Assembly: GCF_024223415.1 (NCBI RefSeq) | Contig: NZ_CP100500.1 | Reading direction: 5' to 3' (one strand) | Source of the DNA: Escherichia coli | Lineage (GTDB): Bacteria > Pseudomonadota > Gammaproteobacteria > Enterobacterales > Enterobacteriaceae | DNA: 64,000 nucleotides | In this document: positions 1-64,000 of the stretch, piece after piece | Layout: every line of letters starts with the position of its first letter | How positions within the stretch are numbered: position 1 is the first letter of the stretch | The notes under the pieces: model-generated | Seen by the model: the letters and a program-made list of their open reading frames with translations, nothing else | What the model was told of the DNA's origin: nothing | Database searches by the model: none | Translations under genes and position numbers: made by a program

Positions 1-1033
1 TACCTTCCGGCATCGACAGCGTTGGCGCTTGTTCCTGCATCATCAGGGCAAAGGCCGCTTTGCGATAATCCGGGTTAGTCATGGTGTCGGCAATGGTTTC
101 ATAGCCGCCGAGGTAACCGAGGTACGCCAGGAAAGAGTGGCTGCCGTTCAGCATACGCAGTTTCATCATTTCGAACGGCACAACGTCTGCAACGAACTGT
201 GCGCCCACTTTATCCCAGTCCGGACGACCATTAACGAAGTTATCTTCAATCACCCACTGACGGAACGGTTCGCAGGCAATGGCGCACGGGTCGTAAACAC
301 CCAGCTGGTCAGCAATTTCCTGTAAGGTTTCTGGCGTCGCCGCCGGAACGATGCGGTCAACCATGGTGCACGGGAAGGTGACGTTCTCTTCAATCCATGC
401 CGCCAGCTGCGGGTCACGCGCCTGAGCCAGCCCCAGTACCGCGACCTTCGCCACATGACCGTTTTCACGCACGTTATCGCAGGACATGACAGTAAATGCT
501 TTCAGCCCTTTTTCACGACGCAGACGCAAGGCTTCGACGATGTAACCAATCGCGGACTTCGGCGCAGTCGGGTTTTCCAGATCGTGCTTGATCAGCGGGT
601 TATTGAGATCCAGTTGACCGCTTGCCGCATCAGCGCAGTAGCCTTTTTCCGTGACCGTCAGGGAGACAATCGCCGTCTGCGGACGCGCCATCGCGTTGAG
701 AATACCTTCGCAACCGTCGATTTCCGGATGCAGCGCTTCTTTCATCGAACCGATAATTTTCAGCTCGGTGCTTTCTGCGCCTTTTTCCGCCACGGTGTAC
801 AGCAGTTGCTGTTTTTTCAGGTTTTCGATCAGCACGCGGTCGTTGCCTGGCATCAGGTTAACTTCGCAGATGCCCCAGTCGCTGTCGGTGCTTTCCAGCA
901 GATGATGGGTATACAGCGCCTGGTGCGCGCGGTGAAACGCCCCGCAACCGAGATGCACAATGCGTGATTCCAGACGAGAATGATCCCATGACGGGCGGGC
1001 AACCGGCAGATTGCTGTCAACAATAGTAGTCAT
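1..1033 (-). CDS. uxuB: D-mannonate oxidoreductase (fructuronate reductase), 3-prime end cut by window edge
   Basis: Minus-strand frame opens with ATG at 1031-1033 and translates MTTIVDSNLPVARPSWDHSRLESRIVHLGCGAFHRAHQ... It runs to the window edge without a stop, which is why it is absent from the ORF track. It lies directly downstream of uxuA in the same orientation, as in the uxuAB operon. Confidence 0.85.
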   Translation of the reverse strand, partial: MTTIVDSNLPVARPSWDHSRLESRIVHLGCGAFHRAHQALYTHHLLESTDSDWGICEVNLMPGNDRVLIENLKKQQLLYTVAEKGAESTELKIIGSMKEALHPEIDGCEGILNAMARPQTAIVSLTVTEKGYCADAASGQLDLNNPLIKHDLENPTAPKSAIGYIVEALRLRREKGLKAFTVMSCDNVRENGHVAKVAVLGLAQARDPQLAAWIEENVTFPCTMVDRIVPAATPETLQEIADQLGVYDPCAIACEPFRQWVIEDNFVNGRPDWDKVGAQFVADVVPFEMMKLRMLNGSHSFLAYLGYLGGYETIADTMTNPDYRKAAFALMMQEQAPTLSMPEG

Positions 1034-1113
1034 CGTAAACTCCAGAATCCGTCTTCAAAGAGTGACGGCAAGGAAGAAGGAACCGGCACGGCGCGCAGCC
1101 ATGCCGGTGGATA

Positions 1114-2298
1114 TTAACGGCTAAAGAAAGCGCGCTGGATCGCCAGTTCGACACCGCGAACTTCGGCCAGGCCTTTCAGACGACCAATTGCGGAGTAACC
1201 TGGGTTAGTTTTCTTCTTCAGGTCGTCCAGCATCTGATGACCGTGGTCCGGGCGCATCGGGATCAGGTCTTCTTTGCCTTCCGCTTTACGACGGTGTTCT
1301 TCTTCAACAATCGCTTTCACCACTTCGTACATATCAACGTCACCGTTCAGGTGCGCCGCTTCGTGGAAGGTTTTCGGGTTATCTTCACGCATGGTGGAAC
1401 GCAGATGGGTGAAGTAAATGCGCGGACCGAACTGCTTGATCATATCAACCAGATCGTTGTCAGCACGCACGCCGTAGGAACCGGTGCACATGGTGAAACC
1501 GTTCGCCATGCTATTTACGGTATCAACCATCCACTGCATATCTTCAATGGTAGAAACAATGCGCGGCAGGCCGAGGATTGGGCGCGGCGGATCGTCCGGG
1601 TGAACAGCCATACGCACGCCAACTTCTTCGGCAACCGGAATAATCGCCTTCAGGAAGACCGCAAAGTTTTCGCGCAGTTTGGCTTTGTCGATATCTTTGT
1701 ACAGCTCCAGGTGCTTACGGAACTGGTCGAGGGTGTACCCTTCTTCCGCGCCCGGCAGACCGGCAATGATGTTACGGGTCAGACGCGCTTTGTCTTCGTC
1801 GCTCATAGTGGCGAAGCGTTCAGCTGCCTGAGCAACTTCTTCTTCGGTGTAATCCGCTTCCGCGCCTGGACGTTTCAGGATATGCATTTCGAATGCAGCG
1901 AATTCGATCTGGTCGAAGCGCAGAGCTTTGGAGCCGTCTGGCAGCACGTATTCGAGGTCAGTACGGGTCCAGTCGAGCACCGGCATGAAGTTGTAGCACA
2001 CGGTGCGAATGCCGCACTGCGCCAGGTTGCGCAGAGTCTGCTGATAGTTAGCGATCCACTGCTCATAGTTGCCGGTATGGGTTTTGATATCTTCATGAAT
2101 TGGCACGCTTTCTACGACAGACCACACCAGGCCTGCGTCTTCAACGATCGCCTTGCGTTTGAGGATCTCTTCTACGGACCATACTTCGCCGTTCGGGATA
2201 TGGTGCAGCGCGGTAACCACGCCAGTTGCGCCCGCCTGACGGACATCAGCTAAAGAAACCGGATCGTTTGGGCCGTACCAGCGCCAGGTCTGTTCCAT
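1114..2298 (-). CDS. uxuA: mannonate dehydratase
   Basis: ORF 1114..2334 (-). Translation from the internal Met reads [40 protein letters not shown]..., the recognised UxuA N-terminus, so the start is placed at 2298 rather than 2334. Confidence 0.9.
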
Positions 2299-2460
2299 GA
2301 TTTTTCCTCTTTCACATAGTGGGTTCCACAGCAAAGAGACGCGGAACCCTGGAGTTGTTTAGGTATCCGGATGAACAACCAGACCGCAGCCGTGGCGTTG
2401 CATCGGATGAGATGGCGTATAAGTTCTACCTTTTGGTAAGACATGTCAACCCGAATTCTA

Positions 2461-2477
2461 AAATTGGTTAACCACAT
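2461..2477. promoter_or_regulatory. candidate UxuR/ExuR-type operator (AAATTGGTTAACCA palindrome) in the uxuA-gntP divergent region
   Basis: Sequence aaattggttaaccaca contains the palindromic core tggttaacca, about 165 bp upstream of the uxuA start. It resembles the hexuronate regulon operator recalled from the literature. Confidence 0.4.
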
Positions 2478-2637
2478 CACAAGAATTTCACTCTCCTGGT
2501 TGTTGCTGCAAATTGCAGCAAAGGGTAATCGATGGTTATTGATCAGAGGATGTGACATTCATCGCAACAATGGTTGACCAATTTACATAACATGTCGCCC
2601 AAAATAACAACGGTTCAACCAGGTAAGGTAAAACGTT

Positions 2638-3981
2638 ATGCATGTGCTTAACATTCTCTGGGTGGTATTCGGCATTGGTCTGATGCTGGTACTGAATTTG
2701 AAGTTCAAAATCAATTCAATGGTGGCTTTGTTGGTGGCGGCGCTGTCCGTCGGGATGCTGGCGGGCATGGATTTGATGTCGCTGCTGCACACCATGAAAG
2801 CGGGCTTCGGCAACACGCTGGGGGAACTGGCTATCATCGTGGTGTTCGGTGCGGTCATCGGTAAATTGATGGTCGACTCCGGCGCGGCTCACCAGATAGC
2901 GCATACGTTGCTGGCGCGTCTCGGTCTGCGCTATGTACAGCTGTCAGTGATTATCATCGGCCTGATTTTTGGTCTGGCGATGTTCTATGAAGTGGCCTTT
3001 ATCATGTTAGCGCCGCTGGTTATTGTTATTGCCGCCGAAGCTAAAATTCCGTTCCTGAAACTGGCGATCCCGGCAGTAGCAGCTGCCACTACCGCACATT
3101 CACTGTTCCCACCGCAGCCGGGTCCGGTGGCGCTGGTGAATGCTTATGGCGCAGATATGGGGATGGTTTATATCTATGGCGTACTGGTGACGATCCCAAG
3201 TGTAATCTGCGCAGGTCTGATCCTGCCGAAGTTCCTCGGCAATCTTGAGCGCCCAACGCCATCATTCCTGAAAGCAGATCAACCGGTAGATATGAACAAT
3301 CTGCCCTCTTTCGGCGTTTCGATTCTGGTGCCGCTGATCCCGGCGATCATTATGATCTCTACCACCATCGCCAATATCTGGCTGGTAAAAGATACCCCTG
3401 CCTGGGAAGTGGTTAACTTTATCGGTTCCTCGCCGATTGCAATGTTTATTGCGATGGTGGTTGCATTCGTACTCTTTGGCACCGCACGTGGTCATGACAT
3501 GCAATGGGTGATGAACGCTTTTGAAAGTGCGGTGAAAAGCATTGCAATGGTGATTCTGATCATCGGTGCGGGTGGCGTGCTGAAGCAAACTATCATCGAC
3601 ACCGGCATTGGCGACACCATCGGCATGTTGATGTCCCACGGCAATATCTCGCCCTACATTATGGCATGGCTGATCACTGTGCTAATTCGTCTGGCGACGG
3701 GTCAGGGTGTCGTTTCGGCGATGACCGCCGCCGGGATTATCAGTGCTGCAATCCTTGATCCAGCAACTGGTCAGCTGATTGGCGTGAATTCGGCGCTGCT
3801 GGTGCTGGCGACGGCTGCGGGTTCCAACACCCTCACCCACATTAATGATGCCTCATTCTGGCTGTTCAAAGGTTACTTTGACCTGTCAGTAAAAGACACG
3901 TTGAAAACCTGGGGACTGCTGGAGCTGGTCAACTCCGTGGTTGGGCTGATTATTGTGTTGATTATTAGCATGGTAGCGTAA
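2638..3981 (+). CDS. gntP: GntP-family gluconate/fructuronate permease
   Basis: 447-aa polytopic membrane protein ([19 protein letters not shown]...), divergent from uxuA as in E. coli. Confidence 0.85.
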
Positions 3982-4046
3982 AAGAACACCAGAGCCTGCC
4001 AATGGCAGGCTCAGTTCGGATTGTCGGCAAAGTGCGCTTTGTTTAT

Positions 4047-4083
4047 GCCAGATGCGACGCTGACGCGTCTTATCTGGCCTACA
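4047..4083. repeat. REP (repetitive extragenic palindromic) element
   Basis: gccagatgcgacgctgacgcgtcttatctggcctac, a typical REP palindrome, lies just downstream of gntP. Confidence 0.55.
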
Positions 4084-4155
4084 AAGGGCTAACGTGCAGG
4101 TTTTTAGCTTCAGGTAATATTTGCGTACCTGCATTAGCAATGCCCTGTGATTTCT

Positions 4156-5058
4156 TTATTGATAAACAAAAGTCACGCCAATAATCGATTGCACATTCCC
4201 TGCAGTCACCTGCCCTCCGGTACGTGCGTAATTTGCCGTTAATCCCAGACTTACCGCCGAAGTTCCTACTGCTCCTAACGATACCGTGTTATTCGCTGGA
4301 ATAATCGTACCGTTGCGCGTCAACTGTACGCCGACGCCCTGCGCTGGTGAAAACGACGCGGTATTGGTGAAAATCGAGTTGCCCGCATCTGCGGTTGTGC
4401 CGGAGAGGTAATACCCCAGGTTTTGGCTTTTCGCACAATAAACGGTAAGAGGAATTGGCACTGAACCAGGGTAGTCCGGCAGAGTAACAGTGACATCACG
4501 AGCAGAAACATCGCAGCCGCCAGTAGGCACCACCACATCATTATTGGCGTAAATATTCCACACAAACTGGAAATCATCGCTGTTATAGTTGTTGGTCTGT
4601 CGCAAAATAAGCACGGCAATTAATGAGCCAGCTTTAATCGCCACCCCGCCCGCACTGCTCACAGGCGTCAAATAAAGCGCCACCGGCCACGGCTTATCCG
4701 TTCTCGAATTATAAACAACCCGCGGCGTTTCGCTGGTGGTCGGAAATGGATAGCTACTGCCACTATATTTTACGGTCCCGGAAAAATTAGATAACACGCC
4801 GCCATAAGCCGAGCCTCGTTGCAGTGTGACATAGTCTGTAATGGTTTCCGGATAATCGTTATGGCAAAAGATTTGCGTCGAAAGATCTACGACCAGGTTT
4901 TGCCCCACATTCACGGCAGGCGCAAGGTTTACATAAACATTAGCGCTGCCACCGCCAATAGGGATAGCGGTACCATTGGCGGTTTTACAGGCGAATGACC
5001 AGGCATTTACCGACCAGCCCATCAGCAGTACAGCAAACAGGGTAATAACTCGTTTCAT
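4156..5058 (-). CDS. fimH: type 1 fimbrial adhesin (mannose-binding tip)
   Basis: 300-aa ORF with signal peptide, mature N-terminus FACKTANGTAIPIGGGSANVYVNL and C-terminal pilin domain ending GVTFVYQ. Confidence 0.95.
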   Translation of the reverse strand: MKRVITLFAVLLMGWSVNAWSFACKTANGTAIPIGGGSANVYVNLAPAVNVGQNLVVDLSTQIFCHNDYPETITDYVTLQRGSAYGGVLSNFSGTVKYSGSSYPFPTTSETPRVVYNSRTDKPWPVALYLTPVSSAGGVAIKAGSLIAVLILRQTNNYNSDDFQFVWNIYANNDVVVPTGGCDVSARDVTVTLPDYPGSVPIPLTVYCAKSQNLGYYLSGTTADAGNSIFTNTASFSPAQGVGVQLTRNGTIIPANNTVSLGAVGTSAVSLGLTANYARTGGQVTAGNVQSIIGVTFVYQ

Positions 5059-5077
5059 TACAATTATCTCTTCGGGT

Positions 5078-5581
5078 TCAGCTGTAGGTATAGGTGATGC
5101 TAATCACTGCCTGAATGGTTCCCTGAGTGGCTCCGCCATTTACCGTCAATGCTCTGACCTGTAACGGGAAGTGCGCTGATTGTGAGGAATCATCCACCTG
5201 AACTGTTTTGGTTGCGCCAGTATTCAATGTGTTGCCACTGTCATCCTGTAGCTCTAACTGGATGTTTTGCGCGGTCCCCTGGTTTTTATAATATCCGGTA
5301 CTGTCGGCTGCCCCGCTGAAGCTGGCAGTGACCCTCGACGTTCCCACCGGACAATTAGTCAACTCAAGCGCAACATCATGCCAGGCCGATGCCGCCCCGG
5401 CAGACATCAGACTGAAAGAATAAAGATCGCCGAGATCAACCATGGCATTGGTGGTGGAAACTGTGCACGGTTTGGCGACGACCTTACCGTTCACCGTGAT
5501 GGTGACATCGGCTGCCTGTATCGTCGCACTTGCGAGCGCCAATATTGCCGCCAATAAATACCCACGTTTGCGCCATTTCAT
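5078..5581 (-). CDS. fimG: type 1 fimbrial minor subunit
   Basis: ORF 5078..5587. The product MKWRKRGYLLAAILALASATIQA... is a pilin fold ending ISITYTYS and sits in the fimG position. The start is taken at the second Met. Confidence 0.9.
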   Translation of the reverse strand: MKWRKRGYLLAAILALASATIQAADVTITVNGKVVAKPCTVSTTNAMVDLGDLYSFSLMSAGAASAWHDVALELTNCPVGTSRVTASFSGAADSTGYYKNQGTAQNIQLELQDDSGNTLNTGATKTVQVDDSSQSAHFPLQVRALTVNGGATQGTIQAVISITYTYS

Positions 5582-5593
5582 GAGCATCTCCAG

Positions 5594-6124
5594 TTACTGA
5601 TATTCAAGAGTGAAGGTAGCCGTGGCATTGATATGCCCCGCAGTGACAGGCACCTGTGTCGCCATTAGCCGGGCGTAAAAATTCAACGTATTTGGTTTAC
5701 CCGGCGTCAGGGTCGTCCACGAAATCGCGGACGATGGAGCATTAAGGGGTATCTGATTTTGCTGCTCATTCAGAAGCTGTATTCCCAGTCCCGAAGCCGC
5801 TGACACCGTATTTTCAAGTGCAAGCAGGTTGGCATTGTGGCTATCTGCAACGCCGGTAAACCCAACCTTTACGGCAGAAACGGCGTTACCACAGGGTGAC
5901 AGCAAAATACGAAATGGAACGACAGGAGTCGTTGCGCCAATGTTGTTAAATTGCTTCGCCGCGTTTTCCATCAAATCAACAGTAAAATTGGTTGATTCAG
6001 CGGCCACACTACAGCCGTTATCTCTGACATAGCCGCGGATAGTAATCGTGCTATCCGCAGCCAAAGCGTGACTCACCGCCAGCCACAAAAAAGCGCACAG
6101 AAGATAAAAAGGTTTGTTTCTCAT
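5594..6124 (-). CDS. fimF: type 1 fimbrial minor subunit
   Basis: [22 protein letters not shown] signal peptide followed by a pilin domain, in the fimF position. Confidence 0.9.
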
Positions 6125-6133
6125 CACGCCCCC

Positions 6134-8770
6134 TTAACGACATTCAGCTGATAGCTGGGTTAATAACTGCTGCTGACTCTCTGGTGGCAGTTGATAATTG
6201 GCGACACAGTGAGCATTTTCCTCTTCTCCCCATTTCACCTGAACTTTTCCCGCTAGAGGCATTCCGCTGAGGTAAACCTGACCATTATCCGCAACAATGC
6301 CGCTACTCTGGCTACTCTCTGATGTCACCATCGCCCCAAACGGCAGCGGCTTATTATTGTGGGTTAGCGTCATGAGCAGTTTTATCCCAACGCGCGCTTT
6401 AAACTCTGCTCGCACGATCGCCCCACGAGTGGGAACAACGTTAGCGACCGCGTTATCTAAATCGACGTTATCAGCCAGGGTATTGGTATCCAGCGCCACT
6501 CTGTTTTCCCGATATTCGGTGGCATAAGGCAGCACGGCATAACCGCGCCAGTCGGTACGCACCCCCGTCTGGTTTTCGACTTTTGCATCTTTTGCGCCAG
6601 GCGCTTTAACAAGCACCACCGTATCGTTTAACGGCTGCCCCAGCGTTACGCCATTGGCATGAGCCAGTACCCCACCGCTGACTCCGTAATAGAGCTGCTT
6701 AATATCATCGCTATGGCTGTAACCGATATTGGCATTGCCGTAACCACCGCGATAATTCAGCGTGGCGTAGCCTGTACTTCCGCTATTACCATCGCCTCCC
6801 CCGGCATAGCCGGTTTGCACGCTATAACTGAGGTTGTTGTCTTCCAGCAACGTACCGTATACACCAGCCAGATTGGTCATCCGACCGTTGAGATCGTGTG
6901 ACATGCTGTAGCTGGCACTGGCATGTCGCCACTGAGATCTACTGTCAGAACGCAGCCAGTGGCTGAAAGGAATATTGACGTTAAGCGCTAACATCTGATC
7001 CCGTCCTTTTTGCCAGGCGTTTTTCGTCAGGCTATAGCTGAGCGTCCAGTTGATATCTTCGAACGCAGTATTTAAACCAGCCTGGAATTGCTCATCGACA
7101 TTACTCGTTCCCCAATAAGTTTGATGGCTACCACTCAAATACAGTGTTGATGTGCGCCCGAGTTGCTGAGTAACGGTGAGCTGTAATTTCCCGCGTTTGT
7201 TATAAGCGAGGTTGTAATAGTCGGTGAATTTCGGCTTAACCTGAATAACTCCATCCTGTGTTTCGATGTTGTAGCCATTCATTCGACTGTATGTTGTATC
7301 AGCGAAATTAAAATATCCGCTGGTCGAATAACGGTAACCCACTAACTGAATATTCGTGCCTGACTCATTGAGCGATTTGTTATAGAGAAAACGCACCGAT
7401 TGTCCGTCATGCTGACTGTCATCGGGAAGTGTGGAATTAGCCTGCGTCATATCCACAGACAGAGCGCCCAGTGCCCCCATGTTTTTCCCGATACCGAAAT
7501 TAAAAGCACGATAACGATCTGCCAGTTGCGTTCCACCATATATTGTCCAGCCAGCCGGAAGGCCGTGGAGTAATGTACTTTGGAAAAAGCGGGGTTTTTC
7601 CTGTTGCGCATTTCCACTACGGTATTCTCCTGCCGTAATGGAATAACGAGTATGCCCTTCACGTTGCAAAAGCGGGACTGACGAATAGGGTACGGTAAAA
7701 ATCTGCGTGCTGCCGTCAGCCTCTTTAATCGTTACCTGCAAGTCACCACTATTACCTGCGGCATAGATATCGTTGATGGTAAAAGGCCCCGGCGGCACCG
7801 TACTATTATAAATGTCATACCCATTTTGTTTAATAGTGACCTGTGCAGTACCACGAGCAATACCGTGGATCACCGGGGCAAATCCTCTTTGGCTATCGGG
7901 TAACATATTGTCATCTGAGGCCAATTGTGCGCCGCGAAAGTTAATACCATCGAAAATATCGCCCTGAGTATAACCATCACCCAGCGTCAGCCGGGAACGT
8001 AACGGTATTATGTCTCGCTCAAGCCAGGTATTGATATGCTGCCATTTATTTTTGCTACCTGATGATCTGTCGCTACTGTTATAACTCCAGGTGGTATTGT
8101 CGCGTAAACGCCACGCACCAATATTTAACCCACTCTGTAGGTTTAAATATGCATAATGGCTGTTACCCCCAATCCGATTCTGTACACTATTTCCGCTGAA
8201 ATTATAATTGAGCAATCCGGCATTAATACCGGGATCCCATAACTCAGGAGGAATATAACCACGCGCGCGATTACTCATAAATGCCTGAGGGATCGTCAGG
8301 TTGAGTCGCTGCTGACCAACATCCAGATGCGCAGTAGCGTCATGGATCATTGAGGTTAATGGCACGCAGGCATCATCCGCCAGCAGATTCATACCGGAGA
8401 CAGAAGCCGTATTCAGCCCCATACTGGCAAGTTGCGCGCGTGTCAGGCAGGGAACAATCCCTTGTTCGCTGTCGCCCGTATTAAATGTGACATCACGCGT
8501 TGCCATATAACCATTATTCAAATAGATATCGACACGATACGTCCCTGGCGGTAATTCTTGCCCATTTTCAAAACGCGATAAATCGGCCACAGCCTGGGGA
8601 TCATCCGCTAAAAAGCGCGGATTAAAATAGAGTTCGGCAGATGACAAAGGTGCCTGTGCGGCAAAAGCACAGGCGACAACGAGCCGGACAAAAAAACCAG
8701 CCAAACGATGCTTACGAATATGCAAGCATTGTGTGTTTCGCTGGTAAAGTCTTAAATTCAGATATGACAT
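6134..8770 (-). CDS. fimD: fimbrial outer-membrane usher
   Basis: 878-aa ORF with usher-type N-terminus and C-terminal Cys pair, in the fimD position. Confidence 0.95.
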   Translation of the reverse strand: MSYLNLRLYQRNTQCLHIRKHRLAGFFVRLVVACAFAAQAPLSSAELYFNPRFLADDPQAVADLSRFENGQELPPGTYRVDIYLNNGYMATRDVTFNTGDSEQGIVPCLTRAQLASMGLNTASVSGMNLLADDACVPLTSMIHDATAHLDVGQQRLNLTIPQAFMSNRARGYIPPELWDPGINAGLLNYNFSGNSVQNRIGGNSHYAYLNLQSGLNIGAWRLRDNTTWSYNSSDRSSGSKNKWQHINTWLERDIIPLRSRLTLGDGYTQGDIFDGINFRGAQLASDDNMLPDSQRGFAPVIHGIARGTAQVTIKQNGYDIYNSTVPPGPFTINDIYAAGNSGDLQVTIKEADGSTQIFTVPYSSVPLLQREGHTRYSITAGEYRSGNAQQEKPRFFQSTLLHGLPAGWTIYGGTQLADRYRAFNFGIGKNMGALGALSVDMTQANSTLPDDSQHDGQSVRFLYNKSLNESGTNIQLVGYRYSTSGYFNFADTTYSRMNGYNIETQDGVIQVKPKFTDYYNLAYNKRGKLQLTVTQQLGRTSTLYLSGSHQTYWGTSNVDEQFQAGLNTAFEDINWTLSYSLTKNAWQKGRDQMLALNVNIPFSHWLRSDSRSQWRHASASYSMSHDLNGRMTNLAGVYGTLLEDNNLSYSVQTGYAGGGDGNSGSTGYATLNYRGGYGNANIGYSHSDDIKQLYYGVSGGVLAHANGVTLGQPLNDTVVLVKAPGAKDAKVENQTGVRTDWRGYAVLPYATEYRENRVALDTNTLADNVDLDNAVANVVPTRGAIVRAEFKARVGIKLLMTLTHNNKPLPFGAMVTSESSQSSGIVADNGQVYLSGMPLAGKVQVKWGEEENAHCVANYQLPPESQQQLLTQLSAECR

Positions 8771-8836
8771 TATTCCTCCGGTTTAAAATCACCCGGCAGT
8801 CAATTCTTTTTATTCAGGCGAAAAATTCCCCCTGCG

Positions 8837-9562
8837 TTATTCCATTACGCCCGTCATTTTGGGGGTAAGTGCGCCATAATCATTTATTGTTCGGTAAGTA
8901 ATATTGCTTCCTGCATCAGAAGGCAATTTAACCGTGCTTTCGCCCATTGGAGGCACCAATGCATTTTCAAGAACCCGGGTTCCGGCATTCAACTCTGTTA
9001 CCGTCAGGTAATAGGGTGTCGGGTTAATCAGCGTCAGAGAATTCGCGCTACGACGAAATCTTAATTTTTCTGCGGCCTGATCGGGTGGCAACGCTAATTT
9101 AGCCGGACGATAGTACAGTTTAATGCGGCTGATAATTGCGAGCTGTAGCGTATTCTCAGTCAATTTTGATTTATCCATTGACGGAATCGCTTTAACGTTC
9201 ATCCAGAATAAACTTTCCCGGTCCTGTGGCAATTGGTTATTTGTTGCATCAAGAATACGCAAGGTATTCTCTTTTTTTCCCTTCATCGCAAACAGAGGAG
9301 GCGTCACGATAAAACGACCATCCTTTACACCATCGGCATTTTCCACCCATGATTGAATTAAATAGGTACTATTTTCATCATTATTTGTCACGGCAAGTTG
9401 CACTTGTTTTTGCCCTGCCGGATAAATTACGCGAGTCGCACCTAAGGCCACTCCCGCTTCAGCGCGTCCGGCAACCATCATTGCCATGAACATCAGGATA
9501 CCTGCCAGCAAGCAGAATATTATTTCCTGCGATTTCCTTACATTGACGTTTTTATTACTCAC
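8837..9562 (-). CDS. fimC: periplasmic fimbrial chaperone
   Basis: 241-aa ORF, PapD-like chaperone (…GVALGATRVIYPAGQKQVQLAVTNNDE…). Confidence 0.95.
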   Translation of the reverse strand: MSNKNVNVRKSQEIIFCLLAGILMFMAMMVAGRAEAGVALGATRVIYPAGQKQVQLAVTNNDENSTYLIQSWVENADGVKDGRFIVTPPLFAMKGKKENTLRILDATNNQLPQDRESLFWMNVKAIPSMDKSKLTENTLQLAIISRIKLYYRPAKLALPPDQAAEKLRFRRSANSLTLINPTPYYLTVTELNAGTRVLENALVPPMGESTVKLPSDAGSNITYRTINDYGALTPKMTGVME

Positions 9563-9598
9563 TGTCCTGTTCCTGTTATCACATTATCTGCTGAACAA

Positions 9599-10138
9599 TT
9601 ACTGATAGGTTAAAGAGAACCAGGCCTGGGCATTGGCGATGCCGCCAGTAACCCGACGCCCGGTAGCACGATATTTGGCGATGAAATGTAGCGAAGTAGA
9701 GCCTGAGTAAAGCCGTTTCCAGTTTGCTGGAGGACGATTAATCGGTACGAGGTTTCCTTCATCATCAAACAACGCTACGCCAATATTGGTGGCTATCCCT
9801 GGCCCCTCTCCCACGGAAAGCACATCCGGATTTTTACCATCCGCGACACCGTGAAACGCCACACCCACACGTTCACTCACCACCGTGCTACATTCCCGTA
9901 AATGAATAACAAAAGGCACCGGTGCGCTATCTTCCCCTACCGCATGAAACCGGTTACTGCTGATTTGCCCCATATTGACCGTCATTTGTTTATCACCGGC
10001 TTCAATCCGGCAAGTTTCCGCAATAATGACGCCCTGAAATTGCATATTTCCGCCGGGCAGCGTGGTATTCCATTTATTTCCGGCCAGAGCAAACATTGGC
10101 AGCAACGACGCTAATAGAAATAATCTCTTCCTTTTCAT
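9599..10138 (-). CDS. fimI: fimbrin-like protein FimI
   Basis: ORF 9599..10270. The start is taken at [19 protein letters not shown] (signal peptide); the C-terminus ends with a pilin-like ...AWFSLTYQ. Confidence 0.85.
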
Positions 10139-10202
10139 CGTTATTTTTATCGCACAAGGGTGGGCATCCCTGCCCGTAATGACGTCCCTGAACCTGGGTA
10201 GG

Positions 10203-10751
10203 TTATTGATACTGAACCTTGAAGGTCGCATCCGCATTAGCTGCGCCAGGGGTTGCGGCACCGGTTGCAAAATAACGCGCCTGGAACGGAATGGTGTTGG
10301 TTCCGTTATTCAGGGTTGTTTGTGCACTAAATGTCGCACCGTCCAGCGCCAGCGCAGCGCCCGTTCTGTCCAGGATCTGCACACCAACTTTTGTTGCGCT
10401 ACCCGCAGCTGAACTCTGCAAAGCTAATACGTTAGGATGAGTGCCATCAATTGCGGTACCAAGGAAGGCAATAGCTGCTTTGTCTGCAACAGTAGTGTCA
10501 CAATCGTTCAGTTGAATGTTAAAACCGACAGCAGAACTGGTTGCTCCTTCTTGTGCCAGCGATGCGGTACGAACCTGTCCTAACTGAACGGTTTGATCAA
10601 CAGAGCCTGCATCAACTGCGCAAGCGGCATTAACAATTTCCCCTTTAAAGTGAACGGTCCCACCATTTACCGTCGTAGTATCGGCCAGAGCCGCTGCGGA
10701 ACTGAGGGACAGAGCCGACAGAACAACGATTGCCAGAGTTTTAATTTTCAT
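10203..10751 (-). CDS. fimA: type 1 fimbrial major subunit
   Basis: Translation from the internal Met reads [23 protein letters not shown]...ATFKVQYQ, the major pilin. The ORF-track start at 10808 is an upstream extension. Confidence 0.95.
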
Positions 10752-10870
10752 GCTGCTTTCCTTTAAAAAAACTATTTCTAAATCGACATGGGCAGTCGTT
10801 CTGTACACTTTGTTTTGTCAACGAGTTTGACTGCCAACACTGCACAGTTTTCCCCCAAAAGATGAAACAT

Positions 10871-11184
10871 TTGGGGCCATTTTGACTCATAGAGGAAAGC
10901 ATCGCGCACAAACTTTTTCAGTTTATTTGTTGGCTTAATATTCTATTGTTATCTTTATTTATAGATTTTTATATTGAATGAGGTGGTTTTTGGAGAGAAG
11001 AATGAGGAAGATGCGTCGAGCCACAGAAACGTTAGCTTTACATATAGCGGAGGTGATGTGAAATTAATTTACAAGAGAAATAATTTACATATCAAACAGT
11101 TAGATGATTTTTGTCGTTTTTTAAGATTTTTATGCTTGAGAAAAAATACGTAACTTATTTATGATATGGACAGTTTGGCCCCAA
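10871..11184. promoter_or_regulatory. fimS: fimS invertible switch (314 bp) bounded by 9-bp inverted repeats ttggggcca (10871-10879) and tggccccaa (11176-11184)
   Basis: Two perfect 9-bp inverted repeats lie exactly 314 bp apart (outer edges) between fimE and fimA. Confidence 0.85.
11136..11165 (+). promoter_or_regulatory. sigma70-like promoter inside fimS (TTGAGA, 18-bp spacer, TATGAT) reading toward fimE, away from fimA
   Basis: TTGAGA at 11136-11141 and TATGAT at 11160-11165 on the plus strand; fimA is on the minus strand at lower coordinates. Confidence 0.55.
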
Positions 11185-11231
11185 TTGTCTTGTATTTATT
11201 TGTTTTTTAACTTTATTATCAATAAGTTAAA

Positions 11232-11828
11232 TCAAACCTCTTCTCTTTTTAATTTTTCGTTTATGAGATTATTTCTTTCCCATAATCCGGCAAAACGAGC
11301 AGCATTACTGGCGGTATAACGTACAGTATGGCGAATATTTCGATGCCCGAGATAATCCTGAATTAAACGAGTATCTGCACCACGCTCCGCCAGTTCATAA
11401 CCGCAAGCATGCCTTAACATATGAGGATGAGTCTGCGTTACGGTTCCAGCTTCAATACCGGCATCACGAATAATGCGATAGGCCTGCTGGCGAGAAAGCC
11501 GACTCCCGCGGCGAGAAATAAATATGGCGTCGGTCCGGTCAGCGCCTTTCCAGTTAGCACGTTCCTGGGTCCAGCGTTCCACGGCTTCACGCTCATCAAA
11601 ACGCAACGGGTGAACGGTAGAAAACCCGTTCTTCAGTCGGCGAATATTTATTCGACCTTCATTAAGGTCAAGATCCTGATAATGCAGATCAAGCAGTTCA
11701 CTAATACGCATCCCATGCCGATATGCCAACAGAATAAGACAATAATCTCTGGCTCCCGTTGCCCCGTAACAAACCGCCTGCATCATGGCCTGAACTTCTT
11801 TACCGGTAAGATAACGACGTTTACTCAC
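11232..11828 (-). CDS. fimE: tyrosine recombinase (ON-to-OFF fim switch recombinase)
   Basis: 198-aa ORF with recombinase motifs (…HPHMLRHACGYELAERGADTRLIQDYLGHRNIRHTVRYT…), immediately upstream of fimS. Confidence 0.95.
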   Translation of the reverse strand: MSKRRYLTGKEVQAMMQAVCYGATGARDYCLILLAYRHGMRISELLDLHYQDLDLNEGRINIRRLKNGFSTVHPLRFDEREAVERWTQERANWKGADRTDAIFISRRGSRLSRQQAYRIIRDAGIEAGTVTQTHPHMLRHACGYELAERGADTRLIQDYLGHRNIRHTVRYTASNAARFAGLWERNNLINEKLKREEV

Positions 11829-12305
11829 AATAGTAGTACTCCTAACTGAGATATATTTGAATGAATACCTATAGGAAACCTCAATAGGTCAAAATTAGCC
11901 CAATAGATAAAAAGATAACCACACACGACGTGATGTGGCTATCAGTCAATTACATTAAATATCATACAAAAATAAAATATCACTGATGTGATAACATCTA
12001 TTTTCATTGATTTGATTCAATATAACAATAGATTGCAGTGGATTAACTTCCAGTTGCTTAAAAAATAAAGAAAAAAGTGCGAAAACAGGAGAATTTAAGT
12101 GATGTGTAAATTTATGAATGATTTTGTTTATTTATTTTGAAGAACACAAACCATTGTATTTTGTATGGATATGGTTAACTTAATGTTTATTATGATAATT
12201 AAGAATTATACTTACAATAACATCAATTAATAAATGGTTAATCATTTTTGATATATCGTAAGAATAATGTAGTTTTTAACACCATCCCTGGTATCTCAAC
12301 TATCT

Positions 12306-12908
12306 CTATAAAACAGCGTGACGCTGTCGTCCTCTGGCTCTATCCCAGATGCCGTAAAAACGCCCTGCATTGCTGGCGGTATACCAGACAGTATGACGAA
12401 TATTGCGATGCCCAAGATAATCCTGGATAAGTCGCGTATCTATTCCCATATTCGCCAAAGCAAAACCACACGAATGGCGTAACATGTGCGGATGAATCTC
12501 CAGTGACAACCCGGCATTACCACCGGAAGTCGAGATAATATGGTAAAACTGTTGCCGAGAAAGCGGATTCCCCTTACGCGATAAAAATACCCACTCGCTC
12601 TCAGCATGCGGGTACGAAGTACGGATACTCAACCAGTTTTTTAAAGCCTGAACTTCTTTGTTCAATAGCGGGTGCGTTGTTGAAAAGCCTTTTTTTAATC
12701 GATGGATATATATACACTTTGCCTTAAGATCAATATCCGAAATCCTCAATCGACAAATTTCACTCGCCCGGAAACCATGAATAAAACAAAGCAAAGTCAG
12801 ACAATAATTACGTGCTGCATGAGGCCCGGTATTTGCTGCTTTAAGGAGTGATTCGATTTCACTATGGGTCAGGAAGTTCCTTTTTTTGTTATCAGCCTTA
12901 TTCTTCAT
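12306..12908 (-). CDS. fimB: tyrosine recombinase (bidirectional fim switch recombinase)
   Basis: ORF 12306..12938. The start is taken at MKNKADNKKRNFLTHSEIESLL. It is a paralog of fimE (…HPHMLRHSCGFALANMGIDTRLIQDYLGHRNIRHTVWYT…). Confidence 0.9.
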   Translation of the reverse strand: MKNKADNKKRNFLTHSEIESLLKAANTGPHAARNYCLTLLCFIHGFRASEICRLRISDIDLKAKCIYIHRLKKGFSTTHPLLNKEVQALKNWLSIRTSYPHAESEWVFLSRKGNPLSRQQFYHIISTSGGNAGLSLEIHPHMLRHSCGFALANMGIDTRLIQDYLGHRNIRHTVWYTASNAGRFYGIWDRARGRQRHAVL

Positions 12909-13923
12909 CGTTTTTCCCTTATAATTACAGACGCGCACTAGCTGTGCTGGGTTAGCAATAATCCAACATTTTTATCCTGATTATGTTTATAAAAGCGAAC
13001 GTTTGCTTAATAACTAACGTAAGTGGACCAGTTCTTCTGAGTGAACTTAAATGGGGTAGCAACAGTTAATTATAATAACGTTGCCATACAAACGCTATGC
13101 TCTTGCATGCTATGTACCTTTATATATTTATCAATCGGATACGAATCTAATAATAACCCTCATCATTAATGCAACTAATCTTATCTATATATCATGTGAT
13201 ATGTTCTGTAACAAGTAAAATCAACATAAAAAATTCAGCAAAATTTAATATTCGTTCAACTAGCCGTCTCACATATGACATTATTAGTCAACTCCATTTG
13301 CCACAAAATGGCTATTTCATGGAGCGCAGTAATTTCTTAGTGGCTATTATCATGCTAATTCTTAGGTCCCTAGCGATTATTCCTGGCTGGTTCGTCAGCT
13401 TACGCCATGAGATTGTTACATTCCTTTTTATCCTGGAGATATGGGGGAACGCAGGAGATGATTTTTTCATCTACATTCGTTGGTAAATATGGCTTTGGTC
13501 ACTACGACTTAAACCTTCCTCAATCACAGCCATTCGCCGGGCGATACGGCAAACAAACTAAGTGAAACATCATCCTGAAAACACCAACATCAACAAGCCT
13601 CTCCAGATCGACTTCAGAAGTGACCAGTTACAAGCCACAAACCAGGAAACATATTTCATGATGAGAATTATGCTCAGCCTGATGGCGGGTAAACACTGAT
13701 TTTCACCAAGCTCACTGAGTTAGCTTGCAAAGCTTCCCTTGTTTAGACTCTAAATAAATTTTTTATAAAACAAATAGTTAAAAGAAGATCTTTAGTTTTT
13801 GAAGACCACTGCAAGTGTTCGTCTGGCTTCACATGGCATCTTCCTCTTAGAAAAAGATCGACATATTTTGTGACACGAATTGCAAATCTGGTTTTGTTGT
13901 ATGGATTGCGTGATTTTTGATCT

Positions 13924-13938
13924 GGTATAACAGGTATA
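13924..13938. promoter_or_regulatory. GGTATA direct repeats (NanR-type operator) in the fimB-nanC intergenic region
   Basis: ggtataacaggtataa has GGTATA at 13924-13929 and 13933-13938, upstream of nanC. NanR is known to bind GGTATA repeats. Confidence 0.5.
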
Positions 13939-14361
13939 AAGGTGCACCAAGATAGTCAATGAGACAGGGCATCTCGCAATCTATGGCAAACATCACTTCA
14001 GTTCTTTCTCATCGGGTGATGAAAACGCACTTCAGTCTGAAAGGAATATGAAAATGAGATCAATAGACACTCTATTTTATGACTCTGGGTAAAATGAATT
14101 GAGTAAGTGATATAGCTTACGAACATTCAAATCAATTAAACATCAGAAGAGATTTTATACTCAGGTATTTAATCTGGCTCTCTGTTTATTTAAATAATGT
14201 GGAAAGAGAATTTTCACAGGAGACCTTATACAAAAAATATAAAATAAGCTACCCGTTGCCAAAGACACTATAAGCCTGGCAAAAAATATTACACAACATA
14301 AATGCTAATTGTTTATGCGGGCTTTGTATTGCTTTCTGTATCCTACAAATGAGTGAAATTT

Positions 14362-15078
14362 ATGAAAAAGGCTAAAATACTTTCTGGCGTATTATTACTG
14401 TGCTTTTCGTCACCATTAATTTCTCAGGCTGCGACACTGGACGTACGTGGTGGATATCGTAGTGGAAGCCACGCCTATGAGACTCGACTCAAAGTCAGTG
14501 AGGGATGGCAAAATGGATGGTGGGCAAGTATGGAAAGTAATACCTGGAATACCATTCATGATAATAAAAAGGAAAATGCCGCACTCAATGATGTTCAGGT
14601 TGAAGTTAATTACGCGATTAAACTTGATGATCAATGGACGGTGCGCCCGGGAATGTTAACGCATTTTAGCAGCAACGGCACACGCTACGGACCCTACGTA
14701 AAACTGTCCTGGGACGCGACAAAAGATCTTAATTTTGGCATTCGCTATCGTTACGACTGGAAAGCTTACCGACAACAAGACTTATCCGGTGATATGTCTC
14801 GTGATAACGTTCATCGTTGGGATGGATATGTCACTTACCATATTAATAGTGATTTCACCTTCGCATGGCAAACGACGCTATACAGCAAACAGAACGATTA
14901 TCGCTATGCAAACCATAAGAAATGGGCGACGGAAAATGCATTTGTTCTACAATACCATATGACGCCCGATATTACGCCATACATAGAATATGACTACCTG
15001 GACCGTCAGGGTGTTTACAACGGCAGAGATAATTTATCGGAAAACAGTTATCGCATTGGTGTGTCATTTAAACTGTAG
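14362..15078 (+). CDS. nanC: N-acetylneuraminic acid outer-membrane channel
   Basis: MKKAKILSGVLLLCFSSPLISQA signal peptide, KdgM-family beta-barrel ending RIGVSFKL. Confidence 0.9.
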   Translation: MKKAKILSGVLLLCFSSPLISQAATLDVRGGYRSGSHAYETRLKVSEGWQNGWWASMESNTWNTIHDNKKENAALNDVQVEVNYAIKLDDQWTVRPGMLTHFSSNGTRYGPYVKLSWDATKDLNFGIRYRYDWKAYRQQDLSGDMSRDNVHRWDGYVTYHINSDFTFAWQTTLYSKQNDYRYANHKKWATENAFVLQYHMTPDITPYIEYDYLDRQGVYNGRDNLSENSYRIGVSFKL

Positions 15079-15097
15079 TAGACAGGAGACAGTCACA

Positions 15098-16204
15098 ATG
15101 AATAAAACAATAACGGCGCTTGCTATCATGATGGCTTCATTTGCCGCAAACGCGTCTGTATTACCGGAAACTCCTGTGCCATTTAAAAGTGGTACCGGAG
15201 CAATTGATAACGACACTGTCTACATTGGTTTAGGTAGCGCAGGTACGGCATGGTACAAGCTGGATACACAGGCCAAAGATAAAAAATGGACAGCGTTAGC
15301 TGCATTCCCTGGCGGACCAAGAGATCAAGCAACCTCTGCATTTATTGATGGCAATCTGTATGTGTTTGGCGGCATTGGCAAAAACAGCGAGGGCTTGACT
15401 CAGGTATTTAATGACGTACACAAATACAACCCCAAAACCAATAGCTGGGTTAAATTGATGTCGCACGCGCCGATGGGCATGGCGGGCCATGTGACTTTTG
15501 TACACAACGGCAAGGCTTATGTTACTGGCGGTGTTAACCAGAATATCTTCAATGGCTATTTTGAAGATCTCAACGAGGCTGGAAAAGATTCAACCGCTAT
15601 AGATAAAATCAACGCTCACTATTTTGACAAAAAAGCAGAAGATTATTTCTTCAATAAGTTTCTGTTGTCTTTTGATCCCTCAACACAGCAATGGAGTTAC
15701 GCTGGCGAATCTCCCTGGTACGGAACGGCTGGTGCGGCGGTTGTGAATAAAGGTGATAAAACCTGGCTTATTAATGGCGAAGCCAAACCAGGATTGCGAA
15801 CGGATGCCGTATTTGAACTTGATTTCACCGGCAATAATTTAAAATGGAATAAGCTTGCTCCCGTCTCATCACCAGATGGCGTCGCTGGCGGTTTTGCGGG
15901 GATAAGCAATGATTCTCTTATATTTGCCGGAGGGGCCGGATTCAAAGGTTCACGAGAAAATTACCAGAACGGTAAGAACTATGCGCATGAAGGCCTGAAA
16001 AAATCATATAGCACTGATATTCATCTTTGGCATAACGGGAAATGGGATAAATCGGGTGAATTATCGCAAGGTCGGGCCTACGGAGTATCATTGCCCTGGA
16101 ATAATAGTCTATTGATTATTGGCGGTGAAACTGCAGGCGGCAAAGCGGTGACGGATTCAGTTTTGATCTCTGTGAAGGATAATAAAGTCACAGTACAAAA
16201 CTAA
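15098..16204 (+). CDS. nanM: N-acetylneuraminate mutarotase (Kelch-repeat)
   Basis: The start is taken at ATG 15098 (MNKTITALAIMMASFAANA signal peptide) with GGAG-like RBS upstream. The ORF-track start at 14990 overlaps nanC and is rejected. Confidence 0.9.
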   Translation: MNKTITALAIMMASFAANASVLPETPVPFKSGTGAIDNDTVYIGLGSAGTAWYKLDTQAKDKKWTALAAFPGGPRDQATSAFIDGNLYVFGGIGKNSEGLTQVFNDVHKYNPKTNSWVKLMSHAPMGMAGHVTFVHNGKAYVTGGVNQNIFNGYFEDLNEAGKDSTAIDKINAHYFDKKAEDYFFNKFLLSFDPSTQQWSYAGESPWYGTAGAAVVNKGDKTWLINGEAKPGLRTDAVFELDFTGNNLKWNKLAPVSSPDGVAGGFAGISNDSLIFAGGAGFKGSRENYQNGKNYAHEGLKKSYSTDIHLWHNGKWDKSGELSQGRAYGVSLPWNNSLLIIGGETAGGKAVTDSVLISVKDNKVTVQN

Positions 16205-16268
16205 CGCTTCAGGGCCCCAGTAAAGGGGCCCTGCTATCAATTTGTCATTTCAATTACGCGAAATTTAT

Positions 16269-17249
16269 ATGAACGCAATAATATCGCCTGATTATTACTA
16301 TGTTCTTACCGTTGCTGGTCAGTCTAATGCCATGGCGTATGGCGAAGGACTGCCATTACCGGACAGGGAAGATGCGCCTCATCCCAGAATTAAACAATTA
16401 GCGAGATTTGCGCATACGCATCCCGGAGGCCCGTCATGTCACTTTAACGACATTATTCCACTGACTCACTGCCCACACGATGTTCAGGATATGCAGGGTT
16501 ATCACCATCCTCTGGCAACGAATCATCAAACACAGTACGGCACCGTTGGCCAGGCACTGCATATTGCACGGAAATTACTGCCCTTTATTCCTGATAACGC
16601 AGGGGTTCTCATCGTTCCGTGTTGCCGTGGCGGATCGGCTTTTACCGCGGGCAGCGAAGGGACATATTCAGAACGGCACGGAGCCAGCCATGATGCTTGT
16701 CGTTGGGGAACGGATACTCCGCTATACCAGGATTTAGTCAGCAGAACGCGAGCCGCATTGGCAAAAAATCCGCAGAACAAATTCCTCGGCGTATGCTGGA
16801 TGCAAGGCGAATTTGACTTAATGACCAGTGACTACGCGTCACACCCTCAACACTTTAATCATATGGTTGAAGCCTTTCGTAGGGATCTAAAACAATACCA
16901 TTCTCAGCTTAATAATATTACTGATGCGCCCTGGTTTTGCGGCGATACCACCTGGTACTGGAAAGAAAATTTCCCTCATGCGTATGAAGCTATTTATGGC
17001 AATTACCAAAATAATGTTTTAGCCAATATTATTTTCGTCGACTTCCAGCAACAAGGTGAAAGAGGACTGACGAACGCGCCTGATGAAGACCCGGACGATT
17101 TAAGCACGGGATATTACGGTTCAGCGTACCGGTCACCGGAGAACTGGACGACGGCACTGAGAAGCAGCCATTTCAGCGCGGCAGCCCGTCGGGGGATTAT
17201 TTCTGACAGGTTTGTAGAAGCAATTTTGCAGTTTTGGCGCGAAAAGTGA
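16269..17249 (+). CDS. nanS: 9-O-acetyl-N-acetylneuraminate esterase
   Basis: ORF 16242..17249, probable start at MNAIISPDYYYVLTVAGQSNAMAYGEG, downstream of nanM. The exact start is uncertain. Confidence 0.85.
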   Translation: MNAIISPDYYYVLTVAGQSNAMAYGEGLPLPDREDAPHPRIKQLARFAHTHPGGPSCHFNDIIPLTHCPHDVQDMQGYHHPLATNHQTQYGTVGQALHIARKLLPFIPDNAGVLIVPCCRGGSAFTAGSEGTYSERHGASHDACRWGTDTPLYQDLVSRTRAALAKNPQNKFLGVCWMQGEFDLMTSDYASHPQHFNHMVEAFRRDLKQYHSQLNNITDAPWFCGDTTWYWKENFPHAYEAIYGNYQNNVLANIIFVDFQQQGERGLTNAPDEDPDDLSTGYYGSAYRSPENWTTALRSSHFSAAARRGIISDRFVEAILQFWREK

Positions 17250-17302
17250 GCGTTCATTAATTTGATTTATTCGCATCCATCAACGCTTTTAACTCCTCCG
17301 GC

Positions 17303-17978
17303 GTGCGGCACTATAACGACTTCCACAACAAGGAGCCATTTTCTTATACCACTTTCAGTGACCATCCGCTTATGCCACCACCCTCTACGCAACTGTTTGC
17401 AGAGCACCTTCCCACCGAGTGGATACAGCACTTCCTGACGCTTTCTGCTCATGCGACCGTTCGTCGTCTTAACCTGAGCGTGGATGGCGAAGCGGGGATG
17501 AACCTGCTGGCGCCCGCAGCGCTGTCACCCAGGCGCGTCAGCGCGTGGGGGCCGCCCCGGTGGAATGGCTCTTCCGCCAGACCGCACAGACATGGGGCGC
17601 GGAACGTTACCTGAAGGATGACTGGCACGGCCTGCAACTTTTTGCCATTGATGGCGCACAGTTCAGGACACCTGATGAACCCGAGCTGCGTGAATATTAT
17701 GGCTCTGCCAACACATCCACTGAGCGGCAGAGCGCCTACCCCGTCATGCGTCTGGTGGCGTTAATGAATCTGGGAATCACATTCTACTGAATGCCATGAC
17801 CGCGCCTACCAGCGGAGCGATACGGCGTGAGGCAACAAAAGCGGCGTCAGAGATCAGCTTTAAGTTCGCGTTCCAGTTTATCGTGACAGAAATGATAGTG
17901 CTGGGAAACACGGCGTCACCGGGGACTATCCCGAAACGACTGGAGCATCTGCGGGGGCTCTGGAAGTGGTGTTCATAA
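17303..17978 (+). pseudogene. IS4-family transposase remnant (fragmented across three frames, internally deleted)
   Basis: Fragments …WLFRQTAQTWGAERYLKDDWHGLQLFAIDGAQFRTPDEPE… and …ASPGTIPKRLEHL… resemble N- and C-terminal parts of IS4-type transposase as recalled. No intact ORF or terminal inverted repeats were identified. Confidence 0.55.
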
Positions 17979-18702
17979 CAAAACGCCCCCGACCATCAAG
18001 GGCGAGGGCGGTTAAGATATCAAAAACCCGTTATCCTGTGAAACACAGTGCCGCCCCGATTAAGTGAACGGCATTGTGTTTCTGAGGGACCTTAATTTTC
18101 CCTGATTCTCTGACGTTCCTTACCATTGATATTTCCTTCATTCCTCACCAGAGAAATAAAAAATCACTATACTCATCAAAATATGAGATTACCTTTATTC
18201 AGGTGATCACCTTACTATTTTTTACGGAAAATAAATTATGAATAACAAGAAATCACTGACAAACCACCTGTAAAATGTCAATCATTTTAGTTCAATTGCC
18301 TTTGTCATGATTATCTTTTTATCGTCCTGACGATACTATTAACAATTGCAATTTTTATACCCCTCCTGAACAAATAGAAAAGAACTAATATATTCGTTTA
18401 TAATTCTGGTAATCCTGGCATCATACGTTTAAAACTTAAGATATTTATTTTATCATCATCATGGTTCCAGAGACTATTGGTCAGCTGGAAATGCCAGCCT
18501 TTTCGTGCCAGCTATATTTGTCCAGTGTGTCACCCCATCCAAAAATCATCCACATCCTGACGTTACGTTAGATATAGAGAAAACAGGTTGTACTGTGCAA
18601 TATGCAAACCGCATAAGCGAATATAATTTCTAAGTTGATATTGTCTGGCTGTTGGGAGCTAAGCAATATAAATATCGCCAGTTGCCAGAACGGTTATATA
18701 GA

Positions 18703-18732
18703 CCAGGAGCGTTTCGGCTCCTGGCCTGTTTT
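18703..18732. terminator. GC-rich hairpin (ccaggagc-loop-gctcctgg) immediately downstream of the UvrD-like gene
   Basis: Perfect 8-bp stem, T-run on the plus strand and A/T-rich tail on the minus strand. Possible bidirectional terminator closing the four-gene operon. Confidence 0.4.
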
Positions 18733-18742
18733 GGACATATTA

Positions 18743-20857
18743 TCAGTCAGCCACTAATAGCGGACTAGGGACACCAGATGATGAAACAAACAGCCCTTTT
18801 ACGGCACGGGTTGCAGCCACATGCAGTAACGCGCGCTCATTAAATAATGCATCACGCTGTTCAACGGGATCATCGGATGCTAATGCTTTTATTTCCGGCA
18901 CAACGCCTTCGTTAATCCCCACCAGGAACACATACTGGAACTCAAGCCCTTTAATACGGTGCATCGTTGCAACCCGCACGCCAGGGCGTGCATCGCTGTC
19001 ACCGCTATCATTGCCTAAATTAAATGTCTCAATTCCGGCGTCATTCAGTGCTGATGCGTAGCGGTCACAAGCATGTTTAGTACGCGCAGTAATGCAGATA
19101 TCCTGAGAACGAACCTGATTCGCCAGCAATGCCTGAATTTGCTTGACGAGCGTTGCAGCCTCTTCTTTGAAATCTGCCGCATGCGTAATCATGGGCTTTT
19201 CCCCGTGCAGTAATGACAAATAATCATTACTGGTATCCGCTTCGCCATCGAGGTTATCAACCTTCACACCAGTTAACAGCCCAACAGCAAATTGACGCGT
19301 CTCTTCTGTGGTCCGATAGTTAATCTTCAATTTTTTACTGCGACGACCACGGACGTTAATACCACACTGACCAAGAACGACCTTATTGCGATAAATACGC
19401 TGATGCCCATCCCCGACAATAAACAGATCGTTGGGCGACTCGGGAACCAGGCTGCGAATAAGAGTAAATGCCGGGGCACCGATATCTTGAGCTTCATCGA
19501 CCACAATACTGCTATAAGGTAGTTGGACCTGCTTTTCTTTAAACAGAACAATAGCCTCATGCATGGCATCGCCCATTTCGCGCAGTTTGGCACGCGCCAT
19601 TTGTGCTCTGAATTCTTCAAAGACTGGCCAGATTTTCGCCCGTTGAATACGGGATAACGCTGTACCACGTCCAACCCGGCTGACTTTGAGGTATTCCTCC
19701 CGGGTGTAAACCGCATTTGGCTGGACAACGCGTTGCCACTCTTCAGCATAGAAATTATCAGGTAGCCCCAGTTCGGCAGGTGCCTGCTGCAAGGCATAGT
19801 TCCAGCATTTGCGTCGCCCTTCATCGCTGTCGTATACCACGCGGAAATCATAACCGTGGCGTTTTAGTTGGTCGCTCATCCAGGCATCAATGTTAACGAC
19901 GTCAATACGCGCCATCTCTTCTCGCGTACACAACCGCTGGAGATTAGCGCGAATATCTGCCGCCAGGTTACGCGTAAAGGTCGTGAAAAGTACCTTCTTA
20001 CCGGGTTTATCTGCCAGACGCTGAGATAACCACCGCGCACGGTGCATCGCAACAACCGTTTTCCCTGTACCTGCACCGCCCAGTACTCGTACCGGACCAT
20101 TAGCGGGCGACTCCACCAGTTTTCGCTGGCTCGGATGCAGAAATACACGCCATTTTTCTAAAGGCGCATTAAGCATCTGCAACAGCTCCTGTTCATTTTC
20201 AACGACATGGAAGCGACGTTTACTTCGTTCAATCGCCTCCATAAAGTCGTTGGTATCAACAGGCTCATCACGATGATCGTTAAACTCTTCCAGCACTTCC
20301 TGGTAATCCAGCCCTTCTGCCAGCCAGTGCAGAGGTTCCCAGGCTTCTGCTGGCATTATGCTTTCAAGTTGGTTAAGCCCGGCTTCATCGGTAAGCGCCA
20401 TCACCTGATCAATAAAGACAGGCGGCACGCCCAGGGCCAGAATCTGTTCCGCGCTGTAAGCCGCGAAGAGTTTCGGTTTATCAACCACCGCTTCCGGTGC
20501 CGGTTTGATATAGCTAATATCAATAACCTGAATCGCGCCGGTAACTGGGTGAATCGAACAATCATGCCGCCGCGCCCAGTCGTATGCTTCGTCGTGTTTA
20601 TCCACCCACATCAGCATATACAGGGCACCCTGTTCAGGTTTCAGAACAATGCCGCGATAAGTTTGATCGATTCGCACCGAATGGACATTTTTACTGCGCG
20701 CATCGTGGATCTTTTCATAGTTAAGTCCATTACTGGTCGGGTCCTGACGGAATTTGGAGATGAATTCCTGCACCTTTTTTTGCTGTGCTTTTGGGATCCG
20801 CGCGAATGCGCCCAGAAAACCATCAGAAAGTGCCACCTTGGGCGTTTGCACCGTCAT
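18743..20857 (-). CDS. UvrD/PcrA-like superfamily-1 helicase with ~250-aa N-terminal extension (last gene of four-gene defence operon)
   Basis: Walker A VLGGAGTGKTVVAMHR, Walker B IVVDEAQDI, C-terminal motif VATMHRIKGLEFQYVFLVG. The start ATG overlaps the stop of the upstream 2113-aa gene (ATGA). Confidence 0.75.
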   Translation of the reverse strand: MTVQTPKVALSDGFLGAFARIPKAQQKKVQEFISKFRQDPTSNGLNYEKIHDARSKNVHSVRIDQTYRGIVLKPEQGALYMLMWVDKHDEAYDWARRHDCSIHPVTGAIQVIDISYIKPAPEAVVDKPKLFAAYSAEQILALGVPPVFIDQVMALTDEAGLNQLESIMPAEAWEPLHWLAEGLDYQEVLEEFNDHRDEPVDTNDFMEAIERSKRRFHVVENEQELLQMLNAPLEKWRVFLHPSQRKLVESPANGPVRVLGGAGTGKTVVAMHRARWLSQRLADKPGKKVLFTTFTRNLAADIRANLQRLCTREEMARIDVVNIDAWMSDQLKRHGYDFRVVYDSDEGRRKCWNYALQQAPAELGLPDNFYAEEWQRVVQPNAVYTREEYLKVSRVGRGTALSRIQRAKIWPVFEEFRAQMARAKLREMGDAMHEAIVLFKEKQVQLPYSSIVVDEAQDIGAPAFTLIRSLVPESPNDLFIVGDGHQRIYRNKVVLGQCGINVRGRRSKKLKINYRTTEETRQFAVGLLTGVKVDNLDGEADTSNDYLSLLHGEKPMITHAADFKEEAATLVKQIQALLANQVRSQDICITARTKHACDRYASALNDAGIETFNLGNDSGDSDARPGVRVATMHRIKGLEFQYVFLVGINEGVVPEIKALASDDPVEQRDALFNERALLHVAATRAVKGLFVSSSGVPSPLLVAD

Positions 20858-23800
20858 TTGTCACCTCCGGACAGATGTTGCAATGTATTTTCGTCAATTG
20901 GCCCGAATGCAACGTGCCAACCTCTGGTTGTGAATAATGGAATAAATTCTTGATTATCAATAATCAATGCCCATTTTTGTGATGGCCAGGCGAGATCGGC
21001 TTCCGCAATAATTTCACCTTCATCATTTTGCAATTCGTAGCCGAGAGTCGGCGCAGAGAGAGAATGAGACTGAAGCAACGCGATCTCTTCAGCGCTTAAT
21101 AAGCCAAACTCAATAATCTCAGCCCAACTCTCATCAGTCTCTGGTACTGCCTCTGGCGTTGCCGAAACTTTAGTGTCAACGCTTTCCTGCGGTAAATGCA
21201 CGGCTTTACGGCTGGTAAAGGTCATATCCGGCAGGAACTGTAACAGGTTTACCAGTCGCCAGAAGCCATTGAGTCCCGCTTCATAACCGTCATCCTGCGT
21301 ATAGCGATCGTCAAAACAGATATGCAAACGCAGCCAGCTGCGCATTTGTGCGACGCTGGTCGTCGGTTTAATGGCTTGTTGTGGCAACACCGAAGCCAGC
21401 TCAATAAATTGCTGCGATGAGTTACAGCTATCGAGTAAACCACCAAAGACAAACGGTTCGTCTGGCAAAAGCTCTGCTAGCCGCCAGGCTGGCGCGTTTT
21501 CCTGCATTTCATAGGCATACTTTTGTTTCGTTCCCGCGTCCTGTGACTTCTTCACATCCAACCACACCCAGGCATGTGCAGCAGCCATTCTCTGCCATAA
21601 CTGCGTTCTTCCGCCCGGATCGGCGAGATAATCCAGCAGCAGTGCAAAACTGTTGCGTTCCCGGAACGACGCTTCAAGGGCCGCAAAGTTGGTATCGTGA
21701 AACAGGTTATAAAACTTAGGCTGTTTCATATCCGGGTTATGCCCAAGTCCCAGGACATCCTGAACATGTTTAAGCCCAGGCTCTTTGAGATCGGCCCACG
21801 TGACTGTCCACACCCAGAAATTACCGCTATCCCGAATCGCCTGGCGTTTTTGCACATCCTCTGCGACGCTATTTTTGTGGAACGCAAAGCCATCAAGGAA
21901 AATAGCCACCGGTTTAATGACATCAGACTGCATAAGCGGATATAGCACGTAATCCGGGCGACAAGGGATCCCCACCGCCTCTTTAGCGCCTAAATCCACC
22001 TGAGCTTTAAGATGCCAGCTCATCATCGGTTCGCTGCGGGTGTTAATAATCCACCCAGCGCCCTGATGCGCGTAACTGCGACTGACAATCAGGTTTTTAT
22101 TTTCTTGCAGGCAGCTAATAAACCGTTTTTCCAGCTCACTGCCCATCATGGCTTCGAGGGAAATGTTTTTGATGGAATCAATTACCCGTATCGAATCTCT
22201 TGCCTGCAAAATTTTCGCCAGCAAGAGACGCGCCTGATCGCGGGAGACATACTTCATGCGCCCACGGTCACGGTAAGCGTAAACGCAACGATAACAACCA
22301 TCTTTATGCGTATCATTGTTGCAACTGCATTCCACTATTGCCTGATAGGCCAGTTCAAGTAATTTCAGCAAATTGTCGGGAGTGCGCATCAGCTCTTTAA
22401 GAGAACCAGTTCCCCCCGGGACGGTATCGTAAATCACCAGATACTGCCTCCAGGATTCGCCTTCATTTTCCGGCTCGCGGTACACAACGCCTTTCAGGTG
22501 ATCGACATTCCCCTTGAAGTAATGTTTAAGGCCGAGCTGGATCGCCGCCCCAAGAGAAGCCTCCACGACACGGTCATTACTGTAACTGCTTACCGGGAGC
22601 AGAATACGCAACGCTTCTGACTCCAGCTGGCGATAGAGATAGAGATAATCTTCGAACTTCGCCTTTTCCGGTTCCGTGCGATATTTGCAGCTCAAATCAT
22701 GACGTGGTTCATGATCGCGAGGACGCTGCACCATGCCGCACCCGAGGCAAACTTTAAACCCGGTTCGCTTCTTCGCTTCTCCGGCAATCATCAACTCATT
22801 GGCATCATCCGCCATTTTGCCGAAGTTGATATCCCGCAGGGTGACTTTGCTTAAAAATTCAAAACCAAACGGAACTTCGCCTTCCTCAATCGCGTATGCC
22901 GCCGATACATCTTCTTTTTCGAAACTAACCAATAGCTGACGCTGGAAGAAAGCAGGTTCACGGCTGTCGCTATCGTCGCTGATCTGGCTATCACGTGCGC
23001 TGGCGCGGGCATAAACCTGGCGAAGTTTCAGCAGCGTGGTTTTTTGTCCGGCATCGGCCCACCCCGGTGTGCCACATTTCGGGCAATATTTATGCTGGTC
23101 GCCCGTCTGGTCGATATTTTCGCTGTAGTTACAGTGGCTACAGATACGCCAGTTCTCCGGCTCAGAGACCTTCAGGTCTATCTGCTCAATTTCAACTTTA
23201 TGCCCACCGGCATAGAAATTATTCAGCGGAGCCAGCTCAGCCAGCGCCGTTGATGCCGGGCGTTCATATTCGAAAGTGGTGTTTTGATATTCACGCGCTT
23301 CCCCGCCTTCTTTACGCCGCCAGAGCACAGAACGTAACGTAATACCGGCTTCCGGGAAGGCGTAGTTAGGCAGCAGACCTTCATCCGTGAGGAAATTCAG
23401 CGTTTGCTTATTGTTGATTTGATTGACCAGCGCCATCAGCGCCTGCCGTTCTGAAGTCAGTTCGCGCATATCGCTGTCAAAGTTTTGATCGCGCGGCGCG
23501 TTCTCCAGTTTATCGATGCTGCGCTTGAGTTTATCGATGCGTGAGCGCAAAGATTTGCGATCTTCCACCAGCAGTTTTAACGCTTCTTCGATACGCTGCA
23601 CCAGCGAACGTTGCCCTGGCGCGCCCTGAAGATAAGACAACAGCTGTTGGCGAGTTTCTGCGGCAAGATCGGGGAAGATCGCCGTAAATTGTGCAGCAAT
23701 CTCCGCATGATGCTGTTCGATATATCGCAGTAAGTTATACGGAAAACCCGATTTACGCCCGAACTCCAGCTCATCCAGCATCTGTTTGACGTTTTTACAG

Positions 23801-26800
23801 ATAGCGGATTCTGGTACACCGGTTTTCACCCAGTTATCCATACAAAAAGCTGCCAGCTGGCGTTCGAGAATAGCCGTTGCATTGAGGAAGACGCCAGGAG
23901 CCTGCACCTGGCCCTGCATCATCTCCAGCGGTTCTTCAAAGAAAAACTGATCGTGCGGGTTCCCTTCTGCCACGGTAATGTTTAACGCGTTACCATCTTT
24001 ACGACCGGCGCGACCAATACGCTGCAAGTAGTTGGCCTGAGCAGGTGGGACAGAACAGAGTAAAACGGTGGAAAGATCGCCAACGTCAATACCCATCTCC
24101 AGCGTCGGTGTTGCCGACAACAGGTTGATATTCCACGGTTGGTTGCCGCGGTAGAACGATTTTTCGGTGGCTTCGCGATCTTCACGGCTAAGCAGCCCCG
24201 TGTGTTCTGCGCCCTGTACGCGCGCGATGTCCATGTTCTCCCAACGCCAGGTCGCCGTATTGTCGACTTCCTGGTAACGACCTTCACAACGTAAAGAGAG
24301 ACAAGGCGCATTACGCCACTGCCAGCCTTGATCGGCCGGAGCCCGGACAACCTCACGGCAACATGAACAATTAAGCTGAACGACGTCACGGCTCACCACC
24401 AGCGCCGAAGGCACCAGTCCCCAGGCTTCACGCCCTTTGGTGTCAAAATCTTTTACTACTCCGGCTATTTTCAACGCCGTAAACAGGCGTCGTAACACTG
24501 TTTCCGCAACGCTACTGATAAACAGATTATTGCCGTTACTCAGCGTGCGATTGATCCAATGCTGATACCAACTGGGGTTAGACTTCGCGCCAATCAGGCG
24601 ATGGAAACCATTAATTTTTTCAAACGACGCATAAGCCGGTTTACGCGTTTTCGGACCGATAGAAGGCATATAGCGCGAGGTACGCTCTTTTTGCGTCATC
24701 ATAAAGGTCGTGCCATCACGGCGATAACTTTCGAACGCCGGATGCATAACGGCCCCGGCCTGGCGTTGATACCAGATAACCCCCAGCGCCAGGTGCGCGA
24801 CCTGCTCGACGCTCACACCGGACATCTCATCACCCAGCTCTTCACAAAGCTGTTGATGCAGGGCGGTAATTGCCGGATTAAAGCGTTCTTTATCCACTCC
24901 GGCAACGGCATAACCGGTGGCTTCCAGCGTACGTCCGATACGCGCGCGCAGGGTGAATTCGCTGTACACCTCCCAGTCGAGGCGCAGGGAAACCAGCTCC
25001 GGCAGATCGGAGTTCTCCGCCAGTTTGCCTTCATTTTTCAGCATCTGATAATCATTCAGCCACTGCATATTTGGTGCGATGAAGTTCGCTGCAAAATGAG
25101 CATCGTCCGGTGAACGTTCACGCGTTTGTTGGCAAACACGCGCCGCGAACGCATCCAGCGGTAATGTCTCTTTTTCGCCAAGAACACTGGCGATTTGCCC
25201 ACGAATCATCAGCGGCCAGGTACGGGCAGTAAAGAAGCTGGCACGATGCGCGGCGTCTTGTACCGAGTCAGAAAACGTAATCAGCTTTTTATGTTCGTTG
25301 AACTGGCTGCCATAAAGCTGGTGAATCATCACCGCCGACAAACTGGCAGCCCGTGACCCCAGGATCGAAATCCCCTGTTTGCTGTTGCAGTACGGGCATT
25401 CATTAGCAAACTCCAGCTCGTCCTTACGCTCTTTGAGCATATCCGGGATCAGTACCTGCAACAGTTCCGTATGACCGCAATGTCCACACTGGACGCTGGA
25501 CTGTCGGTTCAGTTTCAGACAGGTAGGACACAGTTTCTGGTGTGCGCCACTGACCGCTTTTTCGTTGTTATCCGGGAAAGCAAGGACGATGGAGCGTCCT
25601 TTTTCAAAGAACTGGCGATAAATGCCGTCGAGGTCTGTTTCCAGCTGAACGCTTTGCCCATGACGCAGGCTGGCCCAGCCAGTTGCGTGGCAGTCACGGC
25701 AGTGGATAACCGGCAAATAGTGTTCGCGATCTTCCACCGCCACATCATCGGCAAACACCAGTCGGGGCGTTTTCGCCACGCTGGCGACCAGACGACGCAT
25801 CTCACGAAGCCACAACTGGGAGCGCAGTTGCACAAACGGCAGCACCGGACGCGCTTTCTTCGCCTGGAGACGTTTTTGCCGATCGTGTTCCGTTTCCGGT
25901 ACTTCGAGACGTGCCTGTGCGATCAGCGCCAGAATGCTTTGCAGCACGCGTCGGGCATGGTCGGCGCTTTCTGCCAGCATGACCTGGAGATTTTCCAGAC
26001 ACTCTCGTTCAGAGAGGATCCCGCCTTGCAGATCATGGAGTAAGACATGCATCACGCTGTGGCGGCGTAACAGTGACCCCAGCGCAATACGCTTTTCACG
26101 CCCGTCGTCGCTCTCCAGATCGTCCGGGAGTTGCAAGTCGCTGTCGGGGAACCACAAAGGGATTTGCCCGTTAAGATACGCTACCGGGGTAGCGTAACTC
26201 TGCGGGTCCAGGGCCGAAGCGACCTCCGGCCCCGGATACTGACTGTACGCAATGGCGTAATCCTGCAAGTACTCCGCTGCCGTGTAGCGATCTTCGCGAA
26301 TAACGGCGTCATCGGTAAACGGCTGGTCAAAGATTGTTTTTGCGTAATCGAGCAGTTGCCCCAGCTCGTCGCCGACGGTAGCTGATGTCCCGACGCAGGC
26401 GAATCGTTGGTTATCTACACCTATGTGATGCTTCAGACGTCGCACCAGACAGGCCAGATCCGACCCTTGCGCGCCATCAAACGTATGCAATTCATCCACG
26501 ACCAGGTAACGCAATGAACCGGGCTGGTTGTAACGCCAGAGCGGCTGATCGCCAGGGCGCATCAGCAGGTAGTCGAGCATTTTGTAGTTGGTCAACAGGA
26601 TGTCCGGCGGGCTTTCGCGCAGCGTGTGCTTGCAGGTAATGACCTTTTCTGCCGACATTTTTTTGCTGGGTTCGATTTCGCTGTCGCCGACAAACAGGCC
26701 GACGGTCACCTTGCCATGCAGTTGTGTATCGCTGGCGATGGTTTTGGCGAAACGGCTGGCCTGATCGGTTGCCAGGGCGTTCATCGGGTAGATGATAATC

Positions 26801-27195
26801 GCTTTAACCCCGGCTTGTGACGCGCCCGCGCAGTGGTTGAGCAGCGGGAACATAAAGCATTCTGTTTTACCGGAGCCGGTACCGGTAGCAACCAGCGTCG
26901 GCTGTGGCGCGTCGCTTCCCAGACGCTGAAATGCCCGGGCCTGATGCGCGTGCGGCGGGAACGGCAGCGTCAGATTAGGGAAGAAATTCAGCGGTAAGTC
27001 ACTTTTACGAAACGGCAACTGGGCGGAAAGGTATGGTCCTTTCAGCAGCGTTTCGGGCTGGGCCAGAAATTGCTCCAGCATTGAGACATTATCGTTATTC
27101 TCACCGTTAAACAGCGGACTGTTTAGCGGGAACGCCGCCCGTAAAAAGGCGGCAACGCTGTCGGCGACCTGCCGACTGACAACGGATGGCAGCAT
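20854..27195 (-). CDS. 2113-aa DEAD/DEAH-box helicase with Cys-rich DUF1998-like region (DrmA+DrmB-like or DruE-like giant helicase)
   Basis: Motif I ATGTGSGKTECF, motif II VVDELHTFDG, motif VI QRIGRAGRKDG about 800 residues later, then CxxC clusters (CSHCNYS…CPKCG, CLGCG, CSCNND…CYRCV). C-terminal PDYVLYP…IFLDGFAFH patch might be a nuclease-like fold. Confidence 0.7.
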   Translation of the reverse strand: MLPSVVSRQVADSVAAFLRAAFPLNSPLFNGENNDNVSMLEQFLAQPETLLKGPYLSAQLPFRKSDLPLNFFPNLTLPFPPHAHQARAFQRLGSDAPQPTLVATGTGSGKTECFMFPLLNHCAGASQAGVKAIIIYPMNALATDQASRFAKTIASDTQLHGKVTVGLFVGDSEIEPSKKMSAEKVITCKHTLRESPPDILLTNYKMLDYLLMRPGDQPLWRYNQPGSLRYLVVDELHTFDGAQGSDLACLVRRLKHHIGVDNQRFACVGTSATVGDELGQLLDYAKTIFDQPFTDDAVIREDRYTAAEYLQDYAIAYSQYPGPEVASALDPQSYATPVAYLNGQIPLWFPDSDLQLPDDLESDDGREKRIALGSLLRRHSVMHVLLHDLQGGILSERECLENLQVMLAESADHARRVLQSILALIAQARLEVPETEHDRQKRLQAKKARPVLPFVQLRSQLWLREMRRLVASVAKTPRLVFADDVAVEDREHYLPVIHCRDCHATGWASLRHGQSVQLETDLDGIYRQFFEKGRSIVLAFPDNNEKAVSGAHQKLCPTCLKLNRQSSVQCGHCGHTELLQVLIPDMLKERKDELEFANECPYCNSKQGISILGSRAASLSAVMIHQLYGSQFNEHKKLITFSDSVQDAAHRASFFTARTWPLMIRGQIASVLGEKETLPLDAFAARVCQQTRERSPDDAHFAANFIAPNMQWLNDYQMLKNEGKLAENSDLPELVSLRLDWEVYSEFTLRARIGRTLEATGYAVAGVDKERFNPAITALHQQLCEELGDEMSGVSVEQVAHLALGVIWYQRQAGAVMHPAFESYRRDGTTFMMTQKERTSRYMPSIGPKTRKPAYASFEKINGFHRLIGAKSNPSWYQHWINRTLSNGNNLFISSVAETVLRRLFTALKIAGVVKDFDTKGREAWGLVPSALVVSRDVVQLNCSCCREVVRAPADQGWQWRNAPCLSLRCEGRYQEVDNTATWRWENMDIARVQGAEHTGLLSREDREATEKSFYRGNQPWNINLLSATPTLEMGIDVGDLSTVLLCSVPPAQANYLQRIGRAGRKDGNALNITVAEGNPHDQFFFEEPLEMMQGQVQAPGVFLNATAILERQLAAFCMDNWVKTGVPESAICKNVKQMLDELEFGRKSGFPYNLLRYIEQHHAEIAAQFTAIFPDLAAETRQQLLSYLQGAPGQRSLVQRIEEALKLLVEDRKSLRSRIDKLKRSIDKLENAPRDQNFDSDMRELTSERQALMALVNQINNKQTLNFLTDEGLLPNYAFPEAGITLRSVLWRRKEGGEAREYQNTTFEYERPASTALAELAPLNNFYAGGHKVEIEQIDLKVSEPENWRICSHCNYSENIDQTGDQHKYCPKCGTPGWADAGQKTTLLKLRQVYARASARDSQISDDSDSREPAFFQRQLLVSFEKEDVSAAYAIEEGEVPFGFEFLSKVTLRDINFGKMADDANELMIAGEAKKRTGFKVCLGCGMVQRPRDHEPRHDLSCKYRTEPEKAKFEDYLYLYRQLESEALRILLPVSSYSNDRVVEASLGAAIQLGLKHYFKGNVDHLKGVVYREPENEGESWRQYLVIYDTVPGGTGSLKELMRTPDNLLKLLELAYQAIVECSCNNDTHKDGCYRCVYAYRDRGRMKYVSRDQARLLLAKILQARDSIRVIDSIKNISLEAMMGSELEKRFISCLQENKNLIVSRSYAHQGAGWIINTRSEPMMSWHLKAQVDLGAKEAVGIPCRPDYVLYPLMQSDVIKPVAIFLDGFAFHKNSVAEDVQKRQAIRDSGNFWVWTVTWADLKEPGLKHVQDVLGLGHNPDMKQPKFYNLFHDTNFAALEASFRERNSFALLLDYLADPGGRTQLWQRMAAAHAWVWLDVKKSQDAGTKQKYAYEMQENAPAWRLAELLPDEPFVFGGLLDSCNSSQQFIELASVLPQQAIKPTTSVAQMRSWLRLHICFDDRYTQDDGYEAGLNGFWRLVNLLQFLPDMTFTSRKAVHLPQESVDTKVSATPEAVPETDESWAEIIEFGLLSAEEIALLQSHSLSAPTLGYELQNDEGEIIAEADLAWPSQKWALIIDNQEFIPLFTTRGWHVAFGPIDENTLQHLSGGDK

Positions 27196-30100
27196 CAGGC
27201 GTTCTCCTTATCTTGTGCAAAGAACGCCCAGGCCACTTTGTAGTCGTCTTCGCGATCTGGCTTGATAAACGGAGCCTGCCAGGTGACGGTGCGGCGCTCG
27301 CCTTCGTCGCTGCGGGTATAGTCATCAAAGGTGACGCTGACGGTACCGGTTTTCAGATGTTTGACATCATCCCAGCCGATGGCTTGATCGGTGCAGTCAC
27401 CGCCGGTCCACTCCGGGCTGTCGACGTTAAAGACAAAGCTGTTTTTCAGATCAGCTTTACGGGCGGTACGCGGCAGACCGACGCCCACCAGCCCTTTGCT
27501 TGGGGTAAAGATGATGCGGCCGTTTTGGTCGTACCAGGTGTCCGCTTCGTACTGGCGCATCACCGGGAACTGTACACGGTAAATGGTAAGCAGCTCTTCG
27601 AGAGTTAACCCCAGCGCCTGTGCCACCAGCACGTCGATTTCCACCAGCGCCTGACGACGACTGTAGTCGGAGCGTAAGGCGCAGTTACGCTGCCACTCTG
27701 GGGTCAGATTGGTGAAGAAATCTTGTGGCAGCAGCGGGAGATCGCGGCTCCAACGCTGGGTGTTGAAGTCTGGGGTGTAGCAGGATTGCCAGAGATCGGC
27801 GTAATCTTTCGTTAACACATTCAAAGCTAATGCTCTTGAGTTTGCACTCATTAGCTCAACATAAGGGAAGCCACGCAATGTTGATTCATAAACATCCGCC
27901 CGTCCTGTTGTTTTCAAATAAAAATCAGCCACTATTGAATGGCAAAATGCAGAGAAACTTAGCAGGTTTATTGGCTCTCTAAATGTTGTTGAGAGTACAG
28001 GGTGTATATGAGCAACGTGCTTTGGAACTATGCTGGATATCATCGAGCGTTCTGATGATGCCCCAAACATTCTCCGATTAACAAAACGATAATAATCCGT
28101 CACCTTCCTCGGCTCGTCTTCATCCTGCTCTTTCCACGAAACCCGTGGGGTGCGCTTTGCATACTCCTGTGCATCACATGCCGGAATGTAGTTAGTTCGC
28201 GGCAGGTAATCGTCGGGCAGGGTTAATAAATCAAGGCAATCATAATGGCTATTTGCCTCACAGAGAGCTCTTGGTGTCTTATTGAAAGGATTACCCACGA
28301 AGAAATGGGGACCAGACAATACCCATTGAGAAGCATCTTTTGGATACATTGTTTTACGCTCGATAGTGCCATCAATTTGCTGATTTGTTTCATGCCACAT
28401 TTCCAGAGAAAAATACTGGCCTTGCAAATCGCCTAATCGCTTCGGCTGATTGGCAAATTTTTCCAATACCGCGACAAGTTGCTCTGCGTGCAAAGCGGGA
28501 AGACGAGCCTGTAATGCTGGCGTGTCGGGTTCATCATACAAACGAGCAAATAAAGCTAGCTGCTCTTTCGTGACACGAATAAGCCTGGATTTATGACCTT
28601 TAGTATTCCATCGGCTATAGTAAACATCTTTTATATAACCTTCTTCCTTAATGCCACCAACCAATCCATCACCTGAATGCTCAAAACTCTCATCAAGAGT
28701 TGAAGGAATAAAAAGATTATTAATATTAATAAACTCCACGTCGTTCGATTTGGTCATAGAGTAAACATGTGTCCCAAATTTCATTCGACCGTGATCATTT
28801 GTTCCAACAAATAGAGAAAACTCATTTTGATATTGGCAATGTAGACGTAACCTTGGATAGATCTCTTCTCTGAAGAGCCCTCCCTTAGGATCGTCATATA
28901 CCCCCTCTGGGTGAACAAATCCTGCCACGCCTTTCTCTGCCCCCAGACGCCAGGCCTGAGGCAGGAAGCATTTATACAAGTTGGTCTGCACCCCGCGCAG
29001 TACCGGGTAGTTTTGCTGCGCATTGAGGAAGTTTTGCATCCCTTCACAGCCTTCATACTCGCTGCGCCAGGCCGCTTCCAGCGCCGGGATCTGGTTAAAG
29101 GTATCAATACGCAACGTTGCCAGCTTCGATGCACTCAGCTTACGCAGCACAAATTCCGGCTCGTAATCACCCAGCACGCCCGCTTCCTGCCATTCCACTT
29201 TCAGCCACGGCGGGTTTCCGAGCATCAGGTCAAAACCGCCGCGCTCGGCAAACAGGTCGCAGAACTCCAGATCCCAGTGGAAGAAACGGTGCTGCTTTCT
29301 CAGGGCATCGACAATCGCCAGACGCGGCAAATGGCGGAACAGCACATCGGTTTTCAGACGACCAGCAACGGAAAACAGCGAAGACTCTTCTCGCAGCAGG
29401 CCTTCTTCGGCAAACAGATCGCCAGTAGTGCGCTCCGCAACTTCAGTGACTTTTTCCGTAATCACAATCCCGTCGAGCAGGGTTTCAATCTCAAACAACC
29501 AGGTACCGCGATCCGGTAACTCATCGGCTTTGTCGATCGGCCAGAACCACAGCGCGCACCAGTAGTCCATCACCCAACGCAGCTTCTGGTAGGCGCTGTT
29601 ATCTTCAAGACGACCGCTAAAGGTTTCATCTTTACTGCTCAGCGAAGAACGCGTCTGCTCGCTGTTTTCTGCCGGCCACACCGGGTAGCTGTCGGCGGTT
29701 TTCAGACGTTCTGCTTTAAGTTGCTGGCGATAGGTGTTCCACAGTGCTTCCACCTTTTCGCTGATACGCTGCACATCAGCAATCTCATGCCCGGCAAAGC
29801 TTTTAATAAACTCTTTGCGCCAGCTGTCCAGCGCTTTGAAGTCATCCGGATAACGCTGCTTAACAGTTTTATCGCTGTAGTTAGCCATACCGCCGTCGGG
29901 CAGCAGGAAGTGGAAAATCTGCGTCTCTTCACGCGGCGTGTTCATCGCCAGTTCGACCGGCTCGCTGTTAAGCCAGCTAGGATCTTTGGCTTTTTTGTAG
30001 GTCAGTTCGCTCTTGTTGAACACCTGACGGCGCGCGCCCACCAGCGAGTTACCGCAGTGCAGCTGGTAACCAAACCACGGTACAAAGGCATCGCCACTGA

Positions 30101-32126
30101 TGGCGTTCAGCCACAGCGACACTTCCGCCAGCTCCACCGCCACCGGGTTTAAGTCCACGCCGAAAACATTGTTATCGGCAATGTACATTTTCACCCGCTG
30201 TAACTCCTGGGTGTAACGATCCTGCGGAATACGGCGACCTTCCGCCTGCTGCTTGTGGAACAGATACGCTTCCGCCAGCTGGTTGATGGCTTCGTTAAGG
30301 AACGCCGCGCTGCCCATCGCCGGTTCGCACACAGTGAGGTTTAAGATGGCGTCGGCTTTGGCGTGCGGATCGCTAATGGGATCAATCTGCTCCTTAAACA
30401 GTTCTTTCAGGGCATATTTAACCAGTGAGCGGGTCAGCACTTCCGGGGTGTAATAAGAGGCAGATTTCTCACGGTCGCGCCCGGCCATACGGTAGATAAA
30501 GCTGCCTTTGCGGTGAATGCGCAGACTGCCGTCTTTCTCGTAGACCTTCTCGTCTTCGTGGTATTTGCCAATCTCATCCTTACTGACGAAGTAACCTGTC
30601 TCCAGCTCGTTAAACTCTTCCCCGGCTTTCTTCACCTCGTAGAGATCTTCGCTGGCGAAGAATCCACGATAGGAGAGCAGCGCCTCATACACCGCACCCA
30701 ACTGGTTGATACCCAACTGGCGATAAGAAATACGTCCGCGGCGGTTAAAGCGCCCTTTGGCCGGGCGGCTTAACGACATCGCCTGGATAATCTGTTGCAG
30801 GGTTTCGTTACGGAATACCACGCGGTTAAGAATGCGCGTGTTGTTGGCATCAAACAGATGACTTTCCAGACGCGGGACGCTGAACTGATGACTATGGATG
30901 GTGATCCGGTCGCCGCTCTCCAGGTCACTCTGCATTTTCACGCCGCCGTTGTAGCCTTCGCGCACCAGTTTAAACAGCATATTCAGGCTGTCGTGGAAGT
31001 AGCGCCCGTTGCGATCTTCTTCGCTGGTCAGCGGGATCATCTCCAGATCGCGCAACGTTTCCAGACTGTAACCTTGCAGATAGGTTTTGGCTGTCATTGG
31101 CGCATAACCCAGCTCCGGGCGCGCTTCAATGTAGAACAGGAACAGCAGGCGGTACATGTAACGCAGACATTCGCGGCTCAGTTCATCCGGGTCCACCGCA
31201 CGGTTACCGGTATAGTTTGCCAGGCCACGGTCGATCAGATAATGCATCGCTTCGTTGCCCAGCAACTCAATGCTTTCGCGCAGGGCATATTTCAGATCTT
31301 CCGAAACACCAAACGCATGTTTGTGCGAATTGTCATCCAGCGAGTCAAGATAAGGTGCCCCACTGCCCGGCAGCAGAGAATCTTTATGTAACAACACCGC
31401 AGTCGCTTTCAGCGTATCCGTTTCACGACGGCTTAAAATCTCTTCAAAATCAAAACGTAGCAGACGGTTTTGCGCCCACTTAGTACGGTCCAGCAGCAAT
31501 AGCTGACGGTTACCGAGCAGCAGCACAAAACGCGGCGGTTCATTTTGGGTGAAGACCGCCGTAGAGAGCAGATCCTGCCAGCTGCGATATTCACCGTTGG
31601 CTTTTTTGCGCAGGCTGTCGCGCTTATGTTTGTCGGTATCCGCCGGGAATTGCGCGGTCAGTAAGGAGAGCGCCAGCGGATCCAGCGTTCCTTCTTCCTG
31701 ATCGTGTGCTTCAACAATCCACAGCCACGGGCTACCGTCAGTGCTGTTGTAACGCGCCAGTACCGGCAGCGGTGTATCGTCATCCAGCATTTGGATCTGT
31801 GGCGTAATTTCGTAGCCCAGCGCCTTTAACAATGGCTGCCAGCGATTACGTTGATCGGCCAGACGCTGCGGGATCTGACGCTGTTTTTCGTGCTCGGCAA
31901 GTTTGCGGAAAAACTCAGTCGCCAGACTGTTAAACTGGTTCCACGGAGCGCGGTATCCCGGCTCCACGTCTTTGCCCTGTTCACGAGCGGCACGCTCCGC
32001 TTCACGCGCTGCATTTTCCTTGGCTATCCAGGGTTCCAGCACATCGCGGATATCACTGGTGAAAACCTCACCCAAATAGTGGTTAGAGTAAAATTCGTTT
32101 TCGTTATTAATACCGACCAGCGCCAT
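27195..32126 (-). CDS. 1643-aa N6-adenine DNA methyltransferase (gamma-class; DrmMI/PglX-like)
   Basis: SAM-binding motif I …CEPAMGSAAFL… and catalytic motif IV …LGNPPWLKVEW… (NPPW). Its stop overlaps the start of the 2113-aa gene. Confidence 0.8.
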   Translation of the reverse strand: MALVGINNENEFYSNHYLGEVFTSDIRDVLEPWIAKENAAREAERAAREQGKDVEPGYRAPWNQFNSLATEFFRKLAEHEKQRQIPQRLADQRNRWQPLLKALGYEITPQIQMLDDDTPLPVLARYNSTDGSPWLWIVEAHDQEEGTLDPLALSLLTAQFPADTDKHKRDSLRKKANGEYRSWQDLLSTAVFTQNEPPRFVLLLGNRQLLLLDRTKWAQNRLLRFDFEEILSRRETDTLKATAVLLHKDSLLPGSGAPYLDSLDDNSHKHAFGVSEDLKYALRESIELLGNEAMHYLIDRGLANYTGNRAVDPDELSRECLRYMYRLLFLFYIEARPELGYAPMTAKTYLQGYSLETLRDLEMIPLTSEEDRNGRYFHDSLNMLFKLVREGYNGGVKMQSDLESGDRITIHSHQFSVPRLESHLFDANNTRILNRVVFRNETLQQIIQAMSLSRPAKGRFNRRGRISYRQLGINQLGAVYEALLSYRGFFASEDLYEVKKAGEEFNELETGYFVSKDEIGKYHEDEKVYEKDGSLRIHRKGSFIYRMAGRDREKSASYYTPEVLTRSLVKYALKELFKEQIDPISDPHAKADAILNLTVCEPAMGSAAFLNEAINQLAEAYLFHKQQAEGRRIPQDRYTQELQRVKMYIADNNVFGVDLNPVAVELAEVSLWLNAISGDAFVPWFGYQLHCGNSLVGARRQVFNKSELTYKKAKDPSWLNSEPVELAMNTPREETQIFHFLLPDGGMANYSDKTVKQRYPDDFKALDSWRKEFIKSFAGHEIADVQRISEKVEALWNTYRQQLKAERLKTADSYPVWPAENSEQTRSSLSSKDETFSGRLEDNSAYQKLRWVMDYWCALWFWPIDKADELPDRGTWLFEIETLLDGIVITEKVTEVAERTTGDLFAEEGLLREESSLFSVAGRLKTDVLFRHLPRLAIVDALRKQHRFFHWDLEFCDLFAERGGFDLMLGNPPWLKVEWQEAGVLGDYEPEFVLRKLSASKLATLRIDTFNQIPALEAAWRSEYEGCEGMQNFLNAQQNYPVLRGVQTNLYKCFLPQAWRLGAEKGVAGFVHPEGVYDDPKGGLFREEIYPRLRLHCQYQNEFSLFVGTNDHGRMKFGTHVYSMTKSNDVEFININNLFIPSTLDESFEHSGDGLVGGIKEEGYIKDVYYSRWNTKGHKSRLIRVTKEQLALFARLYDEPDTPALQARLPALHAEQLVAVLEKFANQPKRLGDLQGQYFSLEMWHETNQQIDGTIERKTMYPKDASQWVLSGPHFFVGNPFNKTPRALCEANSHYDCLDLLTLPDDYLPRTNYIPACDAQEYAKRTPRVSWKEQDEDEPRKVTDYYRFVNRRMFGASSERSMISSIVPKHVAHIHPVLSTTFREPINLLSFSAFCHSIVADFYLKTTGRADVYESTLRGFPYVELMSANSRALALNVLTKDYADLWQSCYTPDFNTQRWSRDLPLLPQDFFTNLTPEWQRNCALRSDYSRRQALVEIDVLVAQALGLTLEELLTIYRVQFPVMRQYEADTWYDQNGRIIFTPSKGLVGVGLPRTARKADLKNSFVFNVDSPEWTGGDCTDQAIGWDDVKHLKTGTVSVTFDDYTRSDEGERRTVTWQAPFIKPDREDDYKVAWAFFAQDKENA

Positions 32127-32128
32127 GA

Positions 32129-34987
32129 TTAACCCTCCGCTCCGGTGATAACAGCAATTACCTGAATGTAGGGTTCTTTTTCAGTCGTCATGGTGTCCTC
32201 AATCCATTCGATATAGCTGTCAAAATTGTGTTCGATTTCGCGTTGTCTCTGCTCTTTACGGCTCTGCTTGACTGACAATTGCTGTTTGTTATCGGCAAAA
32301 TCCAGCTCAAGTTGGCTCAACTGCCGCCCACGCAAAACGTCCAGCTTTTGCAGATGCTCATTCAGTTGCTGGTTAATGTGCGTTTCAAACGCATTCCGAT
32401 CATGGATGAATACCTCCCGGGCATGAGCAATAGCCGCTTCAAGTAAATCCTGCTGGCGTTGGTGATTACGATCTTTACCGCCGCTGTTAGTCAGCTTGTT
32501 ACTCAACTGCGGATGACGTTGTAAAAACTCAGCGAATGGCTGACTGCCGATTAGCGATTCACGGTTAAAGCTCACCACTATCCACGGGTTCACCATCGGA
32601 TGTGATTTACGGTTCGGGAATAACCCGGAAAGAATGAAGTGATCTTCATCGGGTTCAAGCAGGTATGGCAGACGGATAACTGGTGCCTGATGACGACCAA
32701 AAGCCGAAGAGATTTTATCGTCCAGCCACTGCACTACCGGGTTGATTTGCCAGAGATACTGCACATCGGGCCAGGCATGTTGCTCACCGCGAGCGCGCGC
32801 AATCGCGTCGGTGATGACGGTTTTATCCTGACTTAAATAGAGCTGCCAGTTCTCCGGGGCAATTTCAGGCGGTAGCTGGTTGAAGCGGCGGCGTAACTCC
32901 TCCGGAGCCACCAGCGACAAGGTATTATCAGGCAAGGTTTCATACTGGATAGTTTGACCACTGGCTTTCAGGTAACCCAATGCTCTTTCGCAGTACGCCT
33001 GTTCGCTGGCAAACAAGCTGGTGTCTGCTTCGGTGACCATTGAGGCATCGCTGGAAACCGCACTGCATATTTCGCCAAACAGATCGTGTTCGGCGCTTTC
33101 CGAGACGTTGCTGTTCAGCAGTTGATCAAACAGGCTGGCACCATCATCCTGCATCATGAACTCTGCAACCTGCTCTTCTTCCTCTTCCTGGGTAAATTTG
33201 CCGGTAAACTCCGAACTGTCCCCAATGTTCTTCTGCGCCTGTTCGTCTTTGTTGATCAACACTTCCAGTACGCGCATATCGCCATTGATCTGTGGTTCGC
33301 TGGCCTCAGTAAGCAGATAGCGGATTTGAGGCTGATGTTTTTGCCCATAGCGGTCAATACGCCCGTTACGTTGCTGGAATACCATCAACGACCACGGAAT
33401 ATCAAAGTGAATCATTTTGTGGCTAAGGTGATGCAGGTTGATCCCTTCAGATGCCACATCCGAACAAACCAGAAGACGCAACGGCGACTGCGTTTTACCA
33501 AAGGCTTCTACGGTTTCCATCAATACCGTATCGCCCTGATCGCCGCGCAGCGTGGCGATCTGGTCATCTTTCAATTTCAGATCCGCTCGCAGTTGCTGTT
33601 CGAGGAACTCCAGCGTTTTAATACTTTCGGTGAAGATCACCAGGCGATCTTCCGTGTTATTGGCTTTCCAGGCGAGGTCTTTTCGGATGGTGTCGAGCAG
33701 CAACTGGTATTTGCTAAACTGGCTGGCATCAATATTATTCAGCGCCAACAGCAATGACTCCAGTTCGTTGATCTGGCTCTGGCTATTATGATCTTTACGG
33801 CTCTCAAGACGCTTCAGACGATTCGCCACGACGCTGGCACACGCCATCGGGCTGGAAAATAGCGCTTTTTCGAGGGTTATCTTGAACAGACGACCTTTGT
33901 TAGACTGGGCCTGTTCATCGTCATCATCACGGAACTGGCTCTCAACCAGACGACGGTATGCTTCTTCTTCGGCACCGGATGCCAGGCGAGTCAATTTGAC
34001 AATATTGCGCTCGGGAAACTCGCCGGACATCTGATCTTTCACGTCTTTTTTGAAGCGACGGACAACCAGATTTTTATCGGCAAAGTCGGCGTATTCATAC
34101 TCTTTCGGGTTGGCGATCGCCGTCGGGTCAAGCATGTTCATCAGGCTGGCAAAACTTTCAGCCTTACCATCATGCGGCGTTGCTGAAAGCATAATCAGCG
34201 TATCGCTACGCCCGGCGAGCAGTTTTGCCAGTTTACTGCGTAACGAACTGGTTCCACGTTCTGCGACGTTATGGGCCTCATCAATGACAATAATATCCCA
34301 CCAGGCATTTTCCAGATGGTGACGATATTCAATGTCTTGTTTCAGCGTATCGATGGAGATAATGGTCTTGTCAAAATAGTGGAACGGGTTGTGGTTGGTT
34401 GGGATGCGGTTACGCACCTTTTGTAAACCAGCAGAATCCAGGCGGGTCAATGGGATCGCAAAACGGCTCCAGAACTCCTTCTGGAATTGTGTCAGCATCG
34501 ATTTGACCGCCAGAACCAGAATACGTTTTCCGCGCCCACGACGGATCAGCTCCGAAACCAGAATACCCGCTTCCAGTGTTTTACCCAGACCGACAGCGTC
34601 GGCAATGAGTATCCGCTGACGCGGTTGTGCCAGCGCCATCCGCGTAGGATCGAGCTGAAACGGCATGGAATCCATCGCCGCCAGATGACCAAAATGGACT
34701 TTACTGTCTGTCGGTACGCGTTGGCGTAACTGACTTTCGATATACAACTGCGCCGCTTGATAATTGGCGGATTCATCTTCCACCAAATGCGTTTTTGCGG
34801 GATCCAGGATCTCTACTTTTTGTTCCAGTTTGGTCAGAAATAACCCTTCTTTACCGCGCACAAGCTCTGAAATACCATCGCAGGTCAGCAAATACCCACC
34901 ATCACCACTGTCATCCGCCCGGCGAATACGCCATTCGGCATCACGAATAACCACCCGCATACCAGGTGCATAATTTTGCTTATTCAT
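32129..34987 (-). CDS. 952-aa SNF2-family helicase (DrmD-like), first gene of operon
   Basis: SNF2 Walker A LIADAVGLGKTLEAG, DEAH box IIVIDEAHNV, motif III LMLSATPHDG, C-terminal helicase motif …FQQRNGRIDRYGQ. It ends 2 nt before the methyltransferase start. Confidence 0.85.
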   Translation of the reverse strand: MNKQNYAPGMRVVIRDAEWRIRRADDSGDGGYLLTCDGISELVRGKEGLFLTKLEQKVEILDPAKTHLVEDESANYQAAQLYIESQLRQRVPTDSKVHFGHLAAMDSMPFQLDPTRMALAQPRQRILIADAVGLGKTLEAGILVSELIRRGRGKRILVLAVKSMLTQFQKEFWSRFAIPLTRLDSAGLQKVRNRIPTNHNPFHYFDKTIISIDTLKQDIEYRHHLENAWWDIIVIDEAHNVAERGTSSLRSKLAKLLAGRSDTLIMLSATPHDGKAESFASLMNMLDPTAIANPKEYEYADFADKNLVVRRFKKDVKDQMSGEFPERNIVKLTRLASGAEEEAYRRLVESQFRDDDDEQAQSNKGRLFKITLEKALFSSPMACASVVANRLKRLESRKDHNSQSQINELESLLLALNNIDASQFSKYQLLLDTIRKDLAWKANNTEDRLVIFTESIKTLEFLEQQLRADLKLKDDQIATLRGDQGDTVLMETVEAFGKTQSPLRLLVCSDVASEGINLHHLSHKMIHFDIPWSLMVFQQRNGRIDRYGQKHQPQIRYLLTEASEPQINGDMRVLEVLINKDEQAQKNIGDSSEFTGKFTQEEEEEQVAEFMMQDDGASLFDQLLNSNVSESAEHDLFGEICSAVSSDASMVTEADTSLFASEQAYCERALGYLKASGQTIQYETLPDNTLSLVAPEELRRRFNQLPPEIAPENWQLYLSQDKTVITDAIARARGEQHAWPDVQYLWQINPVVQWLDDKISSAFGRHQAPVIRLPYLLEPDEDHFILSGLFPNRKSHPMVNPWIVVSFNRESLIGSQPFAEFLQRHPQLSNKLTNSGGKDRNHQRQQDLLEAAIAHAREVFIHDRNAFETHINQQLNEHLQKLDVLRGRQLSQLELDFADNKQQLSVKQSRKEQRQREIEHNFDSYIEWIEDTMTTEKEPYIQVIAVITGAEG

Positions 34988-35058
34988 CGGTTTTTCTGTC
35001 TATTTGGGGCAGTGGCGGTAACGTCATCCTGAAAAATGTGGCGCGGCACACTGCGATA

Positions 35059-35093
35059 AAAAAGAGGGCCTTAAAGATATCATGAAGGCCCCC
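35059..35093 (-). terminator. candidate rho-independent terminator between the Druantia-like operon and the SNF2-led operon
   Basis: On the minus strand: gggcctt-(12 nt loop)-aaggccc followed by tctttttt. Confidence 0.4.
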
Positions 35094-35210
35094 GGCAAAG
35101 TGACAAAATGGGAGGGAATGCGCATAAATTGCGCATGATTTTCAAACAAAAATTATTAAAAAGTGAGCTGGGTCAACTCCCCTGGAAGATATCCCCAGGG
35201 AAGCAATTAT

Positions 35211-38200
35211 TTATCCAGCGATAATATAACTCCTAAGGTCATTACCCGGGGCAACAGCTCGCGCTCGCGTGTTTGCCAGCCGTTCAACTTGCTGCGGTAC
35301 TCGCAGGGCAAAATCAAAGAAGGTATCTTCAATACAGCGCCAGTAGCTAAGCCCCATGTCGAGCAGGACATAATGCTGACTGCCATCGCTGAAGGTGACT
35401 GTCAGTTCTCGTCCATGCTCCGTACTCTGGTTATCCCCCGTTAACCAGCTAATTGCTCCCGGCCACGCAGGCCCCAGATATCCTTCTTCAAGTAAAGTGG
35501 TCACAACCTGCTGACGATCTTCCTCATTAAGCCACGCGTTATAGAGAGCGTCGTGTTGGCGAGAGTTGTAATCCAATTTTTTGACGCAAACAGTGAGGCT
35601 GGCGCGTTCCGCCATTCCCTGTTCAACCAGCTCGGTTAAGATTTCACCTAACAAACGCGCCGTGAATGGGCTATTAAGATAACGATCGCTGTACTCAACA
35701 TGCGTTATCTCTTTGTGGCGGGTAAATGCCTGCTTCCAGCCAGCGTGCTGTTGCGTGACTAACGACCAGAAACGCGAACCAAAACCTTCCAGCGGCCCGT
35801 CCAGTTGTTCACAGAGATTGATGCGCACCGCCCCGGTGGGTAAGGCGGGCAGTAAATCTTCTGCACTTAAGGTCTGACCCGAGAAGTTTTTTCCGGACGT
35901 TCCTTTAAGTGTCACTACTGGTGAAGACGCACTTTGTCCCCATAATTCACCAGGGGCAACGGTAGCGCTGTCGTCTGCGGCCCACTGTTGGCTTTGCCCT
36001 TCGCGAGTCACCTGCGCAAGCCAGCGCCCCTTTCCTTGCATGAGTTGCGCAGTGGCAATGGATTTCACTTGTAAGCGTCCTCCCGGCATCGCCGCCAACG
36101 CGGAAAGCTGATGTCTGGAGCTATCAGTTAAGTTTTCCAGCGGCGTGGCCACCAGCAACTCAACATTCCCACCGGAGGAGGCAAACTGGAGCAACTCTTT
36201 AAATAATGGCCATTGGGCAAAGTCCCACTGTTCCTGCGGCCCCGCAAGAACCAGCGAGCAGGAGTCATAAATCTCGCTGTTCAGGCATTGCGCAATACGT
36301 AAACTCAGAGGGTTAGTTTCAACCCGGCTACCATCGCCGAAGTACTGATATTCTGGCGCGAGGTTAAGTCGCTGCAACCGTACATTGGTAAGCAGGGTTA
36401 ATGCATGGTGACGATCTAATCTGTTGACATAATGCTGACTGTCGTAGCTGAGCAAGCAGTGGTGACAAAATTTATCGCAACTGCAATCGAGCAATTTTCT
36501 GGCGTAATTAAAGACATCAGCCCAATGGTCGATCAATTGCACTGCATAACCTGCACCACCCGCATTATTGTCGTATATGAAGATGGAATATCCGGTATAG
36601 CCATTGATATCGCGCGCTTGCTGCGTCGTCACGCCCAGCTCAGTATTTTCGATACCCAATTTATGCGCTAACCCTTCACGCAAAGCGACCGCAAGGGAAC
36701 GCGCGGCAACCTCATCACGGATCAACAGGCCATTATCATCATTGAGTTGCAGCTCAACCATATCTGTACGACTGCTATATCCCAACCACAGATCTTTATG
36801 CACATGACCGTGGCACAATTTATTGCTCCCCTGACGATCGTTACTGCCCCCTCGCAACAGGTAATGCGTATTTTCCCGCTCTGGGTTCTTTAGATTTTCA
36901 GGGGTACGCTGGGGTTGAGTTTGAGATTCTGCCCGACCACATGAGAGGCAAATTGCGTAGCCGTGCCCAAATTCCCCTTCACTGAAGTGGAACAATTCCC
37001 CACTATGGCTAAAACGGTAACGTCCTAGCCCAGCATCGGGTAAAGAAACCCACACCGAAGACGGTACAAGAACACGTGGATCTTTCCAAGGAAGTTGTGC
37101 AGGCATGGATACATCATTATGTGCCTGATAACGAATATCTGTCGCAAAACCAACAGGCTGTAAATAACGCTTCACATCAAGTTGCTGTATATCCGCTTTG
37201 CAGTGACTACATTCGACAGGACGGGTAGTACTGGTTGCCCCCGCACCACATTTACGGCAATGCCAGAACCACGGAATGTGATGATCGCCTGACAGCTCCT
37301 GCCCGCTGGCAAGTACCTTGCCAAGCATAATGCCCGAGGAACGATATACTTTTCCGCCCAATACCACATCTGCACCAGGCGCATACTCGCGTAATGCTGT
37401 AGGTAGATCACGGCTGGGCAATTTTTCAATACGACGAGAAAAGCTTTCTCCCCCTTCATTAGGGTCAGCCTGAGTAGCTTTTATTGCACGACGTTTTTCC
37501 AGCTCATCTGCCGTCAGATAATTGAAATTGACGACGCCAACCGGGAAACCATGCCCCGGCAGGAACGCTTCACTAATGAGTTTAGAAAACAGATATGCAC
37601 CGCGATAATCACGAAGCTGATAAGCGATGGCTTTACCTGCTGGCGTTTCTTCCCACGCGCTGTTATCCGCCTTCAACGCTTCGATATTTTCCAACAGTAT
37701 CGCAAGTTGGCTTCTCCAGCGGATATCAACCTGCTGCATCATTGCTTGTGTGCGGGTCAAGAGCTGGGTTGCCGTCAATGACTTCAGGACGGTTCCCTGA
37801 GTAAGGCGTTTAAGTTTATCCGCCAGCTCATCGGCCTGGTGATTTAACCAATGAAGAAAACGAAGACACTGGCTCTCATCACCTTCAAAGAACCATTTGC
37901 AACTCAGTTTTGTCGCATCAGGTACTTCAGCTCGTAAAAACAGACCTAAAACCAGGGCATTAACATGTCGTTGAACAATACTACTGCTCCCAAAACGAAC
38001 CCGTGGCGCACTGGCAGTAGTGTTGAACGCCCAGAGGGGGTCTTTGAATACCTCCATTCCATGCGCCGTGTTTTTACATAACGTAATGGCAGCAGATGCA
38101 CTCTCTCCACGACGCCCCGCGCGACCTGCACGCTGCAAATAATTTGCCGGCGCTGGAGGAACGTTGTTCATTGCCACCAAACTCATACCACCAATATCCA

Positions 38201-38693
38201 CCCCCATCTCCATGGTCGTGGAACAGTTCAGCACATTAACTTTGCCTGACTTAAATTGTTTTTCATTAAACTGGTTCTGCTCAGGCGTTCTCTGCGCAGA
38301 GTGTTCCTCCAGACGATACCAGCTATCTTTCAGGGCCAGTCGGTCGCTGCGAGTAGACCATAATCCTTCCTCGCGGGCATGTTGAATCAGCGCATTACTT
38401 TCCAGCCACTCCAGACGTTCTTCTCGGGCGATTTCTCCACCACCAGACAAACGCCAGTGACGTACAGGAAGCTCAGGCATTTCAATCAACACTGCTTTTT
38501 CAGGTGCAATTTCTTTGCTACCCGGCAAATACGGAGAGTATCCCAGCAACGTGACGTCTAACGCACGTCGAGTATAGGGGCAACGCCACACTTGCTTTGG
38601 ACTGTAAAATTCAGCCTGTTGTTTAATATCCAGCTGATAACCCGACTCAAACTGACGTAAGCAGGGTCGAATTGCATCCCAGACCTCAATCAT
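35211..38693 (-). CDS. C-terminal segment (1160 aa) of a DruE-like giant helicase; frame open upstream to the A7 tract at 38830-38836
   Basis: Helicase motif VI …ANYLQRAGRAGRRGE… near its N-terminus (matching the C-terminal lobe of the upstream ORF), then Cys clusters (CRKCGAG…CSHCKAD, CLSCGRAES, CSCDKFCHHC). Architecture parallels the 2113-aa protein. Confidence 0.7.
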   Translation of the reverse strand: MIEVWDAIRPCLRQFESGYQLDIKQQAEFYSPKQVWRCPYTRRALDVTLLGYSPYLPGSKEIAPEKAVLIEMPELPVRHWRLSGGGEIAREERLEWLESNALIQHAREEGLWSTRSDRLALKDSWYRLEEHSAQRTPEQNQFNEKQFKSGKVNVLNCSTTMEMGVDIGGMSLVAMNNVPPAPANYLQRAGRAGRRGESASAAITLCKNTAHGMEVFKDPLWAFNTTASAPRVRFGSSSIVQRHVNALVLGLFLRAEVPDATKLSCKWFFEGDESQCLRFLHWLNHQADELADKLKRLTQGTVLKSLTATQLLTRTQAMMQQVDIRWRSQLAILLENIEALKADNSAWEETPAGKAIAYQLRDYRGAYLFSKLISEAFLPGHGFPVGVVNFNYLTADELEKRRAIKATQADPNEGGESFSRRIEKLPSRDLPTALREYAPGADVVLGGKVYRSSGIMLGKVLASGQELSGDHHIPWFWHCRKCGAGATSTTRPVECSHCKADIQQLDVKRYLQPVGFATDIRYQAHNDVSMPAQLPWKDPRVLVPSSVWVSLPDAGLGRYRFSHSGELFHFSEGEFGHGYAICLSCGRAESQTQPQRTPENLKNPERENTHYLLRGGSNDRQGSNKLCHGHVHKDLWLGYSSRTDMVELQLNDDNGLLIRDEVAARSLAVALREGLAHKLGIENTELGVTTQQARDINGYTGYSIFIYDNNAGGAGYAVQLIDHWADVFNYARKLLDCSCDKFCHHCLLSYDSQHYVNRLDRHHALTLLTNVRLQRLNLAPEYQYFGDGSRVETNPLSLRIAQCLNSEIYDSCSLVLAGPQEQWDFAQWPLFKELLQFASSGGNVELLVATPLENLTDSSRHQLSALAAMPGGRLQVKSIATAQLMQGKGRWLAQVTREGQSQQWAADDSATVAPGELWGQSASSPVVTLKGTSGKNFSGQTLSAEDLLPALPTGAVRINLCEQLDGPLEGFGSRFWSLVTQQHAGWKQAFTRHKEITHVEYSDRYLNSPFTARLLGEILTELVEQGMAERASLTVCVKKLDYNSRQHDALYNAWLNEEDRQQVVTTLLEEGYLGPAWPGAISWLTGDNQSTEHGRELTVTFSDGSQHYVLLDMGLSYWRCIEDTFFDFALRVPQQVERLANTRARAVAPGNDLRSYIIAG

Positions 38694-38755
38694 TAAGTGG
38701 TTAACTAACGATTTCCAGTGAGCCTGCTCAGGTTGTATTGCCGGAAAGACTGCGA

Positions 38756-41533
38756 TTAATAGCTTAATGACCCGGTTATAATGGCGATCGCGTATTTGTG
38801 GCCAAAGTTGATCACGTTTCTGCCCTTTGTTTTTTTATCTGGCCCCTGGAGCATTTTTACCGGGAAACGTGCCCCCATCCAGCGAGGGTATTGCTCGTTT
38901 TCGTAAAAAACGGCACTGTTTTCACGGATAAAGAAATCAAGAGTAATCTTCAATAAATTACGCCATTCCGCTAATTGCTTATCGGGATCGGGTAATAATG
39001 TCTTCCAGTCCTGCGGGCAGGTTGTAACTTTATCAATAAATGGATAGTGAATGGCTACCAGACCCAGACTTTCGAGGGTCCAGGCATTTTTAGGGCGGCG
39101 ACCAAACTCGCTGTATAAACAAAAATCTGCAAACTGTTGTTTAGTAAGATCAAGCCCAGACAATTCTTTAAAACTGCCTCTCATTCTATCGGCAAGGTCC
39201 ACACTGCCAACCAGCTGTTCAGACAGCGTTTGCCATGACATGGTTTTCTTCTGCTGATTGCCAGAGTTAACCTGAAGTATTTGCATCGCTTCAGCATGCT
39301 CCGGGCTTAAGGAACTCACCATCGGCTCAATAATTTTAAGTGACTGAATGTCCGCCGGGCTAAGCTCCTCATTCGCAGCCATCGCTTTTTTCAGCGCGTC
39401 GATGGAATTTTTTAAAGGGAGGACAGAAAACTGGCTAATAACTTTCTCTAACAGTGCACAGTGTGCCGGGCTGAGTTTTGCTGAAGGCTCTGTAATATTT
39501 GCCAGCTCCTGGTAACAAAGAGCTCGCAACGTCGCTTTATCGGCATCCTGCTGTAAGCGGGCTGAAATGCGAGCGGTACCCTGACGCGAATCCGTAAAGG
39601 TGAGCAAGCGTCGACCATTAAACGGTCCTAACTGCTCTTCTCTTGTTTGCGGTAATGGAGAAAACTCCAGCAGAGTAGGAATAATTTCATTTAAAAAAAA
39701 GGGCGCGCCGAGCCGAAGCGGACGGAATAAAGGATTATTTTTCCGTTGAGTGTCACCACAGCAAACACAAGCAAAGGAGTTATTGCGCCCCTCACCTCGA
39801 GATTCCGGTCTTAACAGGTTTATTTCATAGTGCTTTTGCGCTTCACTATCAATTTTCCCCGCCGTCGTTTCTTCCAGTGAAATGATATATTTTTCACCAT
39901 CGCTCGCAATCAGACGATCAAATTGAGAGTTATTGTCTAATTCGTCGTTGTCTTCATCTTCAGAATAAACATCTACATCAAGAGCAAACTCATCCACTTC
40001 GGCAGCGGCTGGTTGCGCTACCAACCAGTTCGTTCCATCACCGCGCATCTCCTCTTTGGCAGACAAATAAGCTGAACCACACCCGGAGCAACGTAAAACT
40101 TCAAATACCGGCGCTCCACAGTCACAATATTGGCGCTGCTCAAACCATACCTGACCAAATGGCCAGTCACTCTGATTTAATTCATGTGCTTTATGTGAGC
40201 ATTGTTTGTTTGAACATGCCCATAGACCCGCCAGTGTTCTGATAAACCCATGCATACGTAATGGCGTAAAAGCCAGTTCACCTTCTCGCGATCTTGCCAT
40301 TAGATCGAGGAGTTGCAGTAGCTCACGGTGATTAATATCTGGCCAGGTTCTTCTGGCAACATTGAGCAACTCACTCAAACGTACTGCCTGCCGTCCGGGA
40401 TGAGTTAACGCCTGACGCAATTGCTGGGCCACACGGTAATGACAAAGCTGTTGGTAAAGATCCTGAGGGCTCAGGGATTTAAGAGAAGTTAAAGATGTGG
40501 GGTATTCATGACGAATCAGCGACTCCGATACCCGCGGTATTTGTCGATAACCGCGAACCACTTTGACATCACGTTCTGTAACGCCCGCGAGATCAGCGAC
40601 AAATTTAGCAAGCTCCTTATTACCTTCAGGAGAGTCTTCACCAATAGTGGCAGAGGTCGCGATAATCTGCACAGGTTTATCTGTGCCGGGTCCAACATTG
40701 AAAGCCTGCATAACACGACGTAAAAGCAGCGCTAACTCAGCAGCCTGAGAACCAATATAACTATGGGCTTCATCCAGGACGATATACTTTAACATCCCCT
40801 GAGACTTTTCGATGATTGGGGCATCTTTACGACGAATCAGCATATATTCCAGCATGGTGGTATTCGTCACCATGATGGAAGGTGGTGCTTCATAAATGGC
40901 TTCCCGACTCAAAGCTTGTTCAGGTACTTTCAACTGATCTTCCTGAACTTCGTATTTGGTATGCCGGGTTTCGCCATTATATAGCGCGAAGCGTATTTTC
41001 CCCTTAAATCCGCGCGTCCATTCGCGAAGCCGCTCCTGTTGGCTGTTAATTAATGCATTTAACGGATACAAGAAAATAGCTTGTGTCCCTGTTAGTGACT
41101 GGCGGGTCGATTTTTGCTGACGAATAAGATCTTCCAGAACCGGTACCATAAAGCATTCTGTTTTCCCGGATCCCGTACCGCTGCTCACTAACAAGGATTT
41201 TTTGTCTTCCAGAATCGTTCGCCACGCAGTAAGTTGATGACGAAATGGCACTGGCGCTTTGCTCAATGCATCAACCAGCGGGCTGGAGATCAGCTTGTCC
41301 CGCAAATCCTCCATTGTTTCATCCGCAGGCATCCAGCCGAATGTACTTTCGAATACCGGGTCTGCAAGCAGTGACCCCTCCTGACCGGGAGGCTGAAAAT
41401 ATTGTGATTCCAGATAATGAGTCAACGACTTGCTCCGCAATGCCAACTGACTTACCACCGACCTCACCGCACGCTGATGAAGCTGATTTAGAAGTGGCGC
41501 ATAATGCAGTTGCTGAACGTCCATCAATGACAT
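38756..41533 (-). CDS. N-terminal segment (925 aa) of a DruE-like giant helicase; ends 2 codons... stop shortly after an A7 tract
   Basis: Motif I VSSGTGSGKTECFMVPVL, motif II VLDEAHSYIG, internal Cys clusters as in the 2113-aa paralog. It is in a different frame from the downstream 1160-aa ORF by exactly one nucleotide. Confidence 0.7.
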   Translation of the reverse strand: MSLMDVQQLHYAPLLNQLHQRAVRSVVSQLALRSKSLTHYLESQYFQPPGQEGSLLADPVFESTFGWMPADETMEDLRDKLISSPLVDALSKAPVPFRHQLTAWRTILEDKKSLLVSSGTGSGKTECFMVPVLEDLIRQQKSTRQSLTGTQAIFLYPLNALINSQQERLREWTRGFKGKIRFALYNGETRHTKYEVQEDQLKVPEQALSREAIYEAPPSIMVTNTTMLEYMLIRRKDAPIIEKSQGMLKYIVLDEAHSYIGSQAAELALLLRRVMQAFNVGPGTDKPVQIIATSATIGEDSPEGNKELAKFVADLAGVTERDVKVVRGYRQIPRVSESLIRHEYPTSLTSLKSLSPQDLYQQLCHYRVAQQLRQALTHPGRQAVRLSELLNVARRTWPDINHRELLQLLDLMARSREGELAFTPLRMHGFIRTLAGLWACSNKQCSHKAHELNQSDWPFGQVWFEQRQYCDCGAPVFEVLRCSGCGSAYLSAKEEMRGDGTNWLVAQPAAAEVDEFALDVDVYSEDEDNDELDNNSQFDRLIASDGEKYIISLEETTAGKIDSEAQKHYEINLLRPESRGEGRNNSFACVCCGDTQRKNNPLFRPLRLGAPFFLNEIIPTLLEFSPLPQTREEQLGPFNGRRLLTFTDSRQGTARISARLQQDADKATLRALCYQELANITEPSAKLSPAHCALLEKVISQFSVLPLKNSIDALKKAMAANEELSPADIQSLKIIEPMVSSLSPEHAEAMQILQVNSGNQQKKTMSWQTLSEQLVGSVDLADRMRGSFKELSGLDLTKQQFADFCLYSEFGRRPKNAWTLESLGLVAIHYPFIDKVTTCPQDWKTLLPDPDKQLAEWRNLLKITLDFFIRENSAVFYENEQYPRWMGARFPVKMLQGPDKKTKGRNVINFGHKYAIAIITGSLSY

Positions 41534-44500
41534 ACTCCTGCTTGTTCAAAATAATATTGATAGATTACACCTAATTGCTGTGGGGCTTGCTGATAGTGAA
41601 ATTCAAAAAGCGCAGACAGTTGATGTATCAGGTTATTATCTTTTTGGGTTAACAGCGCTGCGACTAACATCAAATTAAAACGTTTTTCAAGCCGTGAGTG
41701 ATATTTATCTTCAATCCAAAGCTTATTAAAAACAGATTTTAACTCTGGAGTAATAGCACTAGACCAAAGTTCTTTAGGGAAGATACTGATACGCCCAAAG
41801 CTGTCGGGGTTCCTTAATAGCATCTGTTTAGCTTCATTAAACTGCTCACGACTAACAGTTGGCAATACATCACAACCGGTTGGTAGGCTCTCACTATATG
41901 TAAGTAACATATTCGCAATCGGAGCCAGCCGACGATCGATATGTGCACGATGGTTCATAAAAGCAATAAAGGGTTGCAATATATGTAATGCTAATGTTTT
42001 ATCGTTAATCTGTTTCTCCAGATAAGTCCAACATTTTTGGAAAACATCTTTCCAGATTGAAACGGGAATCCATCCCCATGAAAAGGGTAATTCTTCCTGT
42101 ATATCATAAATCGTATCGCTATCACCAGAAAGACATGATGATATTAACAATTGAACAACCACGCGGTAATTACTCGAAATACCTCTGAACAAGTCCAGAT
42201 CCAGCAAGGATAAGCCATTATTCATTTTGTATTTCTTAATATACTCTGTTAATAAACAGCAATAATTTTGCAATGGGTTGTTATCTATTTCAAAAATTAG
42301 CTCATTAAAATTTTTTTTGCGCTGTTCTGGGTCTGCTTCGCATAGAGCATTTAGTAATAAATCATTTGTCTGCAATACAGGTAGCATCCATTTAATTACT
42401 GGTGCAATGCGAGCTGTACCATCAAGTTTTCCCACAATTAACCATGGACTATCCTGAACATTCAGAGCTGAAAGATCATAAGCAAACTCATCTTTTTTTA
42501 ACAATGATATGTGTAAGCCAGGATTCTTAAGAGAAATAGCATCAACAACCAGTTCGTCTATTCTATTTGCAGGAAAAACAACAGAATTTTTTATATCAAC
42601 CAGTAACCCTTGATCGTGTTCAATAAAACTACCATCGTAGCGTTTAATATTGAGTGTTGCTTTATCCTTTCCAAATCTGTCAGAGTAAAAATCAACACAT
42701 AATGTACTATTGCTGTTCCATGCACATGCCAGCATAGCATTTAGCAAATTATAGTTCTCATAAAGTGAAATTTGTTGTAATTTGTCATTGCGTCCTGATA
42801 AAAGAGGAAGGTCGGCATGTAAATAGCGGAATTTTTCAGCTACTGGATTTTCATCCAATAACTCGATATTAAGATATCCTCTTCCAGCACATGATATGGT
42901 TAATAACTCAGCATCTATTCCATGCAAATGTGCTATAGATGCCACACCATCAAAATGAACAGAACCATCATTAGTTACAAATCGGCCACCGCTAACCGGC
43001 TTAGGTAATAATAGTTTAAGATTAGAACCATCTTTCCAGGAGACCCGTAAATCAACGGTATTTTCCAGCATCAGCGATGAATTATAATAAATAGCACACT
43101 CGTTTTGTGAATAATCGGACTTAAGTGTTACTTTTTCATTGTTTAAATATTTATCAATTCTAGTATCCGTTATACCAGAAAGCATAATAATGCCTTGCTG
43201 AGCACTCTCAGGTATAATATTAATATCGAAGTCTGCTGGTAAAACTACAACTTTACCGCTAAATAAAACCTCATCATTAACTATTCGCCGGACTTCTATC
43301 TGTCCTTTTGGCATTTCTGATGCGACAGAATACCAGGCATTGTTACCTGAACGAATGGAACGCCAAAAAAGTTCTTTCTCCGGTACAATGCCATATTGCA
43401 GATCCTTTTTCCAACCGATCTTCGGCCAGGCTCGATGGACAGGATAATCCGATTTAACCAGTTCAACTTCTGTCGATTTAATATAATATTCAATCGCAGA
43501 ATCATAAAGTTGCTGGGTGCGAATTGTACAAACTGCACCATCATGTAAAACAACGCTAAATACTCCACTTATTTTAGTTAAGCTGCGTTCACTGTTTTTC
43601 AGCAACCTTGGGATATCAAACTCACCTTCTCCACTAATATCTAAATGGCTATTTTTCGGTAGCGAAATAAACAGAGCATTTAGCCTGGAACTCACAGACC
43701 CCATACCAACAAGTTTTAGCTGCGATTCACTCTCATTCATCGCTTCAAAAACCCAGGGAAGTTCTTCAGTAAGTTCATAACCGCCTTTTGGAATTGTGTG
43801 ACCTAACAGAATTGGACCTTCATGAAGCGACAATGAGATTTCGGCCATTGCATCTGCACCAGAGAGTTTTTGCATCGCAATAGGTAATAACTCGACCCGC
43901 CAATCTTGCTGCTCATAACGGCTTAGCATTGCCAACCTTGCCCCGCCATTTTTCCATTTTCCTGAAATGATGAGTCGGGTCTGCTCCGGCTGAATATGGC
44001 ATTCAAACAAAGAGGTTAACTGTTCTGTACGCATTGTGGCCGGGAATCGGAACCGGGCATCGCAATACCAACTGTCATCAACATCGACCCAGATTCTTTC
44101 AACCTGAAGACTACTTGCACTGCGTATTTCAGAAGATTGAGATAGTAATCGCCTTACAATCTCTGCAGCATTCGCTTCGGGGAGAACGAGTGGAAGTTTA
44201 AGATGCCAGTCTGGAGAGAGCTTACGTAATGCAGAAACGGGATCACTGCTTTGAGGAGGATGCTCACTAAGTAATCGGCAGAGAGTCTCGCAGAATTCAC
44301 CGGCTATTTCATAGACCAGTTCGTTTTGCATTGTGACAGGAATCGTATCGCCTAATTCTTGTGCAATTTTAGCGGCAGGATATTGAGATGATTGCCCACG
44401 AAGCGCCTGATATATCCTTCTGAAATAGGTAATCAAATAACCGCTCTCATTTTCAATCATGCGGATAGGCAAACCACCTTCACAAGCCAGTGTATGCAGA

Positions 44501-44883
44501 TAACCCGAAGCTTGTCCCAGGTTTCTTATCTTTCTTTTCCAGTAGCGAATGCCATCATTAACCAGCTTCTGTCGATGAACATACGGAACTTTCCAGTTAA
44601 TAGAATCTAAAATTGTGTCCCATTTAGGGTGTCCGACCGTATGAGTCCGGCGGATAAACTCTGCGGCATATATGCTAAATAGAACATCGCTATAGGAAAT
44701 GAATATCGTTCTTGGATAACTACGGGGGGCATATGTACGCAGTAGTTCTGCCAAACTTTCGTACTCTGTATCAGTACAACGGTAAGCATATAACGCCCGT
44801 CCATCAGCTCCGGATAATGAACGGCGACTAAAAAACATGTTAAGCCATTGCAAAAGTGGGTTAACTGGAGTTTTCACAAGCAA
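41524..44883 (-). CDS. 1119-aa protein of unknown function (DruH-like partner of the giant helicase)
   Basis: Large ORF with no motif recognisable by eye. Its stop overlaps the start of the 925-aa helicase ORF by ~10 nt, implying co-translation. Position and size fit the partner gene of Druantia type III. Confidence 0.5.
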   Translation of the reverse strand: MLVKTPVNPLLQWLNMFFSRRSLSGADGRALYAYRCTDTEYESLAELLRTYAPRSYPRTIFISYSDVLFSIYAAEFIRRTHTVGHPKWDTILDSINWKVPYVHRQKLVNDGIRYWKRKIRNLGQASGYLHTLACEGGLPIRMIENESGYLITYFRRIYQALRGQSSQYPAAKIAQELGDTIPVTMQNELVYEIAGEFCETLCRLLSEHPPQSSDPVSALRKLSPDWHLKLPLVLPEANAAEIVRRLLSQSSEIRSASSLQVERIWVDVDDSWYCDARFRFPATMRTEQLTSLFECHIQPEQTRLIISGKWKNGGARLAMLSRYEQQDWRVELLPIAMQKLSGADAMAEISLSLHEGPILLGHTIPKGGYELTEELPWVFEAMNESESQLKLVGMGSVSSRLNALFISLPKNSHLDISGEGEFDIPRLLKNSERSLTKISGVFSVVLHDGAVCTIRTQQLYDSAIEYYIKSTEVELVKSDYPVHRAWPKIGWKKDLQYGIVPEKELFWRSIRSGNNAWYSVASEMPKGQIEVRRIVNDEVLFSGKVVVLPADFDINIIPESAQQGIIMLSGITDTRIDKYLNNEKVTLKSDYSQNECAIYYNSSLMLENTVDLRVSWKDGSNLKLLLPKPVSGGRFVTNDGSVHFDGVASIAHLHGIDAELLTISCAGRGYLNIELLDENPVAEKFRYLHADLPLLSGRNDKLQQISLYENYNLLNAMLACAWNSNSTLCVDFYSDRFGKDKATLNIKRYDGSFIEHDQGLLVDIKNSVVFPANRIDELVVDAISLKNPGLHISLLKKDEFAYDLSALNVQDSPWLIVGKLDGTARIAPVIKWMLPVLQTNDLLLNALCEADPEQRKKNFNELIFEIDNNPLQNYCCLLTEYIKKYKMNNGLSLLDLDLFRGISSNYRVVVQLLISSCLSGDSDTIYDIQEELPFSWGWIPVSIWKDVFQKCWTYLEKQINDKTLALHILQPFIAFMNHRAHIDRRLAPIANMLLTYSESLPTGCDVLPTVSREQFNEAKQMLLRNPDSFGRISIFPKELWSSAITPELKSVFNKLWIEDKYHSRLEKRFNLMLVAALLTQKDNNLIHQLSALFEFHYQQAPQQLGVIYQYYFEQAGVCH

Positions 44884-45094
44884 CCTGCCTTCCTTTGATA
44901 CAATTCGTAACAGGTTACTATCATCATAAAAAAGCTCAACCCGATGAACTCGCTAAAAATGAGACAAATCATTTATATCTCGAAAAAACTTGTTACAATC
45001 ATGAGCGCTACACCGAACTTAACCATATAAATTATGTGTGTTTTGTTTATTTTTTAAACGATTACAACTATCCATTATTTACACAGGTATCAAA

Positions 45095-46747
45095 ATGTTA
45101 GCGCAGCTTTTTGAGCAGTTGTTTCAATCGATAGACTCTACACTGATCACCAATATTTTCATCTGGGCTGTTATATTCGTATTTTTATCAGCGTGGTGGT
45201 GTGACAAAAAAAATATACATAGTAAGTTTAGAGAATATGCTCCAACCTTAATGGGGGCATTAGGTATTCTGGGTACTTTCATTGGTATTATTATTGGTTT
45301 ACTCAATTTTAATACCGAAAGTATTGATACCAGCATCCCCGTATTATTAGGTGGCCTAAAAACAGCATTCATTACAAGCATTGTAGGTATGTTTTTTGCC
45401 ATTTTATTTAATGGAATGGATGCTTTCTTTTTTGCCAATAAACGAAGTGCGTTAGCAGAAAATAACCCTGAATCTGTTACACCTGAACATATCTATCATG
45501 AATTAAAAGAGCAGAACCAGACTCTGACTAAATTAGTCTCGGGTATTAACGGTGATAGTGAAGGTTCTCTTATTGCTCAAATAAAATTACTACGTACTGA
45601 GATTAGCGATTCCTCGCAGGCACAATTAGCTAATCACACTCATTTCAGTAATAAGCTTTGGGAACAACTTGAACAATTTGCAGATCTAATGGCAAAAGGT
45701 GCTACAGAACAAATTATTGATGCTTTGCGACAAGTCATTATTGATTTTAATCAAAATTTAACTGAACAGTTTGGTGAAAACTTTAAAGCTCTTGATGCCT
45801 CTGTAAAAAAACTTGTTGAGTGGCAGGGAAATTATAAAACGCAAATTGAGCAGATGTCAGAACAATATCAACAAAGTGTCGAGTCCCTGGTTGAAACAAA
45901 AACTGCGGTTGCAGGGATTTGGGAAGAATGTAAAGAAATTCCTCTGGCTATGTCTGAACTGCGTGAAGTGCTTCAGGTGAACCAACATCAAATCAGCGAA
46001 CTCTCCCGCCATTTAGAAACCTTTGTCGCCATCCGCGATAAAGCTACAACCGTATTACCTGAAATACAGAACAAAATGGCTGAAGTGGGTGAACTGCTGA
46101 AATCCGGAGCTGCAAATGTTAGTGCATCTCTTGAGCAAACCAGCCAGCAAATACTTCTTAATGCAGATTCAATGCGCGTTGCCCTGGATGAAGGTACCGA
46201 AGGATTCAGACAATCGGTTACCCAAACACAACAAGCATTTGCCTCGATGGCACATGATGTCAGCAATTCCTCCGAAACCTTAACCAGCACGTTAGGTGAA
46301 ACAATTACTGAAATGAAACAAAGTGGTGAAGAATTCCTGAAATCACTAGAGTCGCACTCGAAAGAATTGCATAGAAATATGGAACAAAATACGACGAATG
46401 TGATTGATATGTTCAGTAAGACTGGTGAAAAGATTAACCATCAACTATCCAGTAATGCCGATAATATGTTTGATTCAATCCAGACATCATTTGATAAGGC
46501 AAGTGCAGGGCTGACTTCTCAAGTCAGAGAATCAATTGAAAAATTTGCTCTATCCATCAACGAGCAGTTACATGCTTTTGAGCAAGCAACTGAACGTGAA
46601 ATGAACCGTGAAATCCAATCATTAGGTAATGCTCTGCTTTCAATCAGCAAAGGTTTTGTCGGTAACTATGAAAAACTTATTAAAGATTACCAAATAGTTA
46701 TGGGGCAGTTACAAACATTAATTTCTGCTAATAAACATCGCGGGTAA
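45095..46747 (+). CDS. zorA: Zorya ZorA-like (MotA/ExbB-like membrane domain with long coiled-coil tail)
   Basis: N-terminal TM helices (…LMGALGILGTFIGIIIGLLNF…, …FITSIVGMFFAILFNG…) then ~400 aa of heptad-rich low-complexity sequence. The start is taken at ATG 45095 (AGG RBS); the ORF track uses an upstream GTG at 45038. Confidence 0.75.
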   Translation: MLAQLFEQLFQSIDSTLITNIFIWAVIFVFLSAWWCDKKNIHSKFREYAPTLMGALGILGTFIGIIIGLLNFNTESIDTSIPVLLGGLKTAFITSIVGMFFAILFNGMDAFFFANKRSALAENNPESVTPEHIYHELKEQNQTLTKLVSGINGDSEGSLIAQIKLLRTEISDSSQAQLANHTHFSNKLWEQLEQFADLMAKGATEQIIDALRQVIIDFNQNLTEQFGENFKALDASVKKLVEWQGNYKTQIEQMSEQYQQSVESLVETKTAVAGIWEECKEIPLAMSELREVLQVNQHQISELSRHLETFVAIRDKATTVLPEIQNKMAEVGELLKSGAANVSASLEQTSQQILLNADSMRVALDEGTEGFRQSVTQTQQAFASMAHDVSNSSETLTSTLGETITEMKQSGEEFLKSLESHSKELHRNMEQNTTNVIDMFSKTGEKINHQLSSNADNMFDSIQTSFDKASAGLTSQVRESIEKFALSINEQLHAFEQATEREMNREIQSLGNALLSISKGFVGNYEKLIKDYQIVMGQLQTLISANKHRG

Positions 46748-46753
46748 TCGATC

Positions 46754-47461
46754 ATGGATAAGATTATAGGGAAACAATTACCTAAAAAAGATCAAGATAA
46801 TGAACATTGGGTATCCATGTCAGACCTAATGGCAGGGCTGATGATGGTTTTTATGTTCATATCTATTGCTTATATGCACTACGTACGTATTGAAAAAGAA
46901 AAAATTAAAGAAGTTGCCGTAGCCTACGAGAATGCTCAGTTACAGCTTTATAATGCTCTGGATATTGAGTTTGCAAAGGATTTACAAGACTGGGATGCAG
47001 AGATCGATAAACAGACTCTGGAGGTTCGATTTAAATCACCGGATGTTTTATTTGGCTTAGGAAGCACAGAGCTAAAACCAAAGTTTAAACTCATTCTTGA
47101 CGACTTCTTTCCTCGCTACCTAAAAGTTCTAGATAATTATCAGGAACATATTACTGAAGTCCGCATTGAAGGTCACACAAGTACTGACTGGACAGGAACA
47201 ACGAATCCTGATATTGCTTATTTTAATAATATGGCACTATCGCAAGGTCGTACACGTGCAGTATTACAATACGTTTATGACATAAAAAATATCGCGACAC
47301 ACCAACAATGGGTTAAAAGTAAATTTGCCGCAGTAGGTTATTCATCTGCACATCCCATTCTTGATAAAACCGGCAAGGAGGATCCTAATCGCTCTCGTCG
47401 TGTCACCTTCAAAGTTGTAACAAATGCCGAGTTGCAGATTAGAAAGATTATTCAGGAGTAA
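46754..47461 (+). CDS. zorB: Zorya ZorB-like (MotB-like membrane anchor with OmpA-type peptidoglycan-binding domain)
   Basis: N-terminal TM (…LMAGLMMVFMFISIAYM…) and OmpA-like motif …RIEGHTSTDW…NMALSQGRTRAV…NRSRRVTFKV. Confidence 0.75.
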   Translation: MDKIIGKQLPKKDQDNEHWVSMSDLMAGLMMVFMFISIAYMHYVRIEKEKIKEVAVAYENAQLQLYNALDIEFAKDLQDWDAEIDKQTLEVRFKSPDVLFGLGSTELKPKFKLILDDFFPRYLKVLDNYQEHITEVRIEGHTSTDWTGTTNPDIAYFNNMALSQGRTRAVLQYVYDIKNIATHQQWVKSKFAAVGYSSAHPILDKTGKEDPNRSRRVTFKVVTNAELQIRKIIQE

Positions 47462-47464
47462 GAG

Positions 47465-48568
47465 ATGAAATTATCTATCGACCTTTCAGAACTTATTCAA
47501 TTAGGGAAGAAAATGTTACCAGAAGGAGTCGATTTTTTTCTGGATGAATCCCCTATTGACTTTGATCCTATAGATATTGAGTTATCCACGGGTAAAGAAG
47601 TTAGTATCGAAGATCTTGACCCTGGTAGCGGGCTTATCTCTTATCATGGCCGCCAGGTTCTTTTATATATTCGGGACCATTCAGGGCGTTATGATGCGGC
47701 TATCGTAGATGGCGAAAAAGGAAAACGTTTTCATATTGCCTGGTGCAGAACTCTTGATGAAATGCGCCATAAAAATCGATTTGAAAGGTATCATGCAACT
47801 AACCGCATAGATGGTTTATTCGAAATTGATGATGGTTCAGGTCGGAGCCAGGATGTTGATTTACGGGTATGTATGAATTGCCTCGAACGACTTAATTATA
47901 AAGGAAGTATTGATAAACAACGAAAAAGAGAGATTTTTAAATCATTCTCATTAAATGAGTTTTTTTCAGATTATAGTACCTGTTTTCGTCATATGCCTAA
48001 GGGTATCTATGACAAAACAAATAGTGGGTATGTCGAAAACTGGAAGGAAATATCTAAAGAAATACGAGAAAAGGCCAATTATGTTTGTAATGATTGTGGC
48101 GTGAATTTATCAACCGCCAAAAACTTGTGCCATGTCCATCATAAAAATGGCATCAAATATGATAATCACCATGAAAACCTTCTTGTTCTGTGCAAGGATT
48201 GCCATCGAAAACAGCCCCTCCACGAAGGTATATTCGTTACCCAAGCTGAGATGGCTATCATTCAACGTTTACGTTCCCAACAAGGGCTATTAAAAGCAGA
48301 ATCCTGGAATAAAATATATGACCTGACTGATCCATCAGTGCATGGTGATATTAATATGATGCAACATAAAGGCTTTCAACCTCCTGTTCCTGGGTTAGAT
48401 CTTCAAAACTCAGAACATGAAATTATTGCAACCGTAGAAGCTGCATGGCCAGGCCTTAAAATTGCAGTTAACCTTACTCCCGCCGAAGTCGAAGGATGGA
48501 GAATATATACCGTGGGTGAGCTGGTTAAAGAAATACAAACCGGAGCCTTTACGCCAGCAACTTTGTAA
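47465..48568 (+). CDS. zorE: Zorya type II effector ZorE-like HNH endonuclease
   Basis: HNH motif CNDCGVNLSTAKNLCHVHHKNGIKYDNHHENLLVLCKDCH. It follows zorB by 3 nt. Confidence 0.7.
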   Translation: MKLSIDLSELIQLGKKMLPEGVDFFLDESPIDFDPIDIELSTGKEVSIEDLDPGSGLISYHGRQVLLYIRDHSGRYDAAIVDGEKGKRFHIAWCRTLDEMRHKNRFERYHATNRIDGLFEIDDGSGRSQDVDLRVCMNCLERLNYKGSIDKQRKREIFKSFSLNEFFSDYSTCFRHMPKGIYDKTNSGYVENWKEISKEIREKANYVCNDCGVNLSTAKNLCHVHHKNGIKYDNHHENLLVLCKDCHRKQPLHEGIFVTQAEMAIIQRLRSQQGLLKAESWNKIYDLTDPSVHGDINMMQHKGFQPPVPGLDLQNSEHEIIATVEAAWPGLKIAVNLTPAEVEGWRIYTVGELVKEIQTGAFTPATL

Positions 48569-48579
48569 ATTCTAACACT

Positions 48580-48603
48580 CCGTGAAAGTTAAGACTTTCA
48601 CGG
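48580..48603 (+). terminator. 10-bp perfect hairpin (ccgtgaaagt-taag-actttcacgg) after zorE
   Basis: Perfect stem-loop immediately downstream of the zorE stop. No clear U-run follows, so terminator function is uncertain. Confidence 0.35.
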
Positions 48604-48753
48604 AAGATAAATAAAACTTCCCTGATTTGTGACTCAAATTACAAAAGTAGTTTATGGCATAACTTGTCTATCTTTATGGTGTAATAGGTATAAAGGTATA
48701 TGCTATGGTTCGCCTCATACTTAAAACTTCCCTCATACGGGTGAAGGTTAAAG

Positions 48754-49032
48754 CTTTGTAGACAGGAGACAGTCACAATGAATAAAACAATAAATTGATG
48801 TCGCACGCGCCGATGGGCATGGCGGGTAATGTAACTTTTGTACACAACGGCAAGGCTTATGTTACTGGCGGTGTTAACCAGAACATCTTCAATGGCTATT
48901 TTGAAGATCTCAACGATGCTGGAGAATATTTAGCAGCTATAGACAAGATCAATGCCTATTATTTCGACAAAAAAGCAGAAGATTATTTCTTCAATAAGTT
49001 TTTGTTGTCTTTTGATCCCTCAACACAGCAAT
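48754..49032 (+). pseudogene. diverged nanM remnant (first ~37 bp of nanM fused to an internal ~240-bp nanM segment), preceded by a nanC-promoter-like GGTATA repeat at 48687-48700
   Basis: 48754-48790 matches 15079-15115 (gtagacaggagacagtcacaatgaataaaacaataa). 48791-49032 matches 15460-15700 at roughly 90 percent identity by eye. Same orientation as the intact nanM. Confidence 0.8.
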
Positions 49033-49107
49033 GGATCTTCACTTGCAGGCTTGAACAGCAGAAAATTTGCGAGCATGATCGCAATTATTTCACTGCCAGG
49101 GATATCA

Positions 49108-49980
49108 ATGGCTTCCAGTAAATCGCTACAGCAGGCAATTGCCAACATAAAAATCTGGCACAAGGGTGAACAGCGCGCGCCGCATAAGCCATTGTTATTG
49201 CTATACGTATTAGCGGGATACCTGAATGGACATCCACGCCTTTTCGATTATGGATCGGAAATCTACGAACCTCTGCACAGTTTACTGGAACGTTTTGGGC
49301 CACAGCGTTCACAGTACCGACCTGATATGCCGTTCTGGCGATTACAAGGCGACGGATTCTGGCAATTACACAATGCCGAGCTTTGCTCAACAGCAGGGAG
49401 CAGCCGACAACCGCCAGTGAAGGAACTGAACGAATACCACGTTGCAGGCGGTTTCGATGAACAGCACTACGCCCTGGTAACCGGCAATAAAAAACTCATC
49501 AATACTCTGGCGCAACAGATACTCGAAGCGCACTTCACCGAGAGTATTCAGGAAGAAATTGCTGACGAGCTGGGTTTTGATCTCCAGCAAATCCGTAAAC
49601 AGCGCGACCCGTTATTTCGCAAAAATGTATTACGCGCTTATAACTACCAGTGCGCGATATGTGGCTTTAATATGCGCCACGACGACACCACCGTCGCGCT
49701 GGAAGCGGCGCATATAAAATGGAAACAGCACGGCGGTCCTTGTGAAATTCCTAATGGCCTGGCGCTTTGCGCAATTCACCATAAAGCCTTTGATAAAGGA
49801 TCGATTGGCCTGGATGAAAATATGCGGGTACTGGTCTCGGATGCGGTAAACGGCGGAGGGATCGTTGAGAGATTATTCTGGGATTTTGACGGGAAAACTA
49901 TTGCGTTGCCGCAGGTGCGTAAAAATTACCCTTATGAGGGGTTTGTGGAGTGGCATCGGGAAGAGGTTTTTAGGGGGTGA
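49108..49980 (+). CDS. HNH endonuclease with unidentified N-terminal domain (candidate modification-dependent restriction enzyme)
   Basis: C-terminal HNH motif YQCAICGFNMRHDDTTVALEAAHIKWKQHGGPCEIPNGLALCAIHHKAFD. The start is taken at ATG 49108 (MASSKSLQQAIANIKIW) with AGGGA RBS, because the ORF-track start at 48952 lies in the nanM remnant. Confidence 0.6.
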   Translation: MASSKSLQQAIANIKIWHKGEQRAPHKPLLLLYVLAGYLNGHPRLFDYGSEIYEPLHSLLERFGPQRSQYRPDMPFWRLQGDGFWQLHNAELCSTAGSSRQPPVKELNEYHVAGGFDEQHYALVTGNKKLINTLAQQILEAHFTESIQEEIADELGFDLQQIRKQRDPLFRKNVLRAYNYQCAICGFNMRHDDTTVALEAAHIKWKQHGGPCEIPNGLALCAIHHKAFDKGSIGLDENMRVLVSDAVNGGGIVERLFWDFDGKTIALPQVRKNYPYEGFVEWHREEVFRG

Positions 49981-50024
49981 GGTTGATAACTATCGCAGTA
50001 TGTTCAATATTGCTGACATAATCA

Positions 50025-50204
50025 GTGCAGGATCTTGCCGCTAGTTTACAACTCGCCTTCGATAGCGGCGCAAAACGTGTTCTGTTGCCGATATCCTCGG
50101 CTATGGATATTCCAACAGTTCCGGCAGAGTTGTTTACCAAGTTTCAGGTAAGTTTTTACTCAGAACCGGTTGATGTGGTTTATAAGGCGCTGGATGTGAA
50201 TTAA
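50025..50204 (+). pseudogene. possible 3-prime remnant of a Lon-like protease gene (BrxL-like C-terminus)
   Basis: Short frame encoding …GAKRVLLPISSAMDIPTVPAELFTKFQVSFYSEPVDVVYKALDVN*, which resembles the extreme C-terminus of Lon-family proteases from memory. No upstream coding sequence remains. Confidence 0.3.
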
Positions 50205-50537
50205 CACATTCCTCAGCTTATTTACAAAAGGATTATTCCCATTTGATATAATATCAGTGCCAATTTACTTTTTTCAATGGAATATATCTCGGCTAAATAA
50301 CAATAAAACTTATCGCTAATTGATTAAATAAACAATTTTCTAATTCATTTCACCACCTTTGATATAGAAATTGATGGTGTTGTCGCTGCCATTGCTTATG
50401 GTGATGATAAAATCCACGTTTCTGGATCGTTGCGTAGAAAATCATCACTACCTTGATATTTTGATGCGATATGATCATACCGTTCCGTAGTACCAATTTC
50501 AATTTCAGGCTAAACCCCAACATTAAAAAAATTAGAG

Positions 50538-50579
50538 TTATTCACTGATTATATTATCAATAATATAATCAGTGAATAA
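50538..50579. repeat. 42-bp near-perfect AT-rich palindrome (20-bp arms, 2-nt centre)
   Basis: ttattcactgattatattat-ca-ataatataatcagtgaataa; all 20 arm positions pair. It lies ~25 bp downstream of the stop of the 682-aa minus-strand ORF. Confidence 0.8.
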
Positions 50580-50602
50580 CATGGACTATATAATAAATTG
50601 CT

Positions 50603-52651
50603 CTAATCATTTCCCTTACGAATATATGGGCCAAAAGCCCAAGAATCATAATAAGGGTGATGGACTAGTTTTTCATTAAATCGAACACTATAAGTTAATT
50701 TTTTTATATTTTTACGTACAGCATTAATACTGGGCAAAGAGGAAAGATAATCTATAAACTTATCGATAGTGATTTCCCCTTCGCAACACTCAAACCCATC
50801 AATGATATTTTTCGCCATTTTTCCATTTTCATTTGTTTGATATATCACTCCAGGTATTCGTTGAAAAAAACTAGATAATGCATATTTGTCCGCTACATAT
50901 GTATCATCCACATGATATTTCCCACCGAGCATAGTTGTAGTAACAATAAGCTTATACACACCTTTGGGTTGCCATGTTGATGGTAGTTCGAATTCTTTAA
51001 TGATCACATCAAGATGATTAAGATAATGTTCAGAAATTCGATTTATTTGTTGAAAATAAGAACGCATAAATTTATTATTATGATCATGTATTAATGAGCT
51101 ATCTCCAACGATGTTACACATTTGCTGATAGTATTTACCATAATATATTGGTTGACCATTTGATTTTAGTTCTGTAAAAATCAAACAATCATCCAGGAGA
51201 ATCACGCAATCGCACTGATAATTAGCATGAGCATCAATTGGAGAAGCTTTAATCCCCGCATCACGAACTTGTTTTATAAATTGTTGCTCATGAAATCGCC
51301 CTTTACTTGCTTGAGAAATTTTTTTGGAACCAAATAATGACATTAGAGAGCGAGTCACTGAGCTATTTGCTATTAATGCAGGCATTAAGCATAAACCGTC
51401 CATACAGGGAATAAATGGGCAATCATTAAGATCATGTGATTTTGAATTGAAGGTAAAATAATCTATCAGTTTTTTTGCTGCATCTGCTGCAATCCCCTTA
51501 CGTTGAAAGAATGATAACCAACTCTCACGGCTTTTTATGATCAGCCAGCGATCCAACTGTAGGGGTATAGGTTTTGTCGATGAAAATCTTTTGCTCATTT
51601 CTTCTTTAGATAACTCGACTAAACATTGATAAGCGTGCACCCAATTAAATAATGATATATTCCCATATTCTTCATGAAGGTCATCAGGAGACATATTTTC
51701 CAACTCGCTTAGATGAAATGAGCTAAAAACGCCATCAGAATTTAAGTAAGATGGCATATGATCCTTTACCCAACTATTTAGATGAAAATGTTTGTTACTA
51801 AATTCATGAACTTCGCTATATAGATGTGACGCTCTCATCATTAGTCTATTTCTTGCAATCTCATAATCTCGGTATAAACAAAAACTATCAACCTCAAGAG
51901 AGTAAATGTTATTATCCAATTTTGTAAATACTGCACTACTTAGTCTGAAAAAGTCTCTTACTCTGCTTAATGAGTCAAAAACATTCCACTCATTAAGGTA
52001 CCCTCCCATTGAAAGCAAGGTTTGTTTATTCACACAAGAAGTTAGTTTCAATGGCTCATGAGTCCGTAAATAAGAAAATATTCTTCCGGTGTAATTGGCT
52101 ACCTCATCAAATGCCCTATCGATAACTCGAAAATATTCGATATCAGGTTCAGCATGAATATTAATATTTTCAGAAACGATAAATAATGGAAAAATCCTCT
52201 TCATTTTTTTAGGATCATTGACCACAACCAAGGATGATAATGATGATAAAAACATCTCACAAAACATGATGAGATTAAGTATTAATGCATGTGATTTTTT
52301 TGTATTTTTACGCCAAATACCAGCACATTTTGTAGCCGCAAAGAAAGAATTATTTATATCATGCATAATTTTACATTGACTCTCGAACTCAGAAATTAGT
52401 TCAATGTTATCAGGAAATGAGTTTACTAGCTCATTAATACATTTTTTGAATGTATTGTTATACTCAACTTCAGTCTGAACTGAAAATCTATTATAATAGA
52501 TGGAAGATATTCTCAGCACATCCAAGGCGATATCTATACTAATATCATCTCTTTTTATGTACTCACAAAAAAAAGAACAAAACTGTTTCGGGTCGTTAGC
52601 AAGATTACTAATTCTAGTGGTATCATAAACTTTTTCCATTTTTCCATACAT
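50603..52651 (-). CDS. 682-aa hypothetical protein, very AT-rich, possible C-terminal PD-(D/E)xK-like patch
   Basis: Long uninterrupted ORF in the most AT-rich stretch of the window, adjacent to leuX. No recognisable P-loop. C-terminal segment …YQCDCVILLDDCLIFTELK… has the hydrophobic-D…E-x-K spacing of PD-(D/E)xK nucleases (weak, by eye). Confidence 0.6.
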   Translation of the reverse strand: MYGKMEKVYDTTRISNLANDPKQFCSFFCEYIKRDDISIDIALDVLRISSIYYNRFSVQTEVEYNNTFKKCINELVNSFPDNIELISEFESQCKIMHDINNSFFAATKCAGIWRKNTKKSHALILNLIMFCEMFLSSLSSLVVVNDPKKMKRIFPLFIVSENINIHAEPDIEYFRVIDRAFDEVANYTGRIFSYLRTHEPLKLTSCVNKQTLLSMGGYLNEWNVFDSLSRVRDFFRLSSAVFTKLDNNIYSLEVDSFCLYRDYEIARNRLMMRASHLYSEVHEFSNKHFHLNSWVKDHMPSYLNSDGVFSSFHLSELENMSPDDLHEEYGNISLFNWVHAYQCLVELSKEEMSKRFSSTKPIPLQLDRWLIIKSRESWLSFFQRKGIAADAAKKLIDYFTFNSKSHDLNDCPFIPCMDGLCLMPALIANSSVTRSLMSLFGSKKISQASKGRFHEQQFIKQVRDAGIKASPIDAHANYQCDCVILLDDCLIFTELKSNGQPIYYGKYYQQMCNIVGDSSLIHDHNNKFMRSYFQQINRISEHYLNHLDVIIKEFELPSTWQPKGVYKLIVTTTMLGGKYHVDDTYVADKYALSSFFQRIPGVIYQTNENGKMAKNIIDGFECCEGEITIDKFIDYLSSLPSINAVRKNIKKLTYSVRFNEKLVHHPYYDSWAFGPYIRKGND

Positions 52652-53328
52652 CCTATTGTCTAAATTACTATAAAACTAGCCACTTAACTAATAATTATAA
52701 ATTTCATCTTTTACACCTTGCATTTTTATAACCAATGAAATCTACGACAAGCAACTGATGGATAATCCGATATTGGTCGCATTTAATGGCATGGTAGCAA
52801 AGTTTTCATCACATACCTCCTTTGCACCAGAATAAACGCCAGAGATCTGAAATTGCGAGTACACTACAGAAATTGTACTGCCGGTCCCATCAGCATAAAA
52901 CCATAGTTACACAGGTAATCATCATTATTCGCCAAGATAATAAATATTATTCGGTAGAATAGCGTTCTCAGGTGGTCAGTATAATTGTCTTCAACAAGAT
53001 GTCTGCGCATCTCGTCTGCTAGCCCTACATAACTGCTCTCGACCGAAACTATTTATTGAATGTTCACCAAGGTGGGCGTGGAGACAAAATGACGTCTTTT
53101 GATATTAGCTACCTGAGCCACATGGTCAAAACGTTCAAGTAGCATAGCGAAACCACCCTGCCCACGTAATGTGGACGATGCAGCTTCCAGCCAGAGCAAA
53201 CTTGGGACCATCGACTACAAAATGAAGAATACTGAACTGCTTTTCTGGCAGGCCTATATACTGCACGGATATGGGTGATTTCAGACACAAAAAAAGCCGC
53301 CCTTGAGCGACTCGATTTGCATACGGTG

Positions 53329-53413
53329 TGGTGCCGAAGGCCGGACTCGAACCGGCACGTATTTCTACGGTTGATTTTGAATCAACTGCGTCTACCGATT
53401 TCGCCACTTCGGC
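53329..53413 (-). tRNA. leuX: tRNA-Leu (anticodon CAA)
   Basis: Reverse complement reads GCCGAAGTGGCGAAATCGGTAGACGCAGTTGATTCAAAATCAACCGTAGAAATACGTGCCGGTTCGAGTCCGGCCTTCGGCACCA, with anticodon loop TTCAAAA and a T-run downstream. Confidence 0.95.
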
Positions 53414-53608
53414 ACTGAAGAGGTATGCGGAAAACGTTGTGGATTATACCTGTCGCACGCCACCATGCAAGCGCCAGCTTGCTCGCACCTCGCTAAGTGC
53501 TGAAATTTTCAGCATTGCATACAGCGATGTGTAACCTTTGTCACACTCCAGGCACCCCGCCCTGCCATGCTCTACACTTCCCAGACAACACCAGAGAAGG
53601 ACCAAAAA

Positions 53609-54628
53609 ATGTCGATGATAAAAAGCTATGCCGCAAAAGAAGCAGGCGGCGAACTGGAAGTTTATGAGTACGCTCCCGGTGAGCTGAAGCCACAAGATGT
53701 TGAAGTGCAGGTGGATTACTGCGGGATCTGCCATTCCGATCTGTCGATGATCGATAACGAATGGGGATTTTCACAATATCCGCTGGTTGCCGGGCATGAG
53801 GTGATTGGGCGCGTGGTGGCACTCGGGAGCGCCGCGCAGGATAAAGGTTTGCAGGTCGGTCAGCGTGTCGGGATTGGCTGGACGGCGCGTAGCTGTGGTC
53901 ACTGCGACGCCTGTATTAGCGGTAATCAGATCAACTGCGAGCAAGGTGCGGTGCCGACGATTATGAATCGCGGTGGCTTTGCCGAGAAGTTGCGTGCGGA
54001 CTGGCAATGGGTGATTCCACTGCCAGAAAATATTGATATCGAGTCCGCCGGGCCGCTGTTGTGCGGCGGTATCACGGTCTTTAAACCACTGTTGATGCAC
54101 CATATCACTGCTACCAGCCGCGTTGGGGTAATTGGTATTGGCGGGCTGGGGCATATCGCTATAAAACTTCTGCACGCAATGGGATGCGAGGTGACAGCCT
54201 TTAGTTCTAATCCGGCGAAAGAGCAGGAAGTGCTGGCGATGGGTGCCGATAAAGTGGTGAATAGCCGCGATCCGCAGGCACTGAAAGCACTGGCGGGGCA
54301 GTTTGATCTCATTATCAACACCGTCAACGTCAGCCTCGACTGGCAGCCCTATTTTGAGGCGCTGACCTATGGCGGTAATTTCCATACGGTCGGTGCGGTT
54401 CTCACGCCGCTGTCTGTTCCGGCCTTTACGTTAATTGCGGGCGATCGCAGCGTCTCTGGTTCTGCTACCGGCACGCCTTATGAGTTGCGTAAGCTGATGC
54501 GCTTTGCCGCCCGCAGCAAGGTTGCGCCGACTACCGAACTGTTCCCGATGTCGAAAATTAACGACGCCATCCAGCATGTGCGCGACGGTAAGGCGCGTTA
54601 CCGCGTGGTGTTGAAAGCCGATTTTTGA
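53609..54628 (+). CDS. ahr: NADPH-dependent aldehyde reductase (zinc-type alcohol dehydrogenase)
   Basis: The start is taken at [21 protein letters not shown]. Zn-ADH motifs GHEVIGRV and CGHCDAC are present, followed by a GxGxxG NAD(P)-binding motif. Confidence 0.9.
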
Positions 54629-54631
54629 AAA

Positions 54632-55195
54632 TCATTCGCAGCGCTGATCTGAGGCGCTGCCCTCTTTCGCACGTATTCTGTTTTGTCGTATCGCCAGCAC
54701 AGCCTGCCGACATTGTTCGGTGACATTGGCAATATCATGGTTGATATCAATGCGCACAATATCCTGTTCATCTGCTTGTGGACGCTCCAGTGCCTCAAAC
54801 TGACTTTTTAGTAACGCTACCGGCATAAAATGCCCAGCCCGACGCTGCATTCGCGCGAGAATAGTTTCATAGTCGCCATCTAACCAGAGGAAATGAACAT
54901 GGGGGCTACCCTTGCGTAAAATATCACGATACTGTTTTTTTAATGACGAACAGACAATAAATCCTGTTTCATTCTTTTTATAAAGACTGTATGAAGCATC
55001 ATTTAAGCGTTCCAGCCAGGGAAGTCGATCTTCATCAGATAATGGAATACCCTGCGACATTTTATCTATATTTTTGGCTGGATGAAGATCGTCACCATCA
55101 ATAAATTTAGCAGATAATAACGCGGCAACCTTGCTACCAATTAATGTTTTACCACTCCCTGAAACGCCCATCAAAATAAAGCTTTCACCCGCCAT
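54632..55195 (-). CDS. idnK: gluconokinase (thermosensitive, idonate pathway)
   Basis: 187-aa protein with P-loop MAGESFILMGVSGSGKTLIGS, divergent from idnD. Confidence 0.9.
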   Translation of the reverse strand: MAGESFILMGVSGSGKTLIGSKVAALLSAKFIDGDDLHPAKNIDKMSQGIPLSDEDRLPWLERLNDASYSLYKKNETGFIVCSSLKKQYRDILRKGSPHVHFLWLDGDYETILARMQRRAGHFMPVALLKSQFEALERPQADEQDIVRIDINHDIANVTEQCRQAVLAIRQNRIRAKEGSASDQRCE

Positions 55196-55295
55196 TTAAA
55201 ATCTCCTGAATCATCTTACCTGCTGCGATACTACGCCTGGCGGCATAATAATTTCACGTTTTTTTATTTCTGCTGATAAGAATTACAAGGCACAT

Positions 55296-55326
55296 CACGT
55301 TATGCGTAACATAGTAATGTAACAAT
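55296..55326. promoter_or_regulatory. candidate GntR/IdnR-type operator(s) in the idnK-idnD divergent promoter region
   Basis: acgttatgcgtaacat followed by agtaatgtaacaat: imperfect TGTTAC/GTAACA-type palindromes between the divergent idn genes. Confidence 0.35.
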
Positions 55327-55411
55327 TTTCTGACGTGATCTTCATCACAAATAATGACAATTAAAACCGCTTAAATGCTTCCGAGGTGTCTACCTGACCA
55401 GTGAGGAATTT

Positions 55412-56443
55412 ATGCAAGTGAAAACACAGTCCTGCGTTGTTGCGGGCAAGAAAACTGTTGCCGTTACCGAGCAGACGATAGATTGGAATAATAATGGAAC
55501 ATTAGTACAAATAACCCGAGGTGGAATTTGCGGTTCCGATTTACATTATTATCAGGAAGGAAAAGTAGGTAATTTCATGATAAAGGCACCGATGGTGTTA
55601 GGTCATGAAGTTATCGGTAAAGTTATTCATAGCGACTCATCAGAATTACATGAAGGGCAAACGGTAGCCATTAATCCGTCTAAACCGTGCGGTCACTGCA
55701 AATACTGCATTGAACATAACGAGAATCAGTGTACAGATATGCGTTTTTTTGGCAGTGCCATGTATTTCCCTCATGTTGATGGTGGTTTTACCCGTTATAA
55801 AATGGTCGAAACGTCGCAATGTGTCCCTTATCCGGCCAAAGCTGACGAAAAGGTTATGGCTTTTGCCGAACCTTTAGCCGTCGCGATTCATGCCGCACAT
55901 CAGGCCGGCGAGTTACAGGGCAAGCGAGTATTTATTTCCGGTGTTGGACCCATTGGCTGCCTGATTGTCAGTGCAGTGAAAACACTGGGGGCCGCGGAAA
56001 TTGTCTGTGCTGATGTGAGTCCCCGTTCCCTTTCGCTGGGCAAAGAGATGGGGGCGGATGTGCTCGTAAACCCACAAAACGACGACATGGATCACTGGAA
56101 AGCGGAAAAAGGCTATTTCGATGTCAGCTTTGAAGTGTCCGGTCATCCTTCATCAGTGAATACCTGTCTGGAGGTCACTCGTGCACGCGGCGTAATGGTG
56201 CAGGTAGGTATGGGAGGCGCGATGGCAGAATTCCCAATGATGACGTTGATTGGTAAGGAGATTTCACTCAGAGGCTCTTTCCGTTTTACCAGCGAATTTA
56301 ATACCGCAGTGTCATGGCTGGCGAATGGCGTTATCAATCCACTGCCTTTACTGAGTGCTGAATATCCCTTCACTGACCTGGAAGAGGCGCTACGTTTCGC
56401 CGGTGATAAAACCCAGGCAGCAAAAGTCCAGCTTGTTTTCTAA
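55412..56443 (+). CDS. idnD: L-idonate 5-dehydrogenase
   Basis: 343-aa Zn-dependent MDR dehydrogenase (GGICGSDLHYY, GHEVIGKV, CGHCKYC). Confidence 0.9.
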   Translation: MQVKTQSCVVAGKKTVAVTEQTIDWNNNGTLVQITRGGICGSDLHYYQEGKVGNFMIKAPMVLGHEVIGKVIHSDSSELHEGQTVAINPSKPCGHCKYCIEHNENQCTDMRFFGSAMYFPHVDGGFTRYKMVETSQCVPYPAKADEKVMAFAEPLAVAIHAAHQAGELQGKRVFISGVGPIGCLIVSAVKTLGAAEIVCADVSPRSLSLGKEMGADVLVNPQNDDMDHWKAEKGYFDVSFEVSGHPSSVNTCLEVTRARGVMVQVGMGGAMAEFPMMTLIGKEISLRGSFRFTSEFNTAVSWLANGVINPLPLLSAEYPFTDLEEALRFAGDKTQAAKVQLVF

Positions 56444-56466
56444 GAGATAAATAAAGGAATAATACA

Positions 56467-57231
56467 ATGAACGATCTATTTTCACTGGCAGGAAAAAATA
56501 TCTTGATTACCGGTTCAGCACAGGGCATTGGCTTTTTACTGGCAAGCGGCCTGGGTAAATATGGCGCACAAATAATTATTAATGATATTACTGCCGAACG
56601 CGCAGAACTTGCTGTAGAAAAACTCCACCAGGAGGGTATTCAGGCCGTTGCCGCACCTTTTAATGTTACTCATAAACATGAAATTGATGCCGCCGTTGAA
56701 CATATCGAAAAGGACATCGGCCCCATTGATGTGCTGGTGAATAACGCCGGTATCCAGCGCCGTCATCCTTTTACTGAGTTCCCTGAACAAGAGTGGAATG
56801 ATGTGATCGCAGTAAACCAGACCGCCGTGTTCCTGGTATCGCAAGCGGTAACTCGTCACATGGTTGAACGCAAGGCAGGTAAAGTTATTAATATTTGCTC
56901 GATGCAAAGCGAACTGGGACGTGACACCATCACCCCTTATGCCGCATCGAAAGGGGCGGTAAAAATGCTCACCCGCGGCATGTGCGTCGAGCTGGCGCGC
57001 CACAATATTCAGGTCAACGGTATTGCGCCGGGCTATTTCAAAACAGAAATGACTAAAGCACTGGTTGAGGACGAAGCCTTCACCGCCTGGTTGTGCAAAC
57101 GGACCCCCGCCGCACGCTGGGGAGATCCGCAGGAACTGATTGGTGCTGCGGTGTTCCTTTCTTCAAAAGCCTCTGATTTCGTAAACGGCCACCTGTTGTT
57201 TGTTGATGGCGGCATGTTAGTGGCTGTTTAA
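56467..57231 (+). CDS. idnO: 5-keto-D-gluconate 5-reductase (SDR family)
   Basis: 254-aa short-chain dehydrogenase (TGSAQGIG cofactor motif, YAASKGAVK catalytic motif). Confidence 0.9.
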   Translation: MNDLFSLAGKNILITGSAQGIGFLLASGLGKYGAQIIINDITAERAELAVEKLHQEGIQAVAAPFNVTHKHEIDAAVEHIEKDIGPIDVLVNNAGIQRRHPFTEFPEQEWNDVIAVNQTAVFLVSQAVTRHMVERKAGKVINICSMQSELGRDTITPYAASKGAVKMLTRGMCVELARHNIQVNGIAPGYFKTEMTKALVEDEAFTAWLCKRTPAARWGDPQELIGAAVFLSSKASDFVNGHLLFVDGGMLVAV

Positions 57232-57292
57232 CAGCCCCCCTACGTGCAGCGCGAAAGCGCTGCTTTTCTGGCACTAATAAGAGATAAAGACT

Positions 57293-58612
57293 ATGCCATT
57301 AATCATTATTGCGGCAGGCGTCGCGCTGCTTCTTATCCTGATGATCGGCTTTAAAGTTAACGGCTTTATTGCCCTCGTTCTGGTAGCTGCCGTCGTCGGA
57401 TTTGCCGAAGGGATGGATGCACAGGCCGTCCTGCACTCTATACAAAATGGTATCGGCAGCACGCTCGGCGGGCTGGCAATGATCCTCGGTTTCGGGGCCA
57501 TGTTAGGCAAGCTGATTTCTGATACGGGTGCGGCACAACGTATCGCCACTACGCTGATTGCTACTTTTGGTAAAAAACGCGTGCAATGGGCGCTAGTGAT
57601 CACCGGTCTGGTTGTGGGCCTCGCCATGTTTTTTGAAGTGGGTTTTGTCCTGCTGTTGCCGTTGGTATTTACCATCGTAGCATCATCAGGATTACCCCTG
57701 TTGTATGTTGGCGTACCAATGGTAGCAGCGCTCTCTGTAACCCACTGTTTTCTGCCGCCACATTCAGGGCCTACTGCCATCGCGACTATCTTTGAGGCTA
57801 ATCTCGGAACGACTTTACTGTATGGATTTATCATTACCATTCCGACAGTTATTGTCGCAGGACCGCTGTTTTCTAAACTGCTAACTCGCTTTGAGAAAGC
57901 ACCACCGGAAGGCTTATTTAATCCTCATCTGTTTAGCGAAGAGGAGATGCCCTCCTTCTGGAACAGTATTTTCGCTGCCGTGATCCCGGTCATCCTGATG
58001 GCTATCGCCGCCGTTTGTGAAATTACGTTACCGAAAACTAACACCGTGCGCCTCTTCTTTGAATTTGTCGGTAACCCTGCCGTTGCGCTGTTTATTGCCA
58101 TTGTTATTGCGATTTTCACACTGGGCCGACGTAATGGACGCACCATCGAGCAAATCATGGATATCATTGGGGATTCTATAGGCGCTATCGCGATGATTGT
58201 GTTTATTATCGCTGGCGGCGGCGCGTTTAAGCAGGTATTAGTAGATAGCGGTGTCGGGCACTATATTTCACACTTAATGACCGGAACTACACTTTCGCCG
58301 TTATTGATGTGCTGGACTGTTGCGGCGCTGTTGCGTATCGCTCTGGGCTCTGCCACCGTCGCGGCCATTACCACCGCGGGTGTGGTGTTGCCGATTATCA
58401 ACGTTACCCATGCCGATCCCGCTTTAATGGTACTGGCAACCGGTGCGGGCAGCGTGATCGCGTCACACGTAAACGACCCTGGCTTCTGGCTATTTAAAGG
58501 GTATTTTAATCTGACGGTTGGTGAAACGTTGCGTACCTGGACGGTGATGGAAACCCTTATTTCTATTATGGGTTTGCTGGGCGTGTTAGCCATTAACGCC
58601 GTATTGCACTGA
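57293..58612 (+). CDS. idnT: L-idonate/5-ketogluconate/gluconate transporter (GntP family)
   Basis: 439-aa polytopic membrane protein, paralogous to the gntP product at 2638-3981. Confidence 0.9.
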   Translation: MPLIIIAAGVALLLILMIGFKVNGFIALVLVAAVVGFAEGMDAQAVLHSIQNGIGSTLGGLAMILGFGAMLGKLISDTGAAQRIATTLIATFGKKRVQWALVITGLVVGLAMFFEVGFVLLLPLVFTIVASSGLPLLYVGVPMVAALSVTHCFLPPHSGPTAIATIFEANLGTTLLYGFIITIPTVIVAGPLFSKLLTRFEKAPPEGLFNPHLFSEEEMPSFWNSIFAAVIPVILMAIAAVCEITLPKTNTVRLFFEFVGNPAVALFIAIVIAIFTLGRRNGRTIEQIMDIIGDSIGAIAMIVFIIAGGGAFKQVLVDSGVGHYISHLMTGTTLSPLLMCWTVAALLRIALGSATVAAITTAGVVLPIINVTHADPALMVLATGAGSVIASHVNDPGFWLFKGYFNLTVGETLRTWTVMETLISIMGLLGVLAINAVLH

Positions 58613-58678
58613 AAGAATAAAATATTGTGATGTAGTTTCGGGGGAAGATTGAAGATTCCCCCGACGTTGGGAGAAGTT

Positions 58679-59677
58679 ATGCGCAATCACAGAATTTCTT
58701 TACAGGATATCGCTACGCTGGCTGGCGTAACAAAAATGACCGTGAGTCGTTATATCCGCTCGCCGAAAAAGGTGGCAAAGGAAACAGGCGAGCGCATCGC
58801 CAAAATTATGGAAGAGATCAATTATATCCCTAATCGCGCTCCCGGCATGTTGTTGAATGCACAAAGTTATACCCTCGGTATCTTGATTCCGTCATTTCAA
58901 AATCAACTCTTCGCTGACATTCTCGCGGGAATAGAATCCGTCACCTCTGAGCATAATTATCAGACCCTTATTGCTAATTACAATTACGATCGCGATTCCG
59001 AAGAAGAGTCGGTGATTAACCTGCTCTCTTATAACATTGACGGGATTATACTTTCGGAAAAATATCACACCATCAGGACGGTGAAATTTCTGCGTTCAGC
59101 CACCATTCCGGTCGTGGAATTGATGGATGTACAGGGAGAACGGCTGGATATGGAGGTCGGTTTTGATAATCGGCAGGCCGCTTTTGACATGGTGTGTACC
59201 ATGCTGGAGAAGCGAGTCAGGCACAAAATTCTGTATCTCGGTTCCAAAGATGACACCCGCGATGAACAGCGTTATCAGGGGTATTGCGATGCGATGATGC
59301 TGCATAATCTTTCCCCATTACGCATGAATCCACGCGCCATCTCATCCATTCATTTAGGAATGCAGTTAATGCGTGATGCCCTTAGCGCAAACCCGGATTT
59401 AGACGGTGTATTTTGCACCAATGACGATATTGCGATGGGTGCGCTTCTGCTGTGCCGCGAGCGAAACCTCGCCGTGCCAGAACAAATTTCCATTGCGGGT
59501 TTTCATGGGCTGGAGATTGGCAGGCAAATGATCCCAAGCCTCGCCAGCGTAATTACTCCCCGTTTTGATATTGGTCGGATGGCCGCCCAAATGTTGCTGA
59601 GCAAAATTAAAAATAACGATCACAACCACAACACTGTTGACCTCGGGTATCAGATTTATCACGGCAACACGCTTTAG
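58679..59677 (+). CDS. idnR: LacI-family transcriptional regulator of the idn operon
   Basis: The start is taken at [27 protein letters not shown] (helix-turn-helix), followed by a periplasmic-binding-protein-like domain. Confidence 0.85.
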
Positions 59678-59754
59678 GTTATTTTCTCTTCATTACACGT
59701 ATTCTCTTTGCCGGACGTTGCCTATACTCCAGGCAGGAAACTGGAGGAAATCTC

Positions 59755-61257
59755 ATGAGCGAACCCCTGTTAATTGCCCGCACGCCGGACACAGAACTGT
59801 TTTTACTGCCGGGAATGGCTAACCGTCACGGGCTGATTACTGGCGCAACGGGGACGGGTAAAACTGTCACGTTGCAAAAACTGGCAGAGTCATTGTCGGA
59901 AATCGGCGTGCCGGTGTTTATGGCTGATGTGAAAGGCGATCTGACCGGCGTCGCGCAGGCAGGAACGGCGTCGGAAAAACTGCTCGCAAGGCTTAAAAAT
60001 ATCGGCGTCAATGATTGGCAACCGCATGCCAATCCGGTGGTGGTGTGGGATATCTTTGGCGAGAAAGGCCATCCGGTGCGGGCGACGGTTTCGGATCTGG
60101 GGCCGCTGTTGCTGGCGCGGCTGTTGAATCTCAACGATGTGCAATCTGGCGTGCTGAATATCATTTTCCGCATTGCTGACGATCAGGGGCTGTTACTGCT
60201 CGACTTTAAAGATCTGCGGGCAATTACCCAGTACATCGGCGATAACGCCAAATCTTTCCAGAATCAGTACGGAAATATCAGTAGCGCATCGGTTGGTGCC
60301 ATCCAGCGCGGGCTGTTGTCGCTGGAACAGCAAGGCGCAGCACACTTCTTTGGTGAGCCGATGCTGGATATCAAAGACTGGATGCGCACCGATGCCAACG
60401 GTAAAGGCGTTATCAATATCCTCAGCGCCGAGAAACTTTATCAGATGCCGAAACTGTACGCCGCCAGCCTGTTGTGGATGCTCTCGGAGTTGTATGAACA
60501 ATTGCCGGAAGCGGGCGATCTGGAGAAACCAAAACTGGTGTTTTTCTTCGACGAAGCACATCTGCTGTTTAACGATGCACCGCAGGTACTGCTGGATAAG
60601 ATTGAGCAGGTGATAAGGCTTATTCGCTCAAAAGGCGTGGGCGTCTGGTTCGTTTCGCAAAACCCGTCTGATATTCCAGATAATGTGCTCGGCCAGCTCG
60701 GTAATCGCGTTCAACACGCTTTGCGTGCTTTTACGCCCAAAGATCAGAAAGCGGTAAAAGCTGCGGCGCAAACCATGCGGGCCAATCCAGCGTTTGATAC
60801 CGAAAAGGCGATTCAGGAACTGGGCACTGGCGAGGCGTTAATCTCGTTTCTCGATGCGAAAGGAAGCCCTTCTGTGGTGGAGCGTGCGATGGTGATCGCG
60901 CCTTGTTCGCGGATGGGGCCGGTGACGGAAGATGAGCGTAATGGCTTGATTAATCACTCTCCGGTGTATGGCAAGTACGAGGATGACGTGGACCGGGAAT
61001 CCGCCTATGAGATGTTGCAAAAAGGCTTTCAGGCCAGTACCGAGCAGCAAAATAATCCCCCCGCGAAAGGGAAAGAGGTAGCGGTAGATGACGGCATTCT
61101 TGGTGGATTGAAGGATATTTTGTTCGGCACTACCGGACCACGCGGCGGGAAGAAAGATGGTGTTGTGCAAACAATGGCGAAAAGCGCCGCCCGCCAGGTG
61201 ACGAATCAGATTGTGCGTGGAATGTTGGGGAGTTTGCTGGGGGGGAGAAAAAGGTAA
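59755..61257 (+). CDS. yjgR: DUF853-type P-loop NTPase (HerA-like ATPase)
   Basis: 500-aa protein with Walker [13 protein letters not shown] and Walker B-like [11 protein letters not shown]. Confidence 0.85.
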
Positions 61258-61277
61258 GCCAGGTGCGATTTGTCTTT

Positions 61278-61313
61278 GCCTGATGCGACGCTGGCGCGTC
61301 TTATCATGCCTAC
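61278..61313. repeat. REP element
   Basis: gcctgatgcgacgctggcgcgtcttatcatgcctac between yjgR and lptG. Confidence 0.55.
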
Positions 61314-61417
61314 ACCACTGCAATATATTGGATTTTCATAATTTTTCAGGAATGAACGAAGCACACTTTGCTAACAATAATAAAGGGAGCTTTCGCTCCC
61401 TTTATTCGTTCATTCGG

Positions 61418-62500
61418 TTACGATTTTCTCATTAACAGCCACAGGCTGATTAAGAAGAAGCTGGCGCTTGGCAACAGTGCGCCGATGATCGGCGGGATGC
61501 CATAAACCAACGTCAGCGGGCCGAAGATCTGGTCCAGTACGTAGAAGACAAAACCGAAGCTAATACCGGTGACCACACGCACACCCATCGGTACGCTACG
61601 CAGTGGGCCAAAGATGAACGACAGCGCCATCAGCATCATCACCGCCACGGATAGCGGCTGGAAGATTTTGCTCCACATGTTGAGCTGATAACGTCCGGCA
61701 TCCTGACCGCTCGACTTCAGATACTTCACATAGTTGTGCAAACCGCTGATAGAGAGTGCATCCGGGTCCAGCGCCACCACGCCCAGTTTGTCAGGCGTGA
61801 GGTTGGTTTTCCAGGTGCCGCTCACCGTCTGCGAACCGGTGATCTGTTTCGGATTGGTCAGATCAGATTCATCAACCTGCGACAGACGCCAGACTTTATG
61901 TTCCGGGTCAAACTTCGCGGTAGCGGCATAGCGTACGGATTGCAGACGACGATTCTCGTTAAAGGCATAAATACTGATGCCACCTAACTCTTCGTCACCT
62001 TTAACCCGCTCAATGTAGACGAAGTTGTTGCCATCTTTCGCCCATAAGCCTTGCTGGGTAGAGAGCAACGAGCCGCCGTACATCGCCTGCGCACGGTAGT
62101 TACGCGCCATCTGCTCGCCCTGCGGCGCGACCCATTCGCCAATCGCCATCGTCAGCAAGACCAGCGGAATGGCGGTTTTCATCACCGACAGCGCAACCTG
62201 CATACGGGTGAAACCAGAAGCCTGCATCACCACCAGTTCGCTGCGCTGCGCCAGCATCCCAAGACCAAGCAACGCCCCAAGCAGAGCCGCCATCGGGAAG
62301 AAGATCTGCACATCTTTCGGCACGCTCAGCAAGGTATACATTCCTGCGCCTAACGCGTCGTAACTCCCCTGCCCGGCTTTTTTCAGCTGATCGACAAACT
62401 TGATAATGCCCGACAGCGACACCAGCATGAACAGCGTCATCATGATGGTGGTGAAAATAGTTTTACCGATATAGCGGTCAAGTACGCCAAAAGGTTGCAT
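61418..62500 (-). CDS. lptG: LPS export ABC transporter permease
   Basis: The start is taken at MQPFGVLDRYIGK with a 1-nt overlap with the lptF stop. Six-TM permease with periplasmic beta-jellyroll region. Confidence 0.9.
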   Translation of the reverse strand: MQPFGVLDRYIGKTIFTTIMMTLFMLVSLSGIIKFVDQLKKAGQGSYDALGAGMYTLLSVPKDVQIFFPMAALLGALLGLGMLAQRSELVVMQASGFTRMQVALSVMKTAIPLVLLTMAIGEWVAPQGEQMARNYRAQAMYGGSLLSTQQGLWAKDGNNFVYIERVKGDEELGGISIYAFNENRRLQSVRYAATAKFDPEHKVWRLSQVDESDLTNPKQITGSQTVSGTWKTNLTPDKLGVVALDPDALSISGLHNYVKYLKSSGQDAGRYQLNMWSKIFQPLSVAVMMLMALSFIFGPLRSVPMGVRVVTGISFGFVFYVLDQIFGPLTLVYGIPPIIGALLPSASFFLISLWLLMRKS

Positions 62501-63600
62501 CACACCGCTCCTTTACGCGAAAAACTGGCGCGCAGGCGGCGGACCGGCACGGTGTCCCAAAGGTTGAGAACAATCGCCAAAGCCAGATAAATCAGGTTAA
62601 CGGTCCACATCCACAGCGTCGGGTCCAGCTTACCTTTACCGCCGTTCGATTTCAGGGAGGTCTGGATCAGGAAGAAAAGTAGATACAGCAGCATGGCTGG
62701 CAGCATCGACAGTACGCGTCCCTGACGTGGGTTAACCACGCTCAGCGGTACGACCATAAGTGCCATCATAAACACGGTGAATACCAACGTGATACGCCAG
62801 TTCAGTTCTGCGCGAGCACGATCGGTGTCAGTGTTCCACAATGTGCGCATGTCCATCTGGTCGGTATCGTTCGGGTCGAGCGCCACCGCCTGGTGACCAA
62901 TGATCGCCTGATAATCCTGGAAATCCGTAATGCGGAAATCACGTAACAGTGCAGTGCCTTCGAAGCGCGTTCCCTGGTTGAGAGTGACGACCTGGGAGCC
63001 GTCGCGCAGCTGGGTTAAATGTCCGGAATCGGCCACCACCACAGAAGGACGTGCATTACCTTTTGGTCGAATTTGCGCGAGGAACACATCTTTGAAATCG
63101 CTGCCGTCAACGCTTTCGATGAACAGCACCGAGCTGCCATTAGTCGCTTGCTGGAATTGCCCTTGCGCCAGCGCCGCCATGCCAGGGTTCGCTTTCGCTT
63201 CTGCTAACACTTCATCCTGATGACGCGATGACCACGGTCCCGCCCACATCACGTTAACCGCCGCGACGATTGCCGTGAATACCGCAAGGATCATTGCCGC
63301 TTTCACCAGAACCGCTTTGCTCAGGCCGCAGGCATGCATTACCGTAATTTCACTTTCGGTATACAGTTTGCCCAGCGTCATCAGCAGCCCGAGGAACAGG
63401 CTTAATGGCAGGATAAGCTGCGCCATTTCCGGCACGCCCAACCCGAGAAGGGAGAGCACCAGATTCGCCGGAATATCGCCGTCAACCGCTGCGCCGAGGA
63501 TCCTCACTAACTTTTGACAGAAGAAGATCAAAAGCAAGATGAAGAGTATCGCCAGCTGGCTTTTGAGCGTCTCCCGCACCAGATATCTTATGATTATCAC
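62500..63600 (-). CDS. lptF: LPS export ABC transporter permease
   Basis: 366-aa protein MIIIRYLVRETLKSQLAILFILLLIFF…, paralog of lptG and upstream of it. Confidence 0.9.
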   Translation of the reverse strand: MIIIRYLVRETLKSQLAILFILLLIFFCQKLVRILGAAVDGDIPANLVLSLLGLGVPEMAQLILPLSLFLGLLMTLGKLYTESEITVMHACGLSKAVLVKAAMILAVFTAIVAAVNVMWAGPWSSRHQDEVLAEAKANPGMAALAQGQFQQATNGSSVLFIESVDGSDFKDVFLAQIRPKGNARPSVVVADSGHLTQLRDGSQVVTLNQGTRFEGTALLRDFRITDFQDYQAIIGHQAVALDPNDTDQMDMRTLWNTDTDRARAELNWRITLVFTVFMMALMVVPLSVVNPRQGRVLSMLPAMLLYLLFFLIQTSLKSNGGKGKLDPTLWMWTVNLIYLALAIVLNLWDTVPVRRLRASFSRKGAV

Positions 63601-63863
63601 TTTAAATACGCCCGTAAAAACTCGTCTTTTGCAGGATTTTAGCTTGTTTCATGGCTTAAACGTCATTTATTCTCTTGAGTCGTCGAAATCGTCGCTAAGA
63701 TAATTATACTCAACGGATTCACCTCTCAGATTTTGTTCTGACGTGCCAATGCCGTAATAACGTTAAGATTAACACGAAGTCATCGCAACAGCGGACATGA
63801 GTTACGAAAGCTTGCAATTCTATCTGTAGCCACCGCCGTTGTCTTTAAGATTCAGGAGCGTAG

Positions 63864-64000
<137 letters not shown>

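What the first reader, a model, noticed from the sequence alone, without database searches (positions are those of the whole stretch)
38680..38840. Single-nucleotide frameshift inside an A7 homopolymer splits the DruE-like giant helicase into 925-aa and 1160-aa ORFs
Seen in sequence: the 925-aa ORF (motifs I-II) ends at 38756 and the 1160-aa ORF (motif VI plus Cys clusters) starts at 38693 in a different frame. The downstream frame is open upstream all the way into the A7 tract (plus-strand T7 at 38830-38836), where it is closed by a TAA formed by the last base of the GAT codon and the first two As. Adding one A to the tract fuses the two ORFs without any stop (…GPDKKNKGQKRDQLWPQIRDRHYNRVIKLLIAVFPAIQPEQAHWKSLVNHLMIEVWDAIRP…). 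The fusion would be roughly 2100 aa, matching the intact 2113-aa paralog. This is either a sequencing error, recent pseudogenisation, or slipped-strand phase variation of a defence gene.
Basis: seen in the sequence. Interest (0 to 1): 0.7.

Follow-up and report, generated by a model that had tools for sequence, protein, structure and literature searches.

The report
Frameshifted Druantia helicase gene (druE)
One base lost from a run of eight A's has broken the large helicase gene (druE) of a known E. coli anti-phage system, an ordinary, recently arisen and inherited pseudogene and not a sequencing error or a demonstrated on/off switch.

Summary
On the minus strand an A7 run (window 38830-38836) separates a 925-aa ORF and a 1160-aa ORF. 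These are the N- and C-terminal parts of one gene, druE of Druantia type III (= Z5898/YjiV family; solved structure 9tu7). Adding one A gives a 2104-aa protein identical to the intact DruE of the closest relative, NCTC10444.

The lesion is real and inherited. Independent short-read assemblies of two SNP-distinct relatives carry A7 while the neighbouring 8-nt runs are intact. Rooting with an outgroup gives one A8→A7 event followed by four more SNPs.

Among 523 complete E. coli genomes with the locus, at least 501 have A8, 3-4 have A7 (annotated "frameshifted") and none has A9. A7 sits on at least 5 druE haplotype backgrounds, so the run is a slippage hot spot. Other 8-nt runs in the operon behave the same way; one is shortened in 55 O157:H7 genomes. 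The run is what Lys-Lys-Asn coding yields by chance.

Published truncation data imply the 922-aa product is inactive.

Verdict: an ordinary recent pseudogene by replication slippage. Reversible phase variation is unsupported but not excluded. Low interest.

The parts
38830..38836 (-). A7 homopolymer (T7 on the plus strand). This is the site of the 1-nt deletion from the ancestral A8, which encodes Lys897-Lys898-Asn899 (AAA AAA AAC).
   Evidence: One search shows the sequence. NCTC10444 has A8 here. The alignment of 12 alleles is.
35211..41524 (-). The whole druE pseudogene of Druantia type III (6314 nt; 6315 nt when intact). The only lesion is the missing A.
   Evidence: The repaired translation is 2104/2104 identical to NCTC10444 WP_113850912.1. 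PADLOC DruE3 hits have E=4.5e-295 and E=0. PDB 9tu7 matches at full length.
38756..41533 (-). N-terminal ORF: 925 aa from the first ATG, or 922 aa from the conventional start at 41524. It holds DruE residues 1-898 (RecA1 motifs I/II and the inserted domains) plus a 24-aa out-of-frame tail TKGRNVINFGHKYAIAIITGSLSY. The stop codon is at 38756-38758.
   Evidence: Pfam families DEAD and YjiV_N are recorded on the identical Logan product.
35211..38693 (-). C-terminal ORF of 1160 aa, starting at the internal Met945 of DruE. It holds RecA2 (Helicase_C), the OB/MZB Zn module and the PLD domains. There is no Shine-Dalgarno sequence upstream (GTTAACCACTTAATG).
   Evidence: Pfam families Helicase_C and MZB are recorded.
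38694..38829 (-). The stretch encoding DruE residues 899-944. It is now read only out of frame and so is absent from both ORF products. It includes the published duplex-DNA contact residues K900 and R914.
   Evidence: Residue roles are from PMC13192584, section 9.
41524..44883 (-). druH, the partner gene (STY4851/ECs_5259 = YjiT family). It is intact, and its stop overlaps the druE start.
   Evidence: PADLOC DruH3 E=0 and 2548 bits. NCBIfam YjiT_fam 983.9 bits against a cut-off of 150.
39693..39700 (-). The second 8-nt run in druE (T8 on the coding strand). It is intact in the window and serves as an internal control. It is shortened to 7 in 55 complete genomes of an O157:H7 clade.
42311..42318 (-). 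The 8-nt run in druH (A8 on the coding strand). It is intact in the window and serves as an internal control. It is 7 in 3-4 complete genomes.

Best explanation
The region is druE, the 2104-aa YprA-family helicase-nuclease of the E. coli Druantia type III (DruH-DruE) anti-phage system. A single slipped-strand replication error shortened a coding A8 run to A7.

The reading frame shifts after Lys898. Translation ends 24 codons later, giving a ~922-aa fragment. The fragment keeps RecA1 and the inserted domains but lacks RecA2 (motif VI), the OB/MZB zinc module and the PLD nuclease domains.

The deletion arose once, in a sublineage that branches just after NCTC10444, and has been inherited since. 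The gene carries no second lesion, so the pseudogene is young. Druantia III is therefore most likely switched off in this strain. druH, Zorya II and ARMADA II next to it look intact.

Shown: the lesion, its inheritance, its recurrence in other backgrounds, and its rarity. Inferred: the slippage mechanism, and loss of function (from published truncation and mutant data on the same protein).
For: Identity of the gene:
- The two ORFs cover positions 4-865 and 907-2051 of one DruE3 profile.
- The repaired ORF is 2104/2104 identical to the intact NCTC10444 DruE.
- It matches PDB 9tu7 at full length.

The lesion is not an error:
- The window differs from NCTC10444 by only 14 SNPs and 2 one-base indels in 49.5 kb. 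The other indel is NCTC10444's own frameshift.
- Logan assemblies SRR19977205 (plus 4 samples; 0 differences in 23.5 kb) and SRR36098277 (4 SNPs from the window, 2 from NCTC10444) both carry A7. The other 8-nt runs on the same contigs are intact.

Single origin and stable inheritance:
- The outgroup EC974 polarises 5 of the 6 SNP sites; at the sixth, 27200, it could not be scored. The order is outgroup(A8) > NCTC10444(A8) > SRR36098277(A7) > window(A7).

Census of 523 complete E. coli genomes with the locus:
- A8 is exact in 382 + 119 genomes.
- A7 is exact in 1 + 2 or 3 genomes. RM12579, FDAARGOS_1285 and PI12 are all annotated 'frameshifted'.
- A9 is found in 0.

Hot spot: A7 occurs on at least 5 druE haplotype backgrounds, including an IncY plasmid.

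Loss of function (literature):
- DruE 1-1171 lacks DNA binding and ATPase activity and does not protect.
- RecA2 R1135/R1138 and the MZB cysteines are required (bioRxiv 10.64898/2026.05.13.724758).
- K900 and R914 contact DNA (PMC13192584).
Against: - No reads, expression data or phage assays exist for this strain, so loss of function is inferred.
- Some −1 alleles in public genomes are probably assembly errors. JL05 has 3 of its 4 runs shortened. RM12579 is an old assembly of unverified homopolymer accuracy. The count of independent events could therefore be lower than 5.
- Recurrence at the same run is also what a contingency locus would show.
- Low-level restoration of the frame by transcriptional or ribosomal slippage on A7 cannot be excluded.
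Confidence: 0.85

Rival explanations
1. Reversible phase variation. The A8/A7 run would be a contingency tract that switches Druantia III off and on by slipped-strand mispairing. Subpopulations would escape the cost of the system or accept useful mobile DNA, and later revert.
For: - The same −1 change recurs on at least 5 druE backgrounds.
- All three 8-nt runs of druHE show −1 alleles in public genomes: 55, 3-4 and 3-4 genomes.
- Homopolymer switching of defence genes is known in other bacteria (general knowledge). Tracts as short as 7 nt act this way in mycobacteria (abstracts listed).
Against: - At least 501/523 genomes have A8, only 3-4 have A7, and none has A9.
- Changes are seen in one direction only.
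- A7 is stably inherited across 4 further SNPs in 23.5 kb, with no reversion.
- The number of 8-nt runs is as expected from protein sequence and codon usage: 2 observed against 1.03 expected, P=0.24. A8 arises at Lys-Lys-Asn in 59% of synonymous shuffles.
- The tract is not special relative to other 8-nt runs.
- E. coli is normally mismatch-repair proficient, and 7-8-nt runs are short for a contingency locus (general knowledge).
Confidence: 0.08
2. Sequencing or assembly error. The strain really has A8 and an intact druE.
For: Homopolymer miscalls are common. Clear examples exist at this very locus: JL05 has 3 of 4 runs at 7, and SRR19977217 has all three druHE runs at 7.
Against: - The window has all its other 8-nt runs intact, and no other gene-breaking indel against NCTC10444 in 49.5 kb.
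- The same A7 is found in independent short-read assemblies of two SNP-distinguishable genotypes, with intact control runs.
- It maps as a single derived character on the SNP tree.
Confidence: 0.03
3. The lesion is tolerated. Either the two polypeptides (1-898 plus tail, and 945-2104) reassemble into an active helicase, or a −1 slip of tRNA-Lys or RNA polymerase on A7 restores enough full-length DruE for defence.
For: - A −1 P-site slip on AAA AAA A followed by reading AAC would recreate the exact wild-type sequence DKKNKG (read from the sequence).
- A-runs are known slippery sites (general knowledge).
- A promoter-like match lies inside druE, upstream of the C-terminal ORF at 39210-39183.
Against: - The 80 nt downstream show no stimulatory RNA structure (z = +0.55).
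- There is no Shine-Dalgarno sequence before Met945.
- Residues 899-944, including the DNA contacts K900 and R914, would be missing from a split enzyme.
- Published truncations lacking RecA2, or lacking the N-terminal part, do not protect.
- The allele is a recent mutation, not a conserved arrangement.
Confidence: 0.04

Closest known systems
E. coli Druantia type III-A DruE (Z5898 of EDL933, OI-172; YjiV family; PDB 9tu7-9tuc)
   Same: It is the same gene. It is about 99.5% identical in DNA to the O157:H7/O55:H7 allele. It has the same operon partner druH and the same Zorya II and ARMADA II neighbours.
   Different: The window allele has A7 instead of A8 at codons 897-899. It therefore encodes a truncated 922-aa product, plus an orphan C-terminal ORF.
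RefSeq 'frameshifted' druE pseudogenes in RM12579, FDAARGOS_1285 and PI12
   Same: They carry the identical lesion, A8→A7 at the same run. NCBI's pipeline annotates them as frameshifted pseudogenes.
   Different: They have different haplotype backgrounds, 34-128 SNPs away in druE, so they are independent events or, for some, possibly errors.
Homopolymer-tract phase variation of restriction-modification and defence genes (phasevarions of Haemophilus, Neisseria, Helicobacter and Campylobacter; Streptomyces Pgl)
   Same: The same type of mutation, a length change of a coding homopolymer, switches a defence gene off.
   Different: Those tracts are typically longer, show many length variants within and between strains, and revert at high rates. 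Here more than 95% of genomes share one length, only −1 is seen, there is no reversion, and the tract is not enriched. The comparison rests on general knowledge, not on a test here.
ARMADA type II ArmC (the 2113-aa neighbour, window 20854-27195)
   Same: It is a YprA-family helicase of similar size with DEAD, Helicase_C and MZB modules. It is a distant homologue of DruE.
   Different: It belongs to a different system (ArmA-D), gives only partial and weak DruE profile matches, and has a C-terminal HNH-like region where DruE has PLD domains. It is not a recent paralog and not the reference for the intact length.

Membership tests
Druantia type III DruE (YprA-family helicase-nuclease) | Full-length similarity to the DruE3 family profile | tested here: met
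   PADLOC PDLC00037. The N-terminal ORF matches with E=4.5e-295 over profile positions 4-865. The C-terminal ORF matches with E=0 over positions 907-2051 of 2055.
Druantia type III DruE (YprA-family helicase-nuclease) | SF2 helicase core (DEAD/DEAH RecA1 plus Helicase_C RecA2) followed by the MZB/DUF1998 zinc module | tested here: met
   Pfam DEAD and YjiV_N are recorded on the N-terminal fragment, and Helicase_C and MZB on the C-terminal fragment of the identical Logan products. PDB 9tu7 matches at full length. In the window these modules sit on two separate ORFs.
Druantia type III DruE (YprA-family helicase-nuclease) | Encoded directly downstream of druH in one operon | tested here: met
   DruH3 at 41524-44883 matches with E=0, and its stop overlaps the druE start. 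NCBIfam YjiT_fam scores above its cut-off.
Druantia type III DruE (YprA-family helicase-nuclease) | An intact single open reading frame, that is, a functional member | tested here: not met
   A −1 frameshift at 38830-38836 puts a stop at 38756. It is a pseudogene of the family, not a functional member.
Druantia type III DruE (YprA-family helicase-nuclease) | Anti-phage activity dependent on DruE | not testable with these tools
   This needs plaque assays. Published data on truncated DruE predict loss of activity.
Phase-variable (contingency) locus | Several tract lengths present among closely related genomes or within a strain | tested here: not met
   A8 is found in at least 501/523 genomes, A7 in 3-4 and A9 in 0. 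Variation within a strain cannot be tested without reads.
Phase-variable (contingency) locus | Reversibility (OFF to ON reversion) | tested here: not met
   The rooted SNP order shows one A8→A7 change, then inheritance through 4 further SNPs with no A8 nested inside. The sample is small, and the reversion rate itself is not testable here.
Phase-variable (contingency) locus | Tract longer or more frequent than coding needs explain | tested here: not met
   Synonymous-codon shuffles give 1.03 runs of 8 or more against 2 observed (P=0.24). A8 at K897-K898-N899 arises in 59% of shuffles.
Programmed −1 frameshift or transcriptional slippage site | A conserved out-of-frame arrangement with a stimulatory element (downstream structure) | tested here: not met
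   The out-of-frame state is rare and recent. The downstream 80 nt fold no better than shuffles (z=+0.55).

The most novel reading that the evidence does not exclude
The 8-nt A/T runs in druH and druE might act together as low-rate, population-level off-switches for Druantia III in E. coli. Recurrent −1 slips occur on at least 5 backgrounds at this run, and a whole O157:H7 clade is off at the other druE run, so roughly 11% of complete genomes with the locus are affected. Under this reading the slips would be selected, for example to relieve a cost, to admit plasmids or prophages, or to change motility. They could occasionally be reversed, or be partly rescued by slippage on the A7 run.
Probability: 0.1. 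Interest if true: 0.5.

Novelty: already known. Interest (0 to 1): 0.12.

Why it matters
For annotation, the two ORFs should be merged into one druE pseudogene. The strain should be scored as Druantia III-defective even though defence-finder tools may still report DruH and DruE hits. The published Druantia-Zorya and Druantia-ARMADA synergies would be expected to be lost.

More broadly, the locus gives a small, concrete example of how short homopolymers repeatedly knock out a large defence gene in natural E. coli, including a large O157:H7 clade. No new biology is implied.

Tried and rejected
1. **Genuine two-gene arrangement.** Rejected. Homologues are single 2104-aa genes in NCTC10444, SMS-3-5, EC974 and a Klebsiella plasmid, and in at least 501/523 genomes by tract length.

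2. **Assembly-wide homopolymer error.** Rejected. There are only 2 indels against NCTC10444 in 49.5 kb, and all other 8-nt runs are intact.

3. **Look-up of the exact 925-aa ORF.** It was not in the protein collection because gene callers use the start 3 codons downstream. The 1160-aa ORF was found and led to the Logan contigs.

4. **Cluster members of 943-952 aa.** They looked like other truncations of DruE, but turned out to be the neighbouring SNF2 helicase ArmA, a clustering artefact.

5. **Frameshift-stimulating RNA structure downstream of the run.** None was found.

6. **Enrichment of long runs in druE and druH.** None was found.

7. **NCBIfam.** It has no DruE-specific model above cut-off and gives only weak generic helicase hits.

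8. **Promoter and terminator scan.** Uninformative.

9. **More divergent homologues in the plasmid collection, to test tract conservation.** All 16 hits were at least 97.8% identical, so nothing was learned about deep conservation. Two plasmid copies with the shortened run did turn up.
Full report
**Observation**

The minus strand at window 38840-38826 reads CCA GAT AAA AAA ACA AAG. The A7 run lies at 38830-38836.

- The 925-aa ORF (38756-41533) runs through the tract and ends 24 codons later...GPDKKTKGRNVINFGHKYAIAIITGSLSY*.
- The frame of the 1160-aa ORF (35211-38693) is open back to a TAA formed at GA[T AA]A.
- Inserting one A gives an uninterrupted 2104-aa product from the ATG at 41524.

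The description is accurate in every coordinate.

**What the gene is**

PADLOC places the two ORFs on consecutive parts of one DruE3 profile. The N-terminal ORF covers positions 4-865 (E=4.5e-295). The C-terminal ORF covers 907-2051 of 2055 (E=0). The upstream 1119-aa gene is DruH3 (E=0, 2548 bits), and it scores above the NCBIfam YjiT_fam cut-off.

The locus is E. coli. 523-524 of 5426 complete genomes carry it. In NCTC10444, SMS-3-5, EC974 and a Klebsiella plasmid the gene is one 6315-nt CDS.

The repaired window protein has these matches:
- It is 2104/2104 identical to NCTC10444 WP_113850912.1.
- It matches the solved structure 9tu7 ("DEAD/DEAH box helicase") over its whole length.
- It is the gene studied as Z5898 in EDL933 (PMC3681947).
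- It is the DruE of three 2025-2026 preprints.

That system comprises ArmA (952 aa), ArmB (1643 aa), ArmC (2113 aa) and ArmD (704 aa), at window 18743-34987. It is a different system of the same helicase superfamily.

**Is the deletion real?**

The window is a near-clone of NCTC10444, with 14 SNPs and two 1-nt indels in 49.5 kb.
- One indel is NCTC10444's own frameshift in armA (GGG→GG).
- The other is T7 against T8 at the tract.
- All other 8-nt runs in the window are intact.

So there is no sign of assembly-wide homopolymer error.

The exact 1160-aa product exists in an NCBI assembly and in independent Logan assemblies.
- SRR19977205 (the same contig is seen in 4 samples) is identical to the window over 23.5 kb.
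- SRR36098277 differs from the window by 4 SNPs and from NCTC10444 by 2 SNPs.
- Both have A7, and the other two 8-nt runs of druHE on the same contigs are intact.

The outgroup EC974 has the NCTC10444 allele at all five scorable SNP sites. The rooted order is therefore outgroup(A8) → NCTC10444(A8) → SRR36098277(A7, one derived SNP) → window(A7, four more derived SNPs). This means one deletion that was then inherited, with no reversion.

**Population picture**

Exact-match queries of 87-89 nt gave these counts:

| Tract length | Reference-type flanks | SMS-3-5-type flanks |
|---|---|---|
| A8 | 382 | 119 |
| A7 | 1 (RM12579) | 2-3 (FDAARGOS_1285, PI12) |
| A9 | 0 | not queried |

About 18 genomes have other flank variants and were not resolved. 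The three A7 genomes are annotated "frameshifted" by PGAP.

An alignment of 12 alleles shows A7 on at least five druE backgrounds, 14-147 SNPs apart. Each has a close A8 relative. The backgrounds are the window lineage, RM12579, FDAARGOS_1285, PI12 and the IncY plasmid RCS32TR557_p. The run is therefore a recurrent −1 hot spot, although some of these cases may be sequencing errors.

It is not a special run.
- The other 8-nt run of druE (window 39693-39700) is 7 in 55 complete genomes. These form an O157:H7 clade that includes FRIK944, which is annotated frameshifted.
- The druH run is 7 in 3-4 genomes.
- Two records have nearly all runs shortened, which points to error-prone data or a mutator: JL05 and SRR19977217.

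Synonymous-codon shuffles show that the number of 8-nt runs is as expected (2 observed, 1.03 expected, P=0.24). Lys897-Lys898-Asn899 yields A8 in 59% of shuffles. The tract is thus a by-product of coding, in a DNA-contact region. PMC13192584 lists K900 and R914 as duplex contacts.

**Consequence**

The 922-aa product keeps residues 1-898. It lacks RecA2, the OB/MZB module and the PLD domains.

In the Himpich et al. preprint:
- DruE 1-1171 had no DNA affinity or ATPase activity.
- Only DruE 1-1723 complemented a ΔdruE strain.
- Mutations in RecA2 (R1135/R1138) or in the MZB cysteines abolished defence.
- Deleting druE abolished protection.

The C-terminal ORF starts at internal Met945 without a Shine-Dalgarno sequence. 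Residues 899-944 are encoded in neither product.

The 80 nt after the run fold no better than shuffles (z=+0.55), so nothing suggests programmed recoding. A −1 slip on the A7 run would recreate the wild-type sequence, so trace full-length protein cannot be excluded.

I infer that Druantia III is inactive in this strain. druH, Zorya II and ARMADA II appear intact.

**Verdict**

This is a real, young, clonally inherited frameshift pseudogene of a well-characterised defence gene, produced by slippage at an 8-nt run. The identical lesion is already annotated as "frameshifted" in RefSeq genomes.

Reversible phase variation is not supported by tract-length diversity, direction of change, phylogeny or tract statistics. 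It can only be excluded with reads or rate measurements.

Confidence in the pseudogene reading is about 0.85. Interest is low.

Noticed in passing
window 39693-39700 (druE, coding-strand T8): This second 8-nt run is intact in the window but shortened to 7 in 55 complete E. coli genomes. They form an O157:H7 clade (FRIK944, FRIK2455, ECP19-2498, MB9-1 and others) whose druE is annotated 'frameshifted'. Druantia III would then be off in a sizeable O157:H7 sublineage, while EDL933 and Sakai are intact at the A8 tract studied here (38830-38836).
   Followed up: partly
L006/L017 (Logan SRR19977217), equivalent to window 39693 and 42311: This run has the same haplotype as the window. It carries extra −1 deletions in both other 8-nt runs of druHE, and its armC is called as 1601 aa instead of 2113 aa. 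It is either a mutator isolate or error-prone reads. The sister run SRR19977205 is clean.
   Followed up: partly
window 15451-15695 and 48791-49035: [quoted passage not shown] The 33.1-kb Logan contigs end at about these repeats, by coordinate arithmetic.
   Followed up: partly
window 18743-34987 (minus strand): Four co-directional genes of 704, 2113, 1643 and 952 aa match the published ARMADA type II layout: ArmD (GajB/UvrD-like), ArmC (YprA-like, with a C-terminal HNH-like hit), ArmB (PglX-like methyltransferase) and ArmA (SNF2/BrxHII-like). All are intact in the window.
   Followed up: partly
window 34386 (armA); L003 34819-34820: NCTC10444 has GG where the window and all Logan relatives have GGG. 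This breaks its armA, which is annotated frameshifted. It is private to that PacBio-era assembly and may be an error.
   Followed up: partly
L012 (E. coli JL05, NZ_CP049936.1): druE, druH and zorA2 are all annotated frameshifted, and 3 of the 4 eight-nt runs are 7. It is a likely homopolymer-error assembly, and a caution for any census of such alleles.
   Followed up: partly
L013, L014, L015 (IncY E. coli plasmids and a Klebsiella IncFIB plasmid): The Druantia III plus ARMADA block is also carried on plasmids (16 PLSDB records). Plasmid RCS32TR557_p has the A7 allele. Plasmid pYUYZMPE6-2 shows no length difference from the window allele over the retained part, so it probably also has A7. Its druE 5' end is missing, and an IS903B transposase gene lies just upstream. 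In these plasmid alleles Asn899 is AAT, not AAC.
   Followed up: partly
window 45038-48568 (plus strand): Zorya type II (zorA2, zorB2, zorE) lies divergent from druHE and is intact. zorA2 has its own A8 run at 45206-45213.
   Followed up: no
window 4156-12938: The complete type 1 fimbrial operon is present (fimH to fimA), together with the fimE and fimB recombinase genes. The classical invertible fimS phase switch should lie between fimE and fimA (about 10.8-11.2 kb). Its orientation was not examined.
   Followed up: no
window 48952-49980 (plus strand): This ORF corresponds to a gene annotated 'phosphorothioated DNA-binding restriction endonuclease' in NCTC10444 and EC974. It sits just outside the island repeat.
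   Followed up: no

What the first reader, a model, noticed from the sequence alone, without database searches (positions are those of the whole stretch)
45038..48568. Zorya type II module (zorA-zorB-zorE)
A MotA-like membrane protein with a long coiled-coil tail, a MotB-like protein with an OmpA-type peptidoglycan-binding domain, and an HNH nuclease sit in a tight plus-strand operon. This matches the described Zorya type II. The module is visibly more AT-rich than the flanking core, consistent with horizontal origin. It is known biology, but it confirms this is a multi-system defence island.
Basis: partly seen in the sequence, partly recalled or inferred. Interest (0 to 1): 0.4.

Follow-up and report, generated by a model that had tools for sequence, protein, structure and literature searches.

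The report
Zorya type II anti-phage operon
This is an intact copy of the already characterised E. coli Zorya type II phage-defence operon (zorA2-zorB2-zorE), over 99% identical to the laboratory reference system, so it is real but ordinary.

Summary
The finding is confirmed. Three co-directional plus-strand genes sit 6 and 3 nt apart: zorA2 (45095-46747, 550 aa), zorB2 (46754-47461, 235 aa) and zorE (47465-48568, 367 aa). The real start is the ATG at 45095.

All three proteins exceed the curated NCBIfam equivalog cut-offs for type II Zorya and are the top PADLOC hits. The operon is 99.45% identical in DNA to the experimentally studied E. coli ATCC 8739 system. Every residue shown by mutagenesis to be needed for defence is present. 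Neither refuting condition is met: ZorA matches ZorA rather than flagellar, Tol or Exb stators, and ZorE has an intact HNH site and an HNH fold.

The operon is AT-rich (38% GC against about 50% in the core). It lies in the published ARMADA II / Druantia III / Zorya II array next to tRNA-Leu (leuX).

Two minor extras came up:
- The ZorE C-terminal domain has a Vsr-like PD-(D/E)xK fold and is homologous to the C-terminus of the ARMADA helicase ArmC in the same island.
- The neighbouring druE is split by a 1-nt change in a T-run.

Verdict: already known, low interest.

The parts
44884..45094 (.). Divergent intergenic region between druH (minus strand) and zorA2 (plus strand); presumed to hold the zorABE promoter.
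   Evidence: This is 211 nt between the druH start and the zorA ATG. Sigma-70-like matches lie at 44895-44924 and 44972-44999, but the number of such matches in the region equals the shuffle expectation, so no promoter is demonstrated. A weak Shine-Dalgarno (CAGG) lies about 7 nt upstream of the ATG at 45095.
45095..46747 (+). zorA2: 550-aa inner-membrane protein. It has a MotA/ExbB-like ion-channel core (three TM segments, residues 12-114, nt 45128-45436) and a long helical cytoplasmic tail (residues 126-550, nt 45470-46744).
   Evidence: NCBIfam ZorA2 equivalog 1137 bits, aligned 1-550/550. PADLOC ZorA2 1000 bits. Pfam MotA_ExbB is above its cut-off. Best PDB relative is 8VVI type II ZorA, E 1.7e-37. 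Hydropathy and a proline-poor tail. Identical to NCTC10444 ZorA2 and 99.27% to ATCC 8739.
46754..47461 (+). zorB2: 235-aa MotB-like protein. It has one TM helix (residues 20-44) carrying the ion-binding Asp24 (codon 46823-46825) and an OmpA-type peptidoglycan-binding domain (residues 99-213, nt 47048-47392).
   Evidence: NCBIfam ZorB2 equivalog 444 bits against a 400 cut-off. PADLOC ZorB2 346 bits. Pfam OmpA 34.7 bits against 27.2. PDB 8VVI ZorB, E 1.5e-52. D24, H141, S143, R215 and R230 are all present. One substitution against ATCC 8739, L65I.
47465..48568 (+). zorE: 367-aa effector nuclease with three parts. (1) N-terminal Zn-binding domain, residues 1-190, nt 47465-48034. (2) HNH nuclease core, residues ~205-255, nt 48077-48229. 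(3) C-terminal Vsr-like PD-(D/E)xK-fold domain, residues ~279-360, nt 48299-48544.
48579..48604 (+). Perfect 11-bp stem with a 4-nt loop, 10 nt after the zorE stop codon; the likely 3' end hairpin of the operon.
   Evidence: Inverted repeat, 100% complementary. RNA fold -16 kcal/mol, z -4.8 against 200 shuffles. No U-tract follows, and the terminator scan did not call it, so its function as a terminator is inferred.

Best explanation
This is a complete, apparently functional type II Zorya anti-phage system, a near-identical allele of the E. coli ATCC 8739, ECOR19 and EDL933 systems.

The mechanism below is taken from published work on those near-identical systems. It is inferred, not shown, for this copy.
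1. Five ZorA2 and two ZorB2 subunits form an inner-membrane, proton-driven 5:2 rotary motor.
2. The ZorB OmpA-like domains bind peptidoglycan and are proposed to sense envelope perturbation when a phage injects its DNA.
3. This opens the ion path through ZorB Asp24.
4. ZorA then rotates around the anchored ZorB, and the signal passes down the long pentameric helical tail of ZorA into the cytoplasm.
5. The tail recruits and concentrates ZorE, an Mg/Mn-dependent HNH nickase, at the infection site.
6. ZorE nicks phage and host DNA and stops phage propagation, giving population-level protection, mainly against T7-like podoviruses.

What is shown here is limited to gene content, order and spacing, family membership, the intact state of all functionally tested residues, and predicted folds.
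For: Family membership: NCBIfam equivalogs are above cut-off for all three proteins and PADLOC gives them as top hits.

Identity: 99.45% DNA identity with no gaps to ATCC 8739 zorABE (L005), and 99.2-99.6% protein identity. That system was shown to defend against T7 and CS16F and to need each component, ZorB D24, the PG-binding residues and the ZorA tail (PMC11890865).

Residues: all tested residues are conserved at the same numbering. These are ZorB D24, H141, S143, R215, R230 and ZorE H90, E99, Y109, Y189, H226, K231, N234, H235, N238, L239, H247, H253 (residues).

Effector: ZorE nickase activity is published. The ZorE model has an HNH fold.

Motor: ZorA and ZorB are closest to the solved type II ZorA5B2 motor 8VVI.

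Operon and distribution: tight spacing. The operon is present in 590 of 5426 complete E. coli genomes and is named zorA2/zorB2/zorE by RefSeq. The same nine-gene array was shown to be active in native EDL933 (10.1101/2025.09.22.677730).
Against: Nothing contradicts the assignment.

Caveats:
- No expression or phenotype data exist for this copy.
- Eight amino-acid differences from ATCC 8739 are untested. One is ZorE K283, where the three compared E. coli strains have E and 35 of 60 homologues have D or E.
- Pfam alone does not call HNH above threshold in ZorE (HNH_3 E 0.0028).
- The sensing step and the way ZorA's tail activates ZorE remain hypotheses in the literature.
- No promoter signal above chance was found.
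Confidence: 0.93

Rival explanations
1. The first two genes are an ordinary ion-driven stator pair (flagellar MotAB, TolQR or ExbBD paralogue) that happens to sit next to an unrelated HNH nuclease, not a Zorya system.
For: Pfam sees only generic MotA_ExbB and OmpA domains. ZorB gives weak NCBIfam hits to MotB, MotS and MotD models.
Against: The weak stator hits score 27-40 bits against cut-offs of 250-300, whereas ZorB2 scores 444 against 400. ZorA has no MotA, TolQ or ExbB hit in NCBIfam or the PDB, and its best solved relative is type II ZorA. A 425-aa cytoplasmic tail is absent from stators. The three genes co-occur as a unit in 529 E. coli genomes.
Confidence: 0.01
2. The operon is a decayed or silent remnant: it is intact in sequence but no longer expressed or functional in this strain, which sits in an immobilised island whose neighbour druE is already broken.
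For: druE next door is split by a frameshift. No promoter signal above chance was found upstream of zorA. ZorE carries an unusual K283.
Against: All three ORFs are full length, with no frameshift or stop. All 17 functionally tested residues are intact. There are only 19 mismatches in 3474 nt against a functional reference. The native-context operon is active in EDL933 and in ATCC 8739 constructs with the native promoter. Position 283 is variable across homologues.
Confidence: 0.05
3. In this island ZorE works mainly as a shared nuclease for the neighbouring YprA-helicase systems (Druantia III, perhaps ARMADA II), independently of ZorAB. The Zorya motor would then be secondary.
For: A ZorAB-independent requirement for ZorE in Druantia-led defence against phage Bas37 has been published (PMC13192584). 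The ZorE C-terminal domain is homologous to the terminal domain of ArmC in the same island.
Against: The same work shows that standalone Zorya II defence and T3 synergy need ZorAB. In this window druE is frameshifted, so the Druantia-led route is probably unavailable if the frameshift is real. ZorA and ZorB are under evident conservation, 99-100% identical across strains.
Confidence: 0.05

Closest known systems
Zorya type II of E. coli ATCC 8739 (reference system of Doron et al. 2018, cited from my own knowledge; Mariano et al. 2025, PMC11890865)
   Same: Same three genes, order, spacing and lengths (550, 235 and 367 aa). DNA identity is 99.45%, and protein identity is 99.27%, 99.57% and 99.18%. 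All mutagenesis-defined residues are identical. The same druH-druE-armABCD neighbours and the same nanM fragment follow zorE.
   Different: Eight amino-acid substitutions, written window to ATCC 8739: ZorA Q220E, S470G, I507M, T541A; ZorB L65I; ZorE L7I, K283E, T366K. The island here abuts tRNA-Leu/ahr, whereas in ATCC 8739 it lies next to cadC and the literature places it at tRNA-Phe. druE is intact in ATCC 8739 and split here.
OI-172 / ECOR19 ARMADA II-Druantia III-Zorya II array (EDL933, ECOR19, NCTC 12900; preprints 10.1101/2025.09.22.677730, PMC13192584, 10.1101/2025.09.15.676423)
   Same: The nine-gene array armDCBA-druEH / zorABE has the same orientation, and zorABE is divergent from druHE. 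It sits beside tRNA-Leu and the ahr gene, as described for the tRNA-Leu islands. armB is the variable gene (the paper).
   Different: druE carries a 1-nt deletion in a T-run, seen in only 1 of 523 complete genomes. This window has no second mobile element between the array and tRNA-Leu, unlike NCTC10444.
Sulfuricurvum kujiense type II ZorA5B2 motor (PDB 8VVI)
   Same: It is the best solved-structure relative of both ZorA (E 1.7e-37) and ZorB (E 1.5e-52). It has the same 5:2 motor architecture, conserved ZorB Asp and PG-binding dimer.
   Different: It is a distant sequence relative. Its ZorA is 378 aa against 550 aa here, so the E. coli tail is about 170 residues longer.
Zorya type I (ZorABCD; solved E. 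coli type I ZorAB entries such as 8QYH, and Shewanella 8VVN)
   Same: The ZorAB motor principle is shared, and there are weak profile hits to ZorA1 and ZorB1 models.
   Different: Type I effectors are ZorC and ZorD (an Mrr-like nuclease/helicase), not ZorE. ZorA1 is larger. The ZorA1/ZorB1 models score far below the type II models here (48 against 1000 bits; 188 against 346 bits).
MotAB, ExbBD and TolQR ion-driven stators
   Same: They share the MotA_ExbB channel domain, a MotB-like TM helix with a conserved Asp, and an OmpA-like PG anchor.
   Different: They have no long cytoplasmic tail and no linked nuclease. No significant family-level match was found.

Membership tests
Zorya type II (ZorA2-ZorB2-ZorE) | ZorA: a MotA/ExbB-type ion-channel membrane domain that matches ZorA type II models rather than stator models. 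| tested here: met
   NCBIfam ZorA2 equivalog 1137 bits against a 700 cut-off, aligned 1-550/550. PADLOC ZorA2 1000 bits. Pfam MotA_ExbB 28.3 bits against 22.9. PDB best hit is 8VVI ZorA, with no MotA, TolQ or ExbB chain.
Zorya type II (ZorA2-ZorB2-ZorE) | ZorA: a long helical cytoplasmic C-terminal tail, required for defence. | tested here: met
   A 425-aa tail follows the last TM segment. It has 3 Pro and is 60% E/Q/K/L/A/S/T. It gives weak helical-repeat Pfam hits (Apolipoprotein, ApoLp-III). The ZorA2 profiles cover it end to end. No structure was predicted for it here; the pentameric rod is from the literature.
Zorya type II (ZorA2-ZorB2-ZorE) | ZorB: an N-terminal TM helix with the ion-coupling Asp (D24 in E. 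coli numbering). | tested here: met
   D24 is present in WVSMSDLMAGL, and the TM segment spans residues 20-44. The D24N phenotype is published.
Zorya type II (ZorA2-ZorB2-ZorE) | ZorB: an OmpA-type peptidoglycan-binding domain with the residues needed for PG binding. | tested here: met
   Pfam OmpA 34.7 bits against 27.2. H141, S143, R215 and R230 are present. NCBIfam ZorB2 444 bits against 400.
Zorya type II (ZorA2-ZorB2-ZorE) | ZorE: an HNH nuclease effector with an intact catalytic and zinc motif. | tested here: met
   [not shown]
Zorya type II (ZorA2-ZorB2-ZorE) | The three genes are adjacent and co-directional, in the order zorA-zorB-zorE. | tested here: met
   Gaps of 6 and 3 nt on the same strand. 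The same arrangement is annotated in other genomes.
Zorya type II (ZorA2-ZorB2-ZorE) | The system confers anti-phage protection. | not testable with these tools
   Shown only for alleles more than 99% identical (ATCC 8739, ECOR19, EDL933).
Zorya type I (ZorABCD) | Presence of ZorC and ZorD effector genes. | tested here: not met
   No ZorC or ZorD gene follows zorB; the third gene is ZorE. The only ZorD-profile hit is a weak helicase-domain match (E 3.8e-15) in ArmA.
Flagellar, Tol or Exb stators (MotAB, TolQR, ExbBD) | Family-level match to MotA/TolQ/ExbB and MotB/TolR/ExbD models. | tested here: not met
   ZorA has no NCBIfam hit to such models. ZorB hits to MotB, MotS and MotD reach only 27-40 bits against cut-offs of 264-312.

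The most novel reading that the evidence does not exclude
The ZorE C-terminal domain was left unassigned to a nuclease family in the 2026 Druantia-Zorya preprint. Here it appears to be a Vsr-like PD-(D/E)xK-fold module that shares ancestry with the extreme C-terminal domain of ArmC, the ARMADA II YprA-type helicase encoded 20 kb away in the same island. If this shared module recognises a common DNA intermediate or serves as a common docking surface, it could be the physical basis for the reported ZorAB-independent recruitment of ZorE by YprA-helicase systems. It would also predict Zorya II-ARMADA II cross-talk. The canonical (D/E)xK is degenerate in this allele (G-L-K), so the domain may bind rather than cut.
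Probability: 0.15. Interest if true: 0.45.

Novelty: already known. Interest (0 to 1): 0.1.

Why it matters
For the genome scan, this confirms that the leuX-adjacent region of the window is the well-described E. coli ARMADA II / Druantia III / Zorya II defence array, and it fixes the gene coordinates. It adds nothing new about Zorya itself. The system, its structure, its nickase effector and even this exact island have been published.

Two by-products have modest value. The first is a fold assignment and an intra-island homologue for the ZorE C-terminal domain, which could guide domain-swap experiments on inter-system synergy. The second is that this strain's druE is split at a homopolymer. 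If that split is real, Zorya II here operates without its published synergy partner.

Tried and rejected
- Pfam on whole ZorE and on its sub-regions gave only sub-threshold HNH hits (HNH_3 E 0.0028, HNH 0.16, HNH_2 0.29) and nothing for the N-terminal or C-terminal parts. The HNH call therefore needed motif conservation, PHROGs and fold evidence.
- A PDB sequence search with ZorE found nothing.
- The promoter scan found no more sigma-70-like sites than in shuffles, and no canonical terminator after zorE.
- Rfam found only the tRNA in 44000-54000.
- BLASTP of the ZorE CTD against the DruE C-terminus gave no similarity, so the CTD link is to ArmC only.
- The upstream GTG at 45038 was considered as the zorA start and rejected on profile alignments and annotation.
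- NCBIfam's ZorB2 model starts at residue 26, which would omit the essential D24. I rejected that shorter start in favour of the 235-aa form.
- EDL933 under accession NC_002655.2 is not in the collection. I located ATCC 8739 by walking the chromosome instead.
- The window is not RM12579, despite sharing the druE T7 allele: it is 99.16% identical to RM12579 against 99.965% to NCTC10444.
Full report
**Observation**

The window holds three consecutive plus-strand ORFs ending at 46747, 47461 and 48568. They are separated by 6 nt and 3 nt, read directly from the sequence.

Three lines of evidence place the real start at the ATG at 45095:
- The PADLOC ZorA2 profile begins at residue 20 of that ORF.
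- The NCBIfam ZorA2 model aligns 1-550/550 from 45095.
- RefSeq annotates the same 550-aa product in three other genomes.

A weak CAGG Shine-Dalgarno precedes that ATG. The corrected genes are:

| Gene | Coordinates | Length |
|---|---|---|
| zorA2 | 45095-46747 | 550 aa |
| zorB2 | 46754-47461 | 235 aa |
| zorE | 47465-48568 | 367 aa |

The operon is 38.3% GC, against about 50.5% in the core flanks. Low GC is shared with druH (39.5%) but not with druE or the ARMADA genes.

**Identity of the genes**

| Protein | PADLOC top hit | NCBIfam equivalog vs cut-off |
|---|---|---|
| ZorA2 | 1000 bits | 1137 vs 700 |
| ZorB2 | 346 bits | 444 vs 400 |
| ZorE | 586 bits (ZorE2) | 695 vs 600 |

- Pfam confirms a MotA_ExbB channel domain in ZorA and an OmpA domain in ZorB, both above gathering scores.
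- ZorA has three hydrophobic segments (residues 12-36, 48-74, 81-114), then a 425-aa proline-poor tail.
- ZorB has one TM helix (residues 20-44), and Asp24 lies within it.
- Among solved structures, ZorA and ZorB are closest to the S. kujiense type II ZorA5B2 motor 8VVI (E 1.7e-37 and 1.5e-52).
- No MotA, TolQ or ExbB chain matches ZorA at E <= 0.001.

**ZorE nuclease**

Pfam alone does not call HNH above threshold, and no solved structure matches by sequence. I therefore collected homologues and tested the fold.
- I found 140 homologues, 38-99% identical and nearly all 360-380 aa, and aligned 60 of them.
- The HNH/zinc set C208, C211, H225, H226, N238, L239, C243 and C246 is invariant.
- An N-terminal His/Cys cluster (H90, C94, C136, C139) is also invariant.
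- PHROGs HNH families match residues 185-263 (E down to 1e-9).
- An AlphaFold2 model built on the alignment is confident (pLDDT 89.6, pTM 0.85).

The second refuter is therefore not met either.

**Comparison with tested systems**

Megablast finds the operon in 590 of 5426 complete E. coli genomes. In 529 of them it is essentially full length, and RefSeq names the genes zorA2, zorB2 and zorE.

I located the ATCC 8739 locus and compared it directly.
- DNA is 99.45% identical, with 19 mismatches in 3474 nt and no gaps.
- ZorA is 99.27% identical (window to ATCC 8739: Q220E, S470G, I507M, T541A).
- ZorB is 99.57% identical (L65I).
- ZorE is 99.18% identical (L7I, K283E, T366K).

The ATCC 8739 system was used by Mariano et al. 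2025 (PMC11890865). They showed:
- a 5:2 ZorA:ZorB motor (solved for the S. kujiense and Shewanella homologues);
- a requirement for each component, ZorB D24, the PG-binding residues H141, S143, R215 and R230, and the ZorA tail;
- ZorE nickase activity.

Wu et al. 2026 (PMC13192584) mapped ZorE residues needed for defence in the ECOR19 system. All 5 ZorB and 12 ZorE residues are present at the same numbering here.

ZorE K283 is E in the three compared E. coli strains, but the position is variable across homologues.

**Mechanism**

The mechanism is inferred for this copy from those studies.
1. ZorA5B2 sits in the inner membrane in a closed state.
2. The ZorB OmpA-like dimer engages peptidoglycan when phage injection perturbs the envelope.
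3. Ion flow through the Asp24 site turns ZorA around ZorB.
4. The signal travels along the pentameric ZorA tail.
5. ZorE is recruited and concentrated, and nicks DNA.

The published phenotype is population-level protection, chiefly against Autographiviridae. The sensing trigger and the tail-to-ZorE coupling are still hypotheses in the literature.

**Context**

Upstream on the minus strand lie these genes:
- druH (41524-44883) and druE, together Druantia III;
- a four-gene set matching ArmA-D of ARMADA II (naming): a DrmD-like helicase (32129-34987), a DrmMI/type IIG-like methyltransferase (27195-32126), a YprA-like helicase (20854-27195) and a GajB-like UvrD helicase (18743-20857).

Downstream lie these features:
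- a nanM fragment;
- a phosphorothioate-DNA-binding HNH restriction endonuclease;
- an unassigned 682-aa ORF;
- tRNA-Leu(CAA), then a 353-aa ORF (53567-54628) that I take to be the ahr gene. I did not run it against any family library; its position beside tRNA-Leu matches the layout.

This is the published array of O-island 172 and the tRNA-Leu islands.

**By-products**

*ZorE C-terminal domain.* Residues ~279-360 are homologous to the last ~75 residues of ArmC.
- The PADLOC ZorE2 profile hits ArmC 2021-2096 at E 5.9e-9.
- BLASTP gives 33% identity, E 4e-9.
- hhalign of a 32-sequence CTD profile gives 97.4% probability, E 1.1e-11.
- The YprA preprint describes Vsr-type domains at the ArmC C-terminus. 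The Wu preprint could not assign the ZorE extension to a family.
- Conserved CTD residues are W281, D289, P307, W328 and W345 (invariant), E325 (D/E in 57 of 60) and K332 (K/R in 49 of 60).
- The residue two positions before K332 is acidic in only 20 of 60 homologues and is Gly here, so catalytic competence is doubtful.

*druE frameshift.* druE is split into 925-aa and 1160-aa ORFs by a T7 run, where other genomes have T8 (window 38830-38836). Only 1 of 523 complete genomes (RM12579, annotated 'frameshifted') shares T7. That strain is not the closest relative of the window. The cause is either a homopolymer sequencing error or recurrent slippage.

**Verdict**

This is a known system in a known island, in a near-identical allele. 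Interest is low.

Noticed in passing
window 35211-41533 (-), T-run at 38830-38836: druE (Druantia III helicase-nuclease, ~2104 aa when intact) is split into a 925-aa ORF and a 1160-aa ORF. The cause is a T7 run where NCTC10444 and 521 other complete E. coli genomes have T8. Only RM12579 shares T7, and RefSeq flags it 'frameshifted'. RM12579 is not the window's closest relative, so this is either a recurrent homopolymer sequencing error or recurrent slippage. If real, the published Druantia III-Zorya II synergy would be lost in this strain.
   Followed up: partly
[not shown]
   Followed up: yes
window 50603-52651 (-): A 682-aa ORF (RefSeq: a 678-aa 'hypothetical protein') lies between the restriction endonuclease and tRNA-Leu. 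Its GC is 33%, the lowest in the window. It has no hit in Pfam, PADLOC, NCBIfam, PHROGs or PDB sequences. It is an unassigned gene inside a defence island.
   Followed up: partly
window 48791-49035 and 15451-15695: A 245-bp fragment of nanM (N-acetylneuraminate epimerase) follows zorE and is 92.7% identical to part of a 404-aa ORF (14990-16204) at the other side of the island, presumably the full-length nanM (not annotated here). The same fragment travels with zorE in ATCC 8739, where the array lies next to cadC, a site the literature describes as tRNA-Phe-associated, and in RM12579. The conserved block shared with ATCC 8739 ends at window 49053. The fragment is a relic that marks the right edge of the mobile cargo and hints that the array once recombined with nanM at the leuX locus.
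   Followed up: partly
window 49108-49980 (+): A phosphorothioated-DNA-binding HNH restriction endonuclease (NCBIfam NF045808, 438 bits against a 180 cut-off). The mechanical ORF starts at 48952, but the profile and RefSeq place the start near 49108. It is a fourth defence function in the island.
   Followed up: partly
window 18743-34987 (-): A four-gene set matches ARMADA II armD-armC-armB-armA: a GajB-like UvrD helicase, a 2113-aa YprA-like helicase, a 1643-aa DrmMI/type IIG-like methyltransferase and a DrmD-like SNF2 helicase. Window 27.8-28.9 kb, within the 1643-aa methyltransferase gene (the armB counterpart), is only 74-78% identical to RM12579 and ATCC 8739, in line with the published armB variability. 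armA is intact here but frameshifted in NCTC10444 (indel at window 34386).
   Followed up: partly
window 48579-48604 (+): A perfect 11-bp stem with a 4-nt loop lies 10 nt after the zorE stop (-16 kcal/mol, z -4.8). No U-tract follows, so it is not a canonical intrinsic terminator.
   Followed up: yes
window 53329-53413 (-) and beyond: tRNA-Leu(CAA) (leuX) bounds the island directly. In NCTC10444 an extra CP4-like element (CbtA/YeeU toxin-antitoxin, RadC, antirestriction genes) lies beyond the point where homology with the window ends (window 53352). This fits the published model of successive insertions at this tRNA.
   Followed up: partly
window 46754-46828: The NCBIfam ZorB2 model (NF041787) starts at residue 26 of the 235-aa protein, so it does not cover the functionally essential Asp24. 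The 235-aa start is the correct one.
   Followed up: yes

Follow-up and report, generated by a model that had tools for sequence, protein, structure and literature searches.

Two conserved promoter-like blocks in the gap between the head-to-head Druantia type III and Zorya type II operons of an Escherichia coli defence island

When two defence operons lie back to back, the short DNA between their first genes raises the question of whether both are controlled from one shared element or each from its own. We addressed this question for the interval between a 1119-aa minus-strand gene and a plus-strand zorA in a 64,000-nt stretch of an E. coli genome (contig NZ_CP100500.1), which is referred to as the window and whose positions are used throughout. 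In the initial annotation, this interval was described as a divergent, back-to-back promoter region from which a "Druantia-like" system and a Zorya system may be controlled jointly.

The identities of the two flanking genes are confirmed by full-length PADLOC matches. The ORF 41524-44883 (minus strand, 1119 aa) encodes DruH, with the DruH3 profile covered over positions 1-1117/1117 (E = 0), and DruH homologues carry PF27201 and PF27205 (YjiT_N and YjiT_2nd domains). The system labelled "Druantia-like" is more precisely named Druantia type III (druH-druE), with DruH encoded directly upstream of druE. The DruE profile is matched jointly by two ORFs downstream of druH on the minus strand (38756-41533 and 35211-38693, PADLOC) of 925 and 1160 aa, compared with the intact 2104-aa gene of EDL933. 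The frame is broken by a 1-nt deletion, relative to EDL933, in a T8 run near 38829, and an intact DruE helicase-nuclease of ~2100 aa is not encoded in the window. This split could reflect the inactivation of Druantia III in this strain, with druE as a pseudogene, or a homopolymer sequencing error. On the other side of the gap, ZorA2, ZorB2, and ZorE are matched with E = 5e-302, 2e-104, and 1e-176, respectively, and their genes form a co-directional Zorya type II cluster with intergenic gaps of 6 and 3 nt.

The locus corresponds to O-island 172 of E. coli O157:H7-type strains. In EDL933, this island contains Zorya II (z5894-z5896), Druantia III, and ARMADA II, with zorABE divergently transcribed from druHE (10.1101/2025.09.22.677730), and its annotated neighbors are tRNA-Leu and integrases. 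Over the gap and its surroundings (801 bases), the sequence is matched without a mismatch in EDL933, Sakai, and numerous further strains (100% identity). In the comparison of 24604-64000 with EDL933, the island is 99.2% identical, while the flanking core genes (tRNA-Leu/ahr, yjgR) are ~97.2-97.6% identical; therefore, the window comes from a different E. coli lineage with the same island. It differs from EDL933 in the frameshifted druE and in the right flank, beyond ~49950. The back-to-back layout of druHE and zorABE has already been described for this island, and the promoter anatomy proposed here is a modest annotation.

The EDL933 preprint contains no promoter mapping and used the lac promoter for complementation (10.1101/2025.09.22.677730), while the studies on the synergy between Zorya II and Druantia III used pBAD expression, with the promoters not mapped. 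A study of druE (Z5898) in motility regulation reports nothing on the druH promoter, an RpoS transcriptome paper contains Z5887 as the sole gene from this island, and our literature search on the zorA promoter retrieved nothing relevant. In a microarray time course in Sakai, druH (ECs5259) was transcribed in exponential phase and dropped ~4-fold at entry to stationary phase (PMC2241611). A Cappable-seq start-site study of EDL933 also exists (PMC10469882).

The gap extends over 44884-45094, 211 bp between the TTG start of druH (44883-44881, minus strand) and the ATG of zorA2 (45095, plus strand). The PGAP/RefSeq annotation of the identical EDL933 sequence gives the same two start codons and the same 211-bp gap, located at 5412557-5412767 of NZ_CP008957.1, where the strands are inverted relative to the window. 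The druH TTG aligns with an ATG in Yersinia, Serratia, and Pantoea RG18, and two features anchor the zorA ATG, namely the conserved N-terminal sequence MLAQLFE and an invariant ACAGG 8 nt upstream. The GC content is 31.8%, compared with 38-39% in the flanking genes and 47% in the whole window, which places the gap among the lowest ~4% of 211-nt windows. The ~210 bp of AT-rich DNA separating the two head-to-head genes is therefore accurately described. According to the ORF map and the annotation, no other gene lies between the divergently transcribed druH and zorA, and the length of the gap is typical of divergent gene pairs (PMC4469952). A 68-aa ORF (44895-45101) was rejected as a gene because of frame-breaking indels and no upstream conservation in the alignment, and a longer zorA ORF starting at GTG 45038 was discarded because its upstream region contains frame-breaking indels and no conservation. 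When 44000-46000 was searched against Rfam with a permissive threshold, there was no match in the gap and only a chance-level one inside zorA (E = 0.69).

Given the head-to-head arrangement, transcription of druHE and of zorABE must begin either in the gap or within the opposite operon. Of 514 E. coli genomes, 512 share the gap at an identity of 99% or more, which leaves no footprinting signal; therefore, relatives from other genera were collected. Head-to-head druH/zorA loci with gaps of 210-219 bp were found in Yersinia proxima, a group of Enterobacterales (L082-L085), Hafnia, Lelliottia, Pectobacterium, and Pantoea RG18. The resulting alignment consists of seven head-to-head loci from different Enterobacterales, representing only three to four independent lineages. 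As a neutral reference, we used the 4-fold degenerate sites of zorA, which are saturated (identity of 0.32-0.45 between the window and the others) and of which 10 of 129 (7.8%) are invariant in the seven taxa; the P values of the blocks are binomial against this proportion. In the gap, 59 of the 211 columns are invariant and these are clustered (Table 1), with zero indels between blocks 1 and 2 in all seven taxa. Measured against the degenerate sites, such clustering of invariant columns far exceeds what neutral evolution would leave.

Table 1. Features of the druH/zorA gap and of the zor operon (window positions); invariant columns refer to the seven-taxon alignment.
Feature	Positions	Strand	Invariant columns	P	Basis or remark
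druH-proximal stretch	44884-44907		4/24		
Putative druH ribosome-binding site, AAGGAAGG	44888-44895	-			4-7 nt before TTG; read from sequence
Alternative promoter candidate TTGATA-18-TATCAT	44895-44924	+			Best consensus match in the gap, 10/12
Block 1, candidate druHE promoter	44908-44939	-	22/32	~1e-17	Conservation and PWM
Linker	44940-44959		0/20	n.s.	
Block 2	44960-45001		22/42	~4e-14	
Dyad TGA-N6-TCA	44960-44971				Centre 44965.5; overlaps/adjoins upstream edge of the weak zor -35
Block 2 core, candidate zorABE promoter	44972-44999	+			Conservation and PWM
Leader	45002-45082		5/81, with indels	n.s.	
Predicted zorA leader, ~89 nt	45006-45094	+			Unconserved except ACAGG (45083-45087)
zorA Shine-Dalgarno region	45083-45094		6/12	~1e-4	
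zorA2	45095-46747	+			PADLOC full-length; PGAP name in EDL933
zorB2	46754-47461	+			PADLOC full-length; PGAP name in EDL933
zorE	47465-48568	+			PADLOC full-length; PGAP name in EDL933

A consensus promoter scan of the gap gave 5 matches, compared with 4.1 +/- 1.6 in shuffled controls, which is not above chance; the promoter argument therefore rests on conservation. All seven sequences were scanned on both strands with a position weight matrix (PWM) built from textbook sigma-70 hexamer frequencies, and a single positionally conserved promoter candidate was recovered for each direction, their -35 hexamers 32 bp apart and the two facing away from each other. The gene identities, the gap, the conserved blocks, and their modular distribution are thus observed, and from them we infer the promoter role of the blocks, the strand served by each, and the start sites.

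On the druH side, the block 1 candidate consists of a -35 TTGAGC (44939-44934), a 16-bp spacer, and a -10 TAACCT (44917-44912). It is the sole minus-strand candidate conserved in all seven taxa (PWM mean 8.0, minimum 7.8) and also the top minus-strand candidate in the window sequence alone (9.1). Its -10 reads TAA(C/T)(C/G)T across taxa and, in the window, matches the consensus at only 3/6 positions, but T-12, A-11, and T-7 are kept. The druH transcript is predicted to start near 44905, with a leader of ~22 nt including the likely ribosome-binding site, in a stretch that is poorly conserved across genera. Two other minus-strand matches, TTTAAA-16-CATAAT (45058-45031) and CTAACA-16-AATAAT (45101-45074), were rejected as conserved druH promoters because they are specific to E. 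coli and located in an unconserved stretch.

On the zorA side, block 2 contains a weak -35 TTTATA (44972-44977) and, after a 16-bp spacer, an extended -10 TGtTACAAT (44991-44999), with a PWM mean of 7.4 and a minimum of 6.4 in the seven taxa. TGnTACAAT is the only plus-strand candidate conserved in 7/7 taxa, and the broader pattern TTGnTAnAnT does not vary across eight loci, some of which lack druH, and occurs in 11 of 12. The start of zorA is predicted at ~45005-45007, and folding of the putative leader against shuffled sequences indicated no stable structure (z = -0.63). The extended -10 is lost in a relative with 66% identity, and an examination of the zorA upstream DNA of 53 distant Zorya II loci showed no conservation of this motif outside the Enterobacterales clade. 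The zor candidate resembles the galP1-type extended -10 promoters in the TG placed one base before a near-consensus -10, in the poor -35, and in a partly conserved dyad ~41 bp upstream, which here is only a weak CRP match. The gap also contains a direct repeat, TTGATACAAT (44895-44904) and TTGTTACAAT (44990-44999), 95 bp apart, each of which resembles an extended -10 when read on the plus strand. Conservation of the first copy, which overlaps the druH leader, is confined to the E. coli and Enterobacter/Hafnia lineages.

The distribution of the two blocks across loci bears directly on the question of shared control. Zorya II loci lacking druH, namely those of S. fonticola (hipBA upstream), S. 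nevei (divergent hsdM), and Erwinia, show the same degree of conservation in block 2, and the homology of Zorya-only loci to the window begins at about the linker (44940-44959), the junction between the Druantia-side and Zorya-side modules. Block 1 was found only where druH is present, the upstream DNA of two Druantia loci without Zorya and of a tandem locus (L097) being too divergent to align with it. In Serratia sp. PL17, the linker is interrupted at the equivalent of 44950-44958 by a ~1054-bp IS (4797-5850 of that locus), accompanied by a 9-bp target duplication, and despite this IS, block 1 remains beside an intact druH (1119 aa) and block 2 beside an intact zorA (550 aa). The same IS/zor junction is found upstream of zorA in two Erwinia Zorya loci. 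In Pantoea sp. GD03673 (~5700-6000 of that locus), only ~100 nt of the druH 5' end are left, the gap and zorABE are intact, and the -35 of block 1 has decayed from TTGAGC to TTCAGC, which resembles the remnant of a head-to-head unit that has lost Druantia by deletion. In the tandem locus (1-6857), zorABE is followed by druHE after a 336-bp gap (DruH 49% identical), and in many distant gammaproteobacterial loci (eleven recorded) a DruE-like helicase lies downstream of zorE on the same strand. Therefore, the association of Zorya and Druantia does not depend on the shared gap. As a separate observation, the K. pneumoniae IncFIB plasmid NZ_CP031815.1 (2212-4000 of that locus) keeps druHE, while its zorA is truncated by IS1; a ~395-bp fragment is inserted at the equivalent of 45020-45023, within the predicted zorA leader.

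Our preferred interpretation, to which we assign a probability of about 0.62, is that the gap is the seam of two defence modules, each with its own sigma-70 promoter, placed back to back. In this scenario, druHE would be fired leftwards from block 1 (TTGAGC-16-TAACCT, start ~44905) through a ~22-nt leader with a ribosome-binding site, and zorABE rightwards from the extended -10 of block 2 with its weak -35 (start ~45006) through a ~89-nt unstructured leader. With ~100 bp between the predicted starts and 32 bp between the -35 hexamers, RNA polymerase could occupy both promoters simultaneously. No regulator gene was found in the conserved druH/zorA neighborhood across the head-to-head relatives, and constitutive or housekeeping-type expression thus appears most likely. 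Two autonomous promoters, rather than one shared control element, are the best reading of the gap, since the distribution of each block is that of its own operon, the linker lacks conservation and is interrupted by an IS in Serratia, and a tandem arrangement also occurs. Consequently, the two halves of the original proposal separate. A back-to-back promoter region is likely, considering the head-to-head layout, one conserved candidate per direction, and the maintenance of the gap in Enterobacterales, but the modular evidence argues against joint control of the two systems. Indeed, co-regulation from a shared operator would be marked by a site kept only with both partners or by a shared regulator, and neither was found at this locus.

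This interpretation leaves part of block 1 poorly explained. The invariant TA (44919-20), AT (44923-24), and TGTTA (44908-12) fall in the spacer and discriminator of the minus-strand candidate, and a plus-strand promoter or a protein binding site would better explain them. Block 1 could thus be a bidirectional promoter, with adjacent opposite-strand -10 hexamers, TAACCT (44917-44912, minus) and TATCAT (44919-44924, plus), forming one shared RNA-polymerase entry site that drives druHE leftwards and a long-leader zorABE transcript rightwards, with block 2 as a second promoter of Zorya itself. The plus-strand TTGATA-18-TATCAT, which overlaps block 1, scores highest in E. coli (PWM 10.4, compared with 9.1 for the minus-strand candidate), its -10 pattern TAnnAT is invariant in the seven taxa and covers the bases unexplained by the minus-strand promoter alone, and it would start at ~44931, giving a zorA leader of ~164 nt. 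Such promoters are common in E. coli, with divergent starts 7-25 bp apart, mostly 18 (Warman et al., 10.1101/2020.01.31.928960), and block 1 resembles them in its adjacent -10-like hexamers on both strands (10.1101/2020.01.31.928960; PMC12825309). However, Yersinia and Pantoea RG18 have lost the -35 of this candidate, which scores 3.5-3.7 there, the predicted starts of the block 1 pair are ~26 bp apart, just beyond the defining range (those of the main pair being ~100 bp apart), and in loci that lack block 1, block 2 alone suffices for Zorya II, hence we consider a bidirectional block 1 unlikely. More doubtful still is the idea that such bidirectionality transcriptionally couples the two synergistic systems in an indel-free head-to-head unit. 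If true, the druHE:zorABE expression ratio would be set by polymerase binding at block 1, with binding in one direction either excluding or stimulating that in the other. The layout also resembles the back-to-back divergent sigma-70 promoter pairs of E. coli described as topologically linked units (PMC4469952), with two candidate promoters on opposite strands within ~100 bp and their -35 elements opposed across a short linker; supercoiling coupling at this gap is a conjecture, and a shared regulator site is not among the features found here.

Alternatively, both operons could be co-regulated by a host factor that binds in the DNA separating the two promoters, such as a CRP-type dimer at the TGA-N6-TCA dyad. 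The predicted zor and dru starts are ~41 and ~61 bp, respectively, from the dyad centre, which would fit the class II and class I positions of activators at CRP promoters, and activator-assisted promoters typically pair a weak -35 with an extended -10. All seven head-to-head loci share the TGA half-site, which is also present in 9 of 11 close relatives (ZorA at least 77%), extending to TGTGA in Lelliottia and to CGTGA in Pectobacterium and S. fonticola. In contrast, the right half-site TCA is kept in 7 of these 11 relatives and lost in S. nevei and Erwinia, and against the CRP core TGTGA-N6-TCACA the dyad matches at only 6/10 positions in E. coli (4-8/10 in relatives), a score equalled or bettered at 1.9% of window positions. 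The dyad also behaves as part of the Zorya module, staying where druH is absent and being parted from druH by the ~1 kb IS in Serratia PL17, and the tandem locus shows that the pairing does without a shared gap; a shared regulator of this type is therefore quite improbable. Least probable of the readings weighed here is that the gap serves mainly as an H-NS nucleation site for xenogeneic silencing, holding both operons low together. H-NS prefers AT-rich acquired DNA, and the gap combines a very low GC content with a foreign island beside tRNA-Leu and integrases. Nevertheless, AT-richness extends over all of druH-zorE and does not single out the gap, and the sharp, position-specific invariant blocks resemble promoter elements and not a general AT-tract. 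In EDL933, Druantia III defence is weak in the native host compared with heterologous expression, which is compatible with silencing, but defence by each of the three systems is measurable in the native strain (10.1101/2025.09.22.677730).

The same difference between EHEC and heterologous expression (10.1101/2025.09.22.677730) makes the native expression level appear relevant to defence. With native promoter positions at hand, the pair could be rebuilt with its native stoichiometry and the contribution of the head-to-head arrangement to the synergy tested. A seam between self-sufficient modules fits the picture of defence islands built from portable, individually promoted cassettes, and introduces no new principle.

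The surroundings of the two operons contain further genes of interest. Downstream of druE, 18743-34987 (minus strand) encodes four large proteins: a DrmD-like SNF2 helicase, a type IIG-like methyltransferase, and two helicases, one of 2113 aa, DruE/YprA-like with an HNH tail, and one GajB-like UvrD. These four genes correspond to ARMADA II armABCD as named in the EDL933 preprint (10.1101/2025.09.22.677730). On the right, a 682-aa ORF without a PADLOC match (50603-52651, minus strand) lies in DNA of ~32% GC. Directly after zorE, 48952-49980 (plus strand) encodes a 342-aa HNH protein, and the shorter overlapping gene in EDL933 is annotated as a phosphorothioated-DNA-binding restriction endonuclease.

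Follow-up and report, generated by a model that had tools for sequence, protein, structure and literature searches.

Probable remains of a second sialic-acid operon beside a defence island in Escherichia coli

The edges of genomic islands can carry truncated flanking genes (partial tRNA genes, core-gene fragments) left by recombination. The locus described here lies at the edge of a defence island and is related to the sialic-acid genes of E. coli, among which nanC depends on cAMP-CRP for its expression. In E. coli K-12, nanC (yjhA), nanM (yjhT) and nanS (yjhS) make up nanCMS, one of three NanR-controlled operons of the sialoregulon (PMC8012715). Three operons were reported to have (GGTATA)3 operators that NanR binds, and two repeats are bound about as tightly as three, the KD for two being about 25 nM (PMC8012715). 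The published account of the OI-172/ARMADA II island makes no mention of nanM, nanS, yjhT or leuX, and we found no literature joining nanM with Zorya.

The stretch of DNA analysed here (64,000 nucleotides, hereafter the window) represents the uxuA-fim-nan-leuX region of E. coli and is ~99.1-99.4% identical to strain Combat11I9. Its gene order is fimB (- strand), nanC, nanM, nanS, an IS4 remnant, a helicase/methyltransferase module, DruH/DruE, zorA2-zorB2-zorE, a second and incomplete copy of nanM (nanM') preceded by its own promoter region (P'), and an endonuclease gene, followed by an unknown 682-codon ORF and leuX (53329-53413). PGAP annotation places nanC at 14358-15074 and nanM at 15094-16200; throughout this text nanM nucleotides are counted from the ATG at 15098, which differs from the PGAP start. 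The features that frame the remnant are as follows.

15078-17304, + strand: intact counterpart of the remnant, consisting of nanM, nanS, a small ORF and the last ~50 bp of an HNH gene
17305-18496, + strand: left junction of the island, with an IS4-family transposase remnant (~17353-18099) and ~400 bp of layout-specific sequence
18497-48568, no strand assigned: defence island common to both layouts described below, with ARMADA II, Druantia III and Zorya II (PADLOC hits)
49108-49980, + strand: intact gene for a phosphorothioated-DNA-binding restriction endonuclease, directly downstream of the remnant

The IS4-family match is about 93%, and the annotation reads 'transposase domain-containing protein, frameshifted'. 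The full left junction (17305-18496) is present in 446 genomes. The island itself, whose left boundary at 18497 is common to the window and to strain TW14425, corresponds to OI-172/SpLE6 (SpLE6 of strain Sakai). Its ARMADA II module codes for a UvrD-like protein, a 2113-aa DruE-like helicase, a 1643-aa methyltransferase and a 952-aa SNF2 helicase; Druantia III is composed of DruH and DruE, the latter being split here, and Zorya II of zorA, zorB and zorE. PADLOC confirmed Druantia III and Zorya II and gave DrmD, DrmMI/type IIG, DruE-like and GajB-like hits for the other module. The original prediction, made from the letters of the window alone, had called this module DISARM-like; the module is present, but its current name is ARMADA II. 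The endonuclease gene is assigned by NCBIfam NF045808 (438.8 bits against a cut-off of 180) and by HNH hits in PADLOC, and the RefSeq annotation agrees.

When 48001-49600 was compared by BLAST with the whole window, two collinear + strand matches were obtained. The segment 48758-48793 is identical to 15078-15113 (36/36, E 1e-12), and 48791-49035 matches 15451-15695 at 227 of 245 positions (92.65%, E 1e-101); their starts lie 33,680 bp apart. The original prediction had been of a diverged nanM remnant oriented like the intact nanM, at about 90 percent identity by eye. The similarity is neither shorter nor weaker than that by-eye reading, and the predicted coordinates are good to a few bases, the right end being 49035. 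As had also been proposed, the two nanM copies bracket nanS, the IS4-family remnant and the defence modules, and the repeat does bear on how the defence block came to lie here. Chance similarity and assembly artefact are both ruled out by the E value of the longer match and by the presence of the structure in 463 complete genomes. The first match runs from the end of the nanC stop codon through the ribosome-binding region of nanM to its nt 16, and the second covers nanM nt 354-598, so that the remnant and what follows it can be divided into three parts.

48758-48793, + strand: nanM' ribosome-binding region and coding nt 1-16, with the ATG at 48778-48780; ends at the first deletion junction
48791-49035, + strand: internal fragment of nanM' (nt 354-598), its frame lost relative to the start codon
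49036-49107, + strand: 72-bp rest of the intergenic region between the HNH and restriction-endonuclease genes; right end of the second deletion

The first deletion took away nt 17-353 of nanM' (337 bp) and has a TAA microhomology at its junction. The truncated gene now reads ATG AAT AAA ACA ATA AAT TGA, with a stop after six codons, out of frame, and what is left of it in the window is nt 1-16 and 354-598, the operon as a whole being down to a 281-bp fragment. The second deletion (~2.27 kb, 1 bp microhomology) begins at nanM' nt 598 and stops 73 bp short of the endonuclease gene, the 3' half of nanM', nanS', the small ORF and the HNH gene being gone. Its right end can be placed by comparison with TW14425. 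Here 49035-49251 is 98.6% identical to 23384-23600 of the TW14425 locus sequence (L007), and position 23384 is 64 bp away from the start codon of the HNH gene and 73 bp away from that of the endonuclease gene, upstream of both, the two genes being divergent in the intact form. K-12 retains the same HNH/endonuclease intergenic region downstream of nanS.

By nucleotide homology the remnant is nanM, matching this gene in 5,100 E. coli genomes. As a gene, nanM' lacks the complete ~368-codon ORF with a signal peptide and a six-bladed kelch propeller. Its coding part is dead, and NanM is no longer encoded by it. RefSeq labels the remnant as an incomplete N-acetylneuraminate epimerase pseudogene, and in Sakai it is labelled yjhT, ECs_5255. 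No Rfam family was matched within 48400-49300. The repeat also differs from an attachment site, for which short near-identical direct repeats at both island ends, one of them inside the tRNA gene, and a nearby integrase would be expected: what is repeated here are pieces of a gene, 92.7% identical, the bracketed block contains no integrase, and leuX is 4.3 kb further on from the remnant.

The region between zorE and nanM' holds the elements of P', listed here together with the corresponding part of the nanC promoter.

48579-48604, + strand: hairpin after the zorE stop codon (48566-48568), with an 11-bp perfect stem and a 4-nt loop
48628-48643, + strand: CRP-like site of P', TGTGACTCAAATTACA, of the form TGTGA-N6-TTACA, placed by alignment to the nanC and nanX promoters
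48678-48700, + strand: NanR-type operator, GGTGTAATAGGTATAAAGGTATA, with one imperfect and two perfect GGTATA repeats
48701-48757, + strand: P' leader, specific to the P' form of the operon and conserved among P' loci
13869-13946, + strand: nanC promoter core, with a CRP-like site at 13869-13884 and the NanR operator GGTATAACAGGTATAAAGGTGCA at 13924-13946

The operator reads GGTGTA-at-A-GGTATA-a-A-GGTATA over 48678-48700; the GGTATA-aa-GGTATA motif predicted for 48687-48700 is exactly there and belongs to this three-repeat operator. From the CRP-like site to the operator (48628-48700), P' aligns with both the nanC promoter core and the K-12 nanX promoter. The local alignments score >10 SD above shuffles in either case, at an identity of ~65% within the core, and the spacing between the CRP-like site and the operator is 50 nt in P' and 55 nt in the nanC promoter. 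P' has two of the features expected of a NanR-controlled promoter, namely at least two GGTATA repeats at the native 2-3 nt spacing and a predicted CRP-type site collinear upstream of them.

Downstream of the operator the resemblance ends. The stretch of 62 nt that separates the operator from the nanM ribosome-binding region has no significant resemblance to the nanC 3' end (in global alignment, 147 of 1000 shuffles scored equally well), and homology of the leader to nanC or to the nanC 5' UTR was not detectable. With a leader unlike either, a copy of the nanC promoter followed by deletion of nanC is out. Judged by its sequence, P' is a relative of the nan promoters and not a copy of the resident one, and the original reading of this upstream part as the nanC promoter has to be given up, the core being only ~65% identical and nanC sequence being absent. 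Overall, P' is ~65-73% identical to other nan promoters. An accessory nanA-nanT-nanC-nanM cluster (L025) was considered as the source and rejected at only 81-83% identity. An accessory nan cluster was found to have the window's 24-bp operator variant, in identical form, before a nanA-like gene. Among P' loci, the CRP-like site is kept except in Sakai, which has GTGGC. The four E. coli genomes whose operon is intact have all three repeats of the operator perfect (GGTATAACAGGTATAAAGGTATA), and Sakai-type remnants have one perfect repeat in addition to their mutated CRP half-site.

It might be argued that P' came with Zorya II. We compared the zorE end with two other contigs, one from Citrobacter freundii and one from public sequencing run ERR10789709; both lose homology before the zorE stop codon, and no GGTATA follows. 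Therefore, P' belongs to the nan side of the joint and not to Zorya II. The hairpin between the two has a predicted fold of -16 kcal/mol (z = -4.0) and is conserved in 8/8 aligned P' loci; it probably represents the end of the zorABE transcript.

An intact version of the operon was found with a query in which the zorE 3' end and P' (48269-48757) were joined to the intact nanM-nanS (15078-17303). This query was matched end to end, in one piece and at 97.5-98.0%, in the complete genomes of TW14425, S43, MB06022 and GF4-3, and in each of them it had no other match. The annotation of all four gives zorE, full-length nanM, nanS, the small ORF, the HNH endonuclease gene on the opposite strand and the phosphorothioate-dependent endonuclease gene. 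In these genomes the nanM beside the island is of an ordinary E. coli type, with 98-99% identity. The segment 15078-17304 of the window is 98.4% identical over 2,227 bp to 20491-22717 of the TW14425 locus, and it is the unit that was once duplicated. The intact form of the operon consists of a CRP/NanR-type P', a 76-nt leader, nanM and nanS, placed directly downstream of zorE at the right edge of the island. In these loci nanM-nanS come directly after P' and would be driven by it; in the window it precedes only a dead fragment.

TW14425 is without gntP, fim and nanC. Its uxuA is followed by 603 layout-specific bp and then by the island from the equivalent of 18497 onwards, so that the island stands in place of gntP-fim-nanC. 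This left junction was found in 10 genomes. Six of the 10 are clonal pig isolates with an IS66-associated deletion, which starts at the 5' end of druE and took out all that lies to its right, among it druH, Zorya, P' and nanM-nanS.

A related locus occurs outside E. coli. Scanning one genome per bacterial species with an 18-mer of the P' leader gave Escherichia sp. E1V33, a separate GTDB species, and only two further matches, both unrelated. In the 1.3 kb of the E1V33 contig covered here, zorE and P' (96.9% identical to the window) are followed by nanM, with a reading frame open over at least 313 codons; its identity to E. coli nanM is 92.4%, that of its 5' part only ~84%. The E1V33 operator has one perfect repeat, with this open nanM behind it. 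The E1V33 NanM protein falls in the main cluster, which has 10,962 members.

The form of the remnant found in the window, R1, occurs in 463 of 5,426 complete genomes. In a second form, R2, nt 1-498 of nanM' are fused to the last ~120 bp of nanS', which is followed by the HNH gene and the endonuclease gene. R2 is present in 93 genomes (LR-60, CUPS05 and 91 others), and its structure shows that nanS' and the HNH gene once followed nanM'. P' was found in 567 genomes in total, nearly all of which are accounted for by R1, R2 and the four intact loci. The comparison with related strains that had been suggested thus reveals the same structure in all R1 genomes and its intact counterpart beside zorE in four. 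K-12 has the common layout, in which the HNH gene body is deleted and the endonuclease gene is a fragment only.

The substitutions in the remnant bear on how it diverged. The remnants of Sakai, MB20 and the window have 12 differences in common from the consensus of intact nanM, 10 of them synonymous and 2 non-synonymous. As about the opposite ratio would be expected of random decay, the greater part of the ~5% divergence arose under selection, in a lineage outside those sampled. A cluster of non-synonymous changes at nt 480-496, present in the window alone, is later decay. These counts bear on a rival origin, related to the ancestral nan-locus duplication that the original prediction had raised as one possibility: the resident nanC-nanM would have been duplicated in place, the defence modules inserted between the copies and the downstream copy left to decay. 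The copies are indeed direct repeats in the same orientation around the island, and a NanR-type operator precedes both. Nevertheless, beyond the shared 20 nt before the ATG the upstream regions are unrelated except for the promoter core, with no trace of nanC; decay in place would have given mostly non-synonymous changes; and P'-nanM-nanS exists as the sole nanMS copy in nanC-less genomes of the other layout and is present in another Escherichia species. We therefore consider duplication in place very improbable.

The allele history is not a simple one. Where they overlap, R1 and R2 differ by ~5%, which means either that they have two origins or that their history was blurred by later recombination. 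A donor with the R1-specific nanM haplotype, which is marked by nt 390T, 391A, 447C, 496G, 498A, 507C, 510G, 516T, 519C, 522T and 565T, was not found among the sequences compared, and E1V33 was rejected as the donor of the remnant allele at only 91.8% identity. From the sequences, the history of the remnant is best described as mosaic.

Taken together, 48628-49035 is probably the relic of a second sialic-acid operon, P'-nanM-nanS without nanC, which was joined to the resident genes when two chromosomal layouts merged. The window lineage has both layouts in series: uxuA-gntP-fim-nanC-nanM-nanS, then the IS4 remnant, the island and P'-nanM'. The two are joined at the IS4 remnant, inside the HNH gene (17305). 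The likeliest origin is that a chromosome of the common layout recombined with DNA whose source lineage had the island-adjacent layout. Of the two ends of the exchange, the one to the right of nanM' may have been homologous, and the one in the HNH gene behind nanS illegitimate or IS-mediated. The outcome would be nanM-nanS doubled as a direct repeat around the island, and the redundant downstream copy would then have been inactivated through two illegitimate deletions, the 337-bp and the ~2.27-kb one. Such a recombination of layouts accounts for the direct repeat with its boundaries (15078 to 17304) and for the free decay of the downstream copy.

The direction of events might also be reversed, since the island-adjacent layout could have been derived from a window-like ancestor through loss of gntP-fim-nanCMS. 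Against such simple descent stand the unique 603-bp left junction and the typical E. coli nanM allele of the island-adjacent layout. Another route to the same product, and in effect a specific version of the layout merger, is a Campbell-type integration: a circle carrying IS4, the island, P'-nanM-nanS and HNH' would have entered by one crossover at the chromosomal nanM-nanS. It yields the observed order, with the 2.2-kb unit (15078-17304) on both sides and the IS remnant at the joint. However, neither a circular form nor an IS4 copy at the other end of the island was found, the left junction of the island-adjacent layout is another one and lacks IS4, and a double exchange with one illegitimate end fits the present data equally well. 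We regard the circle as possible, though unlikely.

Exchange between the copies is seen in the R2 strain CUPS05. LR-60 and CUPS05 have the same R2 junction and a near-identical P', yet they differ at 23 sites in nt 1-498 of nanM'. Between the CUPS05 remnant and the intact nanM of that genome there are only 4 differing sites. Both CUPS05 copies have 150A, 196A and 424A, which occur in no other allele examined, and the intact copy has 399A and 474T, otherwise found only in R2 remnants. This pattern indicates two-way transfer of sequence through gene conversion.

The repeat had further been proposed as a substrate for deletion of the whole block. This is no more than formally possible; the longest perfect runs shared by the two copies in the window are 50, 36, 36, 33 and 32 bp. 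On the other hand, the predicted product was not encountered: with a query made of the nanC 3' end, nanM to nt 598 and the sequence from 49036 onward, none of the 5,426 complete genomes was covered to at least 80%, so that the junction joining nanM to the remnant flank, sought in silico, was present in 0/5,426.

It is also conceivable that the relic is still regulatory, with a CRP/NanR-controlled transcript running from P' into the endonuclease gene, or with P' serving as an extra NanR site, either of which would link defence expression or the availability of NanR to sialic acid. The window has two perfect adjacent GGTATA repeats, the number reported to suffice for NanR binding at the KD given above (PMC8012715), together with the CRP-like site, and the identical 24-bp operator stands before the nanA-like gene. 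In addition, 408 nt separate P' from the endonuclease gene, which has the same orientation, and only a weak 6-bp hairpin lies in between. The linkage is not conserved, however, as MB20 and several plasmids have IS5 at 49053 and no endonuclease gene; Sakai-type remnants have the degraded operator and CRP site noted above; and the endonuclease gene has 72 bp of native upstream region with, by eye, plausible -35/-10 hexamers. We hold residual activity to be improbable. A consensus scan of the + strand for sigma-70 promoters found none. We dropped the argument that operator decay means a dead promoter, because the same variant precedes an intact-looking nanA-like gene and the one-repeat operator of E1V33 precedes an open nanM. 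The fullest form of the idea, suggested by sequence features, is that P' would be a fourth, undescribed NanR/CRP promoter, still active in window-type strains, and would modulate the endonuclease gene or titrate NanR; this we consider quite improbable. If it were true, a gut nutrient signal (sialic acid, cAMP) would be coupled to a defence gene.

The relic has also travelled. Four plasmids, one of them the conjugative IncFIB plasmid pQnrS1_005237, carry DruE, DruH, zorA, zorB, zorE, P' and the R1 remnant at 96.8-96.9%. Their homology stops at the equivalent of 49053, where an IS5-type end starts. In MB20 the homology has the same end point and is followed by ISKpn26, and the block lies at a different chromosomal site, near gss and hyb. 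The relic marks the plasmid and MB20 blocks as derived from the chromosomal island. As a mark of provenance, it allows any Druantia III/Zorya II block that bears it, the IncF plasmid copies and the gss-locus copy of MB20 included, to be traced to the chromosomal island that abutted nanM, and it is usable for tracing the spread of this clinically relevant EHEC defence island.

The comparison brings to light a rare layout of the uxuA-leuX region, in which the island replaces gntP, the type 1 fimbriae genes and nanC, and nanM-nanS have their own NanR-type promoter. P' would add a fourth operator-bearing promoter to a regulon described with three. It also appears that two nanM copies 33 kb apart, one a pseudogene fragment and the other its working paralogue, still exchange sequence. 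The remnant is already listed as a pseudogene in RefSeq and is otherwise an ordinary gene relic with a sialoregulon-type promoter; the current view of sialic-acid metabolism and of phage defence is unchanged by it.

Among described systems, the closest is nanCMS of K-12. Homology in nanM/nanS is 98% for the intact island-adjacent form and 93-95% for the remnant, and the two loci share a CRP-like site with GGTATA repeats, the orientation towards leuX and the neighbouring HNH and endonuclease genes. Unlike nanCMS, the P' operon has neither nanC nor the ~415-nt 5' UTR, is only ~65% identical in the core promoter and has zorE, not fimB, as its upstream neighbour. K-12 nanXY (yjhBC) has the same perfect operator as the intact P' loci and a similarly spaced CRP-like site, but it drives a transporter and a hydratase, has a leader of ~400 nt and lies elsewhere in the leuX region. 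In E. albertii, a NanR/CRP-type promoter stands almost directly before nanM, next to fimB and without nanC. By its position beside fimB, that promoter is orthologous to the nanC promoter, with 85% identity; it is only 73% identical to P' and has no adjacent defence island; its architecture indicates that promoter-nanM operons without nanC recur in the genus. OI-172/SpLE6 is the same island at ~99% identity, and SpLE6 of Sakai holds the remnant ECs_5255; its published account deals with neither the relic nor P' nor the other layout. Finally, the relic resembles the truncated genes known from island edges in that a fragment of a neighbouring core gene is repeated across the island and marks a joining, and it differs from them in that nanM' is not a short identical att repeat of an integrase but is ~7% diverged and has a promoter of its own.

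In a few E. coli genomes, among them TW14425 (loci L007/L008, with an intact island-adjacent P'-nanM-nanS) and Res13-Lact-ER02-39 (L026), gntP, the entire fim operon and nanC are lacking, and the defence island occupies their place. Six clonal pig isolates of this group additionally lack druH, Zorya and nanM-nanS, along with the 5' part of druE; this further loss adjoins an IS66 element.

In the window, the Druantia III helicase gene druE (35211-41533, minus strand) is present as two ORFs in differing frames:

38756-41533, minus strand, druE ORF of 925 aa
35211-38693, minus strand, druE ORF of 1160 aa

Since druE is annotated as one 6,315-nt gene in the E. coli strains Combat11I9 and Sakai, the comparison of sequences suggests that either a frameshift or a sequencing indel near 38694-38756 is responsible for the split in the window strain.

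At the right edge of the island, P', the nan-type promoter located 3' of zorE and ahead of the nanM' remnant, is surrounded by a 20-nt direct repeat (48607-48626 and 48717-48736; 17 of the 20 positions match, with the exact core AAAACTTCCCT). The repeat flanks both the predicted CRP site and the predicted NanR operator, and it is also carried by the other P' loci. It could be a trace of the insertion or duplication of a promoter segment of ~110 bp, or it could be due to chance. Another observation concerns a small palindrome, TTGCGAGCATGATCGCAA, at 49067-49084, upstream of the restriction endonuclease gene. The palindrome is kept in TW14425 and was marked as terminator-like on both strands; it could also be considered a candidate regulator binding site. 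The region between the endonuclease gene and leuX holds an ORF:

50603-52651, minus strand, intact ORF of 682 codons

Searches of Pfam, NCBIfam and PADLOC returned zero matches for this ORF, and its homologue is frameshifted, according to the annotation, in both Combat11I9 and CUPS05.

In K-12 MG1655 (L005, 42675-43018), the HNH-endonuclease gene that follows nanS has shrunk to its first ~14 nt, and the phosphorothioate-dependent endonuclease gene is represented only by a 248-bp fragment, which has a 72-bp deletion between ACAGCAG repeats.

Farther along the window, a block of ~5.1 kb (54629-59715) lies between ahr and yjgR; it is missing in Combat11I9 and Sakai. Its ORFs (187, 343, 254, 439 and 342 aa) agree in size with the L-idonate genes idnK/idnDOTR, of which idnK and idnD flank ahr in K-12.

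Finally, nan loci of other arrangements offer a comparison. The E. albertii locus (L023, 6839-7003) features fimB, a nanC-type CRP/NanR promoter and, ~35 nt further, nanM, with nanC absent. In E. coli, an AGACAGG-like motif is found directly 3' of the nanC operator and again where nanC meets nanM, which suggests that the UTR-nanC segment was lost or gained between short repeats. An accessory sialic-acid cluster on an E. coli contig (L025, 3103-8107) encodes nanA-like, MFS transporter, KdgM/NanC-like and NanM proteins. The cluster shares about 81% identity with the chromosomal genes, and its operator is identical to that of the window remnant over 24 bp.

Follow-up and report, generated by a model that had tools for sequence, protein, structure and literature searches.

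The coding sequence at 49108 to 49980 of this 64,000-nucleotide stretch of Escherichia coli DNA, the whole of which is referred to here as the window, raises the question of what a solitary HNH nuclease in a defence island recognises. A preliminary description had seen a clear HNH motif behind an N-terminal domain that it could not assign, and had likened the arrangement to modification-dependent restriction enzymes. Our analysis makes it very probable that the gene product is a solitary restriction endonuclease of the SprMcrA/EcoWI type that depends on DNA modification and has two domains, a sulfur-binding domain (SBD) that reads phosphorothioate (PT) modifications and an HNH nuclease; we refer to the protein below as the PT endonuclease. 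The open reading frame, family membership, residue conservation, and genomic context were established directly, and the SBD and HNH folds were predicted.

Gene boundaries and domain architecture

The PT endonuclease CDS (49108..49980, + strand) was defined by its open reading frame and translation, by the NCBIfam model NF045808, and by 100% nucleotide identity to an annotated CDS in E. coli Combat11I9. The frame runs uninterrupted to 49980 and specifies 290 aa plus a stop codon (33.18 kDa), and all of the sequence strings quoted in the preliminary description (IKIWHKGEQRAPHKPLLLLYVLAGYL, MPFWRLQGDGFWQL, CAICG, AAHIKW, and NGLALCAIHHKAFD) are present in the product. RefSeq holds the identical protein as WP_000168561.1 under the name "phosphorothioated DNA-binding restriction endonuclease"; the exact protein and the enzyme family are thus already known, and public E. 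coli genomes annotate the gene likewise. A mechanical ORF call begins earlier, with the ATG at position 48952. The start at 49108 is backed by NF045808, where residues 6-289 fall on model positions 2-284 of 284, as well as by RefSeq, which gives an 873-nt CDS with identical ends in genomes carrying the same gene. A putative Shine-Dalgarno motif, AGGGA (49098-49102, + strand), can be read from the sequence, with 5 nt between it and the ATG, and also favours this start.

Of all the steps in the explanation developed here, expression has the least support. A promoter scan between zorE and the ATG found no sigma-70-like promoter on the + strand, the sole feature being a weak hairpin at 49067-49084. 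Expression of the PT endonuclease may therefore depend on read-through from zorABE, which is a plausible source of transcription.

NF045808 ("phosphorothioated DNA-binding restriction endonuclease"), which has a curated cutoff of 180 bits, matches the protein from end to end at 438.8 bits (E=7.1e-132). Pfam-A, on the other hand, detects HNH_2 alone (PF13391; residues 182-236, E=1.1e-9), which bears out the HNH motif seen earlier in the C-terminal half, and it reports no domain in the N-terminal half. This silence is probably why the N-terminal domain had looked unassignable, and a view based on Pfam only would wrongly suggest that the domain is unknown. In a single-sequence search of the PDB, residues 5-142 match the SBD of ScoMcrA (5zmo, E=6.4e-8). 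A family profile built from 110 homologues and searched against the PDB retrieved the SBDs of ScoMcrA (5zmm, E=1.1e-25), SprMcrA (7ccd, 1.4e-16), and Hga (8h0l, 1.4e-9), together with the HNH domain of TagI (6ghs, 4.3e-11) for the C-terminal part. AlphaFold2, run on the family alignment, gave a model with a mean pLDDT of 95.8 and a pTM of 0.91, in which the N-terminal domain adopts the SBD fold. PADLOC returned generic "HNH" and "mREase_IV" matches, which are consistent with this assignment but uninformative.

Four independent lines, including the family model, the PDB matches, and the predicted structure, agree that the N-terminal domain is the SBD of PT-dependent restriction enzymes. The earlier statement that it could not be assigned therefore holds for Pfam-A and is superseded by NF045808, the PDB profile matches, and the predicted fold; the proposed reader-plus-HNH architecture gains support, with the SBD as the reader. 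A comparison with modified-base reader domains had also been suggested, and in it the ScoMcrA, SprMcrA, and Hga SBDs match whereas SRA does not. An SRA domain was likewise sought between the SBD and the HNH domain by Pfam, PDB profile, and fold comparison without a match, so that the architecture is not of the ScoMcrA type. The identity of the N-terminal domain as an SRA or 5mC reader was rejected on fold evidence.

The SBD, a winged-helix-like reader of Rp-phosphorothioate DNA, spans residues ~1-145 (49108..49542, + strand). It is joined directly to the nuclease domain by a helical linker of about 25 aa, placed at residues ~146-170 (49543..49617, + strand) from the secondary structure of the AlphaFold model, whose pLDDT falls to 83 in this region, around residues 161-170. 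The HNH nuclease domain occupies residues ~171-290 (49618..49977, + strand) and contains C182/C185/C221, H202, N216, and H224/H225.

Predicted sulfur pocket and catalytic site

In ScoMcrA, the sulfur cavity has P165 as its floor and H116, R117, Y164, and A168 as its walls; R117, a Lys in most homologues, forms a salt bridge to the phosphorothioate, and the S187-RGRR191 loop reads the bases (PMC6224610). P165, H116, R117, Y164, and A168 align to P75, H26, K27, M74, and R78 of the PT endonuclease. The codons of H26-K27, the equivalents of the cavity-wall and salt-bridge pair H116/R117 (PMC6224610), lie at 49183..49188 (+ strand), and those of M74-P75, the equivalents of the lid Y164 and the cavity floor P165, lie at 49327..49332 (+ strand). 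The segment aligned to the base-contacting loop S187-RGRR191 is G97-S-S-R-Q101 (49396..49410, + strand).

The His, basic residue, and Pro expected of a sulfur cavity are present as H26, K27, and P75, which are conserved in 102/110, 109/110, and 109/110 homologues, respectively. The lid is more variable, being Y in 61, F in 10, and M in 6 of the 110 homologues; the PT endonuclease (Met74) and the E. coli W protein discussed below both have Met, which is not the majority residue. Since Y164 is conserved in only a subset of homologues and Y164M strengthened PT-DNA binding in ScoMcrA (PMC6224610), Met74 is compatible with function. The base-contact loop columns are hypervariable across the 110 homologues. 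Loop 34 of the PT endonuclease is basic (R67, R71) and resembles that of SprMcrA; an E156R/D157R mutant of ScoMcrA with a comparable loop 34 charge gained GpsAAC recognition (PMC7470945). In the HNH domain, which has the catalytic His, Asn, and His plus Cys ligands of the motif, C182, H202, N216, and H224 are invariant among the 110 homologues, and conservation is at least 90% at C185, C221, and H225. Nothing in the sequence suggests an inactivated enzyme.

Our account of PT binding, cleavage geometry, dimerisation, Mg2+ use, sequence context, and biological role draws on characterised homologues. By this analogy, the SBD would dock on duplex DNA and accommodate the Rp sulfur of the phosphorothioate linkage in a small hydrophobic cavity, with P75 as its floor and H26, K27, and M74 as its wall and lid. 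K27 would form a salt bridge to the phosphorothioate, while the variable loop G97-Q101 would read neighbouring bases in the major groove. In the nuclease domain, H202 would act as the general base, with N216, H224/H225, and a Cys-containing metal site. The enzyme is probably dimeric and would cut both strands at a fixed distance of a few base pairs, on one side of the modified site. Incoming DNA from PT-modifying (Dnd+) donors, namely plasmids, dnd islands, and phages grown on such hosts, would be cleaved. Because the island contains no dnd or ssp genes, the DNA of the host is presumably unmodified and safe from the PT endonuclease.

Defence island and distribution of the gene

The PT endonuclease lies at the leuX end of an island bounded by nanCMS (~14.3-17.2 kb) and a tRNA-Leu(CAA) gene (53329-53413), which the flanking genes ahr, idn, and yjgR identify as leuX. 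The island order is ARMADA II-like genes, Druantia III, Zorya II, a nanM fragment, the PT endonuclease, a BrxL remnant, and a 682-aa ORF. This is an O-island-172-type defence island (ARMADA II, Druantia III, Zorya II) as known from EHEC, and the earlier placement of the gene among defence systems holds, with Zorya II (ZorA2, ZorB2, and ZorE) immediately upstream. The paper describing the OI-172 island defines a nine-gene zor-dru-arm locus and mentions neither phosphorothioate nor a PT endonuclease (bioRxiv 10.1101/2025.09.22.677730).

The gene had also been described as stand-alone, with no adjacent methyltransferase, and this is confirmed: the sole methyltransferase in the window is ArmB of ARMADA II, 17 kb away. 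The 64-kb window contains neither dnd nor ssp genes, nor a partner methylase, as expected for a modification-dependent enzyme, and the PT endonuclease is in this respect a solitary nuclease whose neighbours include no cognate modification genes. Clusters of dnd genes occur near SBD-HNH genes in <3.6% of cases (PMC7461809).

The ARMADA II-like block comprises four genes (18743-34987, - strand): a GajB/UvrD-like helicase (18743-20857, - strand), a 2113-aa DruE-like helicase, a 1643-aa type IIG/DrmMI-like methyltransferase, and a DrmD-like SNF2 helicase. Residues 2021-2096, at the C-terminal end of the 2113-aa DruE-like helicase, are similar to the ZorE C-terminal tail (PADLOC E=5.9e-9; NCBIfam ZorE E=3e-4). 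Druantia III is represented by DruE3 and DruH3. Its helicase gene, druE (35211-41533, - strand), is split into ORFs of 925 and 1160 aa by the loss of 1 nt from a poly-A run (A8 to A7) at ~38837, relative to the single 2104-aa CDS of EC1515; the split could be a pseudogene, homopolymer slippage, or a sequencing error.

The PT endonuclease is flanked by gene remnants on both sides. Between it and zorE lies a 245-nt internal fragment of nanM (48791-49035), which is 92.7% identical to part of the full-length nanM of the window (15451-15695), ~33 kb away. In strains without the defence island (P276M, K-12), the endonuclease gene or its remnant is found just after nanS, so the nanM fragment looks like an insertion or rearrangement scar. 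Downstream is a 59-aa C-terminal remnant of BrxL (50025-50204, + strand; TIGR02653 positions 617-675 of 675, E=2e-23), which suggests that a BREX system once lay at this site. The 682-aa ORF between the endonuclease and tRNA-Leu (50603-52651, - strand) has no NCBIfam match and no significant Pfam match, and PADLOC gives only a marginal hit to PDC-M29B (E=0.001); it is a "hypothetical protein" in EC1515 and frameshifted in Combat11I9. Just past its 3' end, at 50537-50580, is a near-perfect, AT-rich palindrome of 44 nt (20-bp stem, 4-nt loop) followed by a T run, which overlaps promoter-like hexamers on both strands.

A megablast search with the gene gave matches in 4859/5426 complete E. coli genomes, with at least 80% of the gene covered in 1706/5426 (~31%). 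The exact flanks are shared by only 100 genomes. The alleles are mosaic, in that the match in some genomes is limited to nt 1-161, 21-268, or 449-873, at 89-95% identity. Among the genomes that match only 11-61% of the gene, K-12 was the one examined for truncation, and its copy is truncated: a frameshifted stub between nanS and yjhR. The allele studied here is intact in many genomes and 98-100% conserved in unrelated lineages, such as O157:H7, whose allele has a different C-terminal end, and the commensal P276M, which carries the same allele directly after a nanS remnant; the allele of E. coli W adjoins the leuX integrase. The gene is not tied to Zorya. Among 1.84 billion cluster representatives searched at the protein level, 502 clusters matched at E<=1e-30, most of these full-length at 280-320 aa, and the family is large and widespread.

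Relation to EcoWI and other modification-dependent nucleases

EcoWI, an E. coli SBD-HNH enzyme, is a Mg2+-dependent dimer that cuts GpsAAC/GpsTTC at N7/N6 (Lutz et al. 2020, PMC7461809). In vivo it abolished transformation by dnd+ plasmids (PMC7461809), and it is in use as a PT-mapping tool in EcoWI-seq (PMC9521924). Its accession, strain, or sequence is printed in neither PMC7461809, with its supplement, nor PMC9521924. E. coli W encodes a 291-aa "phosphorothioated DNA-binding restriction endonuclease," WP_000199891.1, the gene for which adjoins the leuX integrase, and the computed mass of this protein (33,410 Da) equals the 33.4 kDa predicted for EcoWI (PMC7461809). On the basis of the enzyme name and the mass match, WP_000199891.1 is most likely EcoWI.

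Over its full length, the PT endonuclease is 76% identical and 87% similar to WP_000199891.1 (~69 aa differences), with identities of 74% in the SBD, 68% in the linker, and 82% in the HNH domain. The two proteins share the same SBD-HNH architecture (290 aa here versus 291), the M-P lid/floor and H-K pairs, the HNH residues, a leuX-island neighbourhood, and a stand-alone gene without dnd. The base-contact loop is one residue longer here and differs by several substitutions (STAGSSRQPP versus STSG-SRQPP, with R100, Q101, and P102 of the loop and a positive loop 34 in common), and two C-terminal residues are absent from the window protein. With 76% identity to the inferred EcoWI protein, the PT endonuclease falls short of sequence identity with EcoWI itself; judged by sequence, it is a diverged allele or isoschizomer candidate of EcoWI. 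Given that the family, the fold, sulfur recognition, and the 76%-identical EcoWI have been characterised and that RefSeq already names the protein, the locus carries little weight as a discovery. What is gained is that the reader domain is now firmly assigned, beyond the reach of Pfam alone, and that an OI-172-type island carries a PT-dependent nuclease beside zorE that is absent from the island's published description.

The sequence context that the PT endonuclease would read is likely GpsAAC/GpsTTC with Mg2+, by analogy with EcoWI. Five active SBD-HNH homologues with only 27-28% identity to EcoWI all have this specificity (PMC7461809), and the same context is accordingly the best guess for the PT endonuclease. 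That an enzyme of this same family should instead read another PT context (e.g., GpsGCC, GpsATC, or CpsCA) or be promiscuous is unlikely, but it is the alternative that deserves most weight. The base-contact loop differs from that of the E. coli W protein, so the context could differ from that of EcoWI; the SBD is only 74% identical, the loop aligned to ScoMcrA SRGRR has the extra residue noted above, and small changes in loops or charge shift the context specificity of SBDs (PMC7470945, PMC6224610). The uniform specificity of the five distant homologues, and the R100, Q101, P102, and basic loop 34 held in common with the E. coli W protein, count against such a shift. A somewhat more speculative and less probable extension is that the allele group departs from EcoWI in PT context or cut geometry; if so, the mosaic alleles found at the nan-leuX hotspot would represent PT readers undergoing diversification. 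By the same extension, the O-island-172 defence island could have in this gene a fourth active component that has been overlooked. Should its specificity differ, this common EcoWI-like allele would be a candidate tool enzyme for the mapping of PT sites.

It is improbable that the PT endonuclease is a silent or decaying remnant, with an intact but unexpressed or nonfunctional gene at the eroding edge of the island. Decay of this locus does happen, as the flanking gene remnants (the nanM fragment and the 59-aa BrxL C terminus) and the K-12 pseudogene indicate; a promoter-like site immediately upstream was not found by the promoter scan, and the many E. coli genomes matching only 11-61% of the gene by megablast could hold diverged alleles or truncated copies. 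The 290-codon frame is nonetheless full-length and keeps every conserved pocket and catalytic residue, the Shine-Dalgarno motif is good, the gene follows zorE on the same strand at a distance of 540 nt, and the protein is 98-100% identical in distant lineages, with 1706 of the 5426 genomes retaining at least 80% of the gene. Least probable of these alternatives is a function other than PT reading, whether as a McrA-like enzyme directed at base modifications (5mC/5hmC) or as an accessory nuclease of Zorya II. The HNH domain does resemble those of TagI, VcaM4I, and EcoKMcrA, and the gene directly follows zorE on the same strand; an accessory role in Zorya was rejected because the same allele, or the same gene, occurs in genomes without Zorya.

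Among known systems, TagI, VcaM4I, and EcoKMcrA are base-modification-dependent HNH enzymes, whose readers (SRA/PUA-like domains or the McrA N-terminal domain) take modified cytosines rather than backbone sulfur. ScoMcrA, the type IV enzyme of Streptomyces coelicolor (5zmm/5zmn/5zmo), has 561 aa, with an extra N-terminal head and an SRA domain (5mC/5hmC) between the SBD and the HNH domain; the window protein lacks both. Recognition by ScoMcrA is confined to GpsGCC, and its loop 34 is negatively charged, whereas that of the window protein is basic. The E. coli SBD homologue of Liu et al. (2018) was considered as a match to the window protein and rejected: its critical Pro is at position 482 (PMC6224610), so it is a different, larger protein. 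SprMcrA, an SBD-HNH enzyme of Streptomyces pristinaespiralis (SBD structures 7cc9/7ccd/7ccj), is ~18% identical to the window protein in the SBD. It requires Mn2+, its cleavage distance varies, and its catalytic motif is an H-N-R variant (PMC7461809), in place of which the PT endonuclease has the canonical H-N-H.
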